Source: a bacterium (GTDB lineage: Bacteria > Bacillota_I > Bacilli_A > RFN20 > CAG-826). Taken from it: a DNA stretch of 64,000 nucleotides. How positions within the stretch are numbered: the first letter of the stretch is position 1; the number at the start of each line of letters is the position of its first letter. The translations under genes and the position numbers were made by a program. Positions 1 to 64,000 of the stretch are shown here, piece after piece. The notes beneath the pieces were generated by a model. That model made no database searches. It was not told the origin of the DNA and was given only the letters and a program-made list of their open reading frames with translations. The stretch lies in contig CAVHQU010000001.1 in assembly GCA_963638555.1 (NCBI GenBank), positions 26,317 through 90,316 on the forward strand, given 5' to 3'.

Positions 1-934
1 AGCAGCAAAAGAAGAATCATCCGTAGAATTTGCCCATGCTACAGGAACTAAAGCACACACCGAAAAGGTTTCCAACTTCCACAACGCTTTTGCTTCTATC
101 TACGAAGGTAGATATCTTGCTGGTGTTGCCGCAGGTTTAAAATTAAAAGACATGATTGAAAAAGATTCAACTACATCCAAAAAACTTGGCTATGTTGGTG
201 CATATACATATGCTGAAGTTATCTCCGGATATACTTCCTTCTTCCTTGGCGCAAGATCAATAGTTTCCGATGTTACAATGGATGTTCAATTCACTGGTTC
301 TTGGTATGACGAAACAGCTGAAAAAACAGCTGCCGAAACCTTAATTGCCAAAGGTTGCTCTGTTATTTCTCAACACGCCGACTCTTGGGGTGCGCCTTCC
401 GCTTGCGAAACAGCGAAAATTCCTAACGTTTCATACAATGGTTCAACAGAAGCACGCTGCCCAGAGACATATGTTGTCTCTTCCAAAATTGATTGGCAAC
501 CATATTTCCAATATTGCTTGCAACAAATCAAAGCAGGGAAATCCATCGATACTGACTGGACTGGCACATTAGGTTCAACATTAACAAATGGCTCCGTTGC
601 ATTATGCGATTTTGGCAAAAAAGCCACCGTTTCCGGAACAGAAGCAAAGATCAACGAAGTTGCAGCCGAGCTTAGAGATGGTTCTCTTCAAGTTTTCGAT
701 ACATCCAAATTCACCGTTTCCGGCAATAATGTCAAATCAACAATGAAAGTTGATGCTGACGGCCATATCACTTCTTATTTCGCTGATGTTGATACAGACG
801 CAGCTTATACAGGCGATACAGAAGCAATTGAAACAAAGAATGGAATCACATACTTTGCAGAATCTTCTAAACGTTCCGCTCCTTATTTCGATATCACAAT
901 TGATGGTATCAATTTGTTAAACAGCAAATATTAA
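1..934 (+). CDS. BMP-family (basic membrane protein / PnrA-TmpC-like) ABC transporter substrate-binding protein, 5'-truncated at window edge
   Basis: The open frame runs from position 2 with no start codon in the window (AAKEESSVEFAHATGTKAHTEKV... continuing into the MIEKDSTTSKKLGYVGAYTYAE ORF). Composition and length fit BMP-family nucleoside-binding lipoproteins. It is followed by a cognate dual-ABC ATPase and two permeases. Confidence 0.7.
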   Translation, partial: AAKEESSVEFAHATGTKAHTEKVSNFHNAFASIYEGRYLAGVAAGLKLKDMIEKDSTTSKKLGYVGAYTYAEVISGYTSFFLGARSIVSDVTMDVQFTGSWYDETAEKTAAETLIAKGCSVISQHADSWGAPSACETAKIPNVSYNGSTEARCPETYVVSSKIDWQPYFQYCLQQIKAGKSIDTDWTGTLGSTLTNGSVALCDFGKKATVSGTEAKINEVAAELRDGSLQVFDTSKFTVSGNNVKSTMKVDADGHITSYFADVDTDAAYTGDTEAIETKNGITYFAESSKRSAPYFDITIDGINLLNSKY

Positions 935-994
935 TTTAAATACTCTTAGCCCAAGGGATTCTTTCTCTTGGGCTTTCTTCTTTTGGAGGAAAAT

Positions 995-2614
995 ATGGCA
1001 AATAAACAAGTATGCGTTGAACTTAAGGGGATATCTAAAAGTTTTGGCAAAGTTAAAGCTAATCATAACGTTAACTTAGAAATATATCATGGCGAAATAC
1101 TTTCCCTTTTAGGTGAAAACGGTTCAGGAAAAACCACATTAATGAATATGCTTTCTGGCATCTATTATCCTGATGAAGGAGACATTTTCGTTGATGGAAA
1201 GAAAGTAAAAATCTCATCTCCAAAAGATGCTTTTAATTACAGGATTGGAATGATTCACCAGCATTTCAAACTTATCGAAGCATTCAATTCTCTTGAAAAT
1301 ATTCTTCTAGGAATAAAACCTTCGATTCCTTTTTGCAAGAAAGCCAAATATTTCTTTACTAACTTTTATAAAAAGAAAGATCAAAGAAGTGAAAAAGAAT
1401 TTGATCAGTCTTCAAAAAAAGACGCAAAAAAGAAAATTCAAGAGATCTGTGATAAGTACGGATTTGTGATTGATTTTAACAAAAAAGTCTATGACATGTC
1501 CGTTTCAGAAAAACAAACATTAGAAATCGTTAAAACATTATATCGCGGTGCAGATATCCTTATATTAGATGAACCAACAGCCGTATTAACGCCAATTGAG
1601 GCTGATAGGCTTTTCAGCGTTATCCGTAACATGAGAAACGATGGCAAATCAATAATTATCATCACCCATAAAATGCAAGAAGTTTTATCGGTCTCAGATA
1701 GAGTTGCAGTCCTTAGAAAAGGAGAATGCATCGGCAGCGTTAACACTAAAGAGACCAATGAATCCCAATTAACTGAAATGATGGTTGGAGAAAAAGTTGA
1801 ACTCGAAATAAAACGCGCCACACCAAAAAATCCTCAAGATAGAATAATAATCAAAAACCTCACTTGTAAAAACGAAGAAGGCAACATTGCAATAAAAGAC
1901 GTTTCGTTCTCGGCAAGAAGCGGAGAAATCCTTGGGATAGCAGGAATTTCAGGCTCAGGTCAAAAAGAACTTCTTGAAGCAATTGCAGGCCTTATTAAAG
2001 ATACATCTGGCGAGATAGAATACATAAATCCAGAGGGGGCGTGTATCAATTTAAAGGACAAAACTTCCAGACAAATTAGAGCCATGGGCGTTCGTCTAGC
2101 TTTCGTTCCTGAAGACAGATTAGGAATGGGGCTAGTTGGAAATATGGATCTTATCGATAACATGATGTTACGTTCATACACAAAAAACACCAAGAATCCA
2201 TACCTTGATAGAAAAGAGCCTACAAAACTAGCCGATAAAGTCGTTAATGAACTTGGGGTAAGCACTCCTTCTATTCATACATCAGTTAGAAAATTATCAG
2301 GTGGAAACGTTCAAAAGGTTTTAGTTGGAAGAGAAATCGCTTCAATGCCAAAAGTTTTAATGGTCGCATATCCAACTCGTGGTTTAGATATTAATTCATC
2401 ATATATGATTTACAATCTTTTAAATGAGCAAAAGGAAAACGGTGCAGCCATCATTTATGTCGGTGAAGACTTAGATGTTCTTTTAGCTCTCTCAGACAGA
2501 ATCGTTGTATTGGGCGATGGTGAAGTAAGAGGGGTGCTTGATGGCAGAAAAGCCACTAAAGCTGAAGTCGGTCTCTTAATGACAAAGAAAATGGAGGAAA
2601 CAGCACATGAATAA
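995..2614 (+). CDS. ABC transporter ATP-binding protein with two fused ABC domains (nucleoside/sugar uptake type)
   Basis: Walker A GENGSGKTT and a second GISGSGQKE, plus the signature LSGGNVQKV. RBS GGAGGAAAA precedes the ATG at 995 (MANKQ). The ORF-track start at 968 is probably an N-terminal over-extension. The stop overlaps the next start (ATGAATAAG). Confidence 0.9.
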   Translation: MANKQVCVELKGISKSFGKVKANHNVNLEIYHGEILSLLGENGSGKTTLMNMLSGIYYPDEGDIFVDGKKVKISSPKDAFNYRIGMIHQHFKLIEAFNSLENILLGIKPSIPFCKKAKYFFTNFYKKKDQRSEKEFDQSSKKDAKKKIQEICDKYGFVIDFNKKVYDMSVSEKQTLEIVKTLYRGADILILDEPTAVLTPIEADRLFSVIRNMRNDGKSIIIITHKMQEVLSVSDRVAVLRKGECIGSVNTKETNESQLTEMMVGEKVELEIKRATPKNPQDRIIIKNLTCKNEEGNIAIKDVSFSARSGEILGIAGISGSGQKELLEAIAGLIKDTSGEIEYINPEGACINLKDKTSRQIRAMGVRLAFVPEDRLGMGLVGNMDLIDNMMLRSYTKNTKNPYLDRKEPTKLADKVVNELGVSTPSIHTSVRKLSGGNVQKVLVGREIASMPKVLMVAYPTRGLDINSSYMIYNLLNEQKENGAAIIYVGEDLDVLLALSDRIVVLGDGEVRGVLDGRKATKAEVGLLMTKKMEETAHE

Positions 2615-3761
2615 GTTTATTGCAAAACTAAAAGAATCTCCTTTCCACATTATTAGAAGAAACGATTTGCCATTATGGCAAAGAATTTTATACAAAACTG
2701 GGGCCATTCTTTTCGGCTTCATTCTCCTTTGCTTGTTATTATTGATATTTGCTCAAGCTAATCCAATTGATGTTATCGTTAATCTTTTCAAGGGATGTTT
2801 CTCTTCAAGTAGAAGAACATGGAGAACATTTAGGGAGTTAGCCTTAATTTTGATGGTTGCGTTAGCCTTAGTTCCTTCTTTCAAAATGAAATTCTGGAAT
2901 CTAGGAGGAAACGGCCAAATTTTAATTGGCGATTTAGCTGCAATCGTTTGCATGTTCTATATGGGAAATGCGGGCGTTCCTGATTGGGCAATCATCATTG
3001 TAATGTTTTTTGCCGCCACGACCGCTGGTGCCATTTGGGCTATAATACCAGCCATCTTCAAATCTTTCTTCAACACAAATGAATCATTGTTCACTTTAAT
3101 GATGAATTACATTGCAGCCGGATTGGTTTCAGTATTCTTATCCGCAGCCGTTACATCAGGCTCAGGAACTTTGCCATTGCAAACAGCAGGTAACCTTCCT
3201 TCGTTGGCAGGAAACGATTCATTGTTCACGATTATTGTGGCTTGTGTTGTTTTTATTGGTATTTTCATCTATTTGCGTTTTAGAAAGGCTGGATATGAGC
3301 TTGAAGTTGTTGGTGAGTCTCAAAGAACAGCCAAATACGTTGGTATCAACGTTAAACTCGTTACGATAAGAACATTGGCAATCTCAGGGGCGATATGCGG
3401 ATTAGTCGGTTTCTTGCTAGCTGGATCAATCGACCACACTATCAATTCTGATTCAGCTCGAAATTTAGGCTTTACTGCTATCATGGTCGCATGGCTTTCG
3501 AAATTTAATCCTTTGACAATGATTGCAACTTCATTCTTGGTAGCGTTTTTATCAAATGGCATGTCAGCTGTCCAAACTGCTTTCTCCATTACGAATGATT
3601 CCATTGGCGATATTTCCATCGGACTTGTATATTTCTCGATTATCGCCATCGAATTCTTCATCTCTTATAAGATAGTAAGAAAGCATAACGATTTGGGTGT
3701 AAGCAAAACGGCCGAGGCCATCGCTTCGGTAAGCGAAAATAACGAAGGAGGAAACAAATAA
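2607..3761 (+). CDS. ABC transporter permease (BMP-family nucleoside transporter, permease 1)
   Basis: Multi-TM hydrophobic protein. Start overlaps the ATPase stop and the stop overlaps the next start (TAATG), indicating operon coupling. Confidence 0.85.
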   Translation: MNKFIAKLKESPFHIIRRNDLPLWQRILYKTGAILFGFILLCLLLLIFAQANPIDVIVNLFKGCFSSSRRTWRTFRELALILMVALALVPSFKMKFWNLGGNGQILIGDLAAIVCMFYMGNAGVPDWAIIIVMFFAATTAGAIWAIIPAIFKSFFNTNESLFTLMMNYIAAGLVSVFLSAAVTSGSGTLPLQTAGNLPSLAGNDSLFTIIVACVVFIGIFIYLRFRKAGYELEVVGESQRTAKYVGINVKLVTIRTLAISGAICGLVGFLLAGSIDHTINSDSARNLGFTAIMVAWLSKFNPLTMIATSFLVAFLSNGMSAVQTAFSITNDSIGDISIGLVYFSIIAIEFFISYKIVRKHNDLGVSKTAEAIASVSENNEGGNK

Positions 3762-4735
3762 TGATGTTCTTTGATTCTTTATTACCTTCTGCAATATCAA
3801 TTGCCACAGTATTCCTTTTCGGATGTATTGGTGAAATTATCATGGAGAAATCAGGTCACCTTAATTTAGGCGTTCCTGGAGTCATGTGTTTTGGCACATT
3901 AGGTGGGTGCGTTGGCGTATCTCTTGTTATGAGTTGGTATTCCTCATCGCCTGAAAGTGCACCATATTTCTTGTTGATGTTTATAGCAGTTCTATTCAGC
4001 GCGTTATTCTCCATTATCTCTGGACTTATATATGCGGTTTTGACAGTGTCTTTCCGTTGTAATCAAAATGTCACAGGACTTGTTCTAACAACTTTTGGTG
4101 GAGGCATCGCTGATTATTTCATGTCCAGCGTTGATTCAACATATTTTTCACAAGCAAGCAAAATTATTTCATCTTACCCAGCTTGGGCTGATAATTTGGG
4201 AGCATTCGGCAAAATATTCTTTGCTCATGGATTTTTAGTTTATTTTGCCATTGCTTTAGCAATCATCGTTGCAGTTGTCCTCAAAAAGACAAGAATTGGA
4301 TTAAACCTCCGCTCTGTTGGGGAAAACCCGGGTGCAGCAGATGCCGCTGGAATTAATGTTAATGGCTACAAATACGGTGCGATATTAACTGGTTCCGTCA
4401 TTGCTGGATTCGGAGGCCTCTTCTACGTTATGGATTACGTTGGTGGGTCTTGGGAAAATTCCTCCACAATTCAAGCGTTTGGCTGGTTGGCAATCGCCTT
4501 AGTCATCTTCACTGTTTGGAAACCATCTCTTGCCATTTTAGGATCAATACTTTTCGGAATGTTATTTATCCTTCCAAACAAAATCTCGGGAATCGATTTC
4601 ACGACTATGCAAGCATTCAAGATGATGCCATATATAGTCACTGTCATCGTTCTTATCATCACAAGCATTATTGGCAAAAAGAGCGTTCAGGCGCCTGAAG
4701 CACTTGGTTTGCCATATTTCAGAGAGGATAGATAG
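3761..4735 (+). CDS. ABC transporter permease (permease 2)
   Basis: Multi-TM protein translationally coupled to the upstream permease. Typical of BMP-family transporter operons. Confidence 0.85.
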   Translation: MMFFDSLLPSAISIATVFLFGCIGEIIMEKSGHLNLGVPGVMCFGTLGGCVGVSLVMSWYSSSPESAPYFLLMFIAVLFSALFSIISGLIYAVLTVSFRCNQNVTGLVLTTFGGGIADYFMSSVDSTYFSQASKIISSYPAWADNLGAFGKIFFAHGFLVYFAIALAIIVAVVLKKTRIGLNLRSVGENPGAADAAGINVNGYKYGAILTGSVIAGFGGLFYVMDYVGGSWENSSTIQAFGWLAIALVIFTVWKPSLAILGSILFGMLFILPNKISGIDFTTMQAFKMMPYIVTVIVLIITSIIGKKSVQAPEALGLPYFREDR

Positions 4736-4805
4736 CTTTATTGGGAGAAGCCAGCCTGCTCGACATCTAATCTAAGTGCAAGTTAGACTATAAAAGTCTT
4801 AGAAG

Positions 4806-4867
4806 AGTTGGAACTGGGTTTATAAGAGTTAAGATCTTAATAACCAGTTCTAACTTTTCCTTTTTAG
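4806..4867 (+). terminator. Rho-independent terminator candidate after the ABC operon
   Basis: AGTTGGAACTGG ... CCAGTTCTAACT inverted repeat with an internal palindrome TTAAGATCTTAA, followed by TTTTCCTTTTT. Lies about 70 nt after the permease stop. Confidence 0.5.
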
Positions 4868-5020
4868 GGACCTTCATCTGTTACCTTTCTATTGAAAGAT
4901 AGCAGAGGCAAGAGGCAGACAAAGTTTAATAACTTCATTTGCATGTTTCCTAACAAATAATATTATATTACATATTGTCAGACATACAAGATAAATACTT
5001 ACTTTGTGTTTATTTAAATA

Positions 5021-7165
5021 TCAATCTTTTGCCTGTTTTATAGATAAAGAAATTCTTTTCCTTGCTACGTCTACTGCTATGACTTTAACTTTGATTATTT
5101 GGCCTAACTCAAGTTCTTCTGATGGATGGGAGACATAATGGTCGGCAATTTCAGAAATATGGACCAAACCATCTTGATGAACGCCAATATCTACAAAAGC
5201 ACCAAAATCCGAAAGATTTCTAATCGTCCCATTTAAAATTAGTCCTACGGATAAATCCTTAATCTCTTTAACGTTGTTGTCCAAAGTCGCAGAAACTATC
5301 TTTTCGCGAGGATCCCTACCGGGTTTTTTGAGTTCTTCAATGATGTCTTGAAGAGTATAAATGCCTATATCTAATTCTTTTGAAAGGCTTTCGATGTTAG
5401 AAAGATTAGATAGAGATGCGTTTGCTTCTGGGGAACCTAATTTGTTTAAAGAAATATTAAGTTTCTCCAAAAGTTTTAAAGTAGTTTGATAGTCTTTAGG
5501 GTGGACTGCCGTTTTTTCTAACGGATTTTCGTTTTCTATACGAAGGAAGCCTGCTGCTTCAATAAATGTTTTTTCTCCAAAGCCTTTTACTTTGAGAAGT
5601 TCCTTTCTTTCTTTAAATGGACCGTTTTGTTCGCGATAAGAAACGATTGCTGTAGCGCTTCTTTCATTTAAACCAGAGACGTACTTTAAAAGTGAGACGG
5701 AAGCAGTATTTAACCACACGCCAACCTCATTTACTGCATCTACAGTTGTTGAAGAAAGAGTTTGTTTTAGCCTGCTTTCATCCATGTCATGTTGATATTG
5801 TCCTACACCGATTGCCTCAGGAGGAATCTTTACTAGTTCGGCCATTGGATCAAGAAGACGTCTTGCAAGGGATACAGCGCTTCTTTCATCAATATCCATA
5901 TTAGGGAATTCTTTGATTGCCAAAGGCGAAGCGGAATACACGGACGCGCCAGATTCATTAACAATAGTCAATATGATGTTGGATAAACTATTCTTTTTTA
6001 GAAATGAATTAAGGAACGCTTCAGATTCTCTTGAAGCCGTGCCATTTCCTAAAGCGATTGCATCGTAACCATGAATCTTATACATAGAAAGAAGTTTTTC
6101 TTCTGCTTGTTTTTCCTTACCGATTGTTGGATAAATTATACATGTCTCCAATACATCGCCATTTTTATTGATAAGCGCAAGCTTACATCCATTTTTGTAA
6201 CCAGGGTCAAATCCTAGTATTTGTTTCCCTTTTAAGGGAGATGCCAAAAGGAGTTGTTTTAAATTTTTAGAGAAAAGAGACAAAGACGAATCTTCTGCCT
6301 TTTCAAAAAGTTCATTAGTAATTTCGTTTTCCAATGATGGACCCATCAAACGTTTGTAAGAATCTTCTATTGTTTCACGTAATATGCTTTCATATGGACT
6401 ATTTCTATGGATTAAATTTCTAGCGATGTAATTATGAATTGTTATCTCATCATATGAGAAAGAATATGAGATTTTCTTTTCTTTCTTTCCACGTAAAATT
6501 GCTAAAGTTTGATAAGGTTTTATTCTAGATACAGGAGTATCAAAATTAGCATAGTTTTCATATTTTTTATCTGTATCTTCTTTCGTTTCTTTAGATTTTA
6601 AGTGGGCGGATTTATAAATATAGCCCTTAGCAAAAAGATAGTAAGAAGCGTCATCTGAAATATCTTCAGCAATGATATCTTTTGCTCCGTTAATCGCGTC
6701 TTCCTTAGAATTTACACCTTTTTCTTCATTGATAAAAGATTTTGCAAATTCATTTAGAGTTTGTAAGGTTCCGTTTTGCTTAAGAATGTATTTAGCGAGT
6801 TCTTCTAAACCTTTTTCTTTAGCAATCGAACCTCTCGTTTTTCTCTTAGGCTTATATGGACGATAAATGGTTTCTAGAAGAGTTAAATTATCACATGTCT
6901 CAATTGTTTCTTTTAATTCAGGCGTTAATTTGCCTTGTTCTTCAATGGAGGAAAGAACGGTTTTCTTTCTCTCTTCTAATTTCTCGAATTTTTCCTTTTC
7001 TTCTTCGAATTGGCGAAGAATGATATCAGAAAGATTACCGGTCTCTTCTTTTTTGTAACGGGCAATAAAAGGAACCGTTGCTCCTTCGTCTAATAATTTA
7101 AGAACGTTCTTTGTTTGCCAATCTTTAATTTGCAAACGGGTTGATAAATAAGAGATAATTTCCAT
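5021..7165 (-). CDS. tex: Tex transcription accessory protein (YqgF/RuvC-like, HhH and C-terminal S1 domains)
   Basis: 714 aa. N-terminus MEIISYLSTRLQIKDWQTKNVLKLLDEGATVPFIARYKKE is classic Tex. C-terminal S1 domain GTIRNLSDFGAFVDIGVHQDGLVHISE. RBS GGAGGAG upstream. Confidence 0.9.
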   Translation of the reverse strand: MEIISYLSTRLQIKDWQTKNVLKLLDEGATVPFIARYKKEETGNLSDIILRQFEEEKEKFEKLEERKKTVLSSIEEQGKLTPELKETIETCDNLTLLETIYRPYKPKRKTRGSIAKEKGLEELAKYILKQNGTLQTLNEFAKSFINEEKGVNSKEDAINGAKDIIAEDISDDASYYLFAKGYIYKSAHLKSKETKEDTDKKYENYANFDTPVSRIKPYQTLAILRGKKEKKISYSFSYDEITIHNYIARNLIHRNSPYESILRETIEDSYKRLMGPSLENEITNELFEKAEDSSLSLFSKNLKQLLLASPLKGKQILGFDPGYKNGCKLALINKNGDVLETCIIYPTIGKEKQAEEKLLSMYKIHGYDAIALGNGTASRESEAFLNSFLKKNSLSNIILTIVNESGASVYSASPLAIKEFPNMDIDERSAVSLARRLLDPMAELVKIPPEAIGVGQYQHDMDESRLKQTLSSTTVDAVNEVGVWLNTASVSLLKYVSGLNERSATAIVSYREQNGPFKERKELLKVKGFGEKTFIEAAGFLRIENENPLEKTAVHPKDYQTTLKLLEKLNISLNKLGSPEANASLSNLSNIESLSKELDIGIYTLQDIIEELKKPGRDPREKIVSATLDNNVKEIKDLSVGLILNGTIRNLSDFGAFVDIGVHQDGLVHISEIADHYVSHPSEELELGQIIKVKVIAVDVARKRISLSIKQAKD

Positions 7166-7224
7166 AGCTCCTCCATAGTTAAAAGCATTATGGTCAGTAT
7201 TTTATACTGAAATCACTTATATTA

Positions 7225-9336
7225 CTAGCAATGGAAAAGAAGATCGCCATATGTTGGAGTTGGCCAATCTTTTTTAGCTACAAGAAGTTCCGCTTCATCA
7301 ACACACTTACGGAGAGTGAACATTTCTTCTTTCAATTTCTTCGAAACAAAGAAAGCGTGTTCTTCCTCACTAACATTCATCTCATTGTCTTCCTTGATTA
7401 ATTCATCAAGTCTCTTGAGAGAAGAATATGTTTTAACGAGAATTGTTTCTAATGCTGCTTGTTCTTCTAAAGTTGTATCAAGTGAATTTTTATAATATGA
7501 GTTCAACGATAAAACATCTTTTAAAGATGAGTTTATAGCAGGCAAGTACAATTTATGTGCCATACGCGACATTGTTTTGGCCTCAATAACGGCTTTAGAA
7601 TGATAATCTTGATATTTGATATTTTTACGAGAATCAATTTCAATTTCGCTTAAAACATTGTTATTAACTAAAAGTTCTCTGTTTTCCCTTCTTTCTAAAG
7701 CTGAGATTGCATCAGGAGTGTTTTTTAGGTTTGGAAGCCCACGTGAAGCCGCTTCTTCTTCCCATTCTTTTGAATAACCATTACCATTGAAAATGACGCG
7801 TTGATGTTTCTTAATCGTTTCTTTTGCCCAAGAAAGTGCAGTTTCTTCTTTATTTTCCGCTTTTTCTAAAATTGAAGCGATTTCATTGCAACCATCAGCG
7901 ATTATCGTATTCAAATATGTGTTTGGCTCAGAAATATTTTGTTCTGATCCAACCATACGGAATTCAAAGCGGTTGCCAGTGAAAGCAAACGGAGAAGTTC
8001 TGTTTCGATCCATGTCATCTTTAAGCAATGTAGGAAGAGACTTGCTGCCGTTAATCGTTTTAAATGTACGCTCAATGTCCTCTTCACCAGTTACTAATTT
8101 TGTTAAATAGTCACCAAGATAAATCGAAATAATTGCTGGAGGTGCTTCATTGGCGCCTAAACGGAAATCATTGCCATAGGATGCGACCGATTCTCTTAAC
8201 AAATCGGCATATAAATCAACGCCTCTGATAACATTAGCAAGAAACACCATAAATTGAACGTTATTCTTAGGGTCTTTCCCTGGTTTGAATAAATTTATGC
8301 CTGTGTCAGTACCGATTGACCAGTTATTGTGTTTGCCCGATCCATTGATGCCTTCAAATGGCTTTTCTCCTAAAAGGCATACCATGCCATGGCGTTTAGC
8401 GACTCTTTTAAGTATTCTCATTACAAGTTGGTTTTGATCAGCCGCCAAAGATCCTTTTTCAAATATGCAAGCAAGTTCGTGTTGGGATTGAGCGACTTCA
8501 TTATGCTCCGTTTTGGCTGCTATCCCAAGTTTCCATAAAGTGTCATTAACTTCCTTCATATAAGCGGAGATTTTTTCTCTTATTGGTCCAAAGTAATGGT
8601 CTTCCAATTCTTGCCCTTTTGGAGCGCTCGCACCAAAAAGCGTGCGACCCGTGTATACGATATCCTTTCTTTTTAGATATCCTTCTTGATCAATTAAGAA
8701 ATATTCTTGTTCTGCACCAGCGTAAGAGAATACGCGTTGAGTTTTATCGTCCCCTAAAAGGCGAAGAACACGAACGGCCGCTTCAGAAAGAACTTCTTCT
8801 GAACGTAATAGAGGGGTCTTTCCATCAAGGGCTTCGCCATTATACGAGCAAAAAGCGGTTGGAATGTATAAAACGGCTCCGTCATCATCATCCTCTAAAA
8901 CAAATGCCGGTGAAGAGGCATCCCAAACCGTATATCCTCTAGCCTCAAAGGTTGCTCTAAGCCCGCCCGAAGGAAAAGAGGAAGCATCCGGCTCACCCTT
9001 AATCAATTCATTTCCTTTAAAGTCATATGTTATATTGCCTTTTTCATCAGGTTTTCCAATGAAAGCATCGTGTTTTTCAGCTGATAAACCGTTTAATGGT
9101 TGAAACCAATGAGTATAATGAGTTGCTCCTTTAGAAAGAGCCCATCTTAGCATTCCATTAGCCACTTCGTCAGCGTATTCCTTAGGCAATTGTTTATGTG
9201 AAGAAATAGCCTCATTTAAGGCATTATAGGCATCAGAAGAGAGATACTCCTTCCTAGCTTTGTCATTAAAGACATTTGAGCCAAATACACTAAGAACATC
9301 TTCTTTTTTAGAAGCATCAATCTTTTTTGTTGCCAT
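7225..9336 (-). CDS. glnN: Glutamine synthetase type III (GlnN)
   Basis: 703 aa, the size and N-terminal organisation of type III GS as found in Bacteroidetes, clostridia and Ruminococcus-like genomes. The catalytic GS core is recognisable in the central region. Confidence 0.8.
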   Translation of the reverse strand: MATKKIDASKKEDVLSVFGSNVFNDKARKEYLSSDAYNALNEAISSHKQLPKEYADEVANGMLRWALSKGATHYTHWFQPLNGLSAEKHDAFIGKPDEKGNITYDFKGNELIKGEPDASSFPSGGLRATFEARGYTVWDASSPAFVLEDDDDGAVLYIPTAFCSYNGEALDGKTPLLRSEEVLSEAAVRVLRLLGDDKTQRVFSYAGAEQEYFLIDQEGYLKRKDIVYTGRTLFGASAPKGQELEDHYFGPIREKISAYMKEVNDTLWKLGIAAKTEHNEVAQSQHELACIFEKGSLAADQNQLVMRILKRVAKRHGMVCLLGEKPFEGINGSGKHNNWSIGTDTGINLFKPGKDPKNNVQFMVFLANVIRGVDLYADLLRESVASYGNDFRLGANEAPPAIISIYLGDYLTKLVTGEEDIERTFKTINGSKSLPTLLKDDMDRNRTSPFAFTGNRFEFRMVGSEQNISEPNTYLNTIIADGCNEIASILEKAENKEETALSWAKETIKKHQRVIFNGNGYSKEWEEEAASRGLPNLKNTPDAISALERRENRELLVNNNVLSEIEIDSRKNIKYQDYHSKAVIEAKTMSRMAHKLYLPAINSSLKDVLSLNSYYKNSLDTTLEEQAALETILVKTYSSLKRLDELIKEDNEMNVSEEEHAFFVSKKLKEEMFTLRKCVDEAELLVAKKDWPTPTYGDLLFHC

Positions 9337-9453
9337 AGTTGTTTTTTCCTTCTTTGATATTCGGATGAAGTAACATCCTATGGTTCTTTATTGTCCTATA
9401 TTCTTGAATTTTTGAATATAGTTTTTCATACAATGTTAGAAAAATTTACAAAA

Positions 9454-10446
9454 CTATTTTAAGAATTCGTTCTTCTTCTCTCTTTGAAGCAATAAGGAGG
9501 CGATATCTTTTGCTGATTCTCCATTATTTACGATTTCATTAACACCATAGACAATTGGCATATCAATCTTATATTTATCACAAAGTTGTTTTGCGGCTTT
9601 TAAAGAATTAACGCCTTCAACAACCATTCCTACTTTTTCAATTGCTTGAGATATTGAATATCCTTCCCCAATATAGTGACCACATTGATTGTTTCTAGAG
9701 TGTTTGCTTGTGCAAGTTACAATGAGGTCACCAATGCCGGCTAAGCCTGAAAACGTTGTATGATCGCAGCCCATAGCGATACCTAATTTGGCTAATTCAT
9801 GCACTCCGCGCGTGATTAAAGCCGCTTTAGCATTATCGCCGTAGCCTAAGCCATCTGAAATACCACAGGCGATAGCAATAATGTTCTTAAAGGCCCCGCA
9901 AAGTTCGCAACCTTTTCTATCTTCATTTGTGTATACTCTAAAAATCTCTGAATGAAATATATGTTGAACCTTCTTGGCATTTTCAAGGTTTGAACAAGCA
10001 GCGACAATACAAGTAGGCAGAGAAATGGAAACCTCTTCCGCGTGACTTGGCCCAGTAAGAGCAACGACTTCATTTTTATTTCCTAACACATCTTCAATTA
10101 TTTCCGACGTTGTAAGCAAGGAATCTTCTTCAATGCCTTTTGCAAGATCGACAATCAATTGATTTTTAAAGAGGGGTTTTATCAATTTTGCTGTATTTCT
10201 TATATATGAAGACGGCGTAGCAAAAACGATTACTTCAGAGTCTTTCAAGCAATACTCAACATCCGCAGAAAAAACTATCTTTGATGAAAGAATTACATCA
10301 GGAAGATTCTTGTGCGTATGGGTTTGATTGAGGCGGGTTGCCTCTTCTTCACGATGAGAATAGCAAAAAACTTCATAGTCTTTATTTGCTAATAGATTAC
10401 AAATTGCACTGCCCCAAGTTCCGCTTCCTAAAACACATATCTTCAT
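9454..10446 (-). CDS. gpsA: NAD(P)H-dependent glycerol-3-phosphate dehydrogenase
   Basis: MKICVLGSGTWGSA Rossmann N-terminus. Start chosen at the internal ATG at 10446, which has a GGAGGT-like RBS. The ORF-track start at 10554 would overlap the GH5 gene. Confidence 0.85.
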   Translation of the reverse strand: MKICVLGSGTWGSAICNLLANKDYEVFCYSHREEEATRLNQTHTHKNLPDVILSSKIVFSADVEYCLKDSEVIVFATPSSYIRNTAKLIKPLFKNQLIVDLAKGIEEDSLLTTSEIIEDVLGNKNEVVALTGPSHAEEVSISLPTCIVAACSNLENAKKVQHIFHSEIFRVYTNEDRKGCELCGAFKNIIAIACGISDGLGYGDNAKAALITRGVHELAKLGIAMGCDHTTFSGLAGIGDLIVTCTSKHSRNNQCGHYIGEGYSISQAIEKVGMVVEGVNSLKAAKQLCDKYKIDMPIVYGVNEIVNNGESAKDIASLLLQREKKNEFLK

Positions 10447-10502
10447 ATAAATACCTCTATGGTATTGTAAAGGAAAATATTCTAAATGAGTATACGTATC
10501 CC

Positions 10503-11897
10503 TTATTTTTTCAAAAAGGAAGATATATAACCATATGTTTTTGATTGAATGCAATTGGATGTGTTGGTTGCTTCAAAGGCTTCTTTCAATTCATCGTAGG
10601 TTGAGGTTGCTAGGTTTACTTTCGTCTTGCCATCCCAAAGATTTAAACGTTCTGTATATAAAGACCAACTCGTATCCCACCAACCAGTTACTGCCGCTTT
10701 ATAAGTCCACATAGTCCATGAATAACCACGTTTTTCATAAATAGATAATTGGGAATTCCACGCTTCTTCATCATCAAAGAAAGTAAATTCAGAAACAGAA
10801 TATGGCACATCATACTCATGACCCCAAATATGCACTTCATGATATGAATTGAAAAGCCAATAAGGAACTATCTCATGGTTCCAATTATACAAATGGGTGT
10901 CATATTGAATATTTTCCCAACCATATTTATCAGGATCAGAAAAGCAATCAAAGGACCAGACTCCTTCAATATTAATTACGTGTTCATCGCCAACTGATCT
11001 TATCCCTTGGTATATTTTATCGAATACAGGCCCGCATACTTCAGGAACGGTTCCAGCGTCTTTGTTATCGTAATATGCACAAGGTTCATTAAGAAGATCG
11101 TATGTAGCAATAGCCTTTCCTAAATCAGGCCTTGTATATGTATAGTGTTCAGCGACATATTTCCAAAGATCGACTGTAGCATCCTGATAAATTTCATTTT
11201 TCCATAAATCAGCTTTGCTCATATCTCCACAATGCTCGTATCCATTTTGCCCGCCTGGAGCACCATGCAAATCAAGAACGCAATAGAGATTATATTTTTG
11301 ACAATTGGCAATGAATGAGTCGATATACGAAAAAGCTTCATTTTCTTCTTTTCTTGTAAAGGTTCCATTTTCTTCATTTAGAATATTTCTCCAATAAAAG
11401 GGGAGACGTATGGTGTTTAATCCTAAATCTTCGATGTTTTTGAAATCGATTTCAGAAAACCAATTTTCTCTATAAATATCAATAAGTTCTCTTCTTTGAG
11501 AATCATTAAGATTTGGGTTTGAATAATAACCTTTTATAGCCTCTTCCATTGGGAGTTCTGGATAAGTCGTTAAATTATTTTCATCAATGATTTGATTTCC
11601 ATTTTCATCAAGGCATTCACCAACAGAAAACGGAGAAATCCATCCTTCTGATATTAAAAGGTTTCCAGCATTCACGCCTTGCAGAACCAGTCTATTTCCG
11701 TTTTTATCATATAAGGAGTTTCCATCAGCATAAACGAGCCCATTTCTATGAGAGATTTTAGATTTTCCACCACTTAAAGTAATCGAACGATTATTTGTCA
11801 TCGTTGCAACCACGCCCAAAAAGCCTGCGGGCAATATCAGTAAAGCTCCAAAAACAGACAAAGAAATAATCAAAAACTTCTTCTTTTTAGGTTTCAT
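10503..11897 (-). CDS. Glycoside hydrolase family 5 (cellulase/mannanase-type), N-terminal signal anchor
   Basis: LDLHGAPGGQNG and LLNEP (the acid/base Glu in the NEP motif). NTIRLPFYW. Hydrophobic N-terminal segment after a Lys-rich start. Confidence 0.8.
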   Translation of the reverse strand: MKPKKKKFLIISLSVFGALLILPAGFLGVVATMTNNRSITLSGGKSKISHRNGLVYADGNSLYDKNGNRLVLQGVNAGNLLISEGWISPFSVGECLDENGNQIIDENNLTTYPELPMEEAIKGYYSNPNLNDSQRRELIDIYRENWFSEIDFKNIEDLGLNTIRLPFYWRNILNEENGTFTRKEENEAFSYIDSFIANCQKYNLYCVLDLHGAPGGQNGYEHCGDMSKADLWKNEIYQDATVDLWKYVAEHYTYTRPDLGKAIATYDLLNEPCAYYDNKDAGTVPEVCGPVFDKIYQGIRSVGDEHVINIEGVWSFDCFSDPDKYGWENIQYDTHLYNWNHEIVPYWLFNSYHEVHIWGHEYDVPYSVSEFTFFDDEEAWNSQLSIYEKRGYSWTMWTYKAAVTGWWDTSWSLYTERLNLWDGKTKVNLATSTYDELKEAFEATNTSNCIQSKTYGYISSFLKK

Positions 11898-11999
11898 AAA
11901 ATATGTTTATCGACAAGTTGATTATAAACTTTACCCATGAAACTTTGCAAATAAAAAAGGCCAATCTTTAAGACTGACCTAATTTAATTGTTAAGAAAT

Positions 12000-13124
12000 C
12001 TATCCTGGGAAACCGCCACCGCCTGGGAAACCGCCACCTTGTGATGATGTGCCTTTTCCAGCTGTGCTTGCTGCAATTTCAACTTTGCTAGAAACAACAC
12101 TCTTTGCATAAACTGTTCCATCAGCAGTAATAGATGCTTCGATGTAATAAGTTGATCCTGTAACAAGATCAGTTGTTGCGGTTGCTGTATCAACAACTTC
12201 TAATCCAAGTGTATTGTTAACTGTTGTTCTACCGAACATCGTTGTTTCAGTATAAGTTAATGTGTCTGTCTTAATTGGAGTTGTTGCAGTGGTCGAATCA
12301 TAAACATTGATAGTAAATGCTGTATTCTTATAGAAATCAGAATAATTTGTTAATGTAACCAAGATACCACCTGCAGTTGGAACTTCAGCTGTGATGGTTG
12401 GAGTTGCATATTCACCATGTAAGATTTTCACATCAGAAGTTGCAATAGCACTATCTTTAATATGATTGTCATCGCCTAAGGCTTGGACGGTGAAAGCAAA
12501 ATAGTTTGGTTCAAATTCAGAAGCAACAGAATCTGTTAACTTATATGAAACTTTTTCTGACGTTGAAGCAGGAACTTTGAAGTTTGTAAGAAGACTATCT
12601 TCGGAAATTGTTCCTTTTGCATCGGATTTATAAGCAAATACGTTGTAATTTGTTGCGTGCAAATCGCCAGTAAAGGAAATTGTCATATTGTCCCAATCAA
12701 ATTCAATATCTTTTGGTGTTGCTAAGGTAAGATCGTCTTCGCGGATTGTGTAGCTGATAGCTTCAGAACCATTTGAGGAATTGTAACTAACACCATCGCC
12801 AACTGCAACGACTTGAATCTTATATGTTCCGCCATCTAAAGGTGTAGGAAGTTCGATTTGAGTGGTTGTACCAGTGGTGACTTTAGCTTTAGAATCACCA
12901 TCTTTGTAAACGTAGACTTGGTAGCCTGATGCATTTTCAACAGCATCAAATGTTACATAGTCATCTTCGCTTGACCAGTCATCATCACCCGTATGAAGAG
13001 TGACGTTGGTTGGAGCATCAAGTAATTTTCTTGCAACCTTCTCTGTTGTCGTTTCACCACATGAGGCTAAGAGGGCAGAAGCAGAGAGAAGAGTTACATA
13101 TCTAAGTGTTTTTTTAGATTTCAT
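12000..13124 (-). CDS. Lipoprotein with Fn3/Ig-like repeats, Gly-rich C-terminus
   Basis: Lipobox LLASCG after MKSKKTLRYVTLLSASA. Repetitive beta-rich sequence. Ends SSQGGGFPGGGGFPG. Confidence 0.6.
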   Translation of the reverse strand: MKSKKTLRYVTLLSASALLASCGETTTEKVARKLLDAPTNVTLHTGDDDWSSEDDYVTFDAVENASGYQVYVYKDGDSKAKVTTGTTTQIELPTPLDGGTYKIQVVAVGDGVSYNSSNGSEAISYTIREDDLTLATPKDIEFDWDNMTISFTGDLHATNYNVFAYKSDAKGTISEDSLLTNFKVPASTSEKVSYKLTDSVASEFEPNYFAFTVQALGDDNHIKDSAIATSDVKILHGEYATPTITAEVPTAGGILVTLTNYSDFYKNTAFTINVYDSTTATTPIKTDTLTYTETTMFGRTTVNNTLGLEVVDTATATTDLVTGSTYYIEASITADGTVYAKSVVSSKVEIAASTAGKGTSSQGGGFPGGGGFPG

Positions 13125-13137
13125 TTTGTTTTTTCTC

Positions 13138-14766
13138 CTAGAAAATAAGTGTCAATAAGAGAAGCGTGGCAAGGACGATATGTCCAACCTTTATCTCTTT
13201 GAAGTGGAAACGAATAACCTTGAGGACAACATCGGAGATAACTCCAACAGCGATTGCGACAACGAAATTCATTGTGAAACCTGCAATGAGAATTGCAAAG
13301 AGTGATGGCAAAAATTCTCCCATATCATTCCAATTGACATCTTTGATTTTGCTAAATGCAAACAATCCAGCGATAAGAACGATAGCATAGATGACCATAC
13401 CGTTGATAAATAAGCCTGAGAAGACAAATGTAAATGCGGATACGATCACGATAATGCCTGCAACAATTGAGGTTAAACCAGTTCTTCCGCCTTCTTTTGA
13501 TGAAACAAGCGATTCAGGACGTGCAGTGATAGTAGGAACACCAAAGAATGCACCAACTAAAGAGGCAAGAGCGTCTAAACTATAGACGTTTGCATAGTTG
13601 CCAACAGGTCCAAATAAATCAGAATCTCTGTAGATAGCATATTCGCCGTTTTCGTCTTTTTCATCAGCAATGGCTGCGTGAGCTTGCATGACTGATCCAG
13701 TTTCGGAAATGCCAATCATTAAGAATGACATGAAAGTCGTAAAGAAGATTGAGAAGACTGACAATCCAGCGTTACTGCCTTCTGGAAGAGTCGCCATATA
13801 AGCGGAGAAGTCAAATCCAGATTTGAAGATAGCGCCAAGATATGAGTTGGAGATCGTTCTCCAAGACATTGTTGAGGATTGGGTATAGTAATATGAACCA
13901 CCATATGATGGGGTTAAGAACGAGAAGAAATAATAGTCACGGAAGTTTCCTCTGATGAGCCAGCAAAGGACATAGATTAACAAGCCAATGCCAAAGGCAT
14001 CAATGAGAGGATGCTTGAAACTCCAATTCTTGATTTTGATATTTGCTAAAACGACATAAATTAATAATGTCACAAAGCAAATAATGACAGACATATAGCT
14101 GTAATAATATGTGCTATCGGAGAAATCCAAATTAAGAGTGACGTAAGTGAGTGAATCTCTAGGGATCGAGTCACCTGCGCTCATCTTAGAATTTAAGATT
14201 GAAGCAATGTTGAATTCGTTAACGTTTAAGATTCCAAGTTGGATGAGAACGTAAACGATTAGCATCAAGCCAACCATGGCGGGCATCGCTTTCTTTATGC
14301 TTGTCGGAACGGCTTTAAGAATAAAATTTCTTGTGAGAGGGATAGCCATGACAATTAAGTAAACAATGTTTGAAACAAATGAGATGGCAATGACGTTCCA
14401 ATAAGTTAATCCCGAATGAGCACCCATTATGGAAATTATCAAAGAAACGACGCCTAAACTCACTGAATGAGTAAGAGGAACGTTAGTGATAAGGCCAATG
14501 AGGATGCTGCTAATGCCAGAGATTAACGCAATGATGAAATAAAGCGTGTAGCCAAACGAATCTTCCGTTGTCAATCCGGCCTTTCCAGACAGGAGAGTTG
14601 CTAAGATAACCGAGGTACAAGTAAGAGCAAAACCAGCTAAGATACCAGCGAAAAGTTCAGTTTTTGTATTTGTCTTTCTTTTGCTAAAAAGGAATATGGA
14701 GTCAAAGAATCGATACACGGGGTTCTTCTTTTTCTCCTTGATGGTGATTTCTGTGTTATTTTCCAT
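13138..14766 (-). CDS. Polytopic membrane permease, NCS2/AzgA-PbuG-like
   Basis: TELFAGILAGFALTCTSVILATL and AIPLTRNFILKAVPTSIKKAMPAMVGLMLIV resemble the N-terminal and TM segments of AzgA/PbuG purine permeases, but the protein is longer (542 aa). RBS GGAGAAAGG. Confidence 0.5.
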   Translation of the reverse strand: MENNTEITIKEKKKNPVYRFFDSIFLFSKRKTNTKTELFAGILAGFALTCTSVILATLLSGKAGLTTEDSFGYTLYFIIALISGISSILIGLITNVPLTHSVSLGVVSLIISIMGAHSGLTYWNVIAISFVSNIVYLIVMAIPLTRNFILKAVPTSIKKAMPAMVGLMLIVYVLIQLGILNVNEFNIASILNSKMSAGDSIPRDSLTYVTLNLDFSDSTYYYSYMSVIICFVTLLIYVVLANIKIKNWSFKHPLIDAFGIGLLIYVLCWLIRGNFRDYYFFSFLTPSYGGSYYYTQSSTMSWRTISNSYLGAIFKSGFDFSAYMATLPEGSNAGLSVFSIFFTTFMSFLMIGISETGSVMQAHAAIADEKDENGEYAIYRDSDLFGPVGNYANVYSLDALASLVGAFFGVPTITARPESLVSSKEGGRTGLTSIVAGIIVIVSAFTFVFSGLFINGMVIYAIVLIAGLFAFSKIKDVNWNDMGEFLPSLFAILIAGFTMNFVVAIAVGVISDVVLKVIRFHFKEIKVGHIVLATLLLLTLIF

Positions 14767-14820
14767 ATAACGCCTTTCTCCTAAAGGGAGATCGTTCTCC
14801 CCCTAGGTTTTTAATAGTTT

Positions 14821-17800
14821 TTATTCAGCTTTTTCTTTGCGTTTCTTTGAACCAAAGTAGATTCCGACGCCAAGCCCAACTACCACGACTCCACCGATAA
14901 GCGAACCGACAATGATGCCGGTGTTATCCGAACCAACTGTTGTTTCTTTGATGATCGTATCTGTTTGTCCCGTTAAATTAGAGACATCCATTTCGTCATA
15001 GTTATAGGATTCGCCCATAGTCCAATCAGATCCATCAAAGACTGTAGCTTTGCAAATGATGTGCGTATCGTAATAAAGTCTCGTCTTGGCAACTTCTCTT
15101 AATTGATATGCGCCATAGTAATCGTTTATTGTGTTCATATCGCATGCAGTTCCTGAATTGTAAGAGGAAACAGCAAAGATAGAACCATCGTTCATTTCGG
15201 CATCAGACACCTTATCGAGTGCATTGCTCCAAAGAAGACATGCAACGCCAGAGAAGGTCGCTTTGACTTCGCCAGAATATGTGACACCATCCATACCATC
15301 AGAGATGATAAGTCCATGCCAGTCATATTCTTCACGAACAATGCCGGTGTATAAGCCACGGTTTGCCCATGTGATACCAATTCTGTTAAGGGAGGCCATC
15401 ATACCAGACATTGGGGCGATCTTCGATTTCATTGATCCTTCCCAAGCACGGATATAGATTTCACGGATAGCTTGTTCAGAGCAGAAATCCATTTGTCCAG
15501 AACGTCCGCCATCAAGGTCGTTTAACATGAAGTGTTTATTGAACGTGCCAACGCCTTCGGATTGAATGCCAGCAGTTTCAGCAATACACATTTGTCCAGC
15601 AAGGAAGCCATCTTCTGAATAATATTCGAAGTTACGACCACCAAATGGTGAACGGTGTGTATTCATAGCAGGTCCGAAGCACGAATCTTCGCCGATTCTA
15701 ACACATTGTTTGCCATAAGCTTGGCCAACTCTTTCGATGAGTTCTCTATTCCATGTTGAAGCCATGACAACTTCAGATGCCCACCATGTGCAATCATCTT
15801 GGTTGCCCGTTCCAGCTTCACCTGGGCCATCAGCCGCACTCTTTTGGGCTAAGCCCATGGAATCAAATCCACCAAGATATGACGTGCCTTGGATTTTAGC
15901 ATAATCCGCCCAAGAACCCTGATCAACCCAGTTATCCCAACGTGCATCTGTATAAGGAATTTCATCCCATCCATATGACGTTTTTGGGTCTGTATCGGTC
16001 GTTATTGCATCGCTTGAAGAGATTTCATTACCTCTTACGAAACGTGTGTCTGGAGTGTATTTAGTTGTAGATTTTCCAACATTGGCGACTGCATCCTTGT
16101 AGGATTGGTCGTTATTGTCTTTGCCCCAATAGTTGCAAGTGTTTCCAACAAACTCCGTTGAAGATGCAAAACCATAGTTATAGGTGCATTCTTTTGTTGT
16201 ATCTTGATATGGGACTTTGTATGTGACAGTTGTGCTTGAACGTTTATCAGAAACTTGAGCCTTTCCTGTCGTATCAGATGGGAGAGCACGGGTTGCGCCA
16301 TACACTTCATCTTCTCTTCCACCCTTTTCATATCCAGTTGCACCTTTATTCGCAATAGTATCCCAATCAGAAGAGATTGTTGAACGGTGCATATAAATCA
16401 TGCCTGTGCCATCTGTGGCGTTAACATCATTTAATTTATTGTATGCTTGAGTTGCATCTTGGTCTCTCTTGCCATCTGCTTCATCGGTATAAATGATATC
16501 TTTAGCGACAGTTGTCTTAATAGGATCAGTCATTTGAGTATGAGAATCTTTTTGAAGACGAACTTCATATTCACCAGATTCAAGAACGAATCCGCCCCAT
16601 TTTGGATTGCCAGCATGATCAGTTCCGCTTGCGGTTGCTTTGTATCCCAAGTAATCGTAGGAAGCAATATCATCGGTGTTAAAGGTGATTGTGACATTGC
16701 CATCTTCACCCGGTTTTAAACGACCGGTTTTTGCAAATCCAGCAAGGGTGACTTCTGCTTTATCAATGCCACCTTTGTTGTATGGTGCGTGAATATACAA
16801 TTCAACGACATCCTTACCAGCATAATCGCCAGTATTCTTAACATTGACGACAACCGTGTTTGTTCCGCCTTTTTCAAGTTTTACATCGCTAGAAACAATT
16901 GTCCAATCGAACGTGGTATAGCTTAAACCACCACCAAATGGCATAACAATGAGATCATCGTAGTCATTCTTGAAATCATACGTTTTTGCTTCTTCAGCAA
17001 TAGAACCATCTTTTGCGTAACGTGGTGTTCCCGTTACTTTAACTCCATCGGCATAAGCTGTTTCATACCAACGATAACCAACAAAGATATTTTCTTCATA
17101 TTGATTGTAGTTAGGAGAACCACCCCAGTTTCCACCGAAGCCATTTGAATAAGAAGAGCCACCATTGTTATAGAATACAGGCATGGAATAGAAATCAGAC
17201 ATCCATGTATCGGAAGTTCTGCCGGATGGAGAGAGTTGTTTTCCGGCAGAATCTTTTCCTCTAAGAACGTTGCCAACACCGATAAGGCCAGCTTCACCAG
17301 GCCCGCCAATCCAAAGACATGCATCGGAATATTGGAGATATTCACCGATTGTCATGACGTTTGAAGAGTTGATGAGAACGACAATCTTTTTATAGCCGAG
17401 TTCTTCTTTTAAATATTTAAGAAGATCAAGTTCGTTTTGTGTTGGGTCAAGATATGTCCTATCGTATTCACCAGCTTGGGTACCATTTGTATCAATGGTG
17501 TGAGAATCCATGTGTTGAGGAAGTTCAGCGCCTTCGTGGCCTTGTCTGCCAAATGTTACGACAGCGATATTGTCCGTTGGATTTGCGACATCTTTAGACT
17601 TACGATAGGTTTCGACTGGTAATTCTGGGACATTATAGGATTGTCCGTTGATAATTGTGCCACCATTATCGGAAACCCACGATTCTTGGACAAGGTTTCC
17701 ACCATTTGGATCACCCATCCAGTTCCAAAGTTTTTCATTAACTTTAAATCCGGCAAGTTCAAATGCTTCCTTTTCGAACATGCATTTGGAATCCCATTTG

Positions 17801-18096
17801 CCTTTGCCAGAACCGCCACCGCCATGGATTATGTTGTAACCAACGTAACCATACAAATCCAAACCGGTGCCACTGTTTAATGGAAGAGCGTTGTTTTTGT
17901 TTTGGAAAAGAACAGATCCCTCTTCTTCGAGTTCGGTATCGAGTTTGACACCTTCTTCGTAAAGAGTTTGCACGTCATAGCCATCTGCTGCGTAAGTAAC
18001 GCTCGGGGATGAGATGGAGGCTGCAAACACAGCCGCGATTGCCCCAGCACTTGCTAAGATGGTCATGCCGCATTTAACTAATTTTTTCTTTTTCAT
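14821..18096 (-). CDS. Glycoside hydrolase family 3, domain-permuted (C-terminal-type domain first, catalytic domain last), signal peptide and C-terminal TM anchor
   Basis: N-terminal part LFQNKNNALPL...IHGGGGSGKG matches the GH3 C-domain. The GH3 catalytic motif GGRNFEYYSEDGFLAG and nucleophile region LIISDGMDG lie near the C-terminus. Ends in hydrophobic helix GIIVGSLIGGVVVVGLGVGIYFGSKKRKEKAE. Confidence 0.8.
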   Translation of the reverse strand: MKKKKLVKCGMTILASAGAIAAVFAASISSPSVTYAADGYDVQTLYEEGVKLDTELEEEGSVLFQNKNNALPLNSGTGLDLYGYVGYNIIHGGGGSGKGKWDSKCMFEKEAFELAGFKVNEKLWNWMGDPNGGNLVQESWVSDNGGTIINGQSYNVPELPVETYRKSKDVANPTDNIAVVTFGRQGHEGAELPQHMDSHTIDTNGTQAGEYDRTYLDPTQNELDLLKYLKEELGYKKIVVLINSSNVMTIGEYLQYSDACLWIGGPGEAGLIGVGNVLRGKDSAGKQLSPSGRTSDTWMSDFYSMPVFYNNGGSSYSNGFGGNWGGSPNYNQYEENIFVGYRWYETAYADGVKVTGTPRYAKDGSIAEEAKTYDFKNDYDDLIVMPFGGGLSYTTFDWTIVSSDVKLEKGGTNTVVVNVKNTGDYAGKDVVELYIHAPYNKGGIDKAEVTLAGFAKTGRLKPGEDGNVTITFNTDDIASYDYLGYKATASGTDHAGNPKWGGFVLESGEYEVRLQKDSHTQMTDPIKTTVAKDIIYTDEADGKRDQDATQAYNKLNDVNATDGTGMIYMHRSTISSDWDTIANKGATGYEKGGREDEVYGATRALPSDTTGKAQVSDKRSSTTVTYKVPYQDTTKECTYNYGFASSTEFVGNTCNYWGKDNNDQSYKDAVANVGKSTTKYTPDTRFVRGNEISSSDAITTDTDPKTSYGWDEIPYTDARWDNWVDQGSWADYAKIQGTSYLGGFDSMGLAQKSAADGPGEAGTGNQDDCTWWASEVVMASTWNRELIERVGQAYGKQCVRIGEDSCFGPAMNTHRSPFGGRNFEYYSEDGFLAGQMCIAETAGIQSEGVGTFNKHFMLNDLDGGRSGQMDFCSEQAIREIYIRAWEGSMKSKIAPMSGMMASLNRIGITWANRGLYTGIVREEYDWHGLIISDGMDGVTYSGEVKATFSGVACLLWSNALDKVSDAEMNDGSIFAVSSYNSGTACDMNTINDYYGAYQLREVAKTRLYYDTHIICKATVFDGSDWTMGESYNYDEMDVSNLTGQTDTIIKETTVGSDNTGIIVGSLIGGVVVVGLGVGIYFGSKKRKEKAE

Positions 18097-18260
18097 AATT
18101 TCCTCCTTGAAATAATTAGTAAGCTTTATTCCGAACTGCTTAATCGGCTAAGTAAGCCCTTACATGAAAGACTGGCTTAAATGTGAGTCGAACAATAAAT
18201 GCGTTGCTTAACTCGGTTGGCAATACTCTAAAACAAAACAAAATGAAAATGTTGTGCTCG

Positions 18261-18337
18261 GGAATGAAACGACCTTTTTTGGGAATGAAACGACTATCGA
18301 AAAGGAATGAAACGACCTTTTTTAGGAATGAAATGAT
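18261..18337 (+). promoter_or_regulatory. Array of four direct repeats GGAATGAAACGAC(C) at 21-22 bp spacing (LytTR-type binding-site architecture) upstream of the kinase gene
   Basis: Repeats start at 18261, 18282, 18304 and 18326 (last copy GGAATGAAATGA), with a degenerate fifth at about 18344. Each is followed by a T-run. TATAAT at 18371-18376 lies just before the ORF. Confidence 0.5.
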
Positions 18338-18382
18338 TTTTAGGCTAATGAAAGAGGTTTCATAAGCCTTTATAATATTGAT

Positions 18383-19717
18383 ATGGATTTTTTACGTTAC
18401 TTCATCGATTTCTACATCAATCTTGTTAGAGGCTATTCTTATCCAATTACAGAAATTTTCATGTATTTAGGAATCGTTGCTCTATTCTTTAGAAAGAGAA
18501 AACATAAAATTAGATATCTTTTGTACATATTTGATGCGGTATGCATATGGTTAGCAGGCCTCATCTTAACCTCTTTTATATATTGGGGCTGTTCATTCAA
18601 AGAAACATACACGATTGAAGTTGTTTTGCCTTTGTTGATAGTTGGTTATGCCTTCATGAGAGGAGAATGTTCCCTAATTTTACGCTTTATATATGGTTTT
18701 ATTTATTATGCAGTTTTGTCTTCTTCTTTGGTCATATCTTCGTATTTCGGATCATTAATTTATTCAGCTGGAGTTTCTATCAGCAATTTCCCCTTAACAT
18801 TAGTTGTTCAAATTTTATTGATAGTTACCACAGTTCTCGTTTTAAGAATACCTAAAATAGAAGACTTCGATGATACCAATGTCGTTTATTCGTACGTCGT
18901 TTTACTAATTCCAATCATTCATCTTATTGTTATTTATAGTGTTAAGTTTGTAGATTCTGATCCATCTTTGCAAAAGACAATCTATAACTTAGCCTTTGTT
19001 ATGCTGGAGTATATCGTGTACATCTTCTACTATTTCATAATGAAGGAACATCACCACAATTATGAGTTACAAGCTTTAGCGATTAAAAAACAGCAAGATG
19101 TCGCCTTAACGCATATGGCAAAAGACAATGCCGCCCTCCTTTCAAAAGTACGTCATGACATGAAAAACCATCTTGCATATATGGGCACTTTGTTAAAAGA
19201 GAAGAAATACGATGAACTCGATTCTTATTTCGCTCAATACTCAACTGAGATATATGATGCAGTCAAATTTTCTAATTGTGGTAATTCATCGGTTGATTAC
19301 ATGTTGAATATCGAAATACAAAACGCTAAGAGGCATAATGTTGTTTTAACATATTTAGTTTCTGTCGCACCAACTTTGCCGATTAAGAGCACGGATTTGA
19401 CCTCTTTGTTAATGAATGCTTTGGATAATGCGATTGAAGCTGCATCAAAATCGGAAGAGAAGAAAGTTAACTTCTCCATGAGGCAAGAAGGAATGTCCAT
19501 CTTGATAAAAGTCAGCAATAGCATTAGCAAAGGTTCAAAGATAGATTTCAGAAAGACAAGTAAACGTTCCTTAGGGCATGGCTATGGAATAAAGATCATG
19601 AATGACGTGGCCGAAAAGTATGGCGGAGCGTTTAGTATTAAAAAAGAGGATGAGTCTAACGTAACCCTCACTTGTATGCTATCTTTATATAACAAGGAGG
19701 AAGAAAATGGCAAATAA
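18383..19717 (+). CDS. Sensor histidine kinase, HPK10 (AgrC/ComD/PlnB-like) family
   Basis: Six or seven N-terminal TM helices. H-box VRHDMKNHL, N-box LMNALDNAIEA, G-box GHGYG. Overlaps the next gene by 11 nt. The true start may be a downstream ATG because a -10 box sits 7 nt upstream. Confidence 0.8.
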   Translation: MDFLRYFIDFYINLVRGYSYPITEIFMYLGIVALFFRKRKHKIRYLLYIFDAVCIWLAGLILTSFIYWGCSFKETYTIEVVLPLLIVGYAFMRGECSLILRFIYGFIYYAVLSSSLVISSYFGSLIYSAGVSISNFPLTLVVQILLIVTTVLVLRIPKIEDFDDTNVVYSYVVLLIPIIHLIVIYSVKFVDSDPSLQKTIYNLAFVMLEYIVYIFYYFIMKEHHHNYELQALAIKKQQDVALTHMAKDNAALLSKVRHDMKNHLAYMGTLLKEKKYDELDSYFAQYSTEIYDAVKFSNCGNSSVDYMLNIEIQNAKRHNVVLTYLVSVAPTLPIKSTDLTSLLMNALDNAIEAASKSEEKKVNFSMRQEGMSILIKVSNSISKGSKIDFRKTSKRSLGHGYGIKIMNDVAEKYGGAFSIKKEDESNVTLTCMLSLYNKEEENGK

Positions 19718-20450
19718 AATCGTTATTGCAATTTGCGATGATGAAAGAGAAATTCTCAATATCATCTCTTCTTCTGTCTCTATTGCTTTTACAAATAAAC
19801 ATATTAATATGGAGATTCTCACATACACGGATCCCTTCTTTTTGAAAGATGACCTTTCAAATAAGAATATTTCTTTGATATTTTTGGACATCGATATGCC
19901 TGGCTTAAGCGGAATTCAACTTGCTAAATACATTAATGACATGAACCTTGAGATCGACTTCATTTTCGTTTCAAACCGTGAAGATTTAGTTTTTGAATCA
20001 TTGAAAACAAGACCTTTTGGATTTGTCAGAAAATCCGCTTTCTTATCAGATATCACACCGATAATAGATACTTACATCAAAACAAAATTTCATAACGAGG
20101 ATGCAGGTATCTTGGTAAAAACAAAAAATGGCAGAGAGAGTGTTGCTTTAAATGACATCACCTACATTGAAGCAATAGGTAAATCTCAGTTCATTCATCT
20201 TAAAAGTGATCCTAACAAAGCAGCAGAGGTTCACTCATCTCTTTCAACATTGCAGGAATCTTTGAAAAGTAAAAACTTCATTAGAGTATCTAAAGGCTTT
20301 ATCGTTTCTCTTAGATATGTTAAGGCAATTAACTGCGATGAAGTTCTTTTAAGCACAGGAGAAAAGATTATCATTTCAAAGATATATAGTCATGATGTTA
20401 GAATGGCTTATATGGATTATCTCCAACAACTTGAATCAGTTATTTTATGA
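19707..20450 (+). CDS. Response regulator, receiver + LytTR DNA-binding domain
   Basis: Receiver IAICDDE...FLDIDMPGLSG. LytTR domain ITYIEAIGKSQFIHLKSD...FIRVSKGFIVSLRYV. RBS AAGGAGGAAGAAAATG. Confidence 0.85.
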   Translation: MANKIVIAICDDEREILNIISSSVSIAFTNKHINMEILTYTDPFFLKDDLSNKNISLIFLDIDMPGLSGIQLAKYINDMNLEIDFIFVSNREDLVFESLKTRPFGFVRKSAFLSDITPIIDTYIKTKFHNEDAGILVKTKNGRESVALNDITYIEAIGKSQFIHLKSDPNKAAEVHSSLSTLQESLKSKNFIRVSKGFIVSLRYVKAINCDEVLLSTGEKIIISKIYSHDVRMAYMDYLQQLESVIL

Positions 20451-21970
20451 GTTACGTATTTATTTCAACCGAAAAGAAAGAAAAAGATTTAATTTTCGCT
20501 TATCTTGAAGCGGATGACTCTTTGAAAATCATCAATAAAAATGTTTTAAATTTTGAAAACGATAAAGATGAGATTTATGACATCTTAACAAATCCAGACA
20601 ATGGGATATTTGGCTGGTCTATTTATGATGATATTTTTAACATTTTGAATTCGTTTAATGCTACAGGAGTCGAACCTTTTGATTTTCAAGTCTTTGATGT
20701 CAGGTATATGCTTAACGTCATTTTAGCTGACACAGACAATTACGAATTGAGGAAATACATTCCTTTGTATCTTCAGGAAGACAAAGACAGTCCAAAGATT
20801 GAAAATAACCCGTATCTGATATACCAAGCATTTAAGAATTTGCTATTCGTTCTTGGAAATGGAATTGATGAATTCTTAGATAGAAGAGATTTCGATTCAT
20901 GCTTTTATTATTCTCTTGATGCGTATTATGGAGAAAAGCCTCAAGAGGGTGTTGTGGACAAGCTTAGATTGCAATATATAAAGAATCTTGAAGAAAAAGG
21001 TTTGACCCATTATGTATTTTTCGATTTTGAGTGTGCCAATTGTTTGAATGGATCGGGAAAAATTTGTGAACTCGGCGCGGTTGAGACCGACTTAGATTTC
21101 AACATTATCAAAGAGCATCATTTCCCAATAAACCCTGATAGTAAATTTCTTTTAGCAGATAGAGACGGCGTCAAAAGAATTCATCTGTATTGGGAGGCAA
21201 ATGATTATCAAGCATATAAGCAAGCCCCTAAATTAGAACATTACTACCCCTTCTTCAAGGAATTGCTAGAAGATGAACACTCGTTGAAATTCGGCCACGC
21301 GGTTGAGAATGATTTGTGGTTCTTAGCGAGTGACCTTAAAAGAAACAATTTGCCGCCAATAAGTGTTTCAGCAGTCGATACTCAAATGATGTATCGCCTT
21401 CTGATCGATGAAACCAAGGTTTCCATCGCTCTTCATAAAGCATTAATCTCTTTATGTGGCGAGGAAGAATTAGAGAAATACGATCATCATAACTCATTAG
21501 ATGATTCAAAAATGACGATGAGAATCCTTAAAGAGATGTTAAACAATAGTGGAACAACCTTACTAGAGCTTCTGAAGAATAGGACTTCATTGTTAAGAAC
21601 AGTTGAAGATACAGACTTGCTCGATAGAAATGGCAATGCATATAAATTCCCTATGCCTGATAGATTCCGTCAAATAGAACCGGCCGTCCCTGAAAGAATA
21701 TACACAGGTATCTACTCGATTGGCTTAGGCGATAGGCTAATTAAGGAAGCAGTCTATCAAGACTACGATAAAGCACATATGGGTGCCTTTGATGGAAAGA
21801 AATACCTATTTTCTAAGAGTTATAGGTACCTTGATATAGAAACTATTAAAGAAACAATTTCAAAATTAAGAAAAGAAGGAAAAATCATTACAAACGATTA
21901 TTCACAAGCCAATTTCGTTGTTGATCCTAAAGGTGAAATTGTGATTCATAGAAGAGAGAAACATCGCTAA
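20447..21970 (+). CDS. DEDDh (DnaQ-like) 3'-5' exonuclease domain protein with uncharacterised N- and C-terminal extensions
   Basis: Exo I FFDFECAN, Exo II GHAVENDLWFL, Exo III YDHHNSLDDS in the middle third of a 507-aa protein. ATGA start-stop overlap with the LytTR regulator gene. Confidence 0.7.
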   Translation: MSYVFISTEKKEKDLIFAYLEADDSLKIINKNVLNFENDKDEIYDILTNPDNGIFGWSIYDDIFNILNSFNATGVEPFDFQVFDVRYMLNVILADTDNYELRKYIPLYLQEDKDSPKIENNPYLIYQAFKNLLFVLGNGIDEFLDRRDFDSCFYYSLDAYYGEKPQEGVVDKLRLQYIKNLEEKGLTHYVFFDFECANCLNGSGKICELGAVETDLDFNIIKEHHFPINPDSKFLLADRDGVKRIHLYWEANDYQAYKQAPKLEHYYPFFKELLEDEHSLKFGHAVENDLWFLASDLKRNNLPPISVSAVDTQMMYRLLIDETKVSIALHKALISLCGEEELEKYDHHNSLDDSKMTMRILKEMLNNSGTTLLELLKNRTSLLRTVEDTDLLDRNGNAYKFPMPDRFRQIEPAVPERIYTGIYSIGLGDRLIKEAVYQDYDKAHMGAFDGKKYLFSKSYRYLDIETIKETISKLRKEGKIITNDYSQANFVVDPKGEIVIHRREKHR

Positions 21971-22034
21971 AATTCATTAATTTTTATTCTTTTAAGAATA
22001 TAATTATCAAGTTAATGGTTTTTAGGAGGGAAAT

Positions 22035-22619
22035 ATGTATCAAGAGTTACAAAAAGGTTGGATTGAACTTATCGTCGGTCCAATGTTCGCTGGAAAAAGT
22101 GAAGAATTAATTCGTAGAGTTAAGACCTTATCATATACAAAAATGAAAATCATCGCGTTTAAGCCCGCGATTGATGATCGTTATGATAAGACCGCCATAT
22201 CTTCTCATGATGGCGCTAAATATGAAGCATATGCAATCAAAGAAGCTAAATCCATTATGGAATTAGTCAAAGATGATACGCAAGTTGTGGCAATAGACGA
22301 AGTTCAATTCTTCGATATGTCTATCGTCTCTATATGCGAAACCTTAGCAAATAGAGGAATACGTGTCATTGCGGCAGGGCTTGATTTGGATTTTAGAGGC
22401 GAGCCATTTGGGCCTATGCCTGAGTTGTTAGCAAGAGCGGAGTTCGTTACAAAATTATCTGCCGTATGCGTTTGCTGTGGATGCGCTGCAACTAGAACCC
22501 AAAGATTAATAAATGGAGAGCCTGCTTATTATGATGATCCAATAATTCAGGTTGGTGCAAAAGAAAACTACGAAGCTAGATGTAGAAAACATCACATAGT
22601 TAAAATAAGAGGAAGATAA
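22035..22619 (+). CDS. tdk: Thymidine kinase
   Basis: P-loop [12 protein letters not shown]-terminal Zn-ribbon cysteines CVCCGC. RBS TAGGAGGGAAATATG. Confidence 0.9.
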
Positions 22620-22633
22620 TTCCCTCTTTTTTT
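22607..22633 (+). terminator. Rho-independent terminator of tdk
   Basis: AAGAGG-(9 nt loop)-CCTCTT followed by TTTTTTT. The tdk stop codon lies in the loop. Confidence 0.7.
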
Positions 22634-22714
22634 AATTTTGATGCTTCTTTGAAAACTCTTTTGTGATCTTTTATTTCACCAAATAACTAAAAAAATTAAA
22701 CATACACATAACAA

Positions 22715-22745
22715 ATAAAAAGAAAACAGCCAAATTAATGGCTGT
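22715..22745 (-). terminator. Terminator candidate downstream of the minus-strand lipoprotein gene
   Basis: ACAGCCA-AATTAA-TGGCTGT hairpin preceded on the plus strand by AAAAAGAAA, which is a T-run on the minus strand. Confidence 0.45.
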
Positions 22746-22761
22746 AAGAGATTAGAGACGT

Positions 22762-23493
22762 TTATTTGCTTGGATATATGTATTCCACACTATTCCAAGT
22801 ATAAACAATATTAAGAGTTGCGGATGAATTAGGACCTATATCATTTACGGTTGTTTTCGTAGGCAAATAATTTTCAAACTCAATGGTTTCCTCAATCGAA
22901 GTGAATTCGGCTGAAGAATTATTTGCTGTGCCATTGATAACGAGTTTAAATGATGAATCATTAATCTTTGTAAAATTTAATGTATATTCATATCCATCTT
23001 CGTTTGTTCCAGCATACAACGCATCAATCTCATCATAAGTGTTTGTGACAAGTTCTTTGATGGAATCTTTCGTGATTGAGCTTGAAGTGGCAATCTCGTC
23101 AAATGCAGTTGTAAATTCCTCTTCTGTAGCATATGTTGTGGTATTGCTAATGCCCATTGTGGATGTTACATAGAAATATTCTCCATCTTTTTCGTAATAC
23201 CACGTTTCAGCATCTATGCCTAAAGCATTTGCCTTTGTGTAAAAATATCTATTCCCAACCGTTGTATCAAAACGGACGTCACCTGTGATAGTAAGTGTCG
23301 TAGAATCAAAGGTTGTAACAATTTCCGTGGTCATAGAACCTTTTGATGGGGCTAGAAACGAGTCTTTTGCCACTTCTTCTTTCATGGCTGCAAGTTGATT
23401 CTTTGCATTTGTTTCGTCTGATGCCTTGTTATTGTCACACGCACATAACATAAAGGCAGGCAAAACAAATAGCATCTTTAAGGACTTCTTCAT
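22762..23493 (-). CDS. Lipoprotein, function unknown
   Basis: MKKSLKMLFVLPAFMLCACDNN signal with lipobox. Ser/Thr-rich mature protein. Confidence 0.6.
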   Translation of the reverse strand: MKKSLKMLFVLPAFMLCACDNNKASDETNAKNQLAAMKEEVAKDSFLAPSKGSMTTEIVTTFDSTTLTITGDVRFDTTVGNRYFYTKANALGIDAETWYYEKDGEYFYVTSTMGISNTTTYATEEEFTTAFDEIATSSSITKDSIKELVTNTYDEIDALYAGTNEDGYEYTLNFTKINDSSFKLVINGTANNSSAEFTSIEETIEFENYLPTKTTVNDIGPNSSATLNIVYTWNSVEYIYPSK

Positions 23494-23584
23494 ATTTATT
23501 TTCCTCTCCTAAGCATTTGTATTTTACAAGAAAAGTCAATTCATTAAAACTTTTTTAAAAATGCATACACGCATGCCTTGTTCT

Positions 23585-23621
23585 TAAAGAAAAAGCCTTA
23601 AGGAGGCACATCCCTAAGGCT
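23585..23621 (-). terminator. Terminator of the hexuronate operon (after kdgK)
   Basis: AGCCTTAAGG-AGGCACAT-CCCTAAGGCT hairpin flanked by AAAGAAAAA on the plus strand, which is a T-run on the minus strand. Confidence 0.55.
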
Positions 23622-23643
23622 TCATATATATTTAGGAGGACAA

Positions 23644-24660
23644 TTATCTTTGGACACGACCAGAACCATCTCCACCGGCAAGTTTGTTAACTTCATCAAC
23701 GCTGACAAAGTTGTAGTCGCCTTCGATGGAATGTTTTAAGGCAGAGGCTGCGATTGCAAATTCGATTGCAGCTTGTGGTTCATAATTATTCATTAAGGAA
23801 TAGATTAAGCCACCAGCAAATGAATCACCACCACCAACGCGATCAACGATATGGAGGTTGTATTCTTTTGACATATAAGCATTGCCGTCATAAATCATAC
23901 CGCACCACTTATTGTCTGTTGCAGAGATAGATGTTCTCATTGTAATGCAGACATACTTGAATCCAAATTTGTCTTTTAATTGCTTTGCAACGGAGATATA
24001 TCCATCTTTGTTGAGTTTGCCAGAAGATGTATCGGTTGCTTCGGCTTTGATTCCGAAGACGTCGTTTGCATCATCTTCATTTCCGATAAGGACATCAACA
24101 TATTGCATGAATTCACTCATGACTTCTTTGGCTTTTGCTTTTGACCAAAGCTTGCTACGGTAATTAAGGTCACAAGAGACAGTAACACCATGTTTCTTAC
24201 AAGCTTTCAAGGCTTGACGTGTTATTTCAACGACGTTATCGCCCAAAGCTGGTGTGATGCCAGAGAAATGGAACCAAGTAACACCTTCTAAGATGCTATC
24301 CCAATCATATTCATCAGGATTGGAAAGAGCGAAAGCGGAATTGGCACGATCATAGATAACCTTAGAAGGTCTTTGGGAAGCGCCTTTTTCAAGGAAGTAG
24401 ATTCCTAAACGATCTCCACCACGAACGATCTTGCTTGTATCAACGCCATATCTTCTTAAAGAATTTAAGGCTGCTTGACCAATTTCATGGGATGGGAGTT
24501 TGCTAACGAAAGCAGCATCAATGCCATAATTGGCTAAAGAAACCGCAACGTTTGCCTCACCACCGCCAAATGTTGCTTCTAAGTGATCACATTGGACAAA
24601 ACGGAGATAGTTGTCTGGTTGGAGACGTAACATTAATTCGCCTAAAGTAACAGCTTTCAT
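23644..24660 (-). CDS. kdgK: 2-dehydro-3-deoxygluconokinase (PfkB family)
   Basis: GGGEANVAVSLANYG and PfkB signature GGGDSFAGGLI. Sits in the uxuA-uxaC-eda context. Confidence 0.8.
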   Translation of the reverse strand: MKAVTLGELMLRLQPDNYLRFVQCDHLEATFGGGEANVAVSLANYGIDAAFVSKLPSHEIGQAALNSLRRYGVDTSKIVRGGDRLGIYFLEKGASQRPSKVIYDRANSAFALSNPDEYDWDSILEGVTWFHFSGITPALGDNVVEITRQALKACKKHGVTVSCDLNYRSKLWSKAKAKEVMSEFMQYVDVLIGNEDDANDVFGIKAEATDTSSGKLNKDGYISVAKQLKDKFGFKYVCITMRTSISATDNKWCGMIYDGNAYMSKEYNLHIVDRVGGGDSFAGGLIYSLMNNYEPQAAIEFAIAASALKHSIEGDYNFVSVDEVNKLAGGDGSGRVQR

Positions 24661-24661
24661 T

Positions 24662-25276
24662 TTATTTTCCTCTTACAAGCTCTACAGCTTTTTTTGTTTT
24701 TTCTTCGATTTCTTCGAAGGATCCTTTCATCATCCAGGAACCGCCACATGCAAGGATGTGAGGATATTCAAGATATTCAAGGATGTTATCTTCGTTAACA
24801 CCACCTGTTGGCATGAAGGTAACTTGTGGGAATGGGCCATTTAAGGCTTTGATGGTCTTTAAGCCACCGTAGTTTGAAGCAGGGAAGAACTTAAGAGTTG
24901 TTAAGCCAAGTTCTAATGCTTCCATAATTTCTGTTGGAGTGACACAACCTGGAAGGTAAGGAATGTTATGAGCCTTACAAACGTTATAGACAGAAGCGGA
25001 TAAGCCAGGGGAGACAATGAATTTTGCTCCGACAGAGATTGCTTCTTCTGCTTGAGCGGCGTTGATGACTGTTCCAGCACCAATTAAGGCTTCTGGGAAT
25101 TTTTCAACCGCAACTTTGATAGCGTCTTTTGCACAAGCCGTGCGGAAGGTAATTTCAGCAACTGGAAGTCCACCTTTGACTAAGGCTTCCATAGTTGGAA
25201 TAGCATCTTCAATCTTGTTGATTGCGACAACAGGAACAATGCGATATTGTTTGATTTGTTCTAATACTTTTTCCAT
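24662..25276 (-). CDS. eda: KDPG / KHG aldolase
   Basis: 204 aa with an Eda-family TIM-barrel sequence. Adjacent to kdgK. Confidence 0.8.
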   Translation of the reverse strand: MEKVLEQIKQYRIVPVVAINKIEDAIPTMEALVKGGLPVAEITFRTACAKDAIKVAVEKFPEALIGAGTVINAAQAEEAISVGAKFIVSPGLSASVYNVCKAHNIPYLPGCVTPTEIMEALELGLTTLKFFPASNYGGLKTIKALNGPFPQVTFMPTGGVNEDNILEYLEYPHILACGGSWMMKGSFEEIEEKTKKAVELVRGK

Positions 25277-25278
25277 AT

Positions 25279-26604
25279 TTATTCTCCTAAGAGATTTTTA
25301 ATGTTGTTATATGCAACATTCTTTGCAAGTATTTTAGCGTTTTCTAACGAATATTCACCCGCATCAACTTTTTCACCTAAGAAGGTAGAAAGGATTCTTC
25401 TAAAGAAGTCAAATCTTGAATATGATGAGAATGATCTAGAATCTGTTAACATGCCTAAGTTTGTTCCAAAAAGGGAATACTCAGAGATGATTTCGAGATT
25501 TCTTCTAATTCCTAAGAGAGTATCGTTGAACCACCACGCAGCACCGACTAAGACATTACGGAATGCGCCAGTTATTGTTGCGACTTCTCTAAGCATTTCT
25601 GGATTTAAGGAATAGAGAATGATGGTTGGTCTTTCTTCGTCAGAGATAGAATCAAGGAAATTAATCATGTTTTGGAGGTTAACGCCTTCAGAAATGACAT
25701 CGAATCCTGCATCAGCTCCAACCTTTTTAAACATTGGCGTGTTGATGTTTCTTGTGACGGAGAAGTGAATTTGAACGATGAGATCTCTCTTCTTATATTC
25801 TTTCATCAAGAAGACGAGGAGATATCCAAAGAGGGAATCAAGTTCTTCTTCATTAAGTGAATCTCTCTTGAGATAGAGGGATTTTGCTTCAGAATATGTT
25901 GCAATGTGCTTTGGGAAATTTCTGAAACCATGGTCGGTTATTTTGCAGCCTTTTGACTTGAAGAAATCTAATCTTTCTTCTAAGGCTTTTTGGAATAAAT
26001 CCAAATCAGACAATTCATAACCGACTACTTTGCCTAATTCGCTGATATACTTGGAATCGAAGTTATATAACTTATCAGGTCTGAAAGTAGGAGTGACATT
26101 TGTTTGGCCCACTTGTCCATGATCACAAAGGTCTTCCGTTGGATCGTTGGTTGTAGCGACAAATTCAACATTGAAGAGTTTTAAGAGCTTCTGAACGGAG
26201 AGAGTTTTAAGAACTTTGTTAGCTTCAGCATAGATTTCTTCTGCGCTATCTGCATTAAGTTCTTTGTTGATTCCGAAGACTTGTTGAAGTTCGAAATGTG
26301 TCCAATAATAGAGAGGATTTCCAATCAACAGAGGCATGATAGAAGCATATTTGATGAATTTATCATGGAAAGAGGCGTTGCCAGTGATGTACTCTTCCGG
26401 AACGCCGGCCATTCTCATCGCTCTCCATTTGTAATGATCACCAGCCAACCAAAGTTGACCGATATCTTCAAAGGTAGAGTCAACTTTGATTTTGTGTTGA
26501 TCAAGGTGGCAATGGTAGTCAATAATTGGAAGGTTCTTAATCTCTTGGTATATTTCTTTGCTTGCGTCTCCTTTTAAGAGAACATCTTTGCTAAAGAATT
26601 CCAT
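25279..26604 (-). CDS. uxaC: Glucuronate (uronate) isomerase
   Basis: N-terminal KDVLLKGDASKEIYQEIKNLPIIDYHCHL is typical of UxaC. Length 441 aa. Confidence 0.9.
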   Translation of the reverse strand: MEFFSKDVLLKGDASKEIYQEIKNLPIIDYHCHLDQHKIKVDSTFEDIGQLWLAGDHYKWRAMRMAGVPEEYITGNASFHDKFIKYASIMPLLIGNPLYYWTHFELQQVFGINKELNADSAEEIYAEANKVLKTLSVQKLLKLFNVEFVATTNDPTEDLCDHGQVGQTNVTPTFRPDKLYNFDSKYISELGKVVGYELSDLDLFQKALEERLDFFKSKGCKITDHGFRNFPKHIATYSEAKSLYLKRDSLNEEELDSLFGYLLVFLMKEYKKRDLIVQIHFSVTRNINTPMFKKVGADAGFDVISEGVNLQNMINFLDSISDEERPTIILYSLNPEMLREVATITGAFRNVLVGAAWWFNDTLLGIRRNLEIISEYSLFGTNLGMLTDSRSFSSYSRFDFFRRILSTFLGEKVDAGEYSLENAKILAKNVAYNNIKNLLGE

Positions 26605-26607
26605 AGA

Positions 26608-27459
26608 TCATACTCCGCTATAAGCGCTGAAACCGCCATCAATTGGAAGGACGACGCCAGTGATGAAGGAAGCAGCTTCGCTATTAGAAAGGAATAAGAC
26701 TGCGCCTAAGAGTTCGTCTGGTGTACCAAATCTTCCCATTGGCGTGTTGTTAAGAATCTTGTGGGTTCTTTCAGTTGGCGTGCCATCTGGGTTCCATAAT
26801 AAGGCAGCGTTTTGGGCTGTGGAGAAGAAACCTGGAGCAATGGCATTGACTCTGATACCAGTCTTTGCGAAGTGTGTTGCTAACCATTTTGTGAAGTTAG
26901 AGACGCCTGCTTTGGCAGAGCTATATGCTGGAATCTTTGTTAATGGGGTGAAAGCATTCATGGAAGAGATGTTGAGAATTGAACATCCTTCTTTGCCGAT
27001 CATATCAACAGCAAAAATTTGTGTTGGTAAGAGAGTTCCTAAGATGTTGAGATTGAAAACAAATTGGAAGCCTTCGCTCTTTAAATCAAAGAAAGAGATT
27101 GTGGTCTCGTCAACTTTTTCTTCATAGAATTCTTGGGTTGTGGAAGCTTTTGGGGAGTTTCCGCCAGCACCGTTGATGAGAATGTCGCATTTGCCGAAAT
27201 CAGCAATAATTTGTTGATGGGCTTTTTCAAGGGATTCTTTATCAAGGACATTTGCTTCATATCCTTTTGCGTTGCCACCAAGTTTTCTGATTTCTTCAGC
27301 TTTTGCTTCAGCAGCAGATAAATGTAAGTCTAAAAGAGCGACTTTAGCATGGCAAAGGGCGAATGCTCTAGCCATTTCAGAGCAAAGGACACCGCCTGCT
27401 CCAGTAATAACGACGACTTTGTCTGTGTAATCGACGTATAAAGGTAAATTCTTTTCCAT
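26608..27459 (-). CDS. SDR-family oxidoreductase, probably the SDR-type fructuronate/mannonate reductase of the hexuronate pathway
   Basis: TGAGGVLCSEMARAFA cofactor motif and YSSAKAG (YxxxK). Positioned between uxuA and uxaC. Confidence 0.7.
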   Translation of the reverse strand: MEKNLPLYVDYTDKVVVITGAGGVLCSEMARAFALCHAKVALLDLHLSAAEAKAEEIRKLGGNAKGYEANVLDKESLEKAHQQIIADFGKCDILINGAGGNSPKASTTQEFYEEKVDETTISFFDLKSEGFQFVFNLNILGTLLPTQIFAVDMIGKEGCSILNISSMNAFTPLTKIPAYSSAKAGVSNFTKWLATHFAKTGIRVNAIAPGFFSTAQNAALLWNPDGTPTERTHKILNNTPMGRFGTPDELLGAVLFLSNSEAASFITGVVLPIDGGFSAYSGV

Positions 27460-27483
27460 TATTTTAACTCCTTATAAAGTTTT

Positions 27484-28527
27484 TTATTTTCCGAAGCGGG
27501 TTGCTGCTTCGAATAATCCGTTGATATAAGCACAGCCTAAGGCTCTATCATATAAGCCATAGCCTGGTTTTTGATCCTCGCCCCAGATGTTTCTACCATG
27601 ATCTGGTCTAACATATCCGTCAAATCCATTATCAACTAAGTTTTTGACGATTAAGGCCATATCAAGCGAACCATATCCGGAGAAATGTCCTACTTCCGTG
27701 AATGAATCCTTGTCATCTGTGTACTTAACATTTCTAAGATGGGCGAAGTAGATACGTCCTTCTTTAGCATATTTAGCAGCCATGTGTGGAAGATCATTGT
27801 TTCTTCCTGCGCCAAATGAGCCAGTGCAGAATGTTAAGCCATTGTGGATATCTGGAACGGCTGCAAAGAGCTTATCAAGATCTTCTTCTGAAGAAATGAT
27901 TCTTGGAAGACCGAAGACATCCCATGGTGGATCATCTGGATGGATGGCCATATTGATGCCATATTGATCACAGATTGGCATGATTTGTTTCAAGAAATAG
28001 ACAAGATTGTTGAACAATTGCTCGTGAGAGATATTCTTGTATGTTTCAAGTAAGGCTTGAAGTTCATCTGGTGAATACGATTCATCCCAGCCTGGTAAGT
28101 GAAGGTTATGTGGATCGACCTTGTCGAAATCATCGCGAGAATAAGAAAGGGCATTTGAGCCATCAAATAAAACGTGATGCATATCCGTTCTTAACCAATC
28201 GAAGACAGGCATGAAGTTGTAACAGACGACTTTGACACCGTTTTTAGCACATAATTCAAGGTTTTTCTTGAATGCTTCGATGTGTTCGTCTCTTTTTGCA
28301 GAGCCCATCTTGATATCTTCAGATACTGGAATGGATTCAATAACTTCCATCTTAAGACCATTCTTTTCGCAAGCATCTTTTAATTTAAGAAGAGAAGATT
28401 CTTCCCAAACTTCACCTGCTTTTTTGTCATAGACGGAGGTAACAATTGTCGACATATTTGGAATTTGTCGAATGTGTTCTAGAGGTATGGAATCATTTAA
28501 GCCATACCAACGAAATGAGAGTTTCAT
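27484..28527 (-). CDS. uxuA: Mannonate dehydratase
   Basis: MKLSFRWYGLNDSIPLEHIRQIPNMSTIVTSVYD N-terminus, typical of UxuA. First gene of the operon. Confidence 0.9.
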   Translation of the reverse strand: MKLSFRWYGLNDSIPLEHIRQIPNMSTIVTSVYDKKAGEVWEESSLLKLKDACEKNGLKMEVIESIPVSEDIKMGSAKRDEHIEAFKKNLELCAKNGVKVVCYNFMPVFDWLRTDMHHVLFDGSNALSYSRDDFDKVDPHNLHLPGWDESYSPDELQALLETYKNISHEQLFNNLVYFLKQIMPICDQYGINMAIHPDDPPWDVFGLPRIISSEEDLDKLFAAVPDIHNGLTFCTGSFGAGRNNDLPHMAAKYAKEGRIYFAHLRNVKYTDDKDSFTEVGHFSGYGSLDMALIVKNLVDNGFDGYVRPDHGRNIWGEDQKPGYGLYDRALGCAYINGLFEAATRFGK

Positions 28528-28584
28528 GGTTTTGTTCTCCTAAAGTAACCGAGTATATTGTAACCCTATTAGAATGTTCTTAAA

Positions 28585-28616
28585 TTGCAATATTTAATTT
28601 AAATGTTTGCAAATAT
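28585..28616. promoter_or_regulatory. Operator-like element TTGCAATAT-N13-TTGCAAATAT in the uxuA/araC divergent promoter region
   Basis: Half-site TTGCAATAT shared with the two elements at 28689-28716 and 29564-29591. Confidence 0.4.
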
Positions 28617-28688
28617 CGTTTTTTGATAACGCTTACATTTTTTCAAGAGGCAAAAAACTTAAACTTTATGGGCTTTTTCTTAAAGTTT

Positions 28689-28716
28689 TTGCAATATTTG
28701 ATATTTTATATTGCAT
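28689..28716. promoter_or_regulatory. Palindromic operator-like element TTGCAATAT-N10-ATATTGCAT upstream of the AraC-family regulator gene
   Basis: 15-mer TTTTTGCAATATTTG identical to the copy upstream of the GH2 gene. Two-fold symmetric half-sites with a 10-bp spacer. Confidence 0.45.
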
Positions 28717-28768
28717 TTTATATTTTTTGGCTTTATTGTTTATTTGTAAAATAAAACGGAGAAGAAAC

Positions 28769-29557
28769 ATGTTCTCATTTACAGACAAAGATATCGATAT
28801 AGCTCATAAGTTAGATTACGCCTCATCACCAAAAGATGAATATAACAAGCACATGCATACATTCTATGAACTTCTTCTTTTTGTTCGTGGGGACGTTACC
28901 TACCACGTTGAATCCGAATCAAGGCATCTTGAACCTGGCGATATCATCCTTATGACACCAGGCAAGTTTCATTTTGCCACCGTTAATAAAGATGTTTCAT
29001 ATGAGAGATATGTTTTCAAATTTCCAACTAGCTTAGTTCCACAAAACATTCAAGATAGATTAAAGAATGCTTTTGCTTTTTATTCTTCGAAAAGAAATGT
29101 TGAAAGCTGCGTTAGGTCTTTTGACACCTTCTACGATTCATTTAACGACCAAGATTTGTATCTTCTTTCTGAATGCAAAATTAAAGAGATGCTTATTTAT
29201 TTAGCGAACACAAGAGAATCCGCGCCTGAATATGAGAAGAACGATGTTATACGTGTTCTTGTTGATTATATAGAAGAGCACATCAAAGAAGATTTAACCT
29301 TGGAAAATATCGCAGCAAACTTGCATTATTCAGAATCATATCTCTCAAATCAGTTCAAGAAAGCAATGAAATGTTCCTTGATGAAATACATCCGTTCTAA
29401 GAAAATTGTCATCGCTCAGCAAATGATAAGAGATGGCATGAAAGCCGTCGACGTTGCCGAAGAACTTTCTTTCTCTGATTACTCCACCTTCTATAGAAGT
29501 TACAAAAAGGTTGCCTCAGTTAACCCAAATAGTGATAGAAGAGTAAAGAAACTTTAA
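28769..29557 (+). CDS. AraC-family transcriptional regulator (cupin sensor domain + AraC HTH)
   Basis: C-terminal HTH LHYSESYLSNQFKK...IRSKKIVIAQQMI. Start moved to MFSFTDKD (ATG at 28769 after GGAGAAGAAAC). The ORF-track N-terminal 54 aa is hydrophobic junk that overlaps the promoter repeats. Confidence 0.8.
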   Translation: MFSFTDKDIDIAHKLDYASSPKDEYNKHMHTFYELLLFVRGDVTYHVESESRHLEPGDIILMTPGKFHFATVNKDVSYERYVFKFPTSLVPQNIQDRLKNAFAFYSSKRNVESCVRSFDTFYDSFNDQDLYLLSECKIKEMLIYLANTRESAPEYEKNDVIRVLVDYIEEHIKEDLTLENIAANLHYSESYLSNQFKKAMKCSLMKYIRSKKIVIAQQMIRDGMKAVDVAEELSFSDYSTFYRSYKKVASVNPNSDRRVKKL

Positions 29558-29563
29558 TTATTT

Positions 29564-29591
29564 TTGCAATATTTGGTAATTGATATTGCAA
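29564..29591. promoter_or_regulatory. Palindromic operator-like element TTGCAATAT-N10-ATATTGCAA upstream of the GH2 gene
   Basis: Perfect inverted half-sites. Shares the 15-mer TTTTTGCAATATTTG with the 28686-28700 copy. Confidence 0.45.
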
Positions 29592-29684
29592 TTAAAAGCG
29601 CTTACTTAATAACTTAAAATCAATCTACTTGTTTTAAATCTTATATATAAAGACGAGTATGATAAACACATAGGAGGAATGTTT

Positions 29685-31598
29685 ATGCGTAATGAAATCT
29701 TATTGAACGAAGGTTGGCTTTTCAAGATTGCTGATAAAGCAGAGGAAACAATTAACATTCCACATTCTTGGAATGGCAAAGATGGCCAAGACGGTGGAAA
29801 TGACTATCTTCGTGATGTAGGTCTTTATCGTAAAGAATTCACCTATAAAAAGAAAAAGAGCGAGGACGTGTATTTGATTTTCAATGCCGTTAATTCTCTT
29901 TGTGACGTTTATCTCAATGGTGAAAAGATTATTCATCACGAAGGTGGCTATTCCATTTTTGGTGCCTTAGTCACAGATAAATTAAAAGAAAAGAACGAAC
30001 TTACAGTTTATGCAGATAACAAAGAATATATGCGTGTATATCCTCTTGCTGCAGACTTTACTTTCTATGGTGGCATATACCGCGATGTTAAGTTACTTAG
30101 CGTTCCTACTTCTCATTTCGAATTCAACGATGACATGTCTTCTCCATTGAAATGCACAGTCACAGTTAAAGATGGAGTTGGCACCCTTAACGTTCAAGCA
30201 AAGACAAATACCGAAGATGAGATCATAATCGAACTTATTGACAACGATGGCAATGTCGTTGTCTCTGGAAAACCTAATGAAGATATCAAGGTTTCTTCAC
30301 CTCATCTTTGGAATGGCTTAGAAGATCCGTATTTATATACAGTTAAAGGTAAACTTGTCAAAGATGATAAGATTCTTGATGAAGTAACCACAACAGTCGG
30401 TTTCAGATCATTCTATGTCGATCCTAAAAAAGGTTTCTTCTTAAATGGCAAATCCTATCCATTAAGAGGGGTTGCTAGACACCAAGATAGACCAGGACTT
30501 GGAAACGCTATCAGCAAAGAAGACATGGACGAAGATATTGCTCTTCTTAAAGAGATCGGCGCCACCACAGTTAGATTGTCCCATTATCAACATGATCAGT
30601 ATTTCTATGACTTATGCGATAAAAATGGCATTATCGTTTGGACTGAAATTCCATATATTTCCAAATACTCCCATGAAGCGGATGAAAATGCTGAAAACCA
30701 ATTAAGAGAGTTGATTCATCAATGCTACAATCATCCATCAATTATTTGTTGGGGTGTCTCTAACGAAATCACAATGTTCAGAAAACAGTTTGGAAAGGAT
30801 TGCCGTCAAGATCATAAGAAACTTAACAAATTCTGTCACGATGAGGACCCAAATAGAATCACAGGTGTCGCCTGCTTCTCTGTTATGAATATCTTCAATC
30901 GTGTCGCTCATATAACAGATGTTGCTTCATATAACCTCTATTGGGGATGGTACGTTCCATTCACCCCGATGACTGGATGGATTCTTTCTTGGTGGCACTT
31001 CTTCTACCCACATGGTCCTATCGGATTGAGCGAATATGGTGCAGAAGGCATGCCAAACCTTCATTCCTCTAAGCCAAAGAGATTTGACAATACCGAAGAG
31101 TATCAAGCAATCTATCACGAAAGAATGTTAAAACAAATCAACGCTAGACCATATCTATGGGCAACTCACGTATGGAACATGTTCGATTTTGGCTCTGATG
31201 GCCGTAATCAAGGTGGAGAAAAAGGTATTAATCATAAAGGTTTAGTTACCTTCGATAGAAAAATTAAGAAAGACGCCTTCTATGTCTACAAAGCGTATTG
31301 GTCAAAAGATCCATTTGTTCATATTTGCTCAAAGAGATATGTCAATAGAACTGACAAAAATGCAATAATCAAAGTTTATTCTAATCAAGATAGTGTCTCC
31401 CTTTATAACAATGGCAAACTCATCGCCACGAAGAAAGGCGACAAGATCTTCAAATTCAAGATCAACCTTGCCGAGAAAAATGAAATTAAAGTCGTTTCTG
31501 GAACTTTAGAAGATACAGCATTAATCCTTCGTGTTAAAGAAAGAGATCAATCGTATATCTTGCCAAAAGGCGGAAACAACATGTCCTGGCAAAAATAA
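29685..31598 (+). CDS. Glycoside hydrolase family 2, beta-glucuronidase-like
   Basis: GH2 acid/base WGVSNEI and nucleophile SEYGAEG. GGYSIF sugar-binding region. N-x-K (NHK) in the loop that aligns with the glucuronidase N-K motif. Adjacent to hexuronate catabolic genes. Confidence 0.75.
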   Translation: MRNEILLNEGWLFKIADKAEETINIPHSWNGKDGQDGGNDYLRDVGLYRKEFTYKKKKSEDVYLIFNAVNSLCDVYLNGEKIIHHEGGYSIFGALVTDKLKEKNELTVYADNKEYMRVYPLAADFTFYGGIYRDVKLLSVPTSHFEFNDDMSSPLKCTVTVKDGVGTLNVQAKTNTEDEIIIELIDNDGNVVVSGKPNEDIKVSSPHLWNGLEDPYLYTVKGKLVKDDKILDEVTTTVGFRSFYVDPKKGFFLNGKSYPLRGVARHQDRPGLGNAISKEDMDEDIALLKEIGATTVRLSHYQHDQYFYDLCDKNGIIVWTEIPYISKYSHEADENAENQLRELIHQCYNHPSIICWGVSNEITMFRKQFGKDCRQDHKKLNKFCHDEDPNRITGVACFSVMNIFNRVAHITDVASYNLYWGWYVPFTPMTGWILSWWHFFYPHGPIGLSEYGAEGMPNLHSSKPKRFDNTEEYQAIYHERMLKQINARPYLWATHVWNMFDFGSDGRNQGGEKGINHKGLVTFDRKIKKDAFYVYKAYWSKDPFVHICSKRYVNRTDKNAIIKVYSNQDSVSLYNNGKLIATKKGDKIFKFKINLAEKNEIKVVSGTLEDTALILRVKERDQSYILPKGGNNMSWQK

Positions 31599-31610
31599 TC
31601 ATCGTTTATT

Positions 31611-31634
31611 AGCCCATAGAAATATGGGCTTTTA
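31611..31634 (+). terminator. Terminator after the GH2 gene
   Basis: AGCCCATA-GAAA-TATGGGCT followed by TTTTAAAA. Confidence 0.65.
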
Positions 31635-31641
31635 AAATGAA

Positions 31642-31668
31642 AAGGCACCACATGGGTGCCTTATTTTT
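31642..31668. terminator. Second, bidirectional terminator between the convergent GH2 and small membrane protein genes
   Basis: AGGCACC-ACAT-GGGTGCCT with AAAATGAAAA before and TATTTTTG after. Confidence 0.6.
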
Positions 31669-31679
31669 GTTGTCTTTGG

Positions 31680-32150
31680 CTATTCTGCAATAGCTTCTGT
31701 AGATTCGACTTTAACTTCTTTTGTAAGATTGAAGAAGGAACCAACAGCAATAACAATCATTGTTGCGCAATAGATGATGAATGCTGGTCCACCAGTTCCC
31801 ATTGCGCCGACTGCATATTCATTCGTTCTATCTAAGCTTGTCGCCCATACAGTACCAATTAGATAGGTTCTTGAATTGATAACGAAGTAGAAACAAATGC
31901 CAGACAAGACGGCTGCAGCAAGCATTGGGATATACGAAACGAAATGATTTCCGAATTTCAATGACAACGCTACTGAGCCAAGCAAGCAAATTACTGCAAC
32001 AATTGAGAACCCGATGATTAAACCCAATTGAGAAATTTCATATCCTAAGAAGGAAGAAGAAATGATTGTTAGAATCATCGAAGCAAGAATGAGAATTGCT
32101 GAAGCGAGATTAACATAGCTAGCAACGCTTAAATTTTTAATGAATTTCAT
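31680..32150 (-). CDS. Small four-TM membrane protein, function unknown
   Basis: 156 aa, four hydrophobic helices. Its start abuts the GH3 stop (32152), suggesting co-transcription. Confidence 0.5.
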   Translation of the reverse strand: MKFIKNLSVASYVNLASAILILASMILTIISSSFLGYEISQLGLIIGFSIVAVICLLGSVALSLKFGNHFVSYIPMLAAAVLSGICFYFVINSRTYLIGTVWATSLDRTNEYAVGAMGTGGPAFIIYCATMIVIAVGSFFNLTKEVKVESTEAIAE

Positions 32151-32151
32151 A

Positions 32152-35100
32152 TTATTTTGCTCCTTTCTTCTTATTTTCTAAGACAGTGAAGACAACCGTT
32201 CCTGCAGCGCCTAAGAGCACTACAGTTGCAGACGCAGAGATTATTGCAATATAAGCCGCTCTCCACCATGTCATATTTGAAACGATTTCTGTATTTGCAT
32301 TAACGGTATTCATGTAATTGCTTTGAGTGATAACCCAAAGATTACGATGAACTGCTTCTTTAACGTTATTAAGAATCTTCTTGTCATGCTTAACATCTTC
32401 GATATCGAAACCGGAGATGTCATTAATTGTATCTTTGGAGTCAAAAGAGGTGATACCTGCGGCTAATGCTTGTGGAAGATAATCTTCATCATCATTTAAA
32501 TCCGAGACTATATATCCATTATATCCCCATTCTTCTCTAAGAATATTTGTCAATAATCCTTCAGAGCAAGTGACTTCGCATGGGCCAATCTTTGAGAAAG
32601 ATGTCATAACGCCTAAAAGGCCTACATCCTTTTCTTCCGTGTCATATTTATCTGCCTCAAAAGCAATTTGGAAAGCTCTAAGTTCGATTTCACGGGCACG
32701 TTGCTCGTTTAGATATGGTGCAACGCCATCACGATGGGTTTCTTGATCGTTGAATGCAAAATGTTTTGGGGCGGCGATTAAGCCTTTATCAAGTGCACCG
32801 ATGGAATATTCCATACCGGTATTTCCAGTAAGAATTGCATCTTCTGAATAATATTCAATATTACGACCATTATAGCCATTACGATGAGTATTCATTGATG
32901 GGCCCCAAAGAATTGGAAGGCCAACAAAGAGGGCATCATTGCCAATGAGTCTTCCTTCTTCATAGGCAAGTTCATGGCTGAATGTTGCGGCTAGAACTGG
33001 GCCAGAGGTGAAAACTCTCATCTCATATTTGGCATTAGGATCATCTTCAGAAATATGCCAAGGACATTCAGAGACGTTATCACCGAAATTGTTGTAAGAG
33101 ATAGTTTGGAAAGCTTGATCGCCAACCCCATTAGGGCCATTTTCGGTGAATTTTCCGCCAAGGAATCCAACGGAATCCATCGCTAAGAAGTCTCTATTGC
33201 CATGAACGATGAAATTCAACGCGTCTTCAAGGTTCAATTGATCTAATAAAGATGACCAATCTTGGTAATCATAGTCAGCCCCCTTAAGGTTAACGTAATT
33301 TAAATCCCCTTCTTGATCGAACTTGATTAAAGAAACGTCATCATTTGTTGATGGCTCATACATCATGCCATTGATGATTTGAATCATCTCTGGGGTTGCC
33401 TCAAGACCTTTGTATTCTTTTGGCCACGTGCCAGACCAGTCATTGCGGGAGAGATAAGTGACAGCATTTTCTTGATATGTGTTGAAATCTGCACCTGAGA
33501 GATTGTTCTTTACTTGAACGCCCGCTTTAGTGACATTGAATGTGTCAGAATCAGTTTCGGAAACGTCATAATTATAAAGATAGGCTTTAGAAGGTTCACC
33601 ATTAGCTGACGAATACCCTTGTCTTGCTAAGATGTTATTGACAGCTTCGTGAGCACCATTGCCAATGGAGAAATAGTAATCTCCTCCATCAAGAATATAA
33701 GAGCCTTCGCCGCCTTTTGCTAAAGAATCCCATGAAGCAATGTTTTGCATATCAACTTCAATGGTGAGAGTAACGCTTTGATCTGGATCTAAAAGAGCGG
33801 TTTTATCATATGCTAATAATTGAATTGCACTCTTTTCAACACCGTTAGCGATATTTTCTTCTGTGTATGGTGCTTGGCCATAGATTTGAACAACGTGCTT
33901 ACCAGCTTTAGAGCCAGTGTTAGTGACTTTAACTTCAAATTCCATCTTGAATTCATGGGCTTTATGGGTAATTTTTGGTTCACCAACGAATTCTTCGGAG
34001 AATGTTGTATATGAAAGGCCGTAGCCAAATGGATATGAAACTTCTTTATCGTAATCCCAATTGCCTTCATAAGAAGATCCTGCAGTTGAATTTGCGTTGC
34101 CTTTATTAGCAATCGCATCGGCATATCTGGTTTCATAATAATGATATCCAGTGTAGATACCTTCCGCTTCAATAACGTAATATTGGCCTGAAGCGCTGGA
34201 TTTTAAACGTTTGGCGAATTCAGATGCGTCATTGGAATATTTATATTCTCCCATGTTGATTGTGGCAGGGGCAGAAAGGCTATATGAAGCATAGGTGTCA
34301 GGTAAATGTCCCGATGGATTTATGCTGCCATTAAGGATTTCAGCAACTGCACGTGTGCCATAGTTTCCGCCAATGCCCATCCAAAGGATGGCATCTATGC
34401 CTTCGTCTTGCTTTAAATCATCGATTTCCATTTGGTTAACGGCATTGACGATAACGATGACTTTCTTACATTTGGACTTGGCATATTCGATAATGTTCTT
34501 TTCATTTGTCGAAAGCTGCATTGGATTATCCATACCAGCTGCTGGGTCAACTTGATCTTTAGTCCAGTCAACACCTTCGGTAGCGGCTCTGCCAACAACA
34601 ACAATACCAGCATCGTTATATTCTAAAATAGAATCTTCTGCAGCCGAATCTCTTGTGAGTAAATCGTCAATCGTTGCTTCTTTTGGGTTGAAGCCATTTC
34701 CGCCAGCATAGGTTGCATATGCGCCTTGTGGTGGATAATCATTCTCTAATATCTTATTATCAGAGCAGTAAGCGTCATATGCATCAGCAAGAGTTTCGTT
34801 AACTGAGAATCCGGCTTCCTTTAAAGCATCACGGAAATGAACAGTTTGATTATTTCCTGCCGCTTTATGACCAATAAATGCACCAGTAATCGTTGCTGAC
34901 GAACGAATACCAAATAAAGAAACTTTGCATTTATTGTCGTTACTCGTGTTTAAAGGTAAGGTTCCATCATTCTTTAAAAGAACGGTTCCTTCTCCTTGTA
35001 TTTCTTTTGCTAAATCTTCGTGGGCTTTAACGAGTTTAGCTGAATCGCCTTTGCCATCTGTGAGCAATTCTTCGTCTGGAGTGAAAGTATTGAATAACTC

Positions 35101-35259
35101 TCCTTCTCCTTTTTGAACTAATTTAGTTGAATGGGTTCCGAAAAAACCATCGAGTGTGCCTGCGTTTGCTTCCATAACATTGGCGGCCGCAATACCGAAT
35201 ACTAATGTCGATGCAAATACAAACGTGAGGCCTCTGCTTACGCGTTTTAGTTTAGCCAT
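32152..35259 (-). CDS. Glycoside hydrolase family 3, domain-permuted paralog with signal peptide and C-terminal TM anchor
   Basis: GRNIEYYSEDAILTGN and KHFAFNDQE near the C-terminus. N-terminal region has the GH3 C-domain signature (LLKNDGTLPLNT). C-terminal helix AAYIAIISASATVVLLGAAGTVVF. Confidence 0.8.
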   Translation of the reverse strand: MAKLKRVSRGLTFVFASTLVFGIAAANVMEANAGTLDGFFGTHSTKLVQKGEGELFNTFTPDEELLTDGKGDSAKLVKAHEDLAKEIQGEGTVLLKNDGTLPLNTSNDNKCKVSLFGIRSSATITGAFIGHKAAGNNQTVHFRDALKEAGFSVNETLADAYDAYCSDNKILENDYPPQGAYATYAGGNGFNPKEATIDDLLTRDSAAEDSILEYNDAGIVVVGRAATEGVDWTKDQVDPAAGMDNPMQLSTNEKNIIEYAKSKCKKVIVIVNAVNQMEIDDLKQDEGIDAILWMGIGGNYGTRAVAEILNGSINPSGHLPDTYASYSLSAPATINMGEYKYSNDASEFAKRLKSSASGQYYVIEAEGIYTGYHYYETRYADAIANKGNANSTAGSSYEGNWDYDKEVSYPFGYGLSYTTFSEEFVGEPKITHKAHEFKMEFEVKVTNTGSKAGKHVVQIYGQAPYTEENIANGVEKSAIQLLAYDKTALLDPDQSVTLTIEVDMQNIASWDSLAKGGEGSYILDGGDYYFSIGNGAHEAVNNILARQGYSSANGEPSKAYLYNYDVSETDSDTFNVTKAGVQVKNNLSGADFNTYQENAVTYLSRNDWSGTWPKEYKGLEATPEMIQIINGMMYEPSTNDDVSLIKFDQEGDLNYVNLKGADYDYQDWSSLLDQLNLEDALNFIVHGNRDFLAMDSVGFLGGKFTENGPNGVGDQAFQTISYNNFGDNVSECPWHISEDDPNAKYEMRVFTSGPVLAATFSHELAYEEGRLIGNDALFVGLPILWGPSMNTHRNGYNGRNIEYYSEDAILTGNTGMEYSIGALDKGLIAAPKHFAFNDQETHRDGVAPYLNEQRAREIELRAFQIAFEADKYDTEEKDVGLLGVMTSFSKIGPCEVTCSEGLLTNILREEWGYNGYIVSDLNDDEDYLPQALAAGITSFDSKDTINDISGFDIEDVKHDKKILNNVKEAVHRNLWVITQSNYMNTVNANTEIVSNMTWWRAAYIAIISASATVVLLGAAGTVVFTVLENKKKGAK

Positions 35260-35347
35260 ATAGTCCTCCTAAAATGAAAACGCTATCATTCTCACATTTA
35301 TTATTAAAACTTTCAAAACAAGATTACCGATATGATTGATTTCGCAA

Positions 35348-35388
35348 AGAAAAAATAAAAAATGCAATACTTATGAGATGTATTGCAT
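35348..35388 (-). terminator. Terminator after the cupin gene
   Basis: ATGCAATAC-TTATGAGAT-GTATTGCAT perfect 9-bp stem, preceded on the plus strand by AAAAAATAAAAA, which is a T-run on the minus strand. Confidence 0.6.
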
Positions 35389-35412
35389 AAAAATGTTCAA
35401 CTATTAAATATC

Positions 35413-35766
35413 TTAGAAAGCAACGATTAGAAGCATCTTGAATCTTTCTAATCCATATACGGCATGTGGGTGGTGAGCAGGCATGACGATTGTTTCGCCT
35501 TCATTGAGGATATGTTCAATGCCATCAATGGTGATTTTTCCTTTGCCATCTAAGCAAATTACCATAGCGTCTCCACCAGATTCATGAGTGCTAATCTCTT
35601 CATCTTTTTCAAAAGAGAAAAGAGTCATGCTTATCACGGAATTTTGGATGAGTGTCTTAGAGACGACTTGACCATCTTGATAAGAAATTTCATCTTTCAA
35701 AGAGAGGACTTCTGCCATTTTGATGTTTTTAAGTTTTGATTTGTTTTCGTTAATTTGTATTTTCAT
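35413..35766 (-). CDS. Cupin-domain protein
   Basis: 117 aa. The small beta-barrel pattern (HAHPHAVYGL... GETIVMPA) fits the cupin_2 fold. Confidence 0.55.
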   Translation of the reverse strand: MKIQINENKSKLKNIKMAEVLSLKDEISYQDGQVVSKTLIQNSVISMTLFSFEKDEEISTHESGGDAMVICLDGKGKITIDGIEHILNEGETIVMPAHHPHAVYGLERFKMLLIVAF

Positions 35767-35863
35767 ATGAAATTATTATATTCCAGCACAAGTAAATTTC
35801 AAAAAAATAATGACATAGTATTGAATACTAGATATACTTTCATATGGAAAAGGAATTCATAGT

Positions 35864-36751
35864 ATGAAAAACTTTATCTTGTCTTGTGAATCAACAGTTG
35901 ATATGCCTTATTCCTACGTTACTGGAAGAGGACTTCAAGTTTTATTTTATTCTTATACAGTGAATGGGGAAACCTATTTAGATGATATGGGCAGAGACCC
36001 TAACTCATTGCCAAACTTCTATGAAAGATTAGCGTTAGGATATATTCCTACAACCTCCCAAATCAATGAATTTACCTACGAAGAATTCTTTAAGAAATTC
36101 TTAGATGAAGGAAAGGATATTCTCCATCTATGTTTTGGAACAGGCATGACTCAATCTTATGCTCAAGCAGTCAATGCGGCTGAAATTCTTAAATCAAACT
36201 ACCCAGATAGAAAAATAGTCGTTATTGATACAACATGCTCATCTTCTGGATACGGAATGATTGTTGATGACGCAGCCGATTTATATGAAGAAGGAAAATC
36301 TCTTGAAGATATCGCAAAATACGTCGAAGAGAACAAATTTAATATCCATCACCAATTCTATACAACTGATTTGAAATATTTCAAACGTACTGGTAGAGTC
36401 TCTGGTCCTGTCGCTTCAATTGGCGCCGTTCTTAGAATTTGCCCTTTGATGCAGCTAAACCATGCTGGCAAAATCATTGCTTATTCCAAAGTCATGGGCA
36501 AAAAGAACGCTTTGAAAGCCACATTAGACTGGATGGAAAACCACGCAGAGAATGGAAAAGACTACAATGGTAAAATATTCATTTCTCATTCTAATGCTTT
36601 ATCAGATGCGGAGGCCACTAAAAACGAAATTGAGAAGAGATTCCCAAATTTGATCGGTAAAGTCAAAATATTTGATATTGGAACAATAATAGCCTCACAT
36701 GCTGGTCCTGGAACTGTTGCAGTTTACTTCCATGGCGATGAGAGAAAATAA
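35864..36751 (+). CDS. DegV-family fatty-acid-binding protein
   Basis: MKNFILSCESTVDMP N-terminus and the overall DegV/EDD fold pattern. 295 aa. Confidence 0.85.
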   Translation: MKNFILSCESTVDMPYSYVTGRGLQVLFYSYTVNGETYLDDMGRDPNSLPNFYERLALGYIPTTSQINEFTYEEFFKKFLDEGKDILHLCFGTGMTQSYAQAVNAAEILKSNYPDRKIVVIDTTCSSSGYGMIVDDAADLYEEGKSLEDIAKYVEENKFNIHHQFYTTDLKYFKRTGRVSGPVASIGAVLRICPLMQLNHAGKIIAYSKVMGKKNALKATLDWMENHAENGKDYNGKIFISHSNALSDAEATKNEIEKRFPNLIGKVKIFDIGTIIASHAGPGTVAVYFHGDERK

Positions 36752-36757
36752 GATTTA

Positions 36758-36800
36758 AAAAATAAGAGACGGCTACATGGGTCGTCTCTTTTTTAATGCC
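36758..36800. terminator. Bidirectional terminator between DegV (+) and GGDEF (-) genes
   Basis: AGAGACG-(11 nt)-CGTCTCT flanked by AAAAAATAAG and TTTTTTAAT. Confidence 0.6.
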
Positions 36801-37929
36801 CTCTATGATAACGTTCTTTCTCGATATACATTTCCGTATCAAAGTTCTTAAGGAATTCCGCCGCTGATTGTCCTTTTATATATGATGCATAACCTAGTGA
36901 GGCGAACAATTCAATTTCGCATTCATCAGAATTATTGTATTTTTCGAATTCATGATTTATTTGTTCGATATACGTCTTTATTTCCTTAACATTCCTAGTG
37001 TTTACAAGAATAACGAATTCATCGCCCGAAAGTCTAATGACTGTACCTTTTCTGCCGACTGCCTTATGAAGAATCTCAGCAAACTCTTTTAAAGCCTTAT
37101 CTCCAGCGTCATGGCCATATTTGTCATTGATGTTCTTGAAATCATTGATATCTAACATGATTCCCGTAACAGATGGGTCTTTCTTATTTGTGATATTATT
37201 GATCGAATAATTGAAGTAAGCACGATTATATGTGTCAGTTAACTCATCTGTGAATACTCTTTCCATTGCTACAGAAGATAGAACGCCAGCTAGCCCTACT
37301 GCAATGCATGGCCATATCATGCTGATTCCATAGAAGAGGCTTTGAAGGATCGTCCCAAGAATTGTTGGAAATATAAACAAATAGAAAGGGAAGAATCTTG
37401 ATGATTTCTTTTTAACCAAAGCTACGATATAAACAGTTAAAGAATAAACAATATAAAGGAAAGAAAGAGCAAGCGTTATGTAATAGCCCCATAAACGAGT
37501 ATACGTATTGCCCGAATCTATCTTAAAAAGGAATGGGATGAAGATATTAACTATGACCATTACGACATTTATAAGGAAAGGAAGCGATAGAATGAAGATT
37601 GAGACTTTTCTTGGTTTTGAAAAGAAATAATAACGAACGAATAACGATAAAAGGGACGCAAAAAGGGTCGGTGCAATAAAATCCAATGTGTTCACAGCCA
37701 TCCCAAGATAATAGAAAACCATCCCTTCTTTTTCATTAACGTAAAAAGAAATAGTCTCTAAGATAATTGTAAAGAAGGCAATAAATAATAAAGATAGGAG
37801 AACACCGTTGTAATAACGTTTGGAACGCAAAGAACGGATATTCGCGAAGAATAAAACAATAAGCAAAATTAATGCTAAGGCATTAGTCATATATGAAGAT
37901 GAGATTGCTAAATTAGTTTCAAAAATCAT
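36793..37929 (-). CDS. Membrane-anchored diguanylate cyclase-like protein (GGDEF domain with SGDEF variant)
   Basis: Six N-terminal TM helices. I-site-like RxxD region, then DINDFKNINDKYGHDAGDKAL ... RLSGDEFVIL. Confidence 0.8.
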   Translation of the reverse strand: MIFETNLAISSSYMTNALALILLIVLFFANIRSLRSKRYYNGVLLSLLFIAFFTIILETISFYVNEKEGMVFYYLGMAVNTLDFIAPTLFASLLSLFVRYYFFSKPRKVSIFILSLPFLINVVMVIVNIFIPFLFKIDSGNTYTRLWGYYITLALSFLYIVYSLTVYIVALVKKKSSRFFPFYLFIFPTILGTILQSLFYGISMIWPCIAVGLAGVLSSVAMERVFTDELTDTYNRAYFNYSINNITNKKDPSVTGIMLDINDFKNINDKYGHDAGDKALKEFAEILHKAVGRKGTVIRLSGDEFVILVNTRNVKEIKTYIEQINHEFEKYNNSDECEIELFASLGYASYIKGQSAAEFLKNFDTEMYIEKERYHRGH

Positions 37930-38040
37930 ATTTTCTCTCCAAAAAAGATTATAATCTCTTTTAATTGAATGTTCTAAATTTCTTGATAAAAATCAGCAAT
38001 TGGCTTAAGTTTGATTGGTATTCTTATTTAAGGAGTTATT

Positions 38041-39294
38041 ATGACAAAGAAGCAAAAAGTCCTATCTGTCGTGTCTTTAATTTATAACATTGCCATTGTT
38101 GGTTTTGTTACTGGCGCATTTATTTATTCATATTTTTCAAGCAATGCCGGCGTTTCTTTGATGGCTTCTGGATTTTCTTCAATTCGTTTTTATACAGTTC
38201 TTTCCAATGTCTTGCTTGCAATATTCTCTTTGCCAATCTTAATTGGCGATATTGTTTGCTTAGCAAAAAAGAAATATGAACTTCCTACATGGGTTAGCAT
38301 TCTTAAATTCCTAGGAGTTGTCGGAACAACAATTACCTTTCTTACTGTCGTTTGCTTTTTAGCACCTAATGCCGCTAAATCAGGGGAAGGTTACTGGTCT
38401 ATGTTCCAAGGCCCTAATCTTTATTATCACTTGATTGTTCCAATTCTTGCCATCTTTTCTTTTGTATTCACAGAACTTAATGCAAGTTTCAAATTGCCTT
38501 ACACTCCTATCGGTTTAGTAAGTGTTGTTGGCTATGGCATTTTTTATATCATTAACTACTTCTTCCATTTAATCGACGATGGAAATGGCGGATATGATTG
38601 GTATGGATTTATTGGCGATTCAAAAAGACCGGTATGGCTTGTGGCAATCATTATGCTTATTGCCTCTTATCTTATTTGCATCGTTCTCTACTTCTTGCAT
38701 CGTTTGTTTACGGGCATCACCGTTGGTAAAAAAATAATGCCAATCGAAGAAAACTCTTATATGCGTAACGACCCAAATTATGATTATTCTTCAACTCATA
38801 ACTTTGAACCAATATATGAAGAAGACAAAATCAAAGGGGGTGACGAGGAAGAAAAACAATCCGTGAAAGAAGAGATGCCAGTAGAGCCTGAAGATATTAA
38901 AGTAGAGCAAAAGAAAACTTTCAAAAATCAAAAACGCAAAGAGGCCAAGAAAGAGAATAAGCCACTTCAAGATGAAAAAGAAGAGACCCCTGTAGTGGAA
39001 ATCCCTTCAGCGGAAGAAAATTCAGAAGAAGAAATCGATATTGAAATTGAATCGAAAAAAGAAACTTCTTCCAAAACGTCTGATCAAAAACAAAATAATT
39101 ACAACGGCAAAACTAGAACATACCACATATCCAAAGTTCCAGAAAAAGGTTGGCAAGTAAAATTAGCGACAGGAAAGAAAGCAATCAAATATTTCCCAAC
39201 ACAAAAGGAAGCAATCGCCTTTGCAAAATCTCTTTCCGAAACACAAGGCGGTTCAATAAGAATTCATTCAAAGAAAGGTAAAATAAGAAAATAA
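38041..39294 (+). CDS. Membrane protein with acidic low-complexity linker and C-terminal DUF2188-like domain
   Basis: About 240 aa of TM helices, then an E/K-rich stretch, then GKTRTYHISKVPEKGWQVKLATGKKAIKYFPTQKEAIAFAKSL. Confidence 0.55.
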   Translation: MTKKQKVLSVVSLIYNIAIVGFVTGAFIYSYFSSNAGVSLMASGFSSIRFYTVLSNVLLAIFSLPILIGDIVCLAKKKYELPTWVSILKFLGVVGTTITFLTVVCFLAPNAAKSGEGYWSMFQGPNLYYHLIVPILAIFSFVFTELNASFKLPYTPIGLVSVVGYGIFYIINYFFHLIDDGNGGYDWYGFIGDSKRPVWLVAIIMLIASYLICIVLYFLHRLFTGITVGKKIMPIEENSYMRNDPNYDYSSTHNFEPIYEEDKIKGGDEEEKQSVKEEMPVEPEDIKVEQKKTFKNQKRKEAKKENKPLQDEKEETPVVEIPSAEENSEEEIDIEIESKKETSSKTSDQKQNNYNGKTRTYHISKVPEKGWQVKLATGKKAIKYFPTQKEAIAFAKSLSETQGGSIRIHSKKGKIRK

Positions 39295-39296
39295 GT

Positions 39297-39328
39297 AAAA
39301 AGGAGATTCAAATCGAATCTCCTTTTTT
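39297..39328. terminator. Bidirectional terminator between convergent genes
   Basis: GGAGATTC-AAATC-GAATCTCC flanked by AAAA and TTTTTT. Confidence 0.65.
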
Positions 39329-39331
39329 AAG

Positions 39332-42037
39332 TTATTGTTTCTTTATCTTCTTCATCATCCAAAGAATGAACACAATTATCTCATGAAGAATTAATGGGCT
39401 AATGCCTAAGCCAAATACCCAAGCATAATCCCATCCTTCAAGGGGAACGACTTGAAATACATCATTAACGCCGGGAGTGAAGATTACAAAGAATTGAAGA
39501 GCCAATCCAAGAACAAAGGAAATCCAAAGTAGCCAGTTTTTATCTTTGAAAACATGTATGAAACTCTTCTTAACATTTGTCATGCCGAGCATGTGGAAGA
39601 GTTCGCTCATAGAAAGAACACAAAAAGCCATTGCTTGAGCTTCTTCAAGAACAGCGACGCTTGCTGAGTCATAGAAAGCCTTGATAACACTTGGATCAAG
39701 GGTAAAGCCTTGTTTCATCCAAACCTCAGAAAGGAAGGCAATTAAAGTTATTAAGCCAATCCAAACGCCATATCCAAAAGTAACTGCATATCCGCCATGG
39801 CTGAATAGAGATTCTTTAGGATCTCTAGGCTTATCATTCATGATATCATCAGGTTTCTTGTCTGCGCCAAGAGCAATTGCTGGCAAGGAATCAGTAATTA
39901 AGTTCACCCAAAGCAAGTGAATAGCAATGAGTGGAGATGGGAGGCCCATAATGGCTGCAAGCAACATACATATGACTTCGCCAATATTGGAAGAGAGCAA
40001 GAATAGAATTGTTTTCTTGATATTTGCGTAAATACCTCTTCCTTCTTCAACCGCTTTTTCAATTGAAGAGAAGTTGTCATCCGTTAGAACCATATCAGCG
40101 GCGCCTTTAGCAACATCTGTTCCTGTTATGCCCATAGCAATACCAATATCTGCGCTCTTTAATGATGGAGCATCATTAACGCCATCGCCAGTCATTGCGG
40201 CTATATGACCATTGGCTTTAATTGCCTTAACGATTGAAACTTTGTTTTCTGGAGAAACACGCGCAAACACACGCACGTGTTCAACCTTTTCCTTAAGTTC
40301 CTCTTCACTGCATGCATCAATTTGATCTCCGCTCATCGTTTGAGAGATATCATCAGCTATGCCAAGTTGTTTGGCAATGGCAAATGCAGTGTCTTTGTGA
40401 TCGCCAGTAATCATTATTGTGGTTATACCTGCTTTTTTAAGCGTTGAAACCGCACCTTTCGCAGTTTCTCTAGGCGGATCTACCATACCAACTAGTCCAA
40501 CGAATATGAGATTGTTTTCTTCTAACTGCTCATTAAAAGAAATGGCAAGAGCAAGAACGCGCAAAGCGTCAGATGACATATTCGACGCAGCTTCTTCAAT
40601 CTTTTTTACGTCTTCTTCGCTTATAGTTCTAGTTTCACCGTTAATTAATATACGTGTCGTATGTTTTAAAATTTGATCCATTGCACCTTTCGTATATGTA
40701 ATGGTCTTCTCACCATCTTTATGCATTGTGGACATCATTTTTCTTACGGAGTCAAAAGGCATTTCATTGATACGTGGTGTCTCTTTTTCGAGATCGCCTT
40801 TATGCATATCGAAAGAATTCGCAAATTCAATCAACGCAACTTCTGTTGGATCGCCATAAATTCCTCCATCAACTTTAGCATCAGAGCAAAGAGACATTCC
40901 TTTGGCTAATAAAGAAAGTTTATCTTTTGAAAATTCATCTATGCTATATATTTTCTCATCGCAATAAGTGCGAGCAACGGTCATCTTGTTTTGCGTTAAT
41001 GTTCCTGTTTTATCCGAGCAAACAACGGATACGGCGCCTAAAGTTTCAACAGAAGCTAAACGGCGAACGATGGTATTGACTTTAACCATCTTGGACATGC
41101 CCATAGCAAGAACTATTGTAACAACAGCAGTTAAGCCTTCTGGAATGGCCGCGACCGCTAAAGCAACTGAATCAAGCAAAGCACTTGACCAAGCCGTGCC
41201 TATATTGTTGTTAACTAATGCCCAGATTATTTTTACTGCAAGCATAAGAACAACGATAATGACAGTAAGAATGCCTAAGAATTTAGACAAACCTGCCAAT
41301 TTCTTTTGAAGAGGAGTTTCTTCTTCCCTTTCATTAGAAAGCATCGAGGCAATCTTGCCGATTTCCGTATTCATTCCTGTTGCAATTACCACACCTTCGC
41401 CATGACCATATACGACAGGGGTAGACATGAATACTTCATTAACTCTATCTCCAACCCCGCCTTCTTCTGAAAGAACGATAGTTGGATCTTTTTCAACTGG
41501 TAACGATTCACCAGTCAGAGACGACTCATCCGTTTTTAAAGAGAAAGATTTAATTAAACGTAAGTCGGCTGGGACAGTGCGGCCTTCTTCAAGAATGACG
41601 ATATCACCAACTACTAGTTCTTCTGCCGGTATTTCTAAAGTTTTGCCATCTCTCCTAACTGTAGCGGTTGGCGCCGACATCTTCTTTAATGCTTCAAGAG
41701 CTTTCTCCGCTTTCATTTCTTGAATTGTTCCAATTAAGGCATTAATTATGACGACACCGAAAATAATGAATACGTCAGCTAATCCTTCAACGCCTTCACT
41801 TTCCCAATTGATGATAGCTAAGACTAAAGATATTATTGCGGCTATCGCTAATATCAAAGTCATTGGATCAGCAATGTTGCCCCAAAATATTTTGTACCAA
41901 GGATCTTTTTTCTTCTCTTTTAATTTGTTTAGGCCATCTCTTTTTCTTCTTTTCTCCACTTCAGTTTGAGACAAACCTTCATTTTCTGACGTAGAAAAAG
42001 ACAAAAGAGTTTCATTTACATTTTTGTTTTCAAACAT
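39332..42037 (-). CDS. P-type ATPase, Ca2+ (or Ca2+/Mn2+) transporting, type IIA-like
   Basis: Phosphorylation motif CSDKTGTLTQN and hinge MTGDGVNDAPSLK. 901 aa with ten TM helices. RBS AAGGAG. Confidence 0.9.
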   Translation of the reverse strand: MFENKNVNETLLSFSTSENEGLSQTEVEKRRKRDGLNKLKEKKKDPWYKIFWGNIADPMTLILAIAAIISLVLAIINWESEGVEGLADVFIIFGVVIINALIGTIQEMKAEKALEALKKMSAPTATVRRDGKTLEIPAEELVVGDIVILEEGRTVPADLRLIKSFSLKTDESSLTGESLPVEKDPTIVLSEEGGVGDRVNEVFMSTPVVYGHGEGVVIATGMNTEIGKIASMLSNEREEETPLQKKLAGLSKFLGILTVIIVVLMLAVKIIWALVNNNIGTAWSSALLDSVALAVAAIPEGLTAVVTIVLAMGMSKMVKVNTIVRRLASVETLGAVSVVCSDKTGTLTQNKMTVARTYCDEKIYSIDEFSKDKLSLLAKGMSLCSDAKVDGGIYGDPTEVALIEFANSFDMHKGDLEKETPRINEMPFDSVRKMMSTMHKDGEKTITYTKGAMDQILKHTTRILINGETRTISEEDVKKIEEAASNMSSDALRVLALAISFNEQLEENNLIFVGLVGMVDPPRETAKGAVSTLKKAGITTIMITGDHKDTAFAIAKQLGIADDISQTMSGDQIDACSEEELKEKVEHVRVFARVSPENKVSIVKAIKANGHIAAMTGDGVNDAPSLKSADIGIAMGITGTDVAKGAADMVLTDDNFSSIEKAVEEGRGIYANIKKTILFLLSSNIGEVICMLLAAIMGLPSPLIAIHLLWVNLITDSLPAIALGADKKPDDIMNDKPRDPKESLFSHGGYAVTFGYGVWIGLITLIAFLSEVWMKQGFTLDPSVIKAFYDSASVAVLEEAQAMAFCVLSMSELFHMLGMTNVKKSFIHVFKDKNWLLWISFVLGLALQFFVIFTPGVNDVFQVVPLEGWDYAWVFGLGISPLILHEIIVFILWMMKKIKKQ

Positions 42038-42044
42038 ATTTATC

Positions 42045-42165
42045 TCCTTATCGAAAGCTTCGGTAAGGTCTTGCGAGGCAATTGCCGCTTAGTTCCGGCC
42101 CTAAGGCGTGTTGACGAATACTAAGCTTAACGCTACTCTCCTTAACGCAGGTATTCTAGCAAATC
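42045..42165 (-). ncRNA. yybP-ykoY (Mn2+) riboswitch-like leader upstream of the P-type ATPase
   Basis: Minus-strand RNA contains UUAAGG-AGAGUAGCGUU ... AAGACCUUACC. This matches the pattern of the L. lactis element (AAAGG-GGAGUAGCGUC ... GAGACCUUUCC), in which the outer pentamers pair as P1. The leader is GC-richer than its surroundings, and a CGAAGCUUUCG hairpin abuts the RBS. Confidence 0.5.
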
Positions 42166-42225
42166 TAAGCAATTAGATAAAGATTGATTAATGATTATTT
42201 TTAGTTCAAAATTTTCTTATCGCTT

Positions 42226-42483
42226 ATGAAAAAGATTGTTCTATATACTTCAAACACTTGCGGGAAATGTAAAATTATCAAACCTCAAATCGATGAGTTG
42301 TTGAAAAATAGAGATGACATTGAATATATTTTATATAGCACAGATAAGAAAGATGGATTCTCTTCTGCATTAGACAATAACGTATACTCATTGCCTACAT
42401 TAATCTTCTTTGAAAACGAAAAAGAGGCCAAACGCTTAGTCTCTTCATTCGATATTGATGATGTCAGGTCTTTAATTGCCTAA
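42226..42483 (+). CDS. Thioredoxin-fold (glutaredoxin-like) small protein
   Basis: MKKIVLYTSNTCGKCK contains a CxxC redox motif. 85 aa. Weak RBS. Confidence 0.55.
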   Translation: MKKIVLYTSNTCGKCKIIKPQIDELLKNRDDIEYILYSTDKKDGFSSALDNNVYSLPTLIFFENEKEAKRLVSSFDIDDVRSLIA

Positions 42484-44133
42484 GACCATTTCTTTGGCAT
42501 ATTCAAGTTGTTTCTCAGTAACTTTTCCACCGGAAATTAGATAAGCAATTTGTCTTATCTTTTCTTCGATGGTAAGTTCTTTAACTGTAGAGTAAGTCCT
42601 ACCATCTTTTACTTCCTTAGAAATTAATATGTGATGGTCAGAAAGAGATGCTACTTGTGGCATATGCGTTATAGAAATAACTTGGGAGGCAAGAGATATT
42701 TCCTTTATCTTTTTTGCAACGGCCTGAGCTGTTTCCCCAGATATCCCTGTATCGATTTCATCGAAAATGATTGTTGGGATTTTATTTGCTTTAACGAATA
42801 ACGCTTTGAAGGCAAGCATGATTCTTGATGCTTCACCACCAGAAATTACTTTCGAAAGAGGTTTTAATCCTTCACCGATATTTGTTTCAATCAAGAAATC
42901 AATATCATCAACCCCATTATCTTTTAGAGAAGACTCATCATTCTTGTGGTCCTTGAATAATATTTCAAACTTAACGTTCAATAAAAGATCTTTTAACGTA
43001 TTGGTCAACTCTTTTTCGATCAATTTAGCATTTCTTTCTCTTACTAAAGTAAGTTCATTCGCTTTAGAAAGAGTTTCTTTCAATAAGGCAGAACATTCAT
43101 CTTCTTTTTCTTTAATTTGAGAGTCGAAAGAAGAATTCTTTCCAATCATATTCTCTAACTCATCACGATAAGAGATTAACTCAGGTATACTCTTCTTGTA
43201 TTTTCTTTTCAAAGCCGATAAATCAGAATCTCTTTGTTCTAATTCATCAAGCCTATTCGGATCATAATCAAGGTTTCTAAATTCTTTCCTTAAGGTTGAG
43301 AGAATATCATCAATCGCATAATAATGATCATCTAAGGTTTTAAATGTTTCCTCGTATTGTTTTTGATAAGTCGATAATTTGGAAAGATTTTGATTGAGGG
43401 AGTAAAAATCATCCATGAATGTCCCATTCAGGATTTCATTTGATTCATTTATCAAAGAATAAATCTTGTCGTAATTCTTAAGCAAGGCAAGTTCAGAAGA
43501 TATTTCCTCTTCTTCATTTATAGAAAGATTCATCCCTTTAAGCTCTTTGTATTGATACTCATAGAAATCTCTTGCTTCATCTATTTTTGCCTTCTTCGAA
43601 AGAAGATCGCTATATTCATTCCTCTTCTTTTTATATTCATTTAGAAGGGACGTGTATTCATCTTTGAGTCTTTTTGTGAGTTCGGAAGAGAACCCATCAA
43701 GAATATCAAGATAGTTCTCAGGATTGAGAATCTTTTCGAAATCGAATTGAGAATGAATGTTTGCTAAATATTTTGAAATATATATTAAATCATTCAAAGT
43801 AACAGTTACTGAATTTATTTTAACGATATTCTTATTCCCTGAAATTACTCTTTCAATGATTATCTCATCCTCGTTTATTGGGACGTTTATTTTCGCTAAA
43901 TATGCGTTTAATTCAGGCCTATTGATTGAAAAATATCCTTTAACTGTTGCTTTAGAGGCGCCTGAACGAATTAATTCAGATGATGCTCTAGAACCCAAAA
44001 GAAGGGAGAGAGAATCGATCATTAAGCTTTTTCCAGCGCCTGTTTCGCCCATTAAAACAGAAAAGCCATCCTTGAAGGATATATCAATATTCTCAAAAAT
44101 GGCTAGGTTGTTAATTATAAGACGGTTCAACAT
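42472..44133 (-). CDS. recN: DNA repair protein RecN
   Basis: MLNRLIINNLAIFENIDISF...GETGAGKS Walker A. Long coiled-coil region. 553 aa. Confidence 0.9.
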   Translation of the reverse strand: MLNRLIINNLAIFENIDISFKDGFSVLMGETGAGKSLMIDSLSLLLGSRASSELIRSGASKATVKGYFSINRPELNAYLAKINVPINEDEIIIERVISGNKNIVKINSVTVTLNDLIYISKYLANIHSQFDFEKILNPENYLDILDGFSSELTKRLKDEYTSLLNEYKKKRNEYSDLLSKKAKIDEARDFYEYQYKELKGMNLSINEEEEISSELALLKNYDKIYSLINESNEILNGTFMDDFYSLNQNLSKLSTYQKQYEETFKTLDDHYYAIDDILSTLRKEFRNLDYDPNRLDELEQRDSDLSALKRKYKKSIPELISYRDELENMIGKNSSFDSQIKEKEDECSALLKETLSKANELTLVRERNAKLIEKELTNTLKDLLLNVKFEILFKDHKNDESSLKDNGVDDIDFLIETNIGEGLKPLSKVISGGEASRIMLAFKALFVKANKIPTIIFDEIDTGISGETAQAVAKKIKEISLASQVISITHMPQVASLSDHHILISKEVKDGRTYSTVKELTIEEKIRQIAYLISGGKVTEKQLEYAKEMVLGN

Positions 44134-44172
44134 GTCTCTAATTATAAATGAAATGGTTATTTTGTTAAATTG

Positions 44173-44523
44173 TTATTGCTTAGAAGAAAGTGCACCGAAG
44201 ATGCCACCTAATAAGAGGAAGAGGTTTCCTGAGATAACGCCGATAACGATAGCGACGATATGTGGAACAACGTTGCTTGTGCCAACTGATTTCTTTGCCC
44301 ATTTAAGGAAGATGATGCCAATGATTTCGGCAACAATCATGTAAATGCCCCATCCAAGAGCGACGGCTGCATCACTTGAAGAGATTGCTTGTCCAGCATT
44401 CTTGAATGCTTCTGGGTTTACTAATGCAAAAATGCCTGATGCGAGTGTGATAACACCGAAAACAAGGGCAATGATTGCAAAGACCAAAGAGATTATATAC
44501 ATTACTTTAGCTGCTTTTTTCAT
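44173..44523 (-). CDS. Small membrane protein, function unknown
   Basis: 116 aa with three or four hydrophobic helices. Confidence 0.45.
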   Translation of the reverse strand: MKKAAKVMYIISLVFAIIALVFGVITLASGIFALVNPEAFKNAGQAISSSDAAVALGWGIYMIVAEIIGIIFLKWAKKSVGTSNVVPHIVAIVIGVISGNLFLLLGGIFGALSSKQ

Positions 44524-44545
44524 AATAATTTTTCCTTTCTTTCAA

Positions 44546-45577
44546 TTAGTTAATTGAACCGTATTTCCTGACAACCCAAAGAATGAATCTTGAACACGCT
44601 TTGCCGATCCAGTTATTGAATGATGGTCCAATGACTTGGAAACGGTGAATGATCATTTTATATTGCTTAGGATTGCCAGTTTTAAGTGAGTCTTTAAACT
44701 CTTTTTTCTCTTTTTTAGCGACGGCTTTATCTTTGTAGGTAACATACATTAATGGAGAGACAACCATCATGCAAAGTTGATGCCTTAAGATATGGAAGAG
44801 ATGCTTATCTTCTTCCTTTATCTTAATAAGGTCAACGCTGTCAAATGCAAGTTTAGCAACTCTTTCAAGATTCTCTGTTCTCTTGATAAGGTTTGTTGTT
44901 TGCATACTTTGTCCATCTCTGCCAAGAAGGTATTGATATAACTCCTTGTTGAGATAGATGAGATGTTTTACATAAACGAGAGGGGCATATATGAAGTAAT
45001 TGTCTTCATAGAAACAATGTTCAGGAAGGATGATGTTATTGTCTTTCAACATTGCCGTCTTGTAAATTACTGAATGCAACGTGAAATTATGGCCATAGTC
45101 AAATCTTGTAACGCCACTCCAATCAATTACCTTGTTAGGAGTAATGAAGGAATCATATTTGATTAGTTTTCCTTTTCCGTCTTCCGTATAAGAATGAACA
45201 TAACGATATGGCATCAATATCAAATCGACGTCATATCCTTTTTGAAGATCCTCAATATAATCAAGAAGATATTCAAGGCCTTCTTCATTCACCCAATCAT
45301 CAGAATCTAATACTTTGAAGAATTTACCCGTGGCTAATGATAAAGCCGTATTTATCGCTCCACCATGGCCTTTGTTTTCTTGATGAACCGCTTTGAAGAT
45401 ATTTGGATATTTTTCTTCATATTCCTTGGCGATCTTTAACGTATCATCCTTGGAACCGTCATCAATTATCAAAACTTCAATCTTATCTCCGGCAGGGATT
45501 AAAGAATCTAACGCATAATGTAAATATGCTTGCGAATTGTATGAAGGGATACAAAACGAAATTAGTTTGTCAGACAT
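44546..45577 (-). CDS. Family 2 glycosyltransferase
   Basis: CIPSYNSQ ... DDGSKDDT ... DSDD motifs. Confidence 0.8.
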   Translation of the reverse strand: MSDKLISFCIPSYNSQAYLHYALDSLIPAGDKIEVLIIDDGSKDDTLKIAKEYEEKYPNIFKAVHQENKGHGGAINTALSLATGKFFKVLDSDDWVNEEGLEYLLDYIEDLQKGYDVDLILMPYRYVHSYTEDGKGKLIKYDSFITPNKVIDWSGVTRFDYGHNFTLHSVIYKTAMLKDNNIILPEHCFYEDNYFIYAPLVYVKHLIYLNKELYQYLLGRDGQSMQTTNLIKRTENLERVAKLAFDSVDLIKIKEEDKHLFHILRHQLCMMVVSPLMYVTYKDKAVAKKEKKEFKDSLKTGNPKQYKMIIHRFQVIGPSFNNWIGKACSRFILWVVRKYGSIN

Positions 45578-45589
45578 TTTATTTTGTTT

Positions 45590-48034
45590 TTATTTCCCTT
45601 TCTTCCCCTGAGCTTTTTTCTCTTTCTTTCTAAGGCGACCCATTTTGTTGAAATGGTGCAAGCCTTTCCAGAAATGGCCATTAAACATCATAATGAGGCC
45701 ATCGAGTTGAGCCATGCTCATTGCTCCACCTGTCATTCTAGATAAAGCACGAACAGGGTTGTAGTATACACCCATTACAAGTGTATTTGCAGTAGTTCTT
45801 TTTCCAATTTTACGTAAAAACTTAATTGCGAAACGAATTGCGCCCGCAAATCTTCTACCAGCAAATCCTTTTGCGTAATGCAAATCAGATATAGAAGAAT
45901 TGTAATCGACCTTAATACGATGTTTCTTGATGTAAGAAGATTCTTTGGCTGGAAGTTCTCCGCCTAAGAGTTCCTTAAATTCATCATCACCGATCTGTCT
46001 AACTTCGCCAGAGAAGTAATGAGGAAGCTTATTTTTATCATAGATACCTGTGGCATCTTTGCCTTCAACTTTGATTTCTCCAGTGAGTGGGAGTTCTTTT
46101 GAGGAAGGGCCAACATATATTTGGTATGTTCCACCTTCAACTTGGAATTTATTATCTTTGACGTCCCAATAACGGAAAGAATATTCATCAAATGGGATTG
46201 TTACTTCAACGGTTTCGCCTGCTTTGATAAAGACTTTCTTGAAGCCTTTTAATTCATATGCTGGGCGGAAGATCTTTGAACCTTTCATGCCGATATACAT
46301 TTGAGCAATTTCTTTTCCATCGACATCGCCTGTATTTGTAATGGAGAACTTAACACCATCTTTTGAAACTGTTAAATTGTCGTATTTATATGTTGTATAG
46401 CTTAAGCCATAGCCAAATGGGAAACGGGAACCAGTCTTATCGCCATTGTAATAACGATACCCGATGAATAAGCCTTCACGGTATTCAATGTTCTTGTCGT
46501 TTTTGCCAAAGTGATCGGCGGAAGGGCAATCGGCGTAGCCATATGGATATGATTCTGCTAATTTGCCAGATGGGTTAACCTTGCCAGTAAGGATGTTAAG
46601 AATAGCCTTAGCGCCTGCTTCACCGGATAGGTAAGCGTGTAAAATTGCATCTACTCTATCAGCAAATGGCATTTCGATTGGAGCACCGCATTCAAGGATG
46701 AGAACAATCTTCTTGCCTGTATGATATAAGGCAGAAATAAGTTCCCTTTGATTGCCAGGAAGACGAATATTGGCTCTATCTATGCCTTCTGCTTCAGTGA
46801 CTTCATCTAAACCGCAGAAAAGAAGAACGGTGTCAGCCTTTTCAACAAGCTTAAGGGCTTTATCAATTAAGCGTTGGCTCTTTTTGCCATAACGCTTGAA
46901 ACCTTTTTCATAGCCAACAACATTCAAGTTGTAATCTTTAAGAACATCGTTGATTTGATCAACCTTCAATGGATTAACAACTGATGAACCAGCACCTTGA
47001 TAACGCATATTCTCAGCAAAATCACCAACGATAGCAACTTTCTCTCCTTCTTTTAATGGAAGAGCGTTGTTCTTGTTCTTTAGAAGGACGAGGGATTCTT
47101 CAGCGACTTTTTGTGCAAGCGCATGGTGTTCTTCTTTATTAAACTCTTTTGGAGCTTTTTTGAGATTTTCCGTAGTTTTAATAACGACATCTATAATGCC
47201 ATCGGCAAGAATATCGACGTCTTCTTCTTTTAAACGACCATCTTTAACAGCTTGAACAACTTCTCTATTTGTCTCGCCATCAGTTGTAGGCATTTCAAGT
47301 TCGGATTGGGCTTTGACAGCTTCGATACGATCGTTATCACCACCCCAATCAGAGACGACTATACCATCAAATCCCCAAGTATCGCGTAAGATTTCTTTCA
47401 ATAAATGTGGATTCTCGTTTGCGTATACTCCATTAATTTTGTTATAAGAGGACATGACAGAGAGAGGTTTCGCTTCTTTGACGGTAATTTCAAAAGCGGT
47501 TAAATAGATTTCTCTAAGTGTTCTTTCATCGACAACTGAATTAGAAGTAATTCTTCTGATTTCTTGGTTGTTTGCAGCAAAATGTTTTAAACAAACGCCG
47601 ATACCGTTTTCTTGAACACCATTTGTGTATCCAACAGCAAGTTTGCCTGCAAGATATGGGTCTTCGGAGAAATATTCAAAGTTTCTTCCACAACGTGGAT
47701 TTCTTTTCATGTTGATGCCAGGGCCCAAAAGAAGAGAGACATCATTAGCAGCCGCTTCTTCACCAATTGTTTTACCAACGATGTAAAGAAGATCGGGGTC
47801 CCACGAAGATGCCGATGTAGCACTTGTTGGCATACATACTGCAGGGATTGATGGGTTAAGGCCTAAATGGTCTGCGGCCTTAGCCTGTTTTCTAAGACCG
47901 TTAGGACCATCAGAAAGGAACATGCTAGGAACATTAACGGATGGTATTTCTTGTGTTTGCCAAAAATCCTTTCCTGATAAGAGAGAGGCTTTCTCTTCTA
48001 AAGTCATCTTGTCTAATATATCTTGATGTTTCAT
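45590..48034 (-). CDS. Glycoside hydrolase family 3 beta-glucosidase (canonical domain order, cytoplasmic)
   Basis: GRNFEYFSEDPYLAGK and KHFAANNQE. Nucleophile region GIVVSDWGG. No signal peptide. C-terminal Fn3-like GYGLSYTTY. Confidence 0.85.
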   Translation of the reverse strand: MKHQDILDKMTLEEKASLLSGKDFWQTQEIPSVNVPSMFLSDGPNGLRKQAKAADHLGLNPSIPAVCMPTSATSASSWDPDLLYIVGKTIGEEAAANDVSLLLGPGINMKRNPRCGRNFEYFSEDPYLAGKLAVGYTNGVQENGIGVCLKHFAANNQEIRRITSNSVVDERTLREIYLTAFEITVKEAKPLSVMSSYNKINGVYANENPHLLKEILRDTWGFDGIVVSDWGGDNDRIEAVKAQSELEMPTTDGETNREVVQAVKDGRLKEEDVDILADGIIDVVIKTTENLKKAPKEFNKEEHHALAQKVAEESLVLLKNKNNALPLKEGEKVAIVGDFAENMRYQGAGSSVVNPLKVDQINDVLKDYNLNVVGYEKGFKRYGKKSQRLIDKALKLVEKADTVLLFCGLDEVTEAEGIDRANIRLPGNQRELISALYHTGKKIVLILECGAPIEMPFADRVDAILHAYLSGEAGAKAILNILTGKVNPSGKLAESYPYGYADCPSADHFGKNDKNIEYREGLFIGYRYYNGDKTGSRFPFGYGLSYTTYKYDNLTVSKDGVKFSITNTGDVDGKEIAQMYIGMKGSKIFRPAYELKGFKKVFIKAGETVEVTIPFDEYSFRYWDVKDNKFQVEGGTYQIYVGPSSKELPLTGEIKVEGKDATGIYDKNKLPHYFSGEVRQIGDDEFKELLGGELPAKESSYIKKHRIKVDYNSSISDLHYAKGFAGRRFAGAIRFAIKFLRKIGKRTTANTLVMGVYYNPVRALSRMTGGAMSMAQLDGLIMMFNGHFWKGLHHFNKMGRLRKKEKKAQGKKGK

Positions 48035-48066
48035 TTTAATTCTCCATAATGAAAGTCAACGATGAC

Positions 48067-50058
48067 TTAGGCAGCTAAACCAGATTGTTGTGCTTTTTCT
48101 TTAAGAGATGCAAATTCAGCATTGATCTTTTCTTCTTGAGAAGCTCTCTTTGCTAAGATAGCATTCTTCTTCTCTTCTGGAAGAGCATCAAATTTAGCTT
48201 GTTTTGCGGCTTCTTTTTGAGCCTTCTTTGCTTCAGAAGCGGCTTTCTTTGCGGCTGCTGCTTCATCTTTTTTCGATTTTTCGAGTAAATACTTATTATT
48301 TTCTTCCTCGAAGTTAAGGTGTTTCTTTTCGCAATCGATCTTTAATTGAGCAACGCGTGCTTCTTCAACCAAACGAGCATTTTCTGCTTCTTCTTTAGCA
48401 GCTCTCTCTTCTGGTTCTAACCATTCTTTTCCTTCTGCTAATGTACGAGCTTTTTGATCGGCGACAATTGTGATGTTGTCAATTTTTGTGAATTTCTCAA
48501 CATTCATTCCTAAGAACATGATACCCATGATAAGGTAGCAACCGCCTTCGACGAGATAGCCAAGGATTGTATGAAGAACTTTGCCATATTCTGGGAAAGC
48601 TGAGTTAAGACCGACAATGATACCATTACAGACGCCAGACATAGCGACCATGATGGAACCGTAGATAGACATTGTGAATCCATCAGTTCTCTTACCATAT
48701 AACGCTTCTTGGTGGTCAAGAACGTTAGCAAGAAGAGCTAATGAGATATACATAGCTGGGGCTGTGCCTAATGCTTTGACCATGAAGGATGCAACTGAGA
48801 CACCCCAAACTGCGTTATCAGAAACGCCAGGGATTAAACAAACAAGGGAGATGAGCGATGCAACAAATGCAAGGGCACATCCGCCAAGGATTGTTTTTGA
48901 TTTTGTGAATTTATTGGCGAGAGGCCAAACAAGCAACATACCAACGGCTGTTGGAATAGCGCCTAAAGTATTGATTAATGAAGAGAGGGATGTTCCTCCA
49001 GTAAAGGCTTGAGAATAGAATGAAAGGTCATTGTTCTTCATTTGACCACCGAATTGGTAGAGGAAGAAGAATATCATGATGATCCACCAATATTTGTCTT
49101 TCATACAAATCTTAATTTGTTGACCCATAGAAACACCTTTTGCAGGTGCAGCGTTTTCTGAAGTTCCTTCTACTTCTTTCATTTCGAGGGTCTTGACATT
49201 CTCTTCGGTAATTCTTTCACGCGTGAAGTAATATTCAAGCAAGCAGCCAATAACTAAGCAAACAATCATGATTACCATGAGAATCGTCCATTTGCTATTT
49301 GCTTGTTCTGGAGTGATTTTTGTAATAACGTTCGAAGCGTTGTTTCCTGCTGCTTCGAGAGCTTCTTTGTAAGTTGAATAATTCTTATCGCCAACATTAT
49401 AAACAGGCAATAAGCCAATTAAATCAACTAATAAGCCGCCTGCCATGCCAGAAAGTCCAGCAGCGCCAAGTTGGGCAGCCATAATGCAAGTAGAGAGAAG
49501 TCCACGAGCTCCACCATCTCTTGTTGAGAGGTTAACTAACGCAGAATGGGAAGTGTAATAGATTGGCCATGCAAACGCATAATAGAGGTTATAGCCAATA
49601 GCAATGATGATGCTAGCCCAAAGGTTTGAGAAAGAACCGCCGGTTCCGCCAATATTTGCTGCAGTACCATTTCCAACTGGAAGAGGAACTAAGAATAAAA
49701 CTAATAAAGCGATAGCAACCAATGGCATTCCTAAAAGAATGAATGGTCTAGCTTTACCAGCCATTGTTGGTTTTCTTTCCATCAATTTACCAACGGAGAT
49801 ATTGCCTATAACGATAAGTATGGCAGATAAGATTGGTAAGAGAGTCTCAAAGAGAGAATTCCACTGACCAAGCATTAAGACCTTGTCCCAATACTGGATG
49901 AGCCAAATGTTAACAACACCATTTGAAATGAGGGCAAGGATTGGTCCGAGAAGATAGCCAAGGGCTGCTTCAGGGAAGAGTTTCACACCATTACTCTTGA
50001 TCTTGGTTGACAAGAGAGGGGTAGTGAAGATTGATTTTTTAGATTTTGTCTTCGACAT
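48067..50058 (-). CDS. GPH/MFS-type glycoside transporter with a long K/A/E-rich C-terminal tail
   Basis: Twelve-TM core. Start moved to MSKTKSKK (ATG at 50058 with RBS AAGGAGCA). Tail AAAAKKAASEAKKAQKEAAKQAKFDALPEEKKNAILAKRAS. Confidence 0.7.
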   Translation of the reverse strand: MSKTKSKKSIFTTPLLSTKIKSNGVKLFPEAALGYLLGPILALISNGVVNIWLIQYWDKVLMLGQWNSLFETLLPILSAILIVIGNISVGKLMERKPTMAGKARPFILLGMPLVAIALLVLFLVPLPVGNGTAANIGGTGGSFSNLWASIIIAIGYNLYYAFAWPIYYTSHSALVNLSTRDGGARGLLSTCIMAAQLGAAGLSGMAGGLLVDLIGLLPVYNVGDKNYSTYKEALEAAGNNASNVITKITPEQANSKWTILMVIMIVCLVIGCLLEYYFTRERITEENVKTLEMKEVEGTSENAAPAKGVSMGQQIKICMKDKYWWIIMIFFFLYQFGGQMKNNDLSFYSQAFTGGTSLSSLINTLGAIPTAVGMLLVWPLANKFTKSKTILGGCALAFVASLISLVCLIPGVSDNAVWGVSVASFMVKALGTAPAMYISLALLANVLDHQEALYGKRTDGFTMSIYGSIMVAMSGVCNGIIVGLNSAFPEYGKVLHTILGYLVEGGCYLIMGIMFLGMNVEKFTKIDNITIVADQKARTLAEGKEWLEPEERAAKEEAENARLVEEARVAQLKIDCEKKHLNFEEENNKYLLEKSKKDEAAAAKKAASEAKKAQKEAAKQAKFDALPEEKKNAILAKRASQEEKINAEFASLKEKAQQSGLAA

Positions 50059-64000: not shown

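Follow-up and report, generated by a model that had tools for sequence, protein, structure and literature searches.

An HPK10/LytTR two-component system and its repeat array as the probable switch of a divergent GH3 glycosidase operon beside a resident exonuclease gene

In the window, i.e., the whole 64-kb stretch of DNA that was analysed, an HPK10-type histidine kinase, a LytTR response regulator and an array of direct repeats probably control the neighboring operon of a surface GH3 glycosidase, and the exonuclease gene which follows the regulator would be a resident of the site. Judged by the comparison of related loci, the two-component system has its conserved partner in this divergent GH3 operon, which lies beyond the repeat array and outside the region delimited in an earlier note on this DNA.

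The forward strand carries the genes of the kinase (444 aa, 18383..19717), the REC-LytTR regulator (247 aa, 19707..20450), a 507-aa DEDDh exonuclease protein (20447..21970) and thymidine kinase (tdk, 22035..22619; PF00265 at 9e-59). The kinase and regulator ORFs overlap by 11 nt, with a strong Shine-Dalgarno sequence for the regulator inside the kinase 3′ end, and the regulator and exonuclease ORFs overlap as ATGA. On the reverse strand, a circularly permuted GH3 glycosidase (1091 aa, 14821..18096) is followed by a polytopic membrane protein of 542 aa with at least 10 hydrophobic segments, a candidate permease (13138..14766), and by a 374-aa lipoprotein (12000..13124; signal LLASCGE), which is the last gene of the operon. 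The GH3 and kinase genes are divergent neighbors with a 286-bp control region in common, and the same arrangement is found in two orthologous loci, L002 and L011.

The kinase matches PF14501 (HATPase_c_5) at 1.2e-16 (60.9 bits; cutoff 22), and an alignment of 12 kinases shows its residues H258 (within RHDMKNH), N345, N349, G400 and G402 to be invariant. The N-terminal half is hydrophobic, with at least four strong segments at aa 43–221 on the Kyte-Doolittle scale and more discernible by eye at aa 22–127. The HATPase_c_5 subtype, the phospho-acceptor histidine with the N and G boxes, and a multi-pass sensor lacking a large extracytoplasmic domain place the kinase in HPK10. A matching sensor domain was found in three kinase orthologues only. 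The regulator combines a Response_reg domain (PF00072, 1.4e-10) with a LytTR domain (PF04397, 3.9e-15), and D11, D12, D61, S89 and K109 can be read from its sequence. The Pfam matches and the ORF coordinates agree with the earlier note, which had described an HPK10 kinase and a LytTR regulator with an 11-nt overlap. No second kinase or regulator is present in the 64-kb window.

Four direct repeats, GGAATGAAA(C/T)GA(C/T), are located at 18261..18337 of the forward strand and are predicted to be binding sites of the LytTR regulator. Exact copies of GGAATGAAACGAC start at 18261, 18282 and 18304, and GGAATGAAATGAT begins at 18325. A degenerate fifth repeat, CTAATGAAAGAGG (18345..18357, +), is spaced 20 from the fourth and overlaps the position expected for the −35 of the kinase gene; it is identical in L002 and partly retained in L011. 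The earlier note was correct in counting four copies and a degenerate fifth, but the spacing of the starts is 21/22/21 rather than 21/22/22. The array consists of a 43-bp double unit repeated twice. The array has three occurrences of the pattern GGAAYRAAA-N11-14-GGAAYRAAA; the remainder of the 64 kb has none, and 100 shuffles gave none either. Both orthologous loci, L002 and L011, have kept the repeats, with the core GGAA..GAAA invariant. The LytTR-like geometry proposed earlier is supported, and we take it to fit sites of the AgrA/ComE/PlnC type.

Two −10 boxes, neither of which has a good −35, lie at nearly equal distances on either side of the repeats. Toward the GH3 gene, the candidate −10 of its operon, TAGAGT (18225..18230, −), is located 30 nt from the first repeat and has no −35 box; the aligned position reads TAGAGT in L002 and TAAAGT in L011. 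Toward the kinase, the putative −10 TATAAT of the kinase-regulator promoter (18371..18376, +), confirmed where it had been noted before, is placed 33 nt from the array, is invariant across three orthologous loci and forms the arrangement ATGAAA-17-TATAAT. Both promoters are read from sequence, and shuffled sequences give promoter-like matches at least as often as the control region does. Both −10 boxes and the repeat cores survive in L011. The control regions of the window and L002 are 94% identical, whereas the respective kinases share only 78.5% identity. The kinase ATG has no Shine-Dalgarno sequence and begins 6 nt after TATAAT in the window (6, 6 and 9 nt in the three orthologous loci), so the kinase mRNA is probably leaderless. 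In the case of GH3, a stretch of the 5′ leader (18100..18165, −) is nearly invariant in the three-way alignment, ends in the Shine-Dalgarno sequence AAGGAGG and gives no Rfam match.

The window GH3 has the domain order GH3_C, Fn3-like, GH3_N, a signal peptide at aa 6–31 and a transmembrane helix at aa 1057–1084 followed by a basic tail. Its copies in L002 and L011 are 93% and 87% identical to it, respectively. All seven linked GH3 proteins (that of the window and six from other loci) are permuted and end in a C-terminal transmembrane helix. Copies of the 542-aa membrane protein accompany GH3, with 78% identity in L011 and 38% in L017, and a 73%-identical copy of the 374-aa lipoprotein is found in the L011 cassette; neither of these two proteins matches a Pfam family. 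A second permuted GH3 is located at 32152–35259 of the window, with no two-component system adjacent to it.

The gene order of the window is Tex-GlnIII-GpsA-GH5, then the 374-aa lipoprotein, the 542-aa membrane protein and GH3, divergent from the kinase and regulator, and finally the exonuclease and tdk. In L004 and L005 the order is Tex-GlnIII-GpsA-GH5-exonuclease-tdk, without the GH3 operon and the two-component system, i.e., a block of ∼8.5 kb (about 11.94–20.45 kb) is missing from the synteny. In L011, the same five genes and the repeats are found in another neighborhood, followed by genes for a Schlafen-like helicase and RelB and not by an exonuclease gene; the same contig also carries a second, paralogous module of GH3 divergent from a kinase-regulator pair. 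The kinase-regulator genes and the divergent GH3 operon are most likely a single mobile cassette of ∼8.5 kb, which is the unit of presence and absence. This cassette resembles a small Gram-positive polysaccharide-utilisation locus.

The association with GH3 extends to more distant loci. The comparison comprised the 80 loci listed from a genome scan, the total being at least that number. When these 80 loci were ranked by regulator similarity, the top five scored 138–167 bits versus 111 bits or less for the rest. In four of the five (L013, L014, L017 and L021), a permuted GH3 gene lies just downstream of the kinase-regulator pair; the fifth, L012, was left out, as its contig stops 758 bp past the regulator gene. 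Among the 80 loci listed, GH3 linkage was thus found in 4/4 of the assessable closest regulator relatives versus 4/75 of the rest (Fisher p = 4.7e-5). Paralogous modules occur within single genomes, two in L011 and several in L021. In three of these four loci (L013, L014 and L017), the DNA was scanned for repeats; each of the three has direct repeats spaced by 21 bp in the interval from the regulator gene to GH3 and lacks them upstream of the kinase. The repeats of L013 resemble the window motif in the same orientation relative to GH3, although the PWM match alone is not significant (p = 0.18), and those of L014 and L017 are unlike the window repeats in sequence.

These relatives bear on the role of the array. 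The fifth repeat, overlapping the kinase −35 position, lies 26 nt from the kinase ATG, whereas the array is 165 nt away from the GH3 start, as would suit repeats serving the kinase-regulator genes alone, with GH3 controlled independently and linked through co-transfer. Such pure autoregulation is unlikely, since the co-directional relatives place their repeats upstream of GH3 rather than of the kinase, and the linkage survives gene rearrangement and a protein identity of ∼30%.

Equally, classical peptide quorum sensing of the Agr/Com/Pln type, with a small pheromone gene unannotated or placed elsewhere and an incidental GH3 linkage, has little probability in our estimate. The HPK10 core with its multi-pass sensor is that of peptide receptors, the kinase gives a weak match to the AgrC model (E = 6e-4, far below the model cutoff), and the repeat geometry, in general terms, is shared with the sites of those systems. 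On the other hand, the control region contains no conserved small ORF: the two candidates, 18140–18241 and 18183–18365, are frameshifted by a 1-nt indel in L002, in agreement with the earlier observation that no peptide gene is next to the kinase. No AgrB-like or ABC-exporter (C39) domain was found in the 22 window ORFs spanning 5–38 kb, and to this extent the absence of exporters claimed for the locus stands. A second kinase or regulator is also lacking in the window. The linkage to GH3 does not appear incidental, because it recurs in four independent relatives with different gene order.

The third gene of the forward strand had been seen as the fixed output of a dedicated signalling module made of kinase, LytTR regulator and exonuclease. 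Its protein is indeed DnaQ-like, as the earlier note had it, with a match to RNase_T (1.3e-8) at aa 190–361, and the DEDDh residues D193, E195, D289, H348 and D353, which make up Exo I (DxE), Exo II (D) and Exo III (H-x4-D) on the expected fold, are invariant in 15 homologues. By sequence it can be divided into a DEDD-like, probably inactive part (aa 1–185), an active-looking DEDDh domain (aa 188–371) and a small C-terminal domain. Among known systems, it comes closest to the DEDDh 3′–5′ exonucleases of the DnaQ/ERI1/TREX type. The start codon is genuine, because the N-terminus MSYxFIS is conserved. No terminator-like site was found between the regulator and exonuclease genes. With the ATGA overlap retained in both the window and L002, these features make read-through from the kinase promoter physically likely. 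The retention of the overlap in two species also means that co-expression of the exonuclease is possible.

The neighborhoods, however, do not follow such a module. Among the loci compared, the trio is restricted to the window and to L002, the closest relative (exonuclease 78% identical). In eight further loci (L003–L010), the exonuclease orthologue stands without a two-component system and has tdk or a dNK/NUDIX cluster as its neighbor; tdk is the downstream neighbor of the exonuclease in L002, L004 and L005 as well. The kinase orthologue of L011 has no exonuclease neighbor, and a search of 10 kb around each of the 80 related kinases listed gave no homologue of the exonuclease. The exonuclease core is a member of a large family of proteins of ∼320 aa that stand alone; at E ≤ 1e-10, this family counts 425 cluster representatives. 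Moreover, an extended −10, TGtTAGAAT (20396..20404, +), inside the regulator 3′ end is suggestive of an own exonuclease promoter. It is kept in L002, TGnTAGAAT also precedes the exonuclease in loci without the two-component system, and L011, which has no exonuclease gene behind its regulator, lacks it at these codons. As the three genes are not conserved neighbors outside the window and L002, an outcome that the earlier note had named as refuting, the signalling module with a nuclease output, although more striking, is not supported and seems improbable. The exonuclease is most likely a resident gene outside the cassette, which at most is read through.

For the preferred control of the GH3 operon by the two-component system, the following course is proposed. 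A signal, probably not a peptide but a glycan or a product of GH3, would reach the multi-pass kinase and lead to autophosphorylation at H258, from which the phosphate would pass to the regulator at D61. Once phosphorylated, the regulator would occupy the four to five direct repeats, which, being 21–22 bp apart, lie on the same face of the DNA. Because the repeats are flanked by two −10 boxes without a good −35, occupancy would switch on the GH3 operon and at the same time autoinduce the two-component system. One repeat orientation would need to serve two divergent promoters, which counts against such a double action. The exonuclease and tdk would have preceded the cassette at this site, with the cassette inserted directly upstream, and this insertion would account for the overlap of the regulator stop with the exonuclease start; less simply, the cassette was lost in the relatives. 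When the system is on, the exonuclease is possibly read through and translationally coupled, and it may keep its own extended −10.

To our knowledge, LytTR/HPK10 systems have been studied almost only as peptide quorum-sensing switches of virulence, bacteriocins and competence. The window shares with AgrCA, ComDE, PlnBCD and BlpHR the kinase core, the multi-pass sensor, the REC-LytTR regulator, the repeats of ∼21 bp before a promoter without a good −35 and likely autoregulation. It differs from them in having no adjacent peptide gene and no AgrB-like or ABC-exporter gene among the scanned ORFs, in the number of repeats (four to five, where those systems have a pair), and in its partner, a glycosidase operon instead of toxins, bacteriocins or competence genes. 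In Streptococcus mutans, LytTR repeats are located in the divergent intergenic region shared by nlmC and comC, where ComE acts as an activator on one side and as a repressor on the other. As in that bacteriocin/peptide system, one repeat set could serve divergent genes in the window.

The closest precedent is Butyrivibrio proteoclasticus B316, in which three LytTR regulators are each found near a secreted GH3 with a C-terminal transmembrane helix, in PUL7, 21 and 33 (Kelly et al. 2010, PMC2914790). That report notes the association only, with no kinase type, operator or mechanism. Compared by description, the two cases are alike in a LytTR regulator adjoining an anchored GH3, in paralogous modules and in the polysaccharide context. 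Here, the kinase is assigned to HPK10, the GH3 is shown to be circularly permuted and a conserved 21–22-bp repeat array is defined. The LytTR-GH3 association has therefore been in the literature since 2010, a new mechanism is not among the present results and their value is incremental.

More tentatively, a distinct HPK10/LytTR clade, found in Clostridia of the gut and rumen and in related Bacillota, might serve specifically to switch tethered permuted GH3 enzymes instead of sensing peptides, with the GH3 anchor helix or the 542-aa protein as a possible membrane co-sensor and the exonuclease-tdk pair captured by read-through. If this is true, a nuclease and nucleoside salvage would be tied to a glycan signal in the lineage of the window. 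The operator GGAAYRAAA at 21–22 bp and the compact cassette could be used for studying the induction of Gram-positive polysaccharide loci. A clade tied to GH3 in fibre-degrading gut Bacillota would extend the LytTR/HPK10 systems to carbohydrate sensing.

The most likely reading of the locus is a LytTR/HPK10 switch that acts on a surface GH3 operon and has come to lie beside a resident exonuclease-tdk pair. Profile searches recovered HATPase_c_5 (1.2e-16) in the HPK10-type kinase (18383-19717, +), Response_reg and LytTR domains in the regulator (19707-20450, +), and RNase_T at aa 190-361 of the third protein, an exonuclease (20447-21970, +). With coordinates and domains rechecked, the three ORFs and their overlaps are as the earlier note described them. 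When the kinase is aligned with 11 relatives, its H-box histidine (H258) and both its N and its G boxes do not vary, and the regulator carries D11, D12, D61, S89 and K109. None of the three proteins has an NCBIfam equivalog at cutoff. Only three orthologues with a matching sensor domain were found for the kinase; metagenome contigs scanned with it gave no relatives, and a search of the whole 64-kb window detected no paralogous kinase or regulator genes.

The earlier note's observation was sound, but its headline reading, a kinase-LytTR-exonuclease module with a nuclease as output, is not upheld by the gene neighborhoods. Full-length relatives of the exonuclease are few, and among the eight whose gene context was examined, the kinase and regulator lie upstream only in the nearest one (L002, 78% identical). 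Two loci with exonucleases 69-71% identical (L004 and L005) share the synteny of the window, that is, Tex-GlnIII-GpsA-GH5 cellulase-exonuclease-tdk; in both, the exonuclease gene comes immediately after the divergent cellulase, with no two-component system. More distant exonucleases (45-47% identity) are either solitary genes near GlnIII/Tex or lie ahead of a NUDIX-CAT-dNK cluster. In the third orthologous kinase locus (L011), a Schlafen-like helicase and RelB follow in place of the exonuclease, and among the matches listed, no exonuclease homologue could be detected within 10 kb in any of 80 related-kinase loci. Since exonuclease relatives occur without the kinase-regulator pair and related kinases without the exonuclease, the three genes are not conserved neighbors and the trio is not a module. 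A defense-system reading of the trio was also rejected, because PADLOC gave the exonuclease generic DEDDh matches only (CRISPR-associated DEDDh and PDC-S48) and the kinase and regulator none.

The exonuclease itself appears as a resident gene. Its DEDDh residues are invariant in the homologue alignment, and the catalytic motif is thus intact, as had been proposed. The structural model (pLDDT 79) matches ERI1, Pol III epsilon, the exonuclease domains of PolC and DinG, and TREX1; a PDB sequence search returned nothing. In an exhaustive search, the core belonged to a large family of stand-alone proteins of ~320 aa, and the N-terminal extension was restricted to a small clade. Pfam at relaxed thresholds gave nothing usable for the N- and C-terminal domains, the latter of which may be BRCT-like. 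The start codon is genuine and therefore the ATGA overlap with the regulator is real. There is no terminator-like site between the two genes, which makes read-through plausible. Within the last codons of the regulator, at 20396-20404, lies TGtTAGAAT, and TGnTAGAAT precedes the exonuclease gene in loci devoid of the two-component system. At the equivalent codons of L011, where no exonuclease gene follows, the extended -10 is missing. This is suggestive of a promoter of the exonuclease gene's own, retained or re-created.

All exonuclease orthologues (window 20447-22619; L003-L010) adjoin nucleoside or nucleotide salvage genes: in some loci tdk lies downstream, in others the neighbor is a NUDIX-CAT-dNK cluster in convergent orientation. 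This setting is a hint that the protein may be tied to nucleotide recycling. Elsewhere in the window, the GpsA ORF (9454-10554, -) is listed with 366 aa from a TTG overlapping the cellulase gene; its orthologues have 330 aa, and the true start is therefore probably further downstream.

The partner of the kinase-regulator pair lies on the other side of the repeats: a divergent operon with genes for a GH3 (1091 aa), a polytopic membrane protein (p542, 542 aa) and a lipoprotein (p374, 374 aa). Operon and two-component system are both present in the window, L002 and L011, and both absent in L004 and L005. The same L011 contig contains a second, paralogous GH3 and kinase-regulator module. Among the matches listed for 80 related loci, the top five regulators by similarity are clear of the rest. 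Four of them (L013, L021, L014 and L017) have the kinase-regulator pair followed by a permuted GH3, and L017 additionally a p542 homologue; in the fifth (L012) the contig ends 758 bp past the regulator gene, so that GH3 is not assessable. The linkage to GH3 (4/4 assessable loci of the top group vs 4/75 of the others, p = 4.7e-5) refers to a sample, the 80 related loci among the matches listed. All seven linked enzymes show the permuted order GH3_C, Fn3-like, GH3_N; each also has a signal peptide and, at the C terminus, a transmembrane helix and basic tail. The GC content of the operon (39-45% vs 32-37% in the flanks) is a mild hint of foreign origin.

The repeat GGAATGAAACGAC is found exactly at 18261, 18282 and 18304, with the variant GGAATGAAATGAT at 18325 and a degenerate copy at 18345; the predicted regulator-site core in each repeat is GGAATGAAA. 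The array reported earlier is confirmed in its copies, and its spacing needs a small correction, to 21/22/21 by start positions. The paired pattern is unique to the array within the window (0 in 100 shuffles), with no further copies elsewhere in it. A sixth repeat at 18240 was dropped because it is not kept in L002 or L011. The window and L002 share 94% identity over the 286-bp control region, against just 78.5% for the kinases. The more distant L011 retains the GGAA..GAAA cores of five repeats at 20-22-bp spacing, the TATAAT, and the minus-strand TAGAGT/TAAAGT box at 18225-18230; the repeat cores are conserved in both orthologous loci. Measured from the four clear repeats, TAGAGT is 30 nt away toward GH3 and TATAAT 33 nt away toward the kinase. 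Both -10 boxes lack a good -35 box. Such a layout would fit a bidirectional promoter that depends on an activator. The control region matched no Rfam family, and the small-ORF candidates of the intergenic region are unconserved, in agreement with the earlier view that no peptide-pheromone gene lies beside the kinase.

The relatives L013, L014 and L017, whose genes are co-directional, have direct repeats spaced 21 bp apart in the interval from the regulator gene to GH3 but none upstream of the kinase. This suggests that GH3 is the primary target and that autoregulation is a by-product of the divergent arrangement found in the window. The L013 repeats (GGAACAAACGG) resemble the window motif in identical orientation relative to GH3, with a PWM score not significant on its own. 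The window-motif PWM found no match in L014 and L017, whose regulators would therefore have other specificities.

The kinase ATG lies only 6 nt downstream of the TATAAT (18371-18376) and has no Shine-Dalgarno, so the kinase mRNA is probably leaderless. Sequence comparison of the three orthologous loci (window 18371-18385; L002 3923-3937; L011 9472-9489) places the ATG 6-9 nt after a conserved TATAAT, again with no Shine-Dalgarno. The regulator has AAGGAGG, and genes neighboring the kinase use strong sites of this kind. On the opposite side, the GH3 5′ leader (18100-18165, -), directly upstream of the Shine-Dalgarno, hardly differs among the window, L002 and L011 and carries short inverted repeats (TAAGC..GCTTA and CCGA..TCGG). 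It has no Rfam match and could be an mRNA-stabilizing or regulatory leader element.

Several features of the GH3 regions deserve mention. Pfam at relaxed thresholds gave nothing usable for p542 and p374, and p542 (13138-14766, -) has no family even at E = 1. Its relatives adjoin GH3 in L011 and L017, with weaker ones in L006 and L069; it represents a putative orphan transporter family, perhaps NCS2/AzgA-like. A second circularly permuted GH3 (1035 aa) in the window and the 156-aa ORF that follows it (together 31680-35259, -) mirror the GH3 and 155-aa pair of the second L011 module; upstream of this GH3 is a DegV gene, not a two-component system. The L011 cassette sits amid a Schlafen-like helicase, a RelB antitoxin and DUF3846 (11618-14344, 19838-20730), a setting typical of mobile/defense regions and consistent with mobility. 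In L021, from a Christensenellaceae MAG, three permuted GH3 genes occur together with two related kinases within 21 kb (1-21197), so modules can amplify in tandem. In L014 (2741-2850), three 21-bp-spaced repeats straight after the regulator stop are followed by a GC-rich hairpin and a TATAAT, which may form a terminator or a terminator/promoter junction before a YibE/F-like gene and GH3.

One Roseburia polysaccharide locus is also listed as containing a LytTR regulator and a kinase (PMC5320581); our literature search found no paper with experimental characterization of a LytTR/kinase-GH3 system. The locus belongs to an association of LytTR regulators with C-terminally anchored GH3 noticed in 2010 in Butyrivibrio proteoclasticus (PMC2914790) and never dissected. 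To this are now added a defined operator of predicted regulator sites, an association, seen in several families, with GH3 enzymes that are permuted and anchored, and a probable peptide-independent use of an Agr-type kinase.

Follow-up and report, generated by a model that had tools for sequence, protein, structure and literature searches.

Many DEDDh exonucleases form dimers. RNase T, TREX1/2 and oligoribonuclease are homodimers of this kind, and folds of the same type that have lost their activity are represented by Exuperantia. In RNase T the substrate-binding patch is basic. KapD of Bacillus subtilis is a single-domain protein of around 205 aa. A further arrangement is found in the non-canonical DnaQ of mycobacteria, in which an exonuclease is combined with a BRCT domain and a clamp-binding motif, and in which function requires the BRCT domain (PMC11348249). 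Our literature search for tandem DEDD exonucleases found none.

The protein analysed here is encoded in a 64,000-nt stretch of bacterial DNA (hereafter, the window) and departs from each of these systems. Compared with the homodimers and dead folds, it carries two exonuclease folds in one chain, of which one is predicted to be active, and its predicted dead domain is acidic where RNase T has a basic patch. Its resemblance to KapD goes as far as the DEDDh superfamily, with neither a specific similarity nor a common gene context found. Both it and the mycobacterial DnaQ have a further domain after a DEDDh exonuclease, which is BRCT in DnaQ and putatively BRCT-like here, but the window protein has no clamp motif, contains an extra dead domain and is similar at the superfamily level only. 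What is new is the arrangement, that is, a dead exonuclease, an active exonuclease and a BRCT-like tail in succession; the enzyme superfamily itself is known and the class is an ordinary one.

Results

Domain organisation of the exonuclease

The exonuclease gene is a complete open reading frame on the plus strand (20447..21970) encoding 507 aa, which are arranged as a predicted dead exonuclease domain, a predicted active DEDDh exonuclease domain, a linker and a basic C-terminal domain. The catalytic domain (residues 187-372; 21005..21562, plus strand) contains the motifs FFDFECAN (191-198), HAVENDLWFL (284-293) and YDHHNSLDD (345-353), with D193, E195, D289, H348 and D353 as the catalytic residues. 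These five are unchanged across 15 full-length homologues and are also invariant when five homologues are aligned with four of the double-exonuclease relatives described below. The Pfam RNase_T model (PF00929) matches residues 190-361 with an E value of 1.3e-8 and 36 bits, above its cutoff of 24, and the protein shows the features of the RNase H-like exonuclease fold. The open reading frame and the motifs that the earlier note had recognised are genuine, and the DEDDh assignment is, to judge from these residues, not a chance match. The protein is a predicted 3′-5′ exonuclease of the DEDDh/DnaQ-like superfamily, for which metal-dependent 3′-5′ hydrolysis is expected. The domain limits proposed earlier needed correction, the core extending over about residues 191-353 and not 195-350, and the C-terminal region measuring about 146-154 aa and not 180.

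NCBIfam gave partial matches only, the best being to the PolC exonuclease region (E 7.5e-11), with DinG at 2e-5, and scores against the PolC and epsilon equivalogs stayed far below their cutoffs (40 bits versus 873 and 37 bits versus 1043). No Pfam or NCBIfam model matches residues 1-189 or 362-507, and Pfam searches with these regions in isolation were empty up to an E value of 10. The full protein had no relevant phmmer match among PDB sequences, and a Foldseek comparison of the full model with the PDB yielded single-domain matches only, with a best query-normalised TM score of 0.29. The architecture is thus novel, as had been claimed, in the sense that neither a library model nor a solved structure spans it, each Foldseek match covering one domain. 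The flanks had also been described as lacking any recognisable motif. This holds for library models, but the N-terminal flank is a predicted dead copy of the exonuclease and the C-terminal one is common to more than 1400 proteins.

Residues 1-186 (20447..21004, plus strand) form a degenerate exonuclease domain of the DnaQ fold, from which Exo I (D-x-E) and Exo III (H-x4-D) have been lost while D62 and D84 are kept. In alignment A5, four of the five catalytic residues are gone, FIST stands in place of Exo I, D62 at the Exo II position is the only one left, and the INP insert is deleted from the first domain of the window family. A pairwise BLASTP comparison (E 0.008) and hhalign both match residues 41-95 to the active domain in the register of Exo II. 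In the full-length model (pLDDT 75.6, pTM 0.68) the succession beta1-3, alphaA, beta4, alphaB, beta5, alphaC occurs twice, and the N-terminal domain modelled alone has a pLDDT of 86.9. Each repeat unit ends with a related strand-helix element, which is the invariant DFxSCFYYSLD (148-158) closing the N-terminal domain in the first and PxCL(R/K) in the second. Among 1.84 billion representative proteins, an N-terminal-domain profile matched, outside its own family, double-exonuclease proteins of about 560 aa (P0138, 3e-15; P0140, 2e-10; also P0143 and P0145) as well as the catalytic domain of exonucleases that have just one (9e-7 to 7e-4). On this comparative evidence, residues 1-186 are a predicted catalytically dead copy of the protein's own nuclease domain, produced by tandem duplication of the DnaQ fold.

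The N-terminal domain is strongly acidic (pI 4.2-4.8, net charge -7 to -21). A basic substrate-binding patch of the RNase T kind was considered for it and rejected on account of this net charge. In the pair L009/L007, the least saturated and the only usable one given that dS exceeded 1.5 in most pairs, dN/dS came to 0.044 in the N-terminal domain, 0.018 in the catalytic domain and 0.17 in the C-terminus, at a dS that was still about 1.2. By these estimates the dead domain is not decaying, and the ratios indicate purifying selection on every domain.

Downstream of the catalytic domain, residues 373-444 (21563..21778, plus strand) comprise a tail element (P380-x-x-L383), defined by invariant columns, and then a linker modelled with low confidence, in which residues 390-421 have a pLDDT below 50 and are predicted to be disordered. 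Within the disordered stretch lies an invariant Y-x-F-P-x-P motif (residues 399-404; 21641..21658, plus strand), a candidate partner-binding peptide. The last 60-80 residues are basic (pI 9.2-10) and follow the pattern G-K-x-F-x-F-S, helix, GG, strand. Residues 445-507 (21779..21967, plus strand) make up a basic beta-alpha-beta-beta module that is homologous to the C-terminus of a family of about 317 aa described below, and its final strand-helix is missing in the window clade. Two profiles (A4 and A7) reach BRCT domains in the correct register with weak E values between 0.15 and 0.7 (Dpb11, 0.15; RFC1, 0.35; PARP4, 0.21-0.6; Lig4), and the Pfam BRCT model finds the relative P0149 weakly (E 0.15). 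The module is probably BRCT-like, an assignment that is unproven and drawn from statistically weak matches. A regular-expression search for the clamp-binding motif (Q[LY]xLF / Q[Y/L]ALF) came up empty for the window protein and its clade; QIDLSF, a hexapeptide resembling that motif, is confined to a single far subclade, where it lies in the linker.

Relatives of the exonuclease

A search of 5.8 billion protein clusters returned only about 15 full-length homologues (45-78% identity), all of them from metagenome assemblies and, where NCBI gives a name, called 'hypothetical protein [Bacillota bacterium]'. In their alignment all three regions are conserved, with 108 invariant columns. The exonuclease is restricted to one lineage, that of Mollicutes-like Bacillota in gut metagenome genomes. 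Related genomes bear labels such as 'uncultured Mollicutes bacterium' or 'Bacillales bacterium', and several of the metagenome species labels are plainly wrong.

Two further groups of proteins share parts of this architecture. Residues 187-504 align end to end with the family of about 317 aa (hhalign of A1 versus A3: 99.9%, E 1.3e-36, positions 14-309 of 332). This family, which includes P0017-like proteins from Candidatus Coproplasma, Roseburia and others, has more than 1400 members, mostly in Clostridia, annotated just as 'exonuclease domain-containing protein'. It has in common with the window protein a DEDDh domain with FDxECA...KIC, the INP insert, the linker and the basic C-terminal domain, but it lacks the dead N-terminal domain, is itself uncharacterised and is 26-35% identical. 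The second group consists of double-exonuclease proteins of about 560 aa (P0138, P0140, P0143 and P0150-P0154), which have the same exonuclease-exonuclease-C-terminal layout and align end to end with the window protein. They differ in a longer first domain that keeps the INP insert, in the lack of YxFPxP and in an identity of 24-30%. Pfam finds two RNase_T stretches in P0140, and tblastn matches both halves of the 560-aa proteins. The first domains of P0140 and P0145 keep FIDCEVAN, ND and HNxxND, which are all the DEDDh residues, and these are degraded in P0138 and P0143 (A5). The series would thus represent a tandem duplication followed by inactivation of an enzyme domain, with the intermediates (both domains intact, one partly degraded, one dead) persisting in metagenomes. 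Two unannotated protein families, which until now carried generic names only, can be defined in this way.

Gene neighbourhood and expression

Upstream of the exonuclease, on the same plus strand, lie genes for an AgrC-type GHKL histidine kinase (18383-19717) and a LytTR response regulator (19707-20450), a pair (18383..20450) that adjoins the exonuclease but stands outside the conserved unit. The kinase gene runs into the regulator gene by 11 nt, and 4 nt (ATGA) are common to the regulator stop and the exonuclease start. Co-translation with this two-component system, as proposed in the earlier note, is compatible with the ATGA overlap, but the link is limited to two close genomes and goes back to the insertion of a cassette. 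The kinase-regulator pair is found upstream in 2 of 12 family loci, namely the window and its 78% relative (L006), and is missing from the other ten, including 69-71% relatives with the same flanks. Compared with the 70% relatives, the window has an insertion of about 8.5 kb (11898..20446) holding two unknown genes, GH3, the kinase and the regulator. The gene order in the window is Tex, GSIII, GpsA, GH5, the inserted block, the exonuclease and thymidine kinase, and, the block apart, this is also the order in the 70% relatives. In the 45-47% relatives, Tex-GSIII-exo precedes a convergent (GpsA)-NUDIX-CAT-deoxynucleoside kinase operon and a Bmp nucleoside transporter. Since the outgroup lacks the cassette, its gain in the ancestor of the window and L006 is the parsimonious reading. 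To judge from gene order, the two-component system is a secondary neighbour, recently arrived with the GH3 glycan cassette, and there is no conserved partnership. The earlier note had named, as grounds for giving up its view, full-length homology to a characterised family together with a conserved context free of two-component systems; half of this is what we found, the context being conserved without the signalling system. The case also carries a caution: a 4-nt gene overlap should not be taken as a sign of function, and here it stems from the insertion. On the other side, the thymidine kinase gene (22035..22619, plus strand) starts 64 nt downstream with its own GGAGG ribosome-binding site and comes after the exonuclease in six out of six near-clade loci.

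Four direct repeats GGAATGAAAYGA (18261..18336, plus strand) are located between the kinase gene and the divergent GH3 operon. A spacing of 21-22 nt, as seen between them, is that expected for LytTR binding sites, which they likely are, for the kinase promoter as well as for that operon. The repeats suggest that the signalling system controls the glycan cassette and itself.

A promoter-like site (20375..20404, plus strand) with an extended -10, TGTTAGAAT (20396-20404), is placed 42 nt upstream of the exonuclease start, within the regulator coding sequence. All six near-clade loci have the extended -10 (TGnTAGAAT), which lies upstream of the exonuclease start by about 42 nt in five of them (the window, L006, L007, L009 and L010) and by about 11 nt in L008. 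For the window and L006 this places it in the regulator coding sequence, within the stretch matched by Pfam LytTR up to residue 234. The last regulator codons may be former intergenic DNA, an idea to be weighed against this position of the -10. No Shine-Dalgarno-like purine run was found within 15 nt of the exonuclease start, so the response regulator may indeed be required for exonuclease expression. The autoregulated LytTR operon could supply read-through, with coupling at the ATGA, and the predicted -10 of the gene's own is kept as well. A search of the whole window against Rfam gave no matches.

Discussion

The explanation that we consider best, at a probability of roughly 0.45, is that the window protein was built by tandem duplication, combines a dead copy with an active DEDDh exonuclease and leans towards RNA. 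In such an enzyme a single two-metal active site would remove nucleotides from a free 3′ end. The very acidic N-terminal domain could be a permanent, catalytically idle companion of the active domain, mimicking the DEDDh dimers within one chain, or alternatively offer a protein-docking surface. The basic BRCT-like module and the invariant YxFPxP peptide may hold the enzyme to its substrate or a partner. The substrate is the least certain step. We tentatively favour RNA 3′ ends, in the maturation or turnover of stable RNAs, with chances just short of even; DNA ranks below RNA as a possible substrate.

Could the exonuclease instead serve signalling, either by acting, like KapD, as an output of the adjacent two-component system or a modulator of it, or as a degrader of a signalling nucleotide such as pGpG in conjunction with the GGDEF protein? 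In agreement with it are the overlap with the regulator at ATGA, the fact that no ribosome-binding site is obvious, the LytTR-type repeats upstream of the operon and the retention of this arrangement in the 78% relative. We nevertheless regard it as very improbable, given that ten of the twelve family loci do without the kinase-regulator pair, that the position of the repeats beside the divergent GH3 operon points to control of glycan utilisation, and that an extended -10 is conserved upstream of the exonuclease. Kinase modulation as by KapD, which the earlier note had offered as a distant analogy, finds no backing, as only the superfamily is in common and the adjacency to a signalling system is not conserved. 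The GGDEF gene (36793-37929), taken in the same note as a hint of a nanoRNase-like role, is genuine (Pfam E 4e-32), but it is unlinked, lying about 15 kb from the exonuclease on the minus strand; moreover, the oligoribonuclease equivalog NF003765 gives 19 bits against a cutoff of 106, which speaks against nanoRNase activity on pGpG. Slightly less credible still is a role as a fast-evolving nuclease in conflict with phages or mobile elements, with the acidic dead domain as a decoy or sensor. The protein does diverge far faster than the products of the flanking genes (45-70% versus 74-94% identity), and methyltransferase, LRR and HTH genes are neighbours of some double-exonuclease relatives. PADLOC also reports a Cas-associated DEDDh model (4e-9) and the candidate PDC-S48 (1.5e-7), but these matches span the generic exonuclease domain only. 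Against conflict also stand the single copy and fixed chromosomal position of the gene, its vertical inheritance among housekeeping genes and the purifying selection estimated for every domain.

The alternative that deserves most attention is a DNA 3′-5′ exonuclease working as an auxiliary proofreader or in repair or gap processing, comparable to the mycobacterial non-canonical DnaQ, whose BRCT-like tail would dock to the replisome or to DNA ends. The top profile matches are the exonuclease domains of PolC and DinG, the C-terminal module is BRCT-like and basic, and the linker of one subclade contains QIDLSF. Genes of deoxynucleotide metabolism (thymidine kinase, deoxynucleoside kinase, NUDIX, NrdDG and thymidylate kinase) also recur nearby: in the far clade, the NUDIX-CAT-deoxynucleoside kinase operon and the nucleoside transporter flank the exonuclease, and NrdDG and thymidylate kinase are found near the double-exonuclease relatives. 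Even so, this alternative seems to us rather unlikely. Q[LY]xLF is missing from the window protein and its clade, the BRCT match falls short of significance, the rapid divergence relative to neighbouring genes would be unusual for a replisome component, and the closest two-domain relatives share their operons with an rRNA methyltransferase and not with replication genes.

It is this last association that inclines the duplicated exonuclease towards RNA. At every evaluable metagenome locus of the 317-aa family (75 of 75), the exonuclease gene is immediately followed, on its own strand, by a gene for an RsmF-type (PUA-containing) m5C RNA methyltransferase. Neither the window nor family loci L001-L020 contain RsmF, so the RNA inference rests on relatives at 26-35% identity. 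A more specific proposal, which we put forward as unlikely, is that the family combining an exonuclease with a basic BRCT-like domain supplies Clostridia and related Bacillota with an exoribonuclease, so far unrecognised, that acts in late maturation or in quality control of small-subunit rRNA. In that case the window protein would be a derivative in the Mollicutes-like lineage, in which a duplicated and inactivated acidic domain replaces dimerisation or partner contacts. The constancy of the RsmF pairing in the two-domain relatives offers a testable lead on an RNA-processing role in gut Clostridia. When the exonuclease-RsmF pairs were counted from open reading frames at 37 loci, 23 overlapped by 4-17 nt and 10 were separated by 1-26 nt, and the pairing is repeated in L021-L023 and in a second subfamily (L107).

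Intergenic region between the GH3 operon and the kinase

The intergenic region that separates the histidine kinase gene from the divergent GH3 operon (window 18097-18382) is 93% identical to its counterpart in L006 (5649-5927), the relative locus that shares the kinase-regulator cassette, and this value lies above those of all the flanking coding sequences (75-91% nucleotide identity). About 140 nt adjoining the GH3 start are near-invariant between the two loci, and this segment could be a conserved element of the minus strand, either a leader or a regulatory one; Rfam gave no match there. Immediately 5′ of the kinase promoter, at window 18261-18336, there are four direct repeats of GGAATGAAAYGA with a spacing of 21-22 nt, and no further copies occur elsewhere across the window. 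These repeats are probably binding sites for the LytTR regulator that are common to the kinase promoter and the divergent GH3 operon. Within window 18371-18385, the TATAAT box ends 6 nt 5′ of the kinase ATG (18383), so the kinase-regulator mRNA may be leaderless.

Variation and gene context among exonuclease relatives

A comparison of the exonuclease genes of the relatives L013 and L014 gives a synonymous distance of 0.37 for the N-terminal domain versus 0.02-0.09 for the remainder, which suggests that the gene is a recombination mosaic. The linker also varies: in one far subclade (P0008-P0015), the segment at residues 387-392, which corresponds to residues 386-392 or so of the window protein, reads QIDLSF and resembles a beta-clamp-binding hexapeptide, and the window clade carries EDTDLL at this position. 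P0145, a double-exonuclease relative (L019/L020, 6001-7517), ends at 457 aa and its end is overlapped by a short ORF; the sequence may be frameshifted or misassembled, or an alternative genetic code may be in use. Near double-exonuclease and related exonuclease genes lies a cluster of NrdG, NrdD, thymidylate kinase and LRR/methyltransferase genes (L018, 230-7704; L024, 6459-11146), which could derive either from the host or from a phage.

In the ~317-aa exonuclease family (loci L026-L105, L021-L023 and L107), a gene for an RsmF-type m5C RNA methyltransferase follows 3′ of the exonuclease gene on the same strand at every evaluable locus (75/75), and an ORF-based count found the two genes overlapping by 4-17 nt at 23 of 37 loci.

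In the window, the thymidine kinase gene is followed on its 3′ side by a lipoprotein-like gene of ~250 aa (22762-23493) that has no match in Pfam and whose family occurs as 2-3 tandem copies in relatives (L008, 11631-14374). The metagenome genomes of L008, L009, L010, L011 and L013 share the synteny of a Bacillota or Mollicutes-like exonuclease locus; the public labels found among them are Bacteroides uniformis, Sodaliphilus, Hallerella, Alistipes communis and Escherichia coli, and these species labels look wrong for the bins.

Follow-up and report, generated by a model that had tools for sequence, protein, structure and literature searches.

One palindromic element recurs at three promoters of a glucuronide and glucuronate utilization locus, in front of uxuA, of an AraC-family regulator gene and of a GH2 beta-glucuronidase-like gene. 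It was found in the window, the whole 64-kb stretch of bacterial DNA that was analysed, and its frame, TTGCAA-N16-TTGCAA, is very probably the binding site of the adjacent AraC-type regulator, to judge from its position and conservation. The element is kept in orthologous loci and represents a new operator and regulon of an uncharacterised AraC-family regulator, with no departure from known principles. Taken as a whole, the data are best explained if this regulator (28769-29557) binds the three sites, activates uxuA and GH2 and limits its own synthesis, an explanation which we favour with some reserve.

Genes of the locus and the regulator protein

The genes on which the argument depends are the following.

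23644-24660, minus strand: kdgK (Pfam, NCBIfam)
24662-25276, minus strand: eda (Pfam, NCBIfam)
25279-26604, minus strand: uxaC (Pfam, NCBIfam)
26608-27459, minus strand: SDR-type D-mannonate oxidoreductase (Pfam, NCBIfam)
27484-28527, minus strand: uxuA (Pfam, NCBIfam)
28769-29557, plus strand: AraC/XylS-family regulator of 262 aa, N-terminal cupin sensor and C-terminal double HTH; ATG 28769 from homologue alignment
29679-31598, plus strand: GH2 beta-glucuronidase homologue, a target gene, assigned by its match to 7KGZ (below)

The minus-strand genes uxuA, mannonate oxidoreductase, uxaC, eda and kdgK (23644-28527) are separated by gaps of 1-24 nt and appear to form one operon, which would be a target of the regulator. 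By these assignments their products make up the predicted route from glucuronate to pyruvate and glyceraldehyde-3-phosphate. The GH2 protein matched the solved beta-glucuronidase 7KGZ with E = 3e-192, and 6MVG, 6MVH and 6MVF were also matched. It keeps the glucuronate-carboxylate N-x-K motif as NHK, which stands opposite NQK of 7KGZ in the alignment, and it scored 555 bits against the NCBIfam beta-glucuronidase LacZ4 model, which is under the model cutoff. From the GH2 fold and the N-x-K motif we predict an enzyme of the gut beta-glucuronidase type, and its true start is probably ATG 29685. The sequence-only reading had assigned the locus to glucuronide cleavage and glucuronate catabolism, and the gene assignments behind that view are borne out by Pfam, NCBIfam and the 7KGZ match.

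The regulator joins an N-terminal cupin sensor/dimerisation domain to a C-terminal two-HTH domain of ~100 aa, the two features of the sugar-responsive subgroup of the AraC/XylS family (Pfam: AraC_binding 1.4e-13, HTH_AraC 1.4e-14, HTH_18 9.9e-14). Its DNA-binding domain had sequence matches in the PDB to MarA, SoxS and Rob, and Foldseek gave TM values of 0.75-0.87 for this domain against MarA, SoxS, 3OOU and 3LSG; the pLDDT of the structure model was 91.7. Fold neighbours were ToxT and Rns over the full length, and the AraC N-terminal domain (2ARC, 1XJA) and BgaR for the sensor domain. Against the NCBIfam AraC model the regulator reached 55 bits for a cutoff of 208, and its closest named model is the 'YSIRK-adjacent' AraC (NCBIfam). 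The cupin signature H-x-H-x3-E...H is invariant in this regulator family. According to the gene list and Pfam, this AraC-type gene is the only regulator gene at the locus, where no GntR- or TetR-family gene was found.

Three sites of one frame

28585-28612, unstranded: site 1, TTGCAA-N16-TTGCAA at the uxuA operon promoter; full sequence TTGCAATATTTAATTTAAATGTTTGCAA; uxuA-proximal box 28585-28590
28689-28716, unstranded: site 2, TTGCAA-N16-TTGCAT at the regulator's own promoter; full sequence TTGCAATATTTGATATTTTATATTGCAT; proximal box 28711-28716
29564-29591, unstranded: site 3, TTGCAATAT-N10-ATATTGCAA at the GH2 (beta-glucuronidase) promoter; full sequence TTGCAATATTTGGTAATTGATATTGCAA

uxuA starts at 28527 on the minus strand and the AraC-family gene at ATG 28769 on the plus strand; sites 1 and 2 lie in the region from which these two genes diverge, and site 3 falls in the short gap that follows the AraC-family stop at 29557 and precedes the GH2 gene. 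Site 3 is a perfect palindrome, TTGCAATAT-TTGGTAATTG-ATATTGCAA. Site 2, TTGCAATAT-TTGATATTTT-ATATTGCAT, has one mismatch, at the final base, and site 1, TTGCAATAT-TTAATTTAAA-TGTTTGCAA, has exact outer TTGCAA cores and a right half without the inner ATAT (3 mismatches). All three fit the frame TTGCAA-N16-TTGCA(A/T). The 'variant spacing' formerly ascribed to site 1 (28585-28616) was a mis-registration in which the wrong flank had been paired; aligned on the TTGCAA cores, the site has N16 like the others. The identical 15-mer reported for sites 2 and 3, TTTTTGCAATATTTG, was found again at 28686-28700 and 29561-29575.

When up to 3 mismatches to the 18-base pattern were allowed, the only matches in 64 kb were these three sites, compared with 0.21 expected, and 3 matches were reached in 0 of 100 shuffles, in agreement with the earlier claim that one palindromic element serves the promoters of uxuA, the regulator gene and GH2. 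The PWM search proposed together with that claim was run within the 64-kb window, with a symmetrised matrix from 82 sites, all of other genomes, the window sites being left out. It placed the three sites at 27-31 bits (site 1, 31.4 bits; site 3, 28.4 bits; site 2, 26.7 bits) against 7.3 bits for the next-ranking match in the window, and the best score per shuffle was -0.1 to 17.0 bits (20 shuffles).

Two further places in the window were considered and set aside. The hairpin ATGCAATAC-N9-GTATTGCAT at 35362-35388, upstream of a GH3 gene, was rejected as a fourth site, as it has a box spacing of N15, a low PWM score and, read on the minus strand, a T-run behind it; termination of the cupin gene at 35413-35766 is its most probable role. 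The GPH transporter and GH3 operon at 45590-50058 was rejected as a member of the regulon, as it is without the site and has its own, different tandem repeat.

Conservation of the site in relatives

Homologues of the regulator were followed from 100% down to ~40% identity, and the scan of one genome per species covered 80 loci with regulator homologues (39-93% identity), or 1.11 Mb including the window segment. These loci were picked by the regulator gene, and part of the co-occurrence of site and regulator follows from that choice. Most of them belong to uncultured Bacilli ("Mollicutes"/RF39-like, Enterosoma) and Clostridia (Christensenella-like, "Coproplasma") of gut or rumen. Gene order is strongly kept, down to ~40% regulator identity, with uxuA-uxuB(-uxaC-eda-kdgK) divergent from the regulator gene and GH2 downstream of it.

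In the 1.11 Mb, exact TTGCAA pairs occurred 50 times at N16 versus 0-5 times at each other spacing from 8 to 25, and box pairs with at most one mismatch occurred 104 times at N16 versus 7-31 times at other spacings. The gene downstream of the site is uxuA, GH2, uxaC or the araC homologue in 93 of these 104 cases, and the distances from site to ATG are 50-68 bp for uxuA, mostly 28-55 bp for the regulator gene and 43-102 bp for GH2. Five of the remaining 11 precede a GPH/MFS_2 sugar transporter gene, which brings the sites at locus-type genes to ~98 of 104; in loci L004-L006 and L011 the transporter gene is placed between regulator and GH2, behind the site. None of the 104 was flagged inside the mapped homologues of the window's locus genes. 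Moreover, the regulator gene is preceded by a site even without adjacent catabolic genes, for example in L046, L058 and L074. Most loci without a match have variant boxes (TCGCAA...TTGCAC, or N15) or carry the regulator gene within an operon.

In intergenic alignments of close relatives, the boxes are invariant and the spacer and flanks drift; both boxes of site 3 are invariant in 12 relatives. Comparative footprinting, which had been suggested as a check, showed the site conserved in orthologous loci in both intergenic regions, and the lack of conservation named as the outcome that would speak against the element was not seen. The sequence-only reading also took the element to point to a single regulator for glucuronide cleavage and glucuronate catabolism. 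Of this, the shared operator and its tie to the adjacent AraC-family gene stand, as site and synteny are kept in the 80 loci, and binding by that regulator is the part which is predicted.

A perfect-pattern scan of metagenome contigs for TTGCAATAT-N10-ATATTGCAA gave at least 120 matches, mostly environmental, and among the matches listed none was beside uxu or GH2 genes and 2 were near distant AraC-like genes. An 18-base AT-rich palindrome arises by chance at that scale, hence this exact-pattern scan is mute on specificity. One locus obtained from it, L140, carries a 27%-identical AraC relative with a perfect site in the same register.

Shape of the motif and proposed binding by an AraC-type protein

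The box consensus from 100 unique sites is [A/t]TTGCAA[T/a]. A precedes each box in 65-70%, with mostly T in the remainder, and T follows each in 65-71%, with mostly A in the remainder; beyond these bases the flanks are A-rich on the 5' side of each box and T-rich on the 3' side. Each box is the self-complementary octamer ATTGCAAT, and the pair can therefore be read equally as an inverted repeat or as a direct repeat whose period is 22 bp, with no orientation readable from the boxes themselves. In logos of the flanks, drawn up separately for each target gene, promoter constraints were the dominant signal, and they gave no direct or inverted orientation either. The ATAT extension, which makes the window sites a 9-bp inverted repeat, is weakly conserved elsewhere, and no enrichment was seen for a further in-phase box 22 bp to either side, which leaves a tandem array unsupported.

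The half-sites are ~2 helical turns apart at a fixed spacing and the proximal one abuts or overlaps the inferred -35, both as in AraC-type operators. An operator of the GntR or TetR type would be a single short palindrome over the promoter with a linked cognate gene, and what is found instead is two boxes, 22 bp apart, upstream of the -35. Characterised AraC-family double-HTH monomers occupy asymmetric sites of ~17-20 bp. In the present motif the strongly conserved span per half-site is 8-10 bp only, and presumably the second HTH contacts the AT-rich flank with little specificity.

A symmetric site had been considered at odds with an AraC-type protein, and we see no real conflict here. The boxes are self-complementary and their geometry is like that of araI1-araI2. 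In addition, there is the precedent of RhaS, an AraC-family protein with inverted repeats 16 bp apart, and AraC and RhaS sites both overlap the -35 (PMC11983282). Predicted AraC-family sites in Firmicutes are likewise repeats with large spacers upstream of promoters, which were read as sites of activators (PMC8579813).

One operator in two promoter registers

With the sites oriented towards their target genes, -10-like hexamers were sought after each site. On the uxuA side the distance from the proximal box to the start of the -10 is 22-23 nt, a clear mode with 15 counts per offset versus at most 7 elsewhere (30 unique sites), and on the GH2 side it is 23 nt for 19 of 24 unique sites. On the araC side it is 16-17 nt, again a clear mode (12 and 27 counts; 50 unique sites). 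Immediately downstream of the box, uxuA and GH2 have a -35-like hexamer (TTGAAx, TTTAAG, TTAAAA), so that at these genes the box would abut the -35, with the extended box overlapping it by ~2 nt. At the regulator promoter, the -10 at 16-17 nt implies that the proximal box, often TTGCAT, would itself be the -35 hexamer. For the window, the predicted promoters are given below.

28557-28584, minus strand: inferred uxuA operon core promoter, -35 TTTAAG (28584-28579), 16-nt spacer, -10 TACAAT (28562-28557)
28711-28739, plus strand: inferred regulator promoter, -35 TTGCAT (28711-28716), 17 nt, -10 TATTGT (28734-28739)
29592-29620, plus strand: inferred GH2 core promoter from the promoter scan, -35 TTAAAA (29592-29597) abutting the box, 17-nt spacer, -10 TAAAAT (29615-29620)

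These elements at all three genes are putative calls based on consensus plus conservation. The uxuA -35 adjoins the box directly and the -10 columns are invariant in the relatives' alignment; the regulator -10 TATTGT aligns with TATAAT of L004 and L006, with T28734 invariant; and the GH2 -10 columns T.A.AAT are invariant in 12 loci. Many Clostridia-type loci have the ATG of the regulator gene ~6 nt beyond its -10, which suggests a leaderless regulator mRNA and accounts for the class of 28-32 bp site-to-ATG distances. In compact divergent regions (~110 bp) there is a single site, which would act on the two promoters in different registers.

The catabolic -35 and -10 hexamers (e.g. TTGAAC-17-TAAAAT) are not very poor, so that dependence on an activator is not obvious from them.

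Discussion

According to our model, a dimer of the regulator would bind the two ATTGCAAT boxes, whose centres are separated by 22 bp, or two helical turns. At uxuA and GH2, the promoter-proximal box lies against a weak -35, the position from which AraC, RhaS and XylS activate, and binding there would switch these promoters on, with glucuronate or a glucuronide as the inducer sensed. At the regulator's own promoter the box TTGCAT would be the -35, and binding would limit synthesis of the regulator (probable autorepression). Binder identity, dimer stoichiometry, sign of regulation and inducer are what we infer from the arrangement of sites, genes and promoters. A more specific version of this model is possible, and we put it forward tentatively: owing to its self-complementary box, a single 28-bp operator in the ~110-bp divergent region of many relatives would face both ways, activating uxuA and throttling the often leaderless regulator mRNA, with the 6-bp register shift setting the sign; the cupin signature would point to metal-assisted sensing of the uronate carboxylate; and the regulator family may be the main switch for 7KGZ/6MVG-related beta-glucuronidases, which are implicated in reactivating drug and hormone glucuronides, in uncultured gut Bacilli and Clostridia.

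The same sites may also be read by the regulator as a ligand-released repressor of all three promoters, which would block contacts of RNA polymerase or of UP elements immediately upstream of the -35, or would loop sites 1 and 2 (104 bp apart); we regard this as rather unlikely, with several observations on its side. The box is the predicted -35 at the regulator's own promoter, and both hexamers of the catabolic promoters, -35 as well as -10, are reasonable. Looping would suit the distance of 103-105 bp, ~10 helical turns, between sites 1 and 2 in the window, L001, L002, L003 and L012, and AraC itself represses by looping (PMC11983282). However, the one site at the GH2 promoter lacks a partner for looping, and many relatives have one site only in a 110-bp divergent region. 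At uxuA and GH2, moreover, the -35, spacer and -10 are left free, in a fixed register typical of class II-like activation, and most AraC-family sugar regulators are activators (PMC8579813).

Another reading assigns the motif to an unlinked transcription factor of hexuronate or glucuronide metabolism (e.g. GntR-, LacI- or TetR-type), with the AraC-type gene as a regulated neighbour. The portion of the genome visible here is 64 kb, and a short self-complementary box is typical of many dimeric HTH repressors. Nevertheless, this is an improbable reading, because the AraC homologue has the site in front of it at almost all loci, among them those without adjacent uxu or GH2 genes and that of the 27%-identical relative, because the locus holds no second regulator gene, and because two boxes 22 bp apart misfit a single GntR, LacI or TetR dimer. 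Furthermore, the operators of UxuR/ExuR and GusR are different in sequence from the TTGCAA-N16-TTGCAA site.

Chance matches in the AT-rich DNA between genes, ordinary promoter hexamers or hairpin terminators, to which one might attribute the sites because TTGCAA resembles the -35 consensus TTGACA and is the -35 at the regulator promoter, because the metagenome perfect-pattern scan gives many unrelated matches and because the similar-looking hairpin at 35362-35388 is probably a terminator, are scarcely credible in view of the excess of exact pairs at N16 (50 versus 0-5 at other spacings), of both boxes being invariant amid diverging flanks, of a distal box that has no promoter role, of the lack of a T-run after any of the three sites, and of the lack of an Rfam match at E <= 1 in 28400-29800, by which an RNA-element reading was also rejected.

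The proposed activator finds its nearest parallels in known AraC-type systems. As in araC/araBAD of E. coli, a sugar regulator with cupin and double HTH is divergent from a catabolic operon and acts on its own promoter (PMC11983282; predicted here), and two half-sites are about two turns apart (21 bp in araI1-araI2 versus 22 bp here), the proximal one touching or overlapping the -35. In contrast, araI1 and araI2 are asymmetric 17-bp direct repeats, whereas the conserved element here is a self-complementary box of 8 bp; neither a distant O2-type half-site nor a CRP site was seen here, and sequence identity to AraC is low. RhaS and RhaR of E. coli (rhaBAD, rhaSR) are AraC-family activators with inverted half-sites ~16 bp apart that overlap the -35 (PMC11983282), which makes a symmetric site compatible with the family. 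The Rha half-sites are longer, 17-18 bp in a 50-bp site, compared with a conserved span of 28-32 bp here, and effector and taxon differ.

In Firmicutes, predicted AraC-family sugar regulons of Caldicellulosiruptor (PecR, HemR, AxuRS; PMC8579813) also have a local regulator and large-spacer repeats upstream of promoter elements, and the sensor domain of Clostridium perfringens BgaR is a structural neighbour of our regulator; these regulons and BgaR have other effectors and other motifs. Caldicellulosiruptor uxuAB was assigned to the LacI-type XynR and not to an AraC-type protein (PMC8579813). GusR/UidR (TetR) and UxuR/ExuR (GntR) of Enterobacteria do the same job, coupling cleavage and catabolism to the presence of substrate, but they are repressors of other families acting on short palindromes, unlike the AraC-type protein here.

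The closest report by gene neighbourhood is a gut metagenome locus with GUS, the C7D2 glucuronide transporter and an AraC-family regulator (PMC4732671). Both that locus and ours have an AraC-family gene, nearest to the 'YSIRK-adjacent' AraC model, by a beta-glucuronidase, together with a GPH-type transporter, in gut Firmicutes. In contrast to that arrangement, the transporter homologue in the window (48067-50058) is 19 kb off, in another operon without the site. A text search of PMC4732671 gave no instance of 'promoter' or 'palindrom', and the paper appears to describe no operator. Apart from this neighbourhood report, our literature search found no named AraC-type glucuronide regulator and no account of this motif, though such a search does not prove that none exists.

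Gut bacterial beta-glucuronidases reactivate glucuronidated drugs, hormones and toxins. To our knowledge, no control of their expression has been characterised other than that by the TetR-type GusR of Enterobacteria. The present analysis offers a testable pair of predicted operator and regulator for widespread uncultured gut Firmicutes (RF39-like Bacilli and Christensenellales-like Clostridia), and it predicts inducibility by glucuronate or glucuronides from defined, inferred promoters. The use of one operator in two promoter registers is a clean example within a conventional class of mechanism. The main weight of the result is in its link to gut beta-glucuronidase expression and in the two-register use of a self-complementary operator.

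cre-type boxes near the promoters

28624-28637, minus strand: cre-type box TGTAAGCGTTATCA between sites 1 and 2, an exact match to TGWAANCGNTNWCA
29593-29606: cre-like TAAAAGCGCTTACT in the GH2 promoter spacer, 2 mismatches to the consensus
35275-35288: exact cre just upstream of the GH3 gene

The regulator sites are accompanied by cre-type boxes beside or inside the promoters, where CcpA may bind and may add catabolite repression to the control by the regulator. The box at 28624-28637 is kept in 6 of 9 relatives, and the core AAGCGCTT.C of the cre-like box at GH2 is invariant in 12 loci. In the window as a whole there are 20 cre matches versus 5.7 expected.

Spread of the box and regulator protein

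The operator box may be common to a wider clade of regulators, because a perfect site and a matching register are found together at a distant relative. On metagenome contig Ga0310691_10216871 (locus L140), an AraC-family gene with 27% identity to the window's regulator (AraC/XylS family, 28769-29557) has a perfect AATTGCAATAT-N10-ATATTGCAATT in front of it at 884-911, and TATAAT follows 17 nt past the box, giving the architecture in which the box equals the -35, as at the window's regulator gene.

The cupin of the window's regulator carries the classical metal-binding signature H-x-H-x3-E...H (H28, H30, E34 and H68). This signature is invariant among 43 regulator homologues, a hint that a metal may help the regulator to bind a uronate ligand.

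Gene starts and leaders

In the related genome loci L014-L020, L038, L042, L046, L053-L058, L061, L066, L072 and L079, in the stretch some 30 nt ahead of the araC homologue, the ATG follows the -10 TATAAT by ~6 nt without a Shine-Dalgarno sequence, and hence the regulator mRNAs of these loci are probably leaderless. The ORF of GH2, the beta-glucuronidase homologue, opens at ATG 29679. However, AGGAGG lies at 29672-29677 and the alignment with the solved beta-glucuronidase 7KGZ begins at residue 3, so that ATG 29685 is favoured from sequence as the real start.

Putative catabolite-responsive elements at the hexuronate and GH2 promoters

Putative catabolite-responsive (cre, CcpA-type) boxes accompany the operators at these promoters.

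28624-28637, minus strand: cre TGTAAGCGTTATCA, exact consensus, between operator sites 1 (uxuA) and 2 (regulator gene)
29593-29606: cre-like TAAAAGCGCTTACT, two mismatches against the consensus, between the -35 and -10 of the GH2 promoter

The first box is kept in six of nine close relatives and lies upstream of both operators, an unusual placement for simple promoter occlusion. Across 12 related loci, the cre-like box at the GH2 promoter has an invariant core, AAGCGCTT.C, and variable adjacent bases.

GH3 gene with a small membrane protein

31680-35259, minus strand: region of a GH3, 1035 aa, with a signal-like N-terminal segment and a C-terminal membrane anchor, and of a 156-aa membrane protein
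35275-35288: cre TGAAAACGCTATCA, exact, immediately before GH3 begins (35259, minus strand)
35362-35388: hairpin ATGCAATAC-N9-GTATTGCAT, farther upstream of GH3 than the cre

The hairpin probably serves the cupin gene at 35413-35766 as a terminator, since a T-run comes after it on the minus strand. Its arms are similar to the operator boxes, but their spacing is N15; the equivalent element in three related loci (L002, L003 and L012) has N16 spacing, so that a weak regulator site could conceivably lie there.

The domain order of this GH3 is circularly permuted, with the GH3 C-terminal domain ahead of the N-terminal domain, and a gene for a 156-aa membrane protein has the same orientation. Both genes keep their synteny with the locus in L002, L003, L009 and L012, but they have no operator in the window.

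A separate direct repeat

45590-48034, minus strand: GH3
48067-50058, minus strand: GPH/MFS_2 transporter, in one operon with this GH3
50075-50088: cre with one mismatch
50130-50167: tandem direct repeat ACGAAATGACATTTTTT, 17 bp, two perfect copies, period 21 bp

The repeat and the nearby cre are both upstream of the operon, and the repeat looks like a distinct, putative AraC-style direct-repeat operator. The transporter has 69% identity to the transporter behind a TTGCAA-N16-TTGCAA site in L004-L006.

Labels of related genome bins

Among MAG records of the CAV... series, several bear titles such as Escherichia coli, Bacteroides uniformis, Prevotella and Alistipes; the discordant titles are among L002-L004, L007-L009, L012, L019, L077 and L078. 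Because these bins hold a Bacilli-type locus at 70-97% protein identity to the window, their taxonomic labels look wrong.

Follow-up and report, generated by a model that had tools for sequence, protein, structure and literature searches.

A yybP-ykoY-class Aptamer Lacking Helix P2 in the Leader of a P2A-type Cation ATPase Gene

Introduction

The gene for an LMCA1/SPCA-like P-type ATPase is very probably preceded, at the 5′ end of its mRNA, by a P2-less aptamer of the yybP-ykoY class which acts as a translational ON switch by releasing the Shine-Dalgarno (SD) sequence. The aptamer spans 84 nt on the minus strand (42062-42145) of the window, the 64,000-nt stretch of bacterial DNA analyzed here. 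It is an unannotated member that is new to a known class, and its three-way junction (3WJ) architecture has already been described. A leader of this class in front of a Ca2+-type P-type ATPase gene had been predicted from the letters of the DNA. This prediction is borne out by a covariance model match, by covariation, by the core residues and by the matches of the encoded protein to P2A-type ATPases. The leader is now assigned a regulator and a likely role, namely Mn2+/Ca2+ efflux under metal control.

Members of the yybP-ykoY family share a core of two legs, P1.1-L1-P1.2-P2 and P3.1-L3-P3.2-P4. L1 has a sarcin-ricin-like fold, and its extruded adenosine inserts into a C-G pair that P3.1 forms above L3, while an invariant adenosine of L3 binds Mn2+ through its N7, together with the preceding C. 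The 3′ side of L1 contains an invariant AGA, and P1.1 serves as the switch helix (PMC6754395; PMC6649816; PMC12153347). In the established logic of the family, Mn2+ stabilizes P1.1 and thereby blocks strand invasion by the expression platform (PMC6754395). Every published core residue (the L1 adenosine, the C-A of L3, the 3′ AGA, and the C-G receptor) is present in the window.

Locus and Regulated Gene

The ATPase open reading frame (39332-42037, minus strand) encodes a protein of 901 aa which was classified as a P2A-type cation ATPase from NCBIfam, Pfam, and solved-relative matches. Among NCBIfam models, those for PMR1-type and SERCA-type Ca2+ ATPases match best, with both scores below cutoff. 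Pfam assigns five domains of P-type ATPases, and the Cation_ATPase_N match begins at residue 3. The closest solved relative is LMCA1 (E 1.5e-195), the Ca2+-ATPase of Listeria, followed by human SPCA1. ATPases of the SPCA/PMR1 type carry Mn2+ as well. Since a small thioredoxin-like gene on the plus strand (42226-42483) diverges from the ATPase gene, the 188 bp between the two (42038-42225) constitute a divergent intergenic region.

From the putative aptamer through the AUG (42145-42035, minus strand), the leader reads UUAAGGAGAGUAGCGUUAAGCUUAGUAUUCGUCAACACGCCUUAGGGCCGGAACUAAGCGGCAAUUGCCUCGCAAGACCUUACCGAAGCUUUCGAUAAGGAGAUAAAUAUG. The letters quoted in the original prediction, UUAAGG-AGAGUAGCGUU ... 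GCAAGACCUUACC and then GAAGCUUUCGAUAAGGAGAUAAAUAUG, are all present on this strand. The leader was also correctly described as GC-richer than its surroundings, with GC content reaching a local peak of 0.50 at 42050-42149 against 0.23-0.35 in the flanks. The SD sequence AAGGAG is found at 42049-42044 and the start codon AUG at 42037-42035, so that the span first proposed for the element (42038-42180) covers the promoter, the aptamer, and the ribosome-binding site (RBS).

A putative sigma-70-type promoter (42153-42181, minus strand) was recognized from the sequence together with a block conserved in relatives. It consists of a weak -35 element, TTTATC (42181-42176), a 17-nt spacer, and an extended -10 element, TG-c-TAGAAT (42161-42153). 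When the upstream spacers of nine relatives were aligned, TTGnTAnAaT was the sole conserved block, with T79, T80, G81, T83, A84, A86, and T88 as the invariant columns. Because of its weak -35 element, this promoter was missed by a simple scan for promoters. The conserved extended -10 element ends ~7 nt ahead of the aptamer, and the mRNA should therefore begin at P1.1. Transcription is predicted to start at ~42146-42148, 0-3 nt ahead of the aptamer.

Architecture of the Aptamer

Folded without constraint, the 84-nt RNA has a P2-less three-way junction both as its MFE structure and as its centroid. The four-way junction (4WJ) that had been expected is thus not what the RNA adopts in prediction, as helix P2 is replaced by UUAA. 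A 4WJ with a cryptic P2 was considered and rejected, since the gap between P1.2 and P3.1 is 4 nt (UUAA) only and a helix is impossible there.

The outer pentamers, UAAGG and CCUUA, are complementary as originally stated and form P1.1, the switch helix, by pairing of 42144-42140 with 42068-42064. In an alignment of 53 sequences (described below) this helix is 95.1% paired, with double changes in four of its five pairs. Its 3′ strand has alternative pairings and can switch partners. The 5′ strand of L1, AGAGUAG (42133-42139), lies next to P1.1 and contains a GAGUAG that is invariant in 53/53 sequences. The first base of L1 in the window is A and not the usual G: AGAGUAG is found in 9/53 sequences and GGAGUAG in 44/53. 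The recurrence of AGAGUAG in the window group, in L022, and in L030, at least three lineages in all, shows that A is tolerated as the first L1 base. By analogy with the X. oryzae structure, the third L1 base (A 42137) would correspond to the extruded A-minor adenosine A10 (PMC6754395). The 3′ strand of L1, CAAGA (42073-42069), contains the AGA that is likewise invariant in 53/53.

P1.2 is formed by CG (42132-42131) on the 5′ side and CG (42075-42074) on the 3′ side. Its pairs covary in the 53-sequence alignment, where CG, UA, and AU are found 38, 10, and 4 times, respectively. The alignment places the UUAA linker (42130-42127) where helix P2 would stand, and a 5′ linker of 2-6 nt is found in 41 of the 53 members.

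The P3 leg (42087-42126) comprises P3.1, L3, and P3.2. In P3.1, GCUUAGU-A-UUCG (42126-42115) is paired with CGGA-ACUAAGC (42097-42087), and P3.2 is the hairpin GCC-UUAG-GGC (42107-42098). L3, with the sequence UCAACAC (42114-42108), has C-A at positions 2 and 3 in 50/50 alignable members. By family analogy, these residues (C 42113 and A 42112) would form the metal site, A 42112 being the equivalent of L. lactis A41 and X. oryzae A48 (PMC6649816; PMC6754395). Directly above L3, in the UUCG/CGGA portion of P3.1, C 42116 and G 42096 make up the receptor pair, which is C-G in 50/51 sequences at columns 66/136 of the 53-sequence alignment. In the same alignment the three helices of P3.1 and P3.2 are paired at 80.5%, 97.5%, and 94.7%, and double changes occur at every pair except one (12/13).

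The P4 hairpin, GGC-AAUU-GCC (42077-42086), has an MFE of -3.8 kcal/mol when folded alone. It covaries in relatives, in which GGCU/AGCC, GGA/UCC, CGCU/GGCG, and AGCC/GGCU are found instead. Across the 53 sequences P4 is 87.9% paired, with double changes in 4/4 pairs. The combination of metal-site residues that are invariant over deep divergence with stems that covary indicates purifying selection on the binding core.

Covariation and Distribution among Orthologous Loci

A search with the N-terminal 350 aa of the ATPase yielded 80 orthologous loci. The nearest orthologues (86-93% identical) come from uncultured Mollicutes, Bacilli, and Erysipelotrichaceae-type gut MAGs, and from there the series grades to Clostridium at ~50% identity. 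About half of the orthologous leaders contain GAGUAG ... CAAGAC with similar spacing. Nineteen leaders, chosen with the exclusion of the window and six near-identical relatives (L001-L006), were aligned with MAFFT, which is blind to structure. The resulting alignment (A1) was used to build a covariance model (R1), whose short calibration makes its E-values rough. When both strands of the 64-kb window were searched, R1 produced a single match at 42062-42145 on the minus strand, scoring 80.3 bits (E 5.6e-20) and covering the full length of the model (1-88/88). This match is far beyond chance.

Alignment A1 itself supports the published architecture minus P2. Under this architecture 84.5% of its cells pair, versus 26-54% when partners are slid. 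Double changes were found in 21/24 pairs, and the covariation score was reached by 0/500 shuffles. Moreover, RNAalifold with no prior structure recovered P1.1, P1.2, inner P3.1, and P3.2 from A1.

Across the 80 ATPase loci, R1 matched 52, once each and always just upstream of the gene on its own strand. Nothing further was found at E<=1 elsewhere in the 371 kb searched on both strands. A regex census had under-counted the members (37 vs 52), and R1 was used instead. In the alignment that joins the window to these 52 loci, 90.5% of cells are paired, with double changes in 22/24 pairs. As the 53 sequences were fitted to R1, these figures are biased towards structure, a bias of which the MAFFT-based A1 result is free. 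In two E. coli loci, R1 matched nothing but the aptamers of alx (21 bits, E 1.5e-3) and mntP (18.6 bits, E 7e-3). Both E-values are rough. At its 3′ end the alignment to alx is misplaced because the P4 of alx is very long.

The bare pattern GAGTAG-N40-70-CAAGAC has one occurrence in the window, and 7/100 shuffles contain it at least once. The fold energy is unexceptional, with z = -1.0 for the 84-nt aptamer and z = -0.66 for 161 nt. Taken by themselves, motif and energy are therefore weak evidence for the class.

Sensitivity of the Rfam Model

A cmsearch with RF00080 had been proposed as a check on the element. No Rfam 15 family reached its gathering score anywhere in the 64-kb window, and RF00080 was absent even at E<=10 on a 500-nt slice of the leader region. 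The Rfam matches at E<=10 on the leader were chance-level snoRNA and sRNA families only. As a positive control, the E. coli mntP leader (L081), a crystallised yybP-ykoY member, scored 41.6 bits with RF00080, below the gathering score of 45. All 20 orthologous ATPase leaders searched likewise stayed below this score, and four Clostridium leaders with all four helices gave no RF00080 match at E<=10. Since the mntP control falls below the gathering score and four-helix relatives are missed, the negative result in the window is uninformative.

The RF00080 consensus of 177 positions is without the 3′ CAAGACC/P1.1 strand. The RF00080 model of Rfam 15 is insensitive to the ATPase-linked part of the family and misses every ATPase-linked leader tested, whether 4WJ, P2-less, or P4-less. 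As bona fide family members are overlooked in this way, automated annotation under-counts Mn2+ riboswitches in gut Bacillota.

The original prediction was to be abandoned if neither an RF00080 match nor a 4WJ was found, and taken literally this is the outcome. Both tests were badly chosen, because RF00080 fails its positive control and because accepted members lack P2 (alx) or P4 (mgtA). A missing 4WJ is therefore not disqualifying.

Expression Platform and Proposed Mechanism

The unconstrained MFE structure of the leader includes an SD-sequestering hairpin (42046-42068, minus strand) which would represent the OFF state. Here, CCUUA (42068-42064) pairs with UAAGG (42050-42046) and the helix encloses CGAA-GCU-UUCG (42062-42052). 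The UAAGG at 42050-42046 is identical to the 5′ UAAGG of P1.1 and overlaps the SD sequence AAGGAG. A CGAAGCUUUCG hairpin had been put forward as a possible expression platform. It does adjoin the SD, but it is nested in the larger CCUUA:UAAGG(SD) helix, which is the actual platform. With the SD sequestered the leader has an MFE of -27.0 kcal/mol, compared to -23.9 kcal/mol when P1.1 is forced, a cost of ~3 kcal/mol.

The same sequestering design with another inner hairpin is found in L017, L012, L013, L004, and L006. In L017 the inner hairpin is GGGC-GAAA-GCCC, which is unrelated in sequence to that of the window. Within the translational group the partner changes together with the P1.1 3′ strand, giving CCUUA with UAAGG in one case and CGAUUAC with GUAAUU, adjoining the SD, in another. 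In 23 of 29 representative leaders the MFE structure pairs the P1.1 3′ strand with the RBS zone. A permutation in which strands were swapped gave 3.07 for the true pairs versus 2.45 +/- 0.19, with 1/1000 as high. The effect is modest because most P1.1 3′ strands begin with CCU, which is complementary to any SD.

In the proposed mechanism, the legs P1.1-L1-P1.2 and P3.1-L3-P3.2 would carry the conserved loops, and P4 would stack at the junction. As in the solved members, L1 and L3 would dock through an A-minor contact and so form the metal site. Without metal, the CCUUA of P1.1 would pair with the UAAGG of the SD region, with the CGAA/UUCG stem nested inside, and the RBS would be occluded. A rise in Mn2+ would allow docking to stabilize P1.1, in which the 5′ UAAGG captures CCUUA. 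Once CCUUA is captured, the SD would be released and the exporter translated. That the RNA binds metal, that Mn2+ is its effector, and that the response runs in this direction are predictions of this model.

Effector and Mode of Control

Mn2+ is favored over Ca2+ as the probable ligand because the Mn2+-selective adenosine is retained along with the whole core, and because the one characterized ATPase-linked relative is Mn2+-responsive in vivo. The same fold and the same SD release could also serve a physiological response to Ca2+, or to Ca2+ with Mn2+, although this is considered unlikely. Such an effector would match a Ca2+-exporting ATPase, given that the closest solved homologue (LMCA1) and the top NCBIfam models are of Ca2+-ATPase types. 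However, the SPCA/PMR1-type relatives carry Mn2+ too, and SPCA1 is the second-best solved match. The A that replaces G in L1 of the window could conceivably retune the site, yet the L3 adenosine selective for Mn2+ and the other core residues are all kept. The S. pneumoniae mgtA aptamer points both ways, since in vitro its affinity for Ca2+ is higher than for Mn2+, whereas its read-through is activated far better by Mn2+ than by Ca2+ and its reporter in vivo is induced by Mn2+ only (PMC6649816).

A Mn2+-responsive switch presupposes that the leader still senses a ligand. The element is absent at 28/80 orthologous ATPase loci, some of them encoding 77-81% identical proteins, and regulation by the element is therefore dispensable. 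Together with the atypical G-to-A change in L1, this could suggest a conserved leader that has ceased to sense, either as a decaying riboswitch or as a constitutive stability or translation element. Such a loss is very unlikely in view of metal-site residues that stay invariant across deep divergence while the stems covary. Moreover, AGAGUAG is tolerated and recurs in separate lineages, and the competition between the switch helix and the SD has been kept.

Of a sensing leader it may further be asked at which level it acts. The characterized ATPase-linked members, among them L. lactis yoaB and S. pneumoniae mgtA, are transcriptional (PMC6649816). In keeping with this, 20 more distant orthologous leaders have a gap of at least 64 nt to the AUG and a clear terminator of the classic kind, in which the P1.1 3′ strand serves as the 5′ arm. 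In contrast, the remaining 33 of the 53 members have gaps of 14-45 nt and no obvious terminator-like U run after P1.1. The window has a gap of 26 nt between P1.1 and the AUG, and a terminator scan of 41800-42600 revealed no terminator-like site. Its sequestering hairpin contains the SD and is not followed by a U-run on the 3′ side. Control by transcription termination is thus highly improbable for the window, and the lack of a terminator argues for a translational ON switch. The idea that two short boxes resemble the yybP-ykoY consensus by chance, which the recurrence of the bare pattern in shuffles and the absent RF00080 match might suggest, is refuted by the R1 match (E 5.6e-20), the 52 orthologous loci, and the extensive compensatory changes, and can be set aside.

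Comparison with Known Family Members

The aptamer of E. coli alx is without P2 and has a capping loop instead (PMC12153347; PMC12934788). Alx-like 3WJ architectures have been predicted in several families (2026 preprint, PMC12934788). The window and alx are both P2-less 3WJs with a short single-stranded linker, the linker regions being GAGUAAC-UUCA in alx and GAGUAGCG-UUAA in the window. L3 has 7 nt and begins with U in both (UCAUUAC in alx and UCAACAC in the window), with five of seven positions equal. This U is not a fixed trait, as the first base of L3 flips between U and A among near-identical relatives. Translational control through P1.1 is common to both, and R1 matches alx. Conversely, alx belongs to Enterobacterales, lies upstream of a TerC-family exporter, and has a long P4 with an intrinsic terminator as well as a long platform. 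In the window, P4 is a 3-bp hairpin without a U-run, the platform is a single 23-nt hairpin, and the gene encodes a P-type ATPase. An A/C pair that surrounds the capping loop has been credited with the pH response of alx (PMC12934788). At the positions flanking its linker the window has U and shows no sign of this pair. An alx-like pH sensor was rejected on these grounds, as the window has neither the terminator in P4 nor the A/C pair of the capping loop and the first base of L3 is evolutionarily labile.

The S. pneumoniae mgtA riboswitch, located upstream of a P2-type ATPase, is without P4 and has UNAAA in its place (PMC6649816). The streptococcal and L. lactis precedents invoked in the original prediction are real, as both mgtA and yoaB are established riboswitches (PMC6649816). 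Both mgtA and the window element precede a P2-type Ca2+/Mn2+ ATPase gene in Bacillota, and they have the L1/L3 core and the use of the P1.1 3′ strand in common. Their junctions are the reverse of each other, since mgtA keeps P2 and replaces P4 with UNAAA, whereas the window keeps P4 and has lost P2. The output also differs, being a terminator in mgtA and SD sequestration in the window. Leaders of the mgtA type, with a UNAAA linker, are found upstream of ATPase orthologues at L034, L035, L046, L047, and L065.

The L. lactis yoaB, E. coli mntP, and X. oryzae aptamers agree with the window in the order of their elements and in the conserved residues. Like the window element, yoaB precedes a P-type ATPase gene and mntP is translational; R1 also matches mntP. 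All three have the full set of four helices, unlike the window, and the mntP-type L3 is longer and begins with A (consensus ACAUACU). The NiCo (czcD) riboswitch is an H-shaped metal-sensing junction RNA of similar architecture (PMC6754395), but it has no sequence or model similarity to the window element.

The window element does not overturn the current understanding of the family. The P2-less form, along with ~8 relatives that apparently have neither P2 nor P4, could represent the smallest core with which this family senses metal, a suggestion that is itself rather improbable. If it were true, the lost helices would be tuning devices and the versions from gut Bacilli would have a shifted input. 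These versions might have another threshold for Mn2+, respond to Ca2+ under physiological conditions, or sense a second cue, as alx senses pH.

The orthologous series shows that neither P2 nor P4 is indispensable and that both may even be lost together. It also shows one aptamer using the same P1.1 3′ strand to work with either a terminator or a hairpin that sequesters the SD. The orthologous leaders therefore represent a natural comparison set for riboswitch junction dynamics. Among the 53 leaders, 41 are P2-less, eight are P4-less with UNAAA-like linkers, and four are 4WJs (L064, L073, L074, and L076), which carry textbook terminators.

Diversity of aptamer architecture

In the 53-sequence aptamer alignment, which combines the window with 52 orthologous ATPase loci, 41 members lack helix P2. 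The linker that takes its place is UUAA in 18 of these 41 (window 42127-42130), and CUAA, UCAA or GUUA in others. Most P2-less members also carry a lone U before the 3' strand of P1.2 (window 42076). Conservation of both the linker and this single U suggests that the P2-replacing segment is no mere spacer but folds into a capping loop.

In the literature on the alx and mgtA types, the trimmed members described lack either P2 or P4. Among the orthologous leaders, eight aptamers may represent a doubly trimmed form in which P2 and P4 are both missing: L023 (1404-1487), L026 (1397-1482), L029 (1351-1433), L030 (1384-1464), L040 (1346-1427), L044 (1340-1432), L052 (1319-1404), and L075 (1284-1367). 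P2 is absent from all eight, as the 5' linker is only 2-6 nt long. Their 3' linker spans 10-15 nt (for example GAGUAAAUUAG and AAUAAUAAUAAUUAG) and is not predicted to contain a hairpin.

A U as the first base of loop L3 was proposed to be functionally special in alx-like members. This base is U in the window (42114) and A at the same aligned position in loci L002 and L004; similarly, L008 has U whereas L056 has A. U/A flips at this position occur between near-identical relatives. The L001, L002, and L004 loci encode ATPases 89-91% identical to that of the window and have near-identical leaders. Their source metagenome-assembled genomes are labelled Bacteroides uniformis, Sodaliphilus, and Prevotella. 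Mollicutes or Bacillales is the label given to further close relatives. The L001, L002, and L004 contigs are probably mis-binned.

Distribution and detection of the riboswitch

R1, the covariance model built from 19 orthologous leaders excluding the window and its close kin, detected no aptamer at 28 of the 80 orthologous ATPase loci (L007, L010, L011, L014, L015, and 23 more). Some of these loci encode an ATPase 77-81% identical to that of the window. Loss or replacement of the riboswitch has thus occurred repeatedly among orthologous ATPase loci. The L018 leader (1382-1477), which was not reported by R1 at E≤1, contains a GAGUAAC box, as does alx, together with a GUAAGAC box, and a P2-less layout is plausible for it.

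The Rfam yybP-ykoY model RF00080 (Rfam 15 copy) has a gathering score of 45. It gave the textbook E. coli mntP riboswitch (L081, 1962-2058) only 41.6 bits and produced no match at E≤10 to the four-helix Clostridium leaders L064, L073, L074, and L076. The consensus of this model does not include the 3' CAAGACC/P1.1 strand. A P4-less (mgtA-type) aptamer and its platform at L046 (1127-1236) weakly matched RF02617 SSRC10, the Rfam family 'Streptococcus sRNA 10', with 23.6 bits against a gathering score of 56. The match suggests that SSRC10 is in reality the streptococcal ATPase-linked Mn2+ riboswitch.

Genomic neighborhood

Across the window (1-64000), no Rfam family reached its gathering score and no tRNA or tmRNA gene was found. 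Directly downstream of the ATPase gene, on the opposite strand, lies a 417-aa ORF (38041-39294, +). Its product carries a DUF2188 domain at the C-terminus and weakly matches MAGa3780, a family of mycoplasma membrane proteins. Divergent from the riboswitch promoter region is an 85-aa thioredoxin-fold gene (42226-42483, +). Several close relatives appear to share its start, with CAT at the corresponding position of the upstream-spacer alignment.
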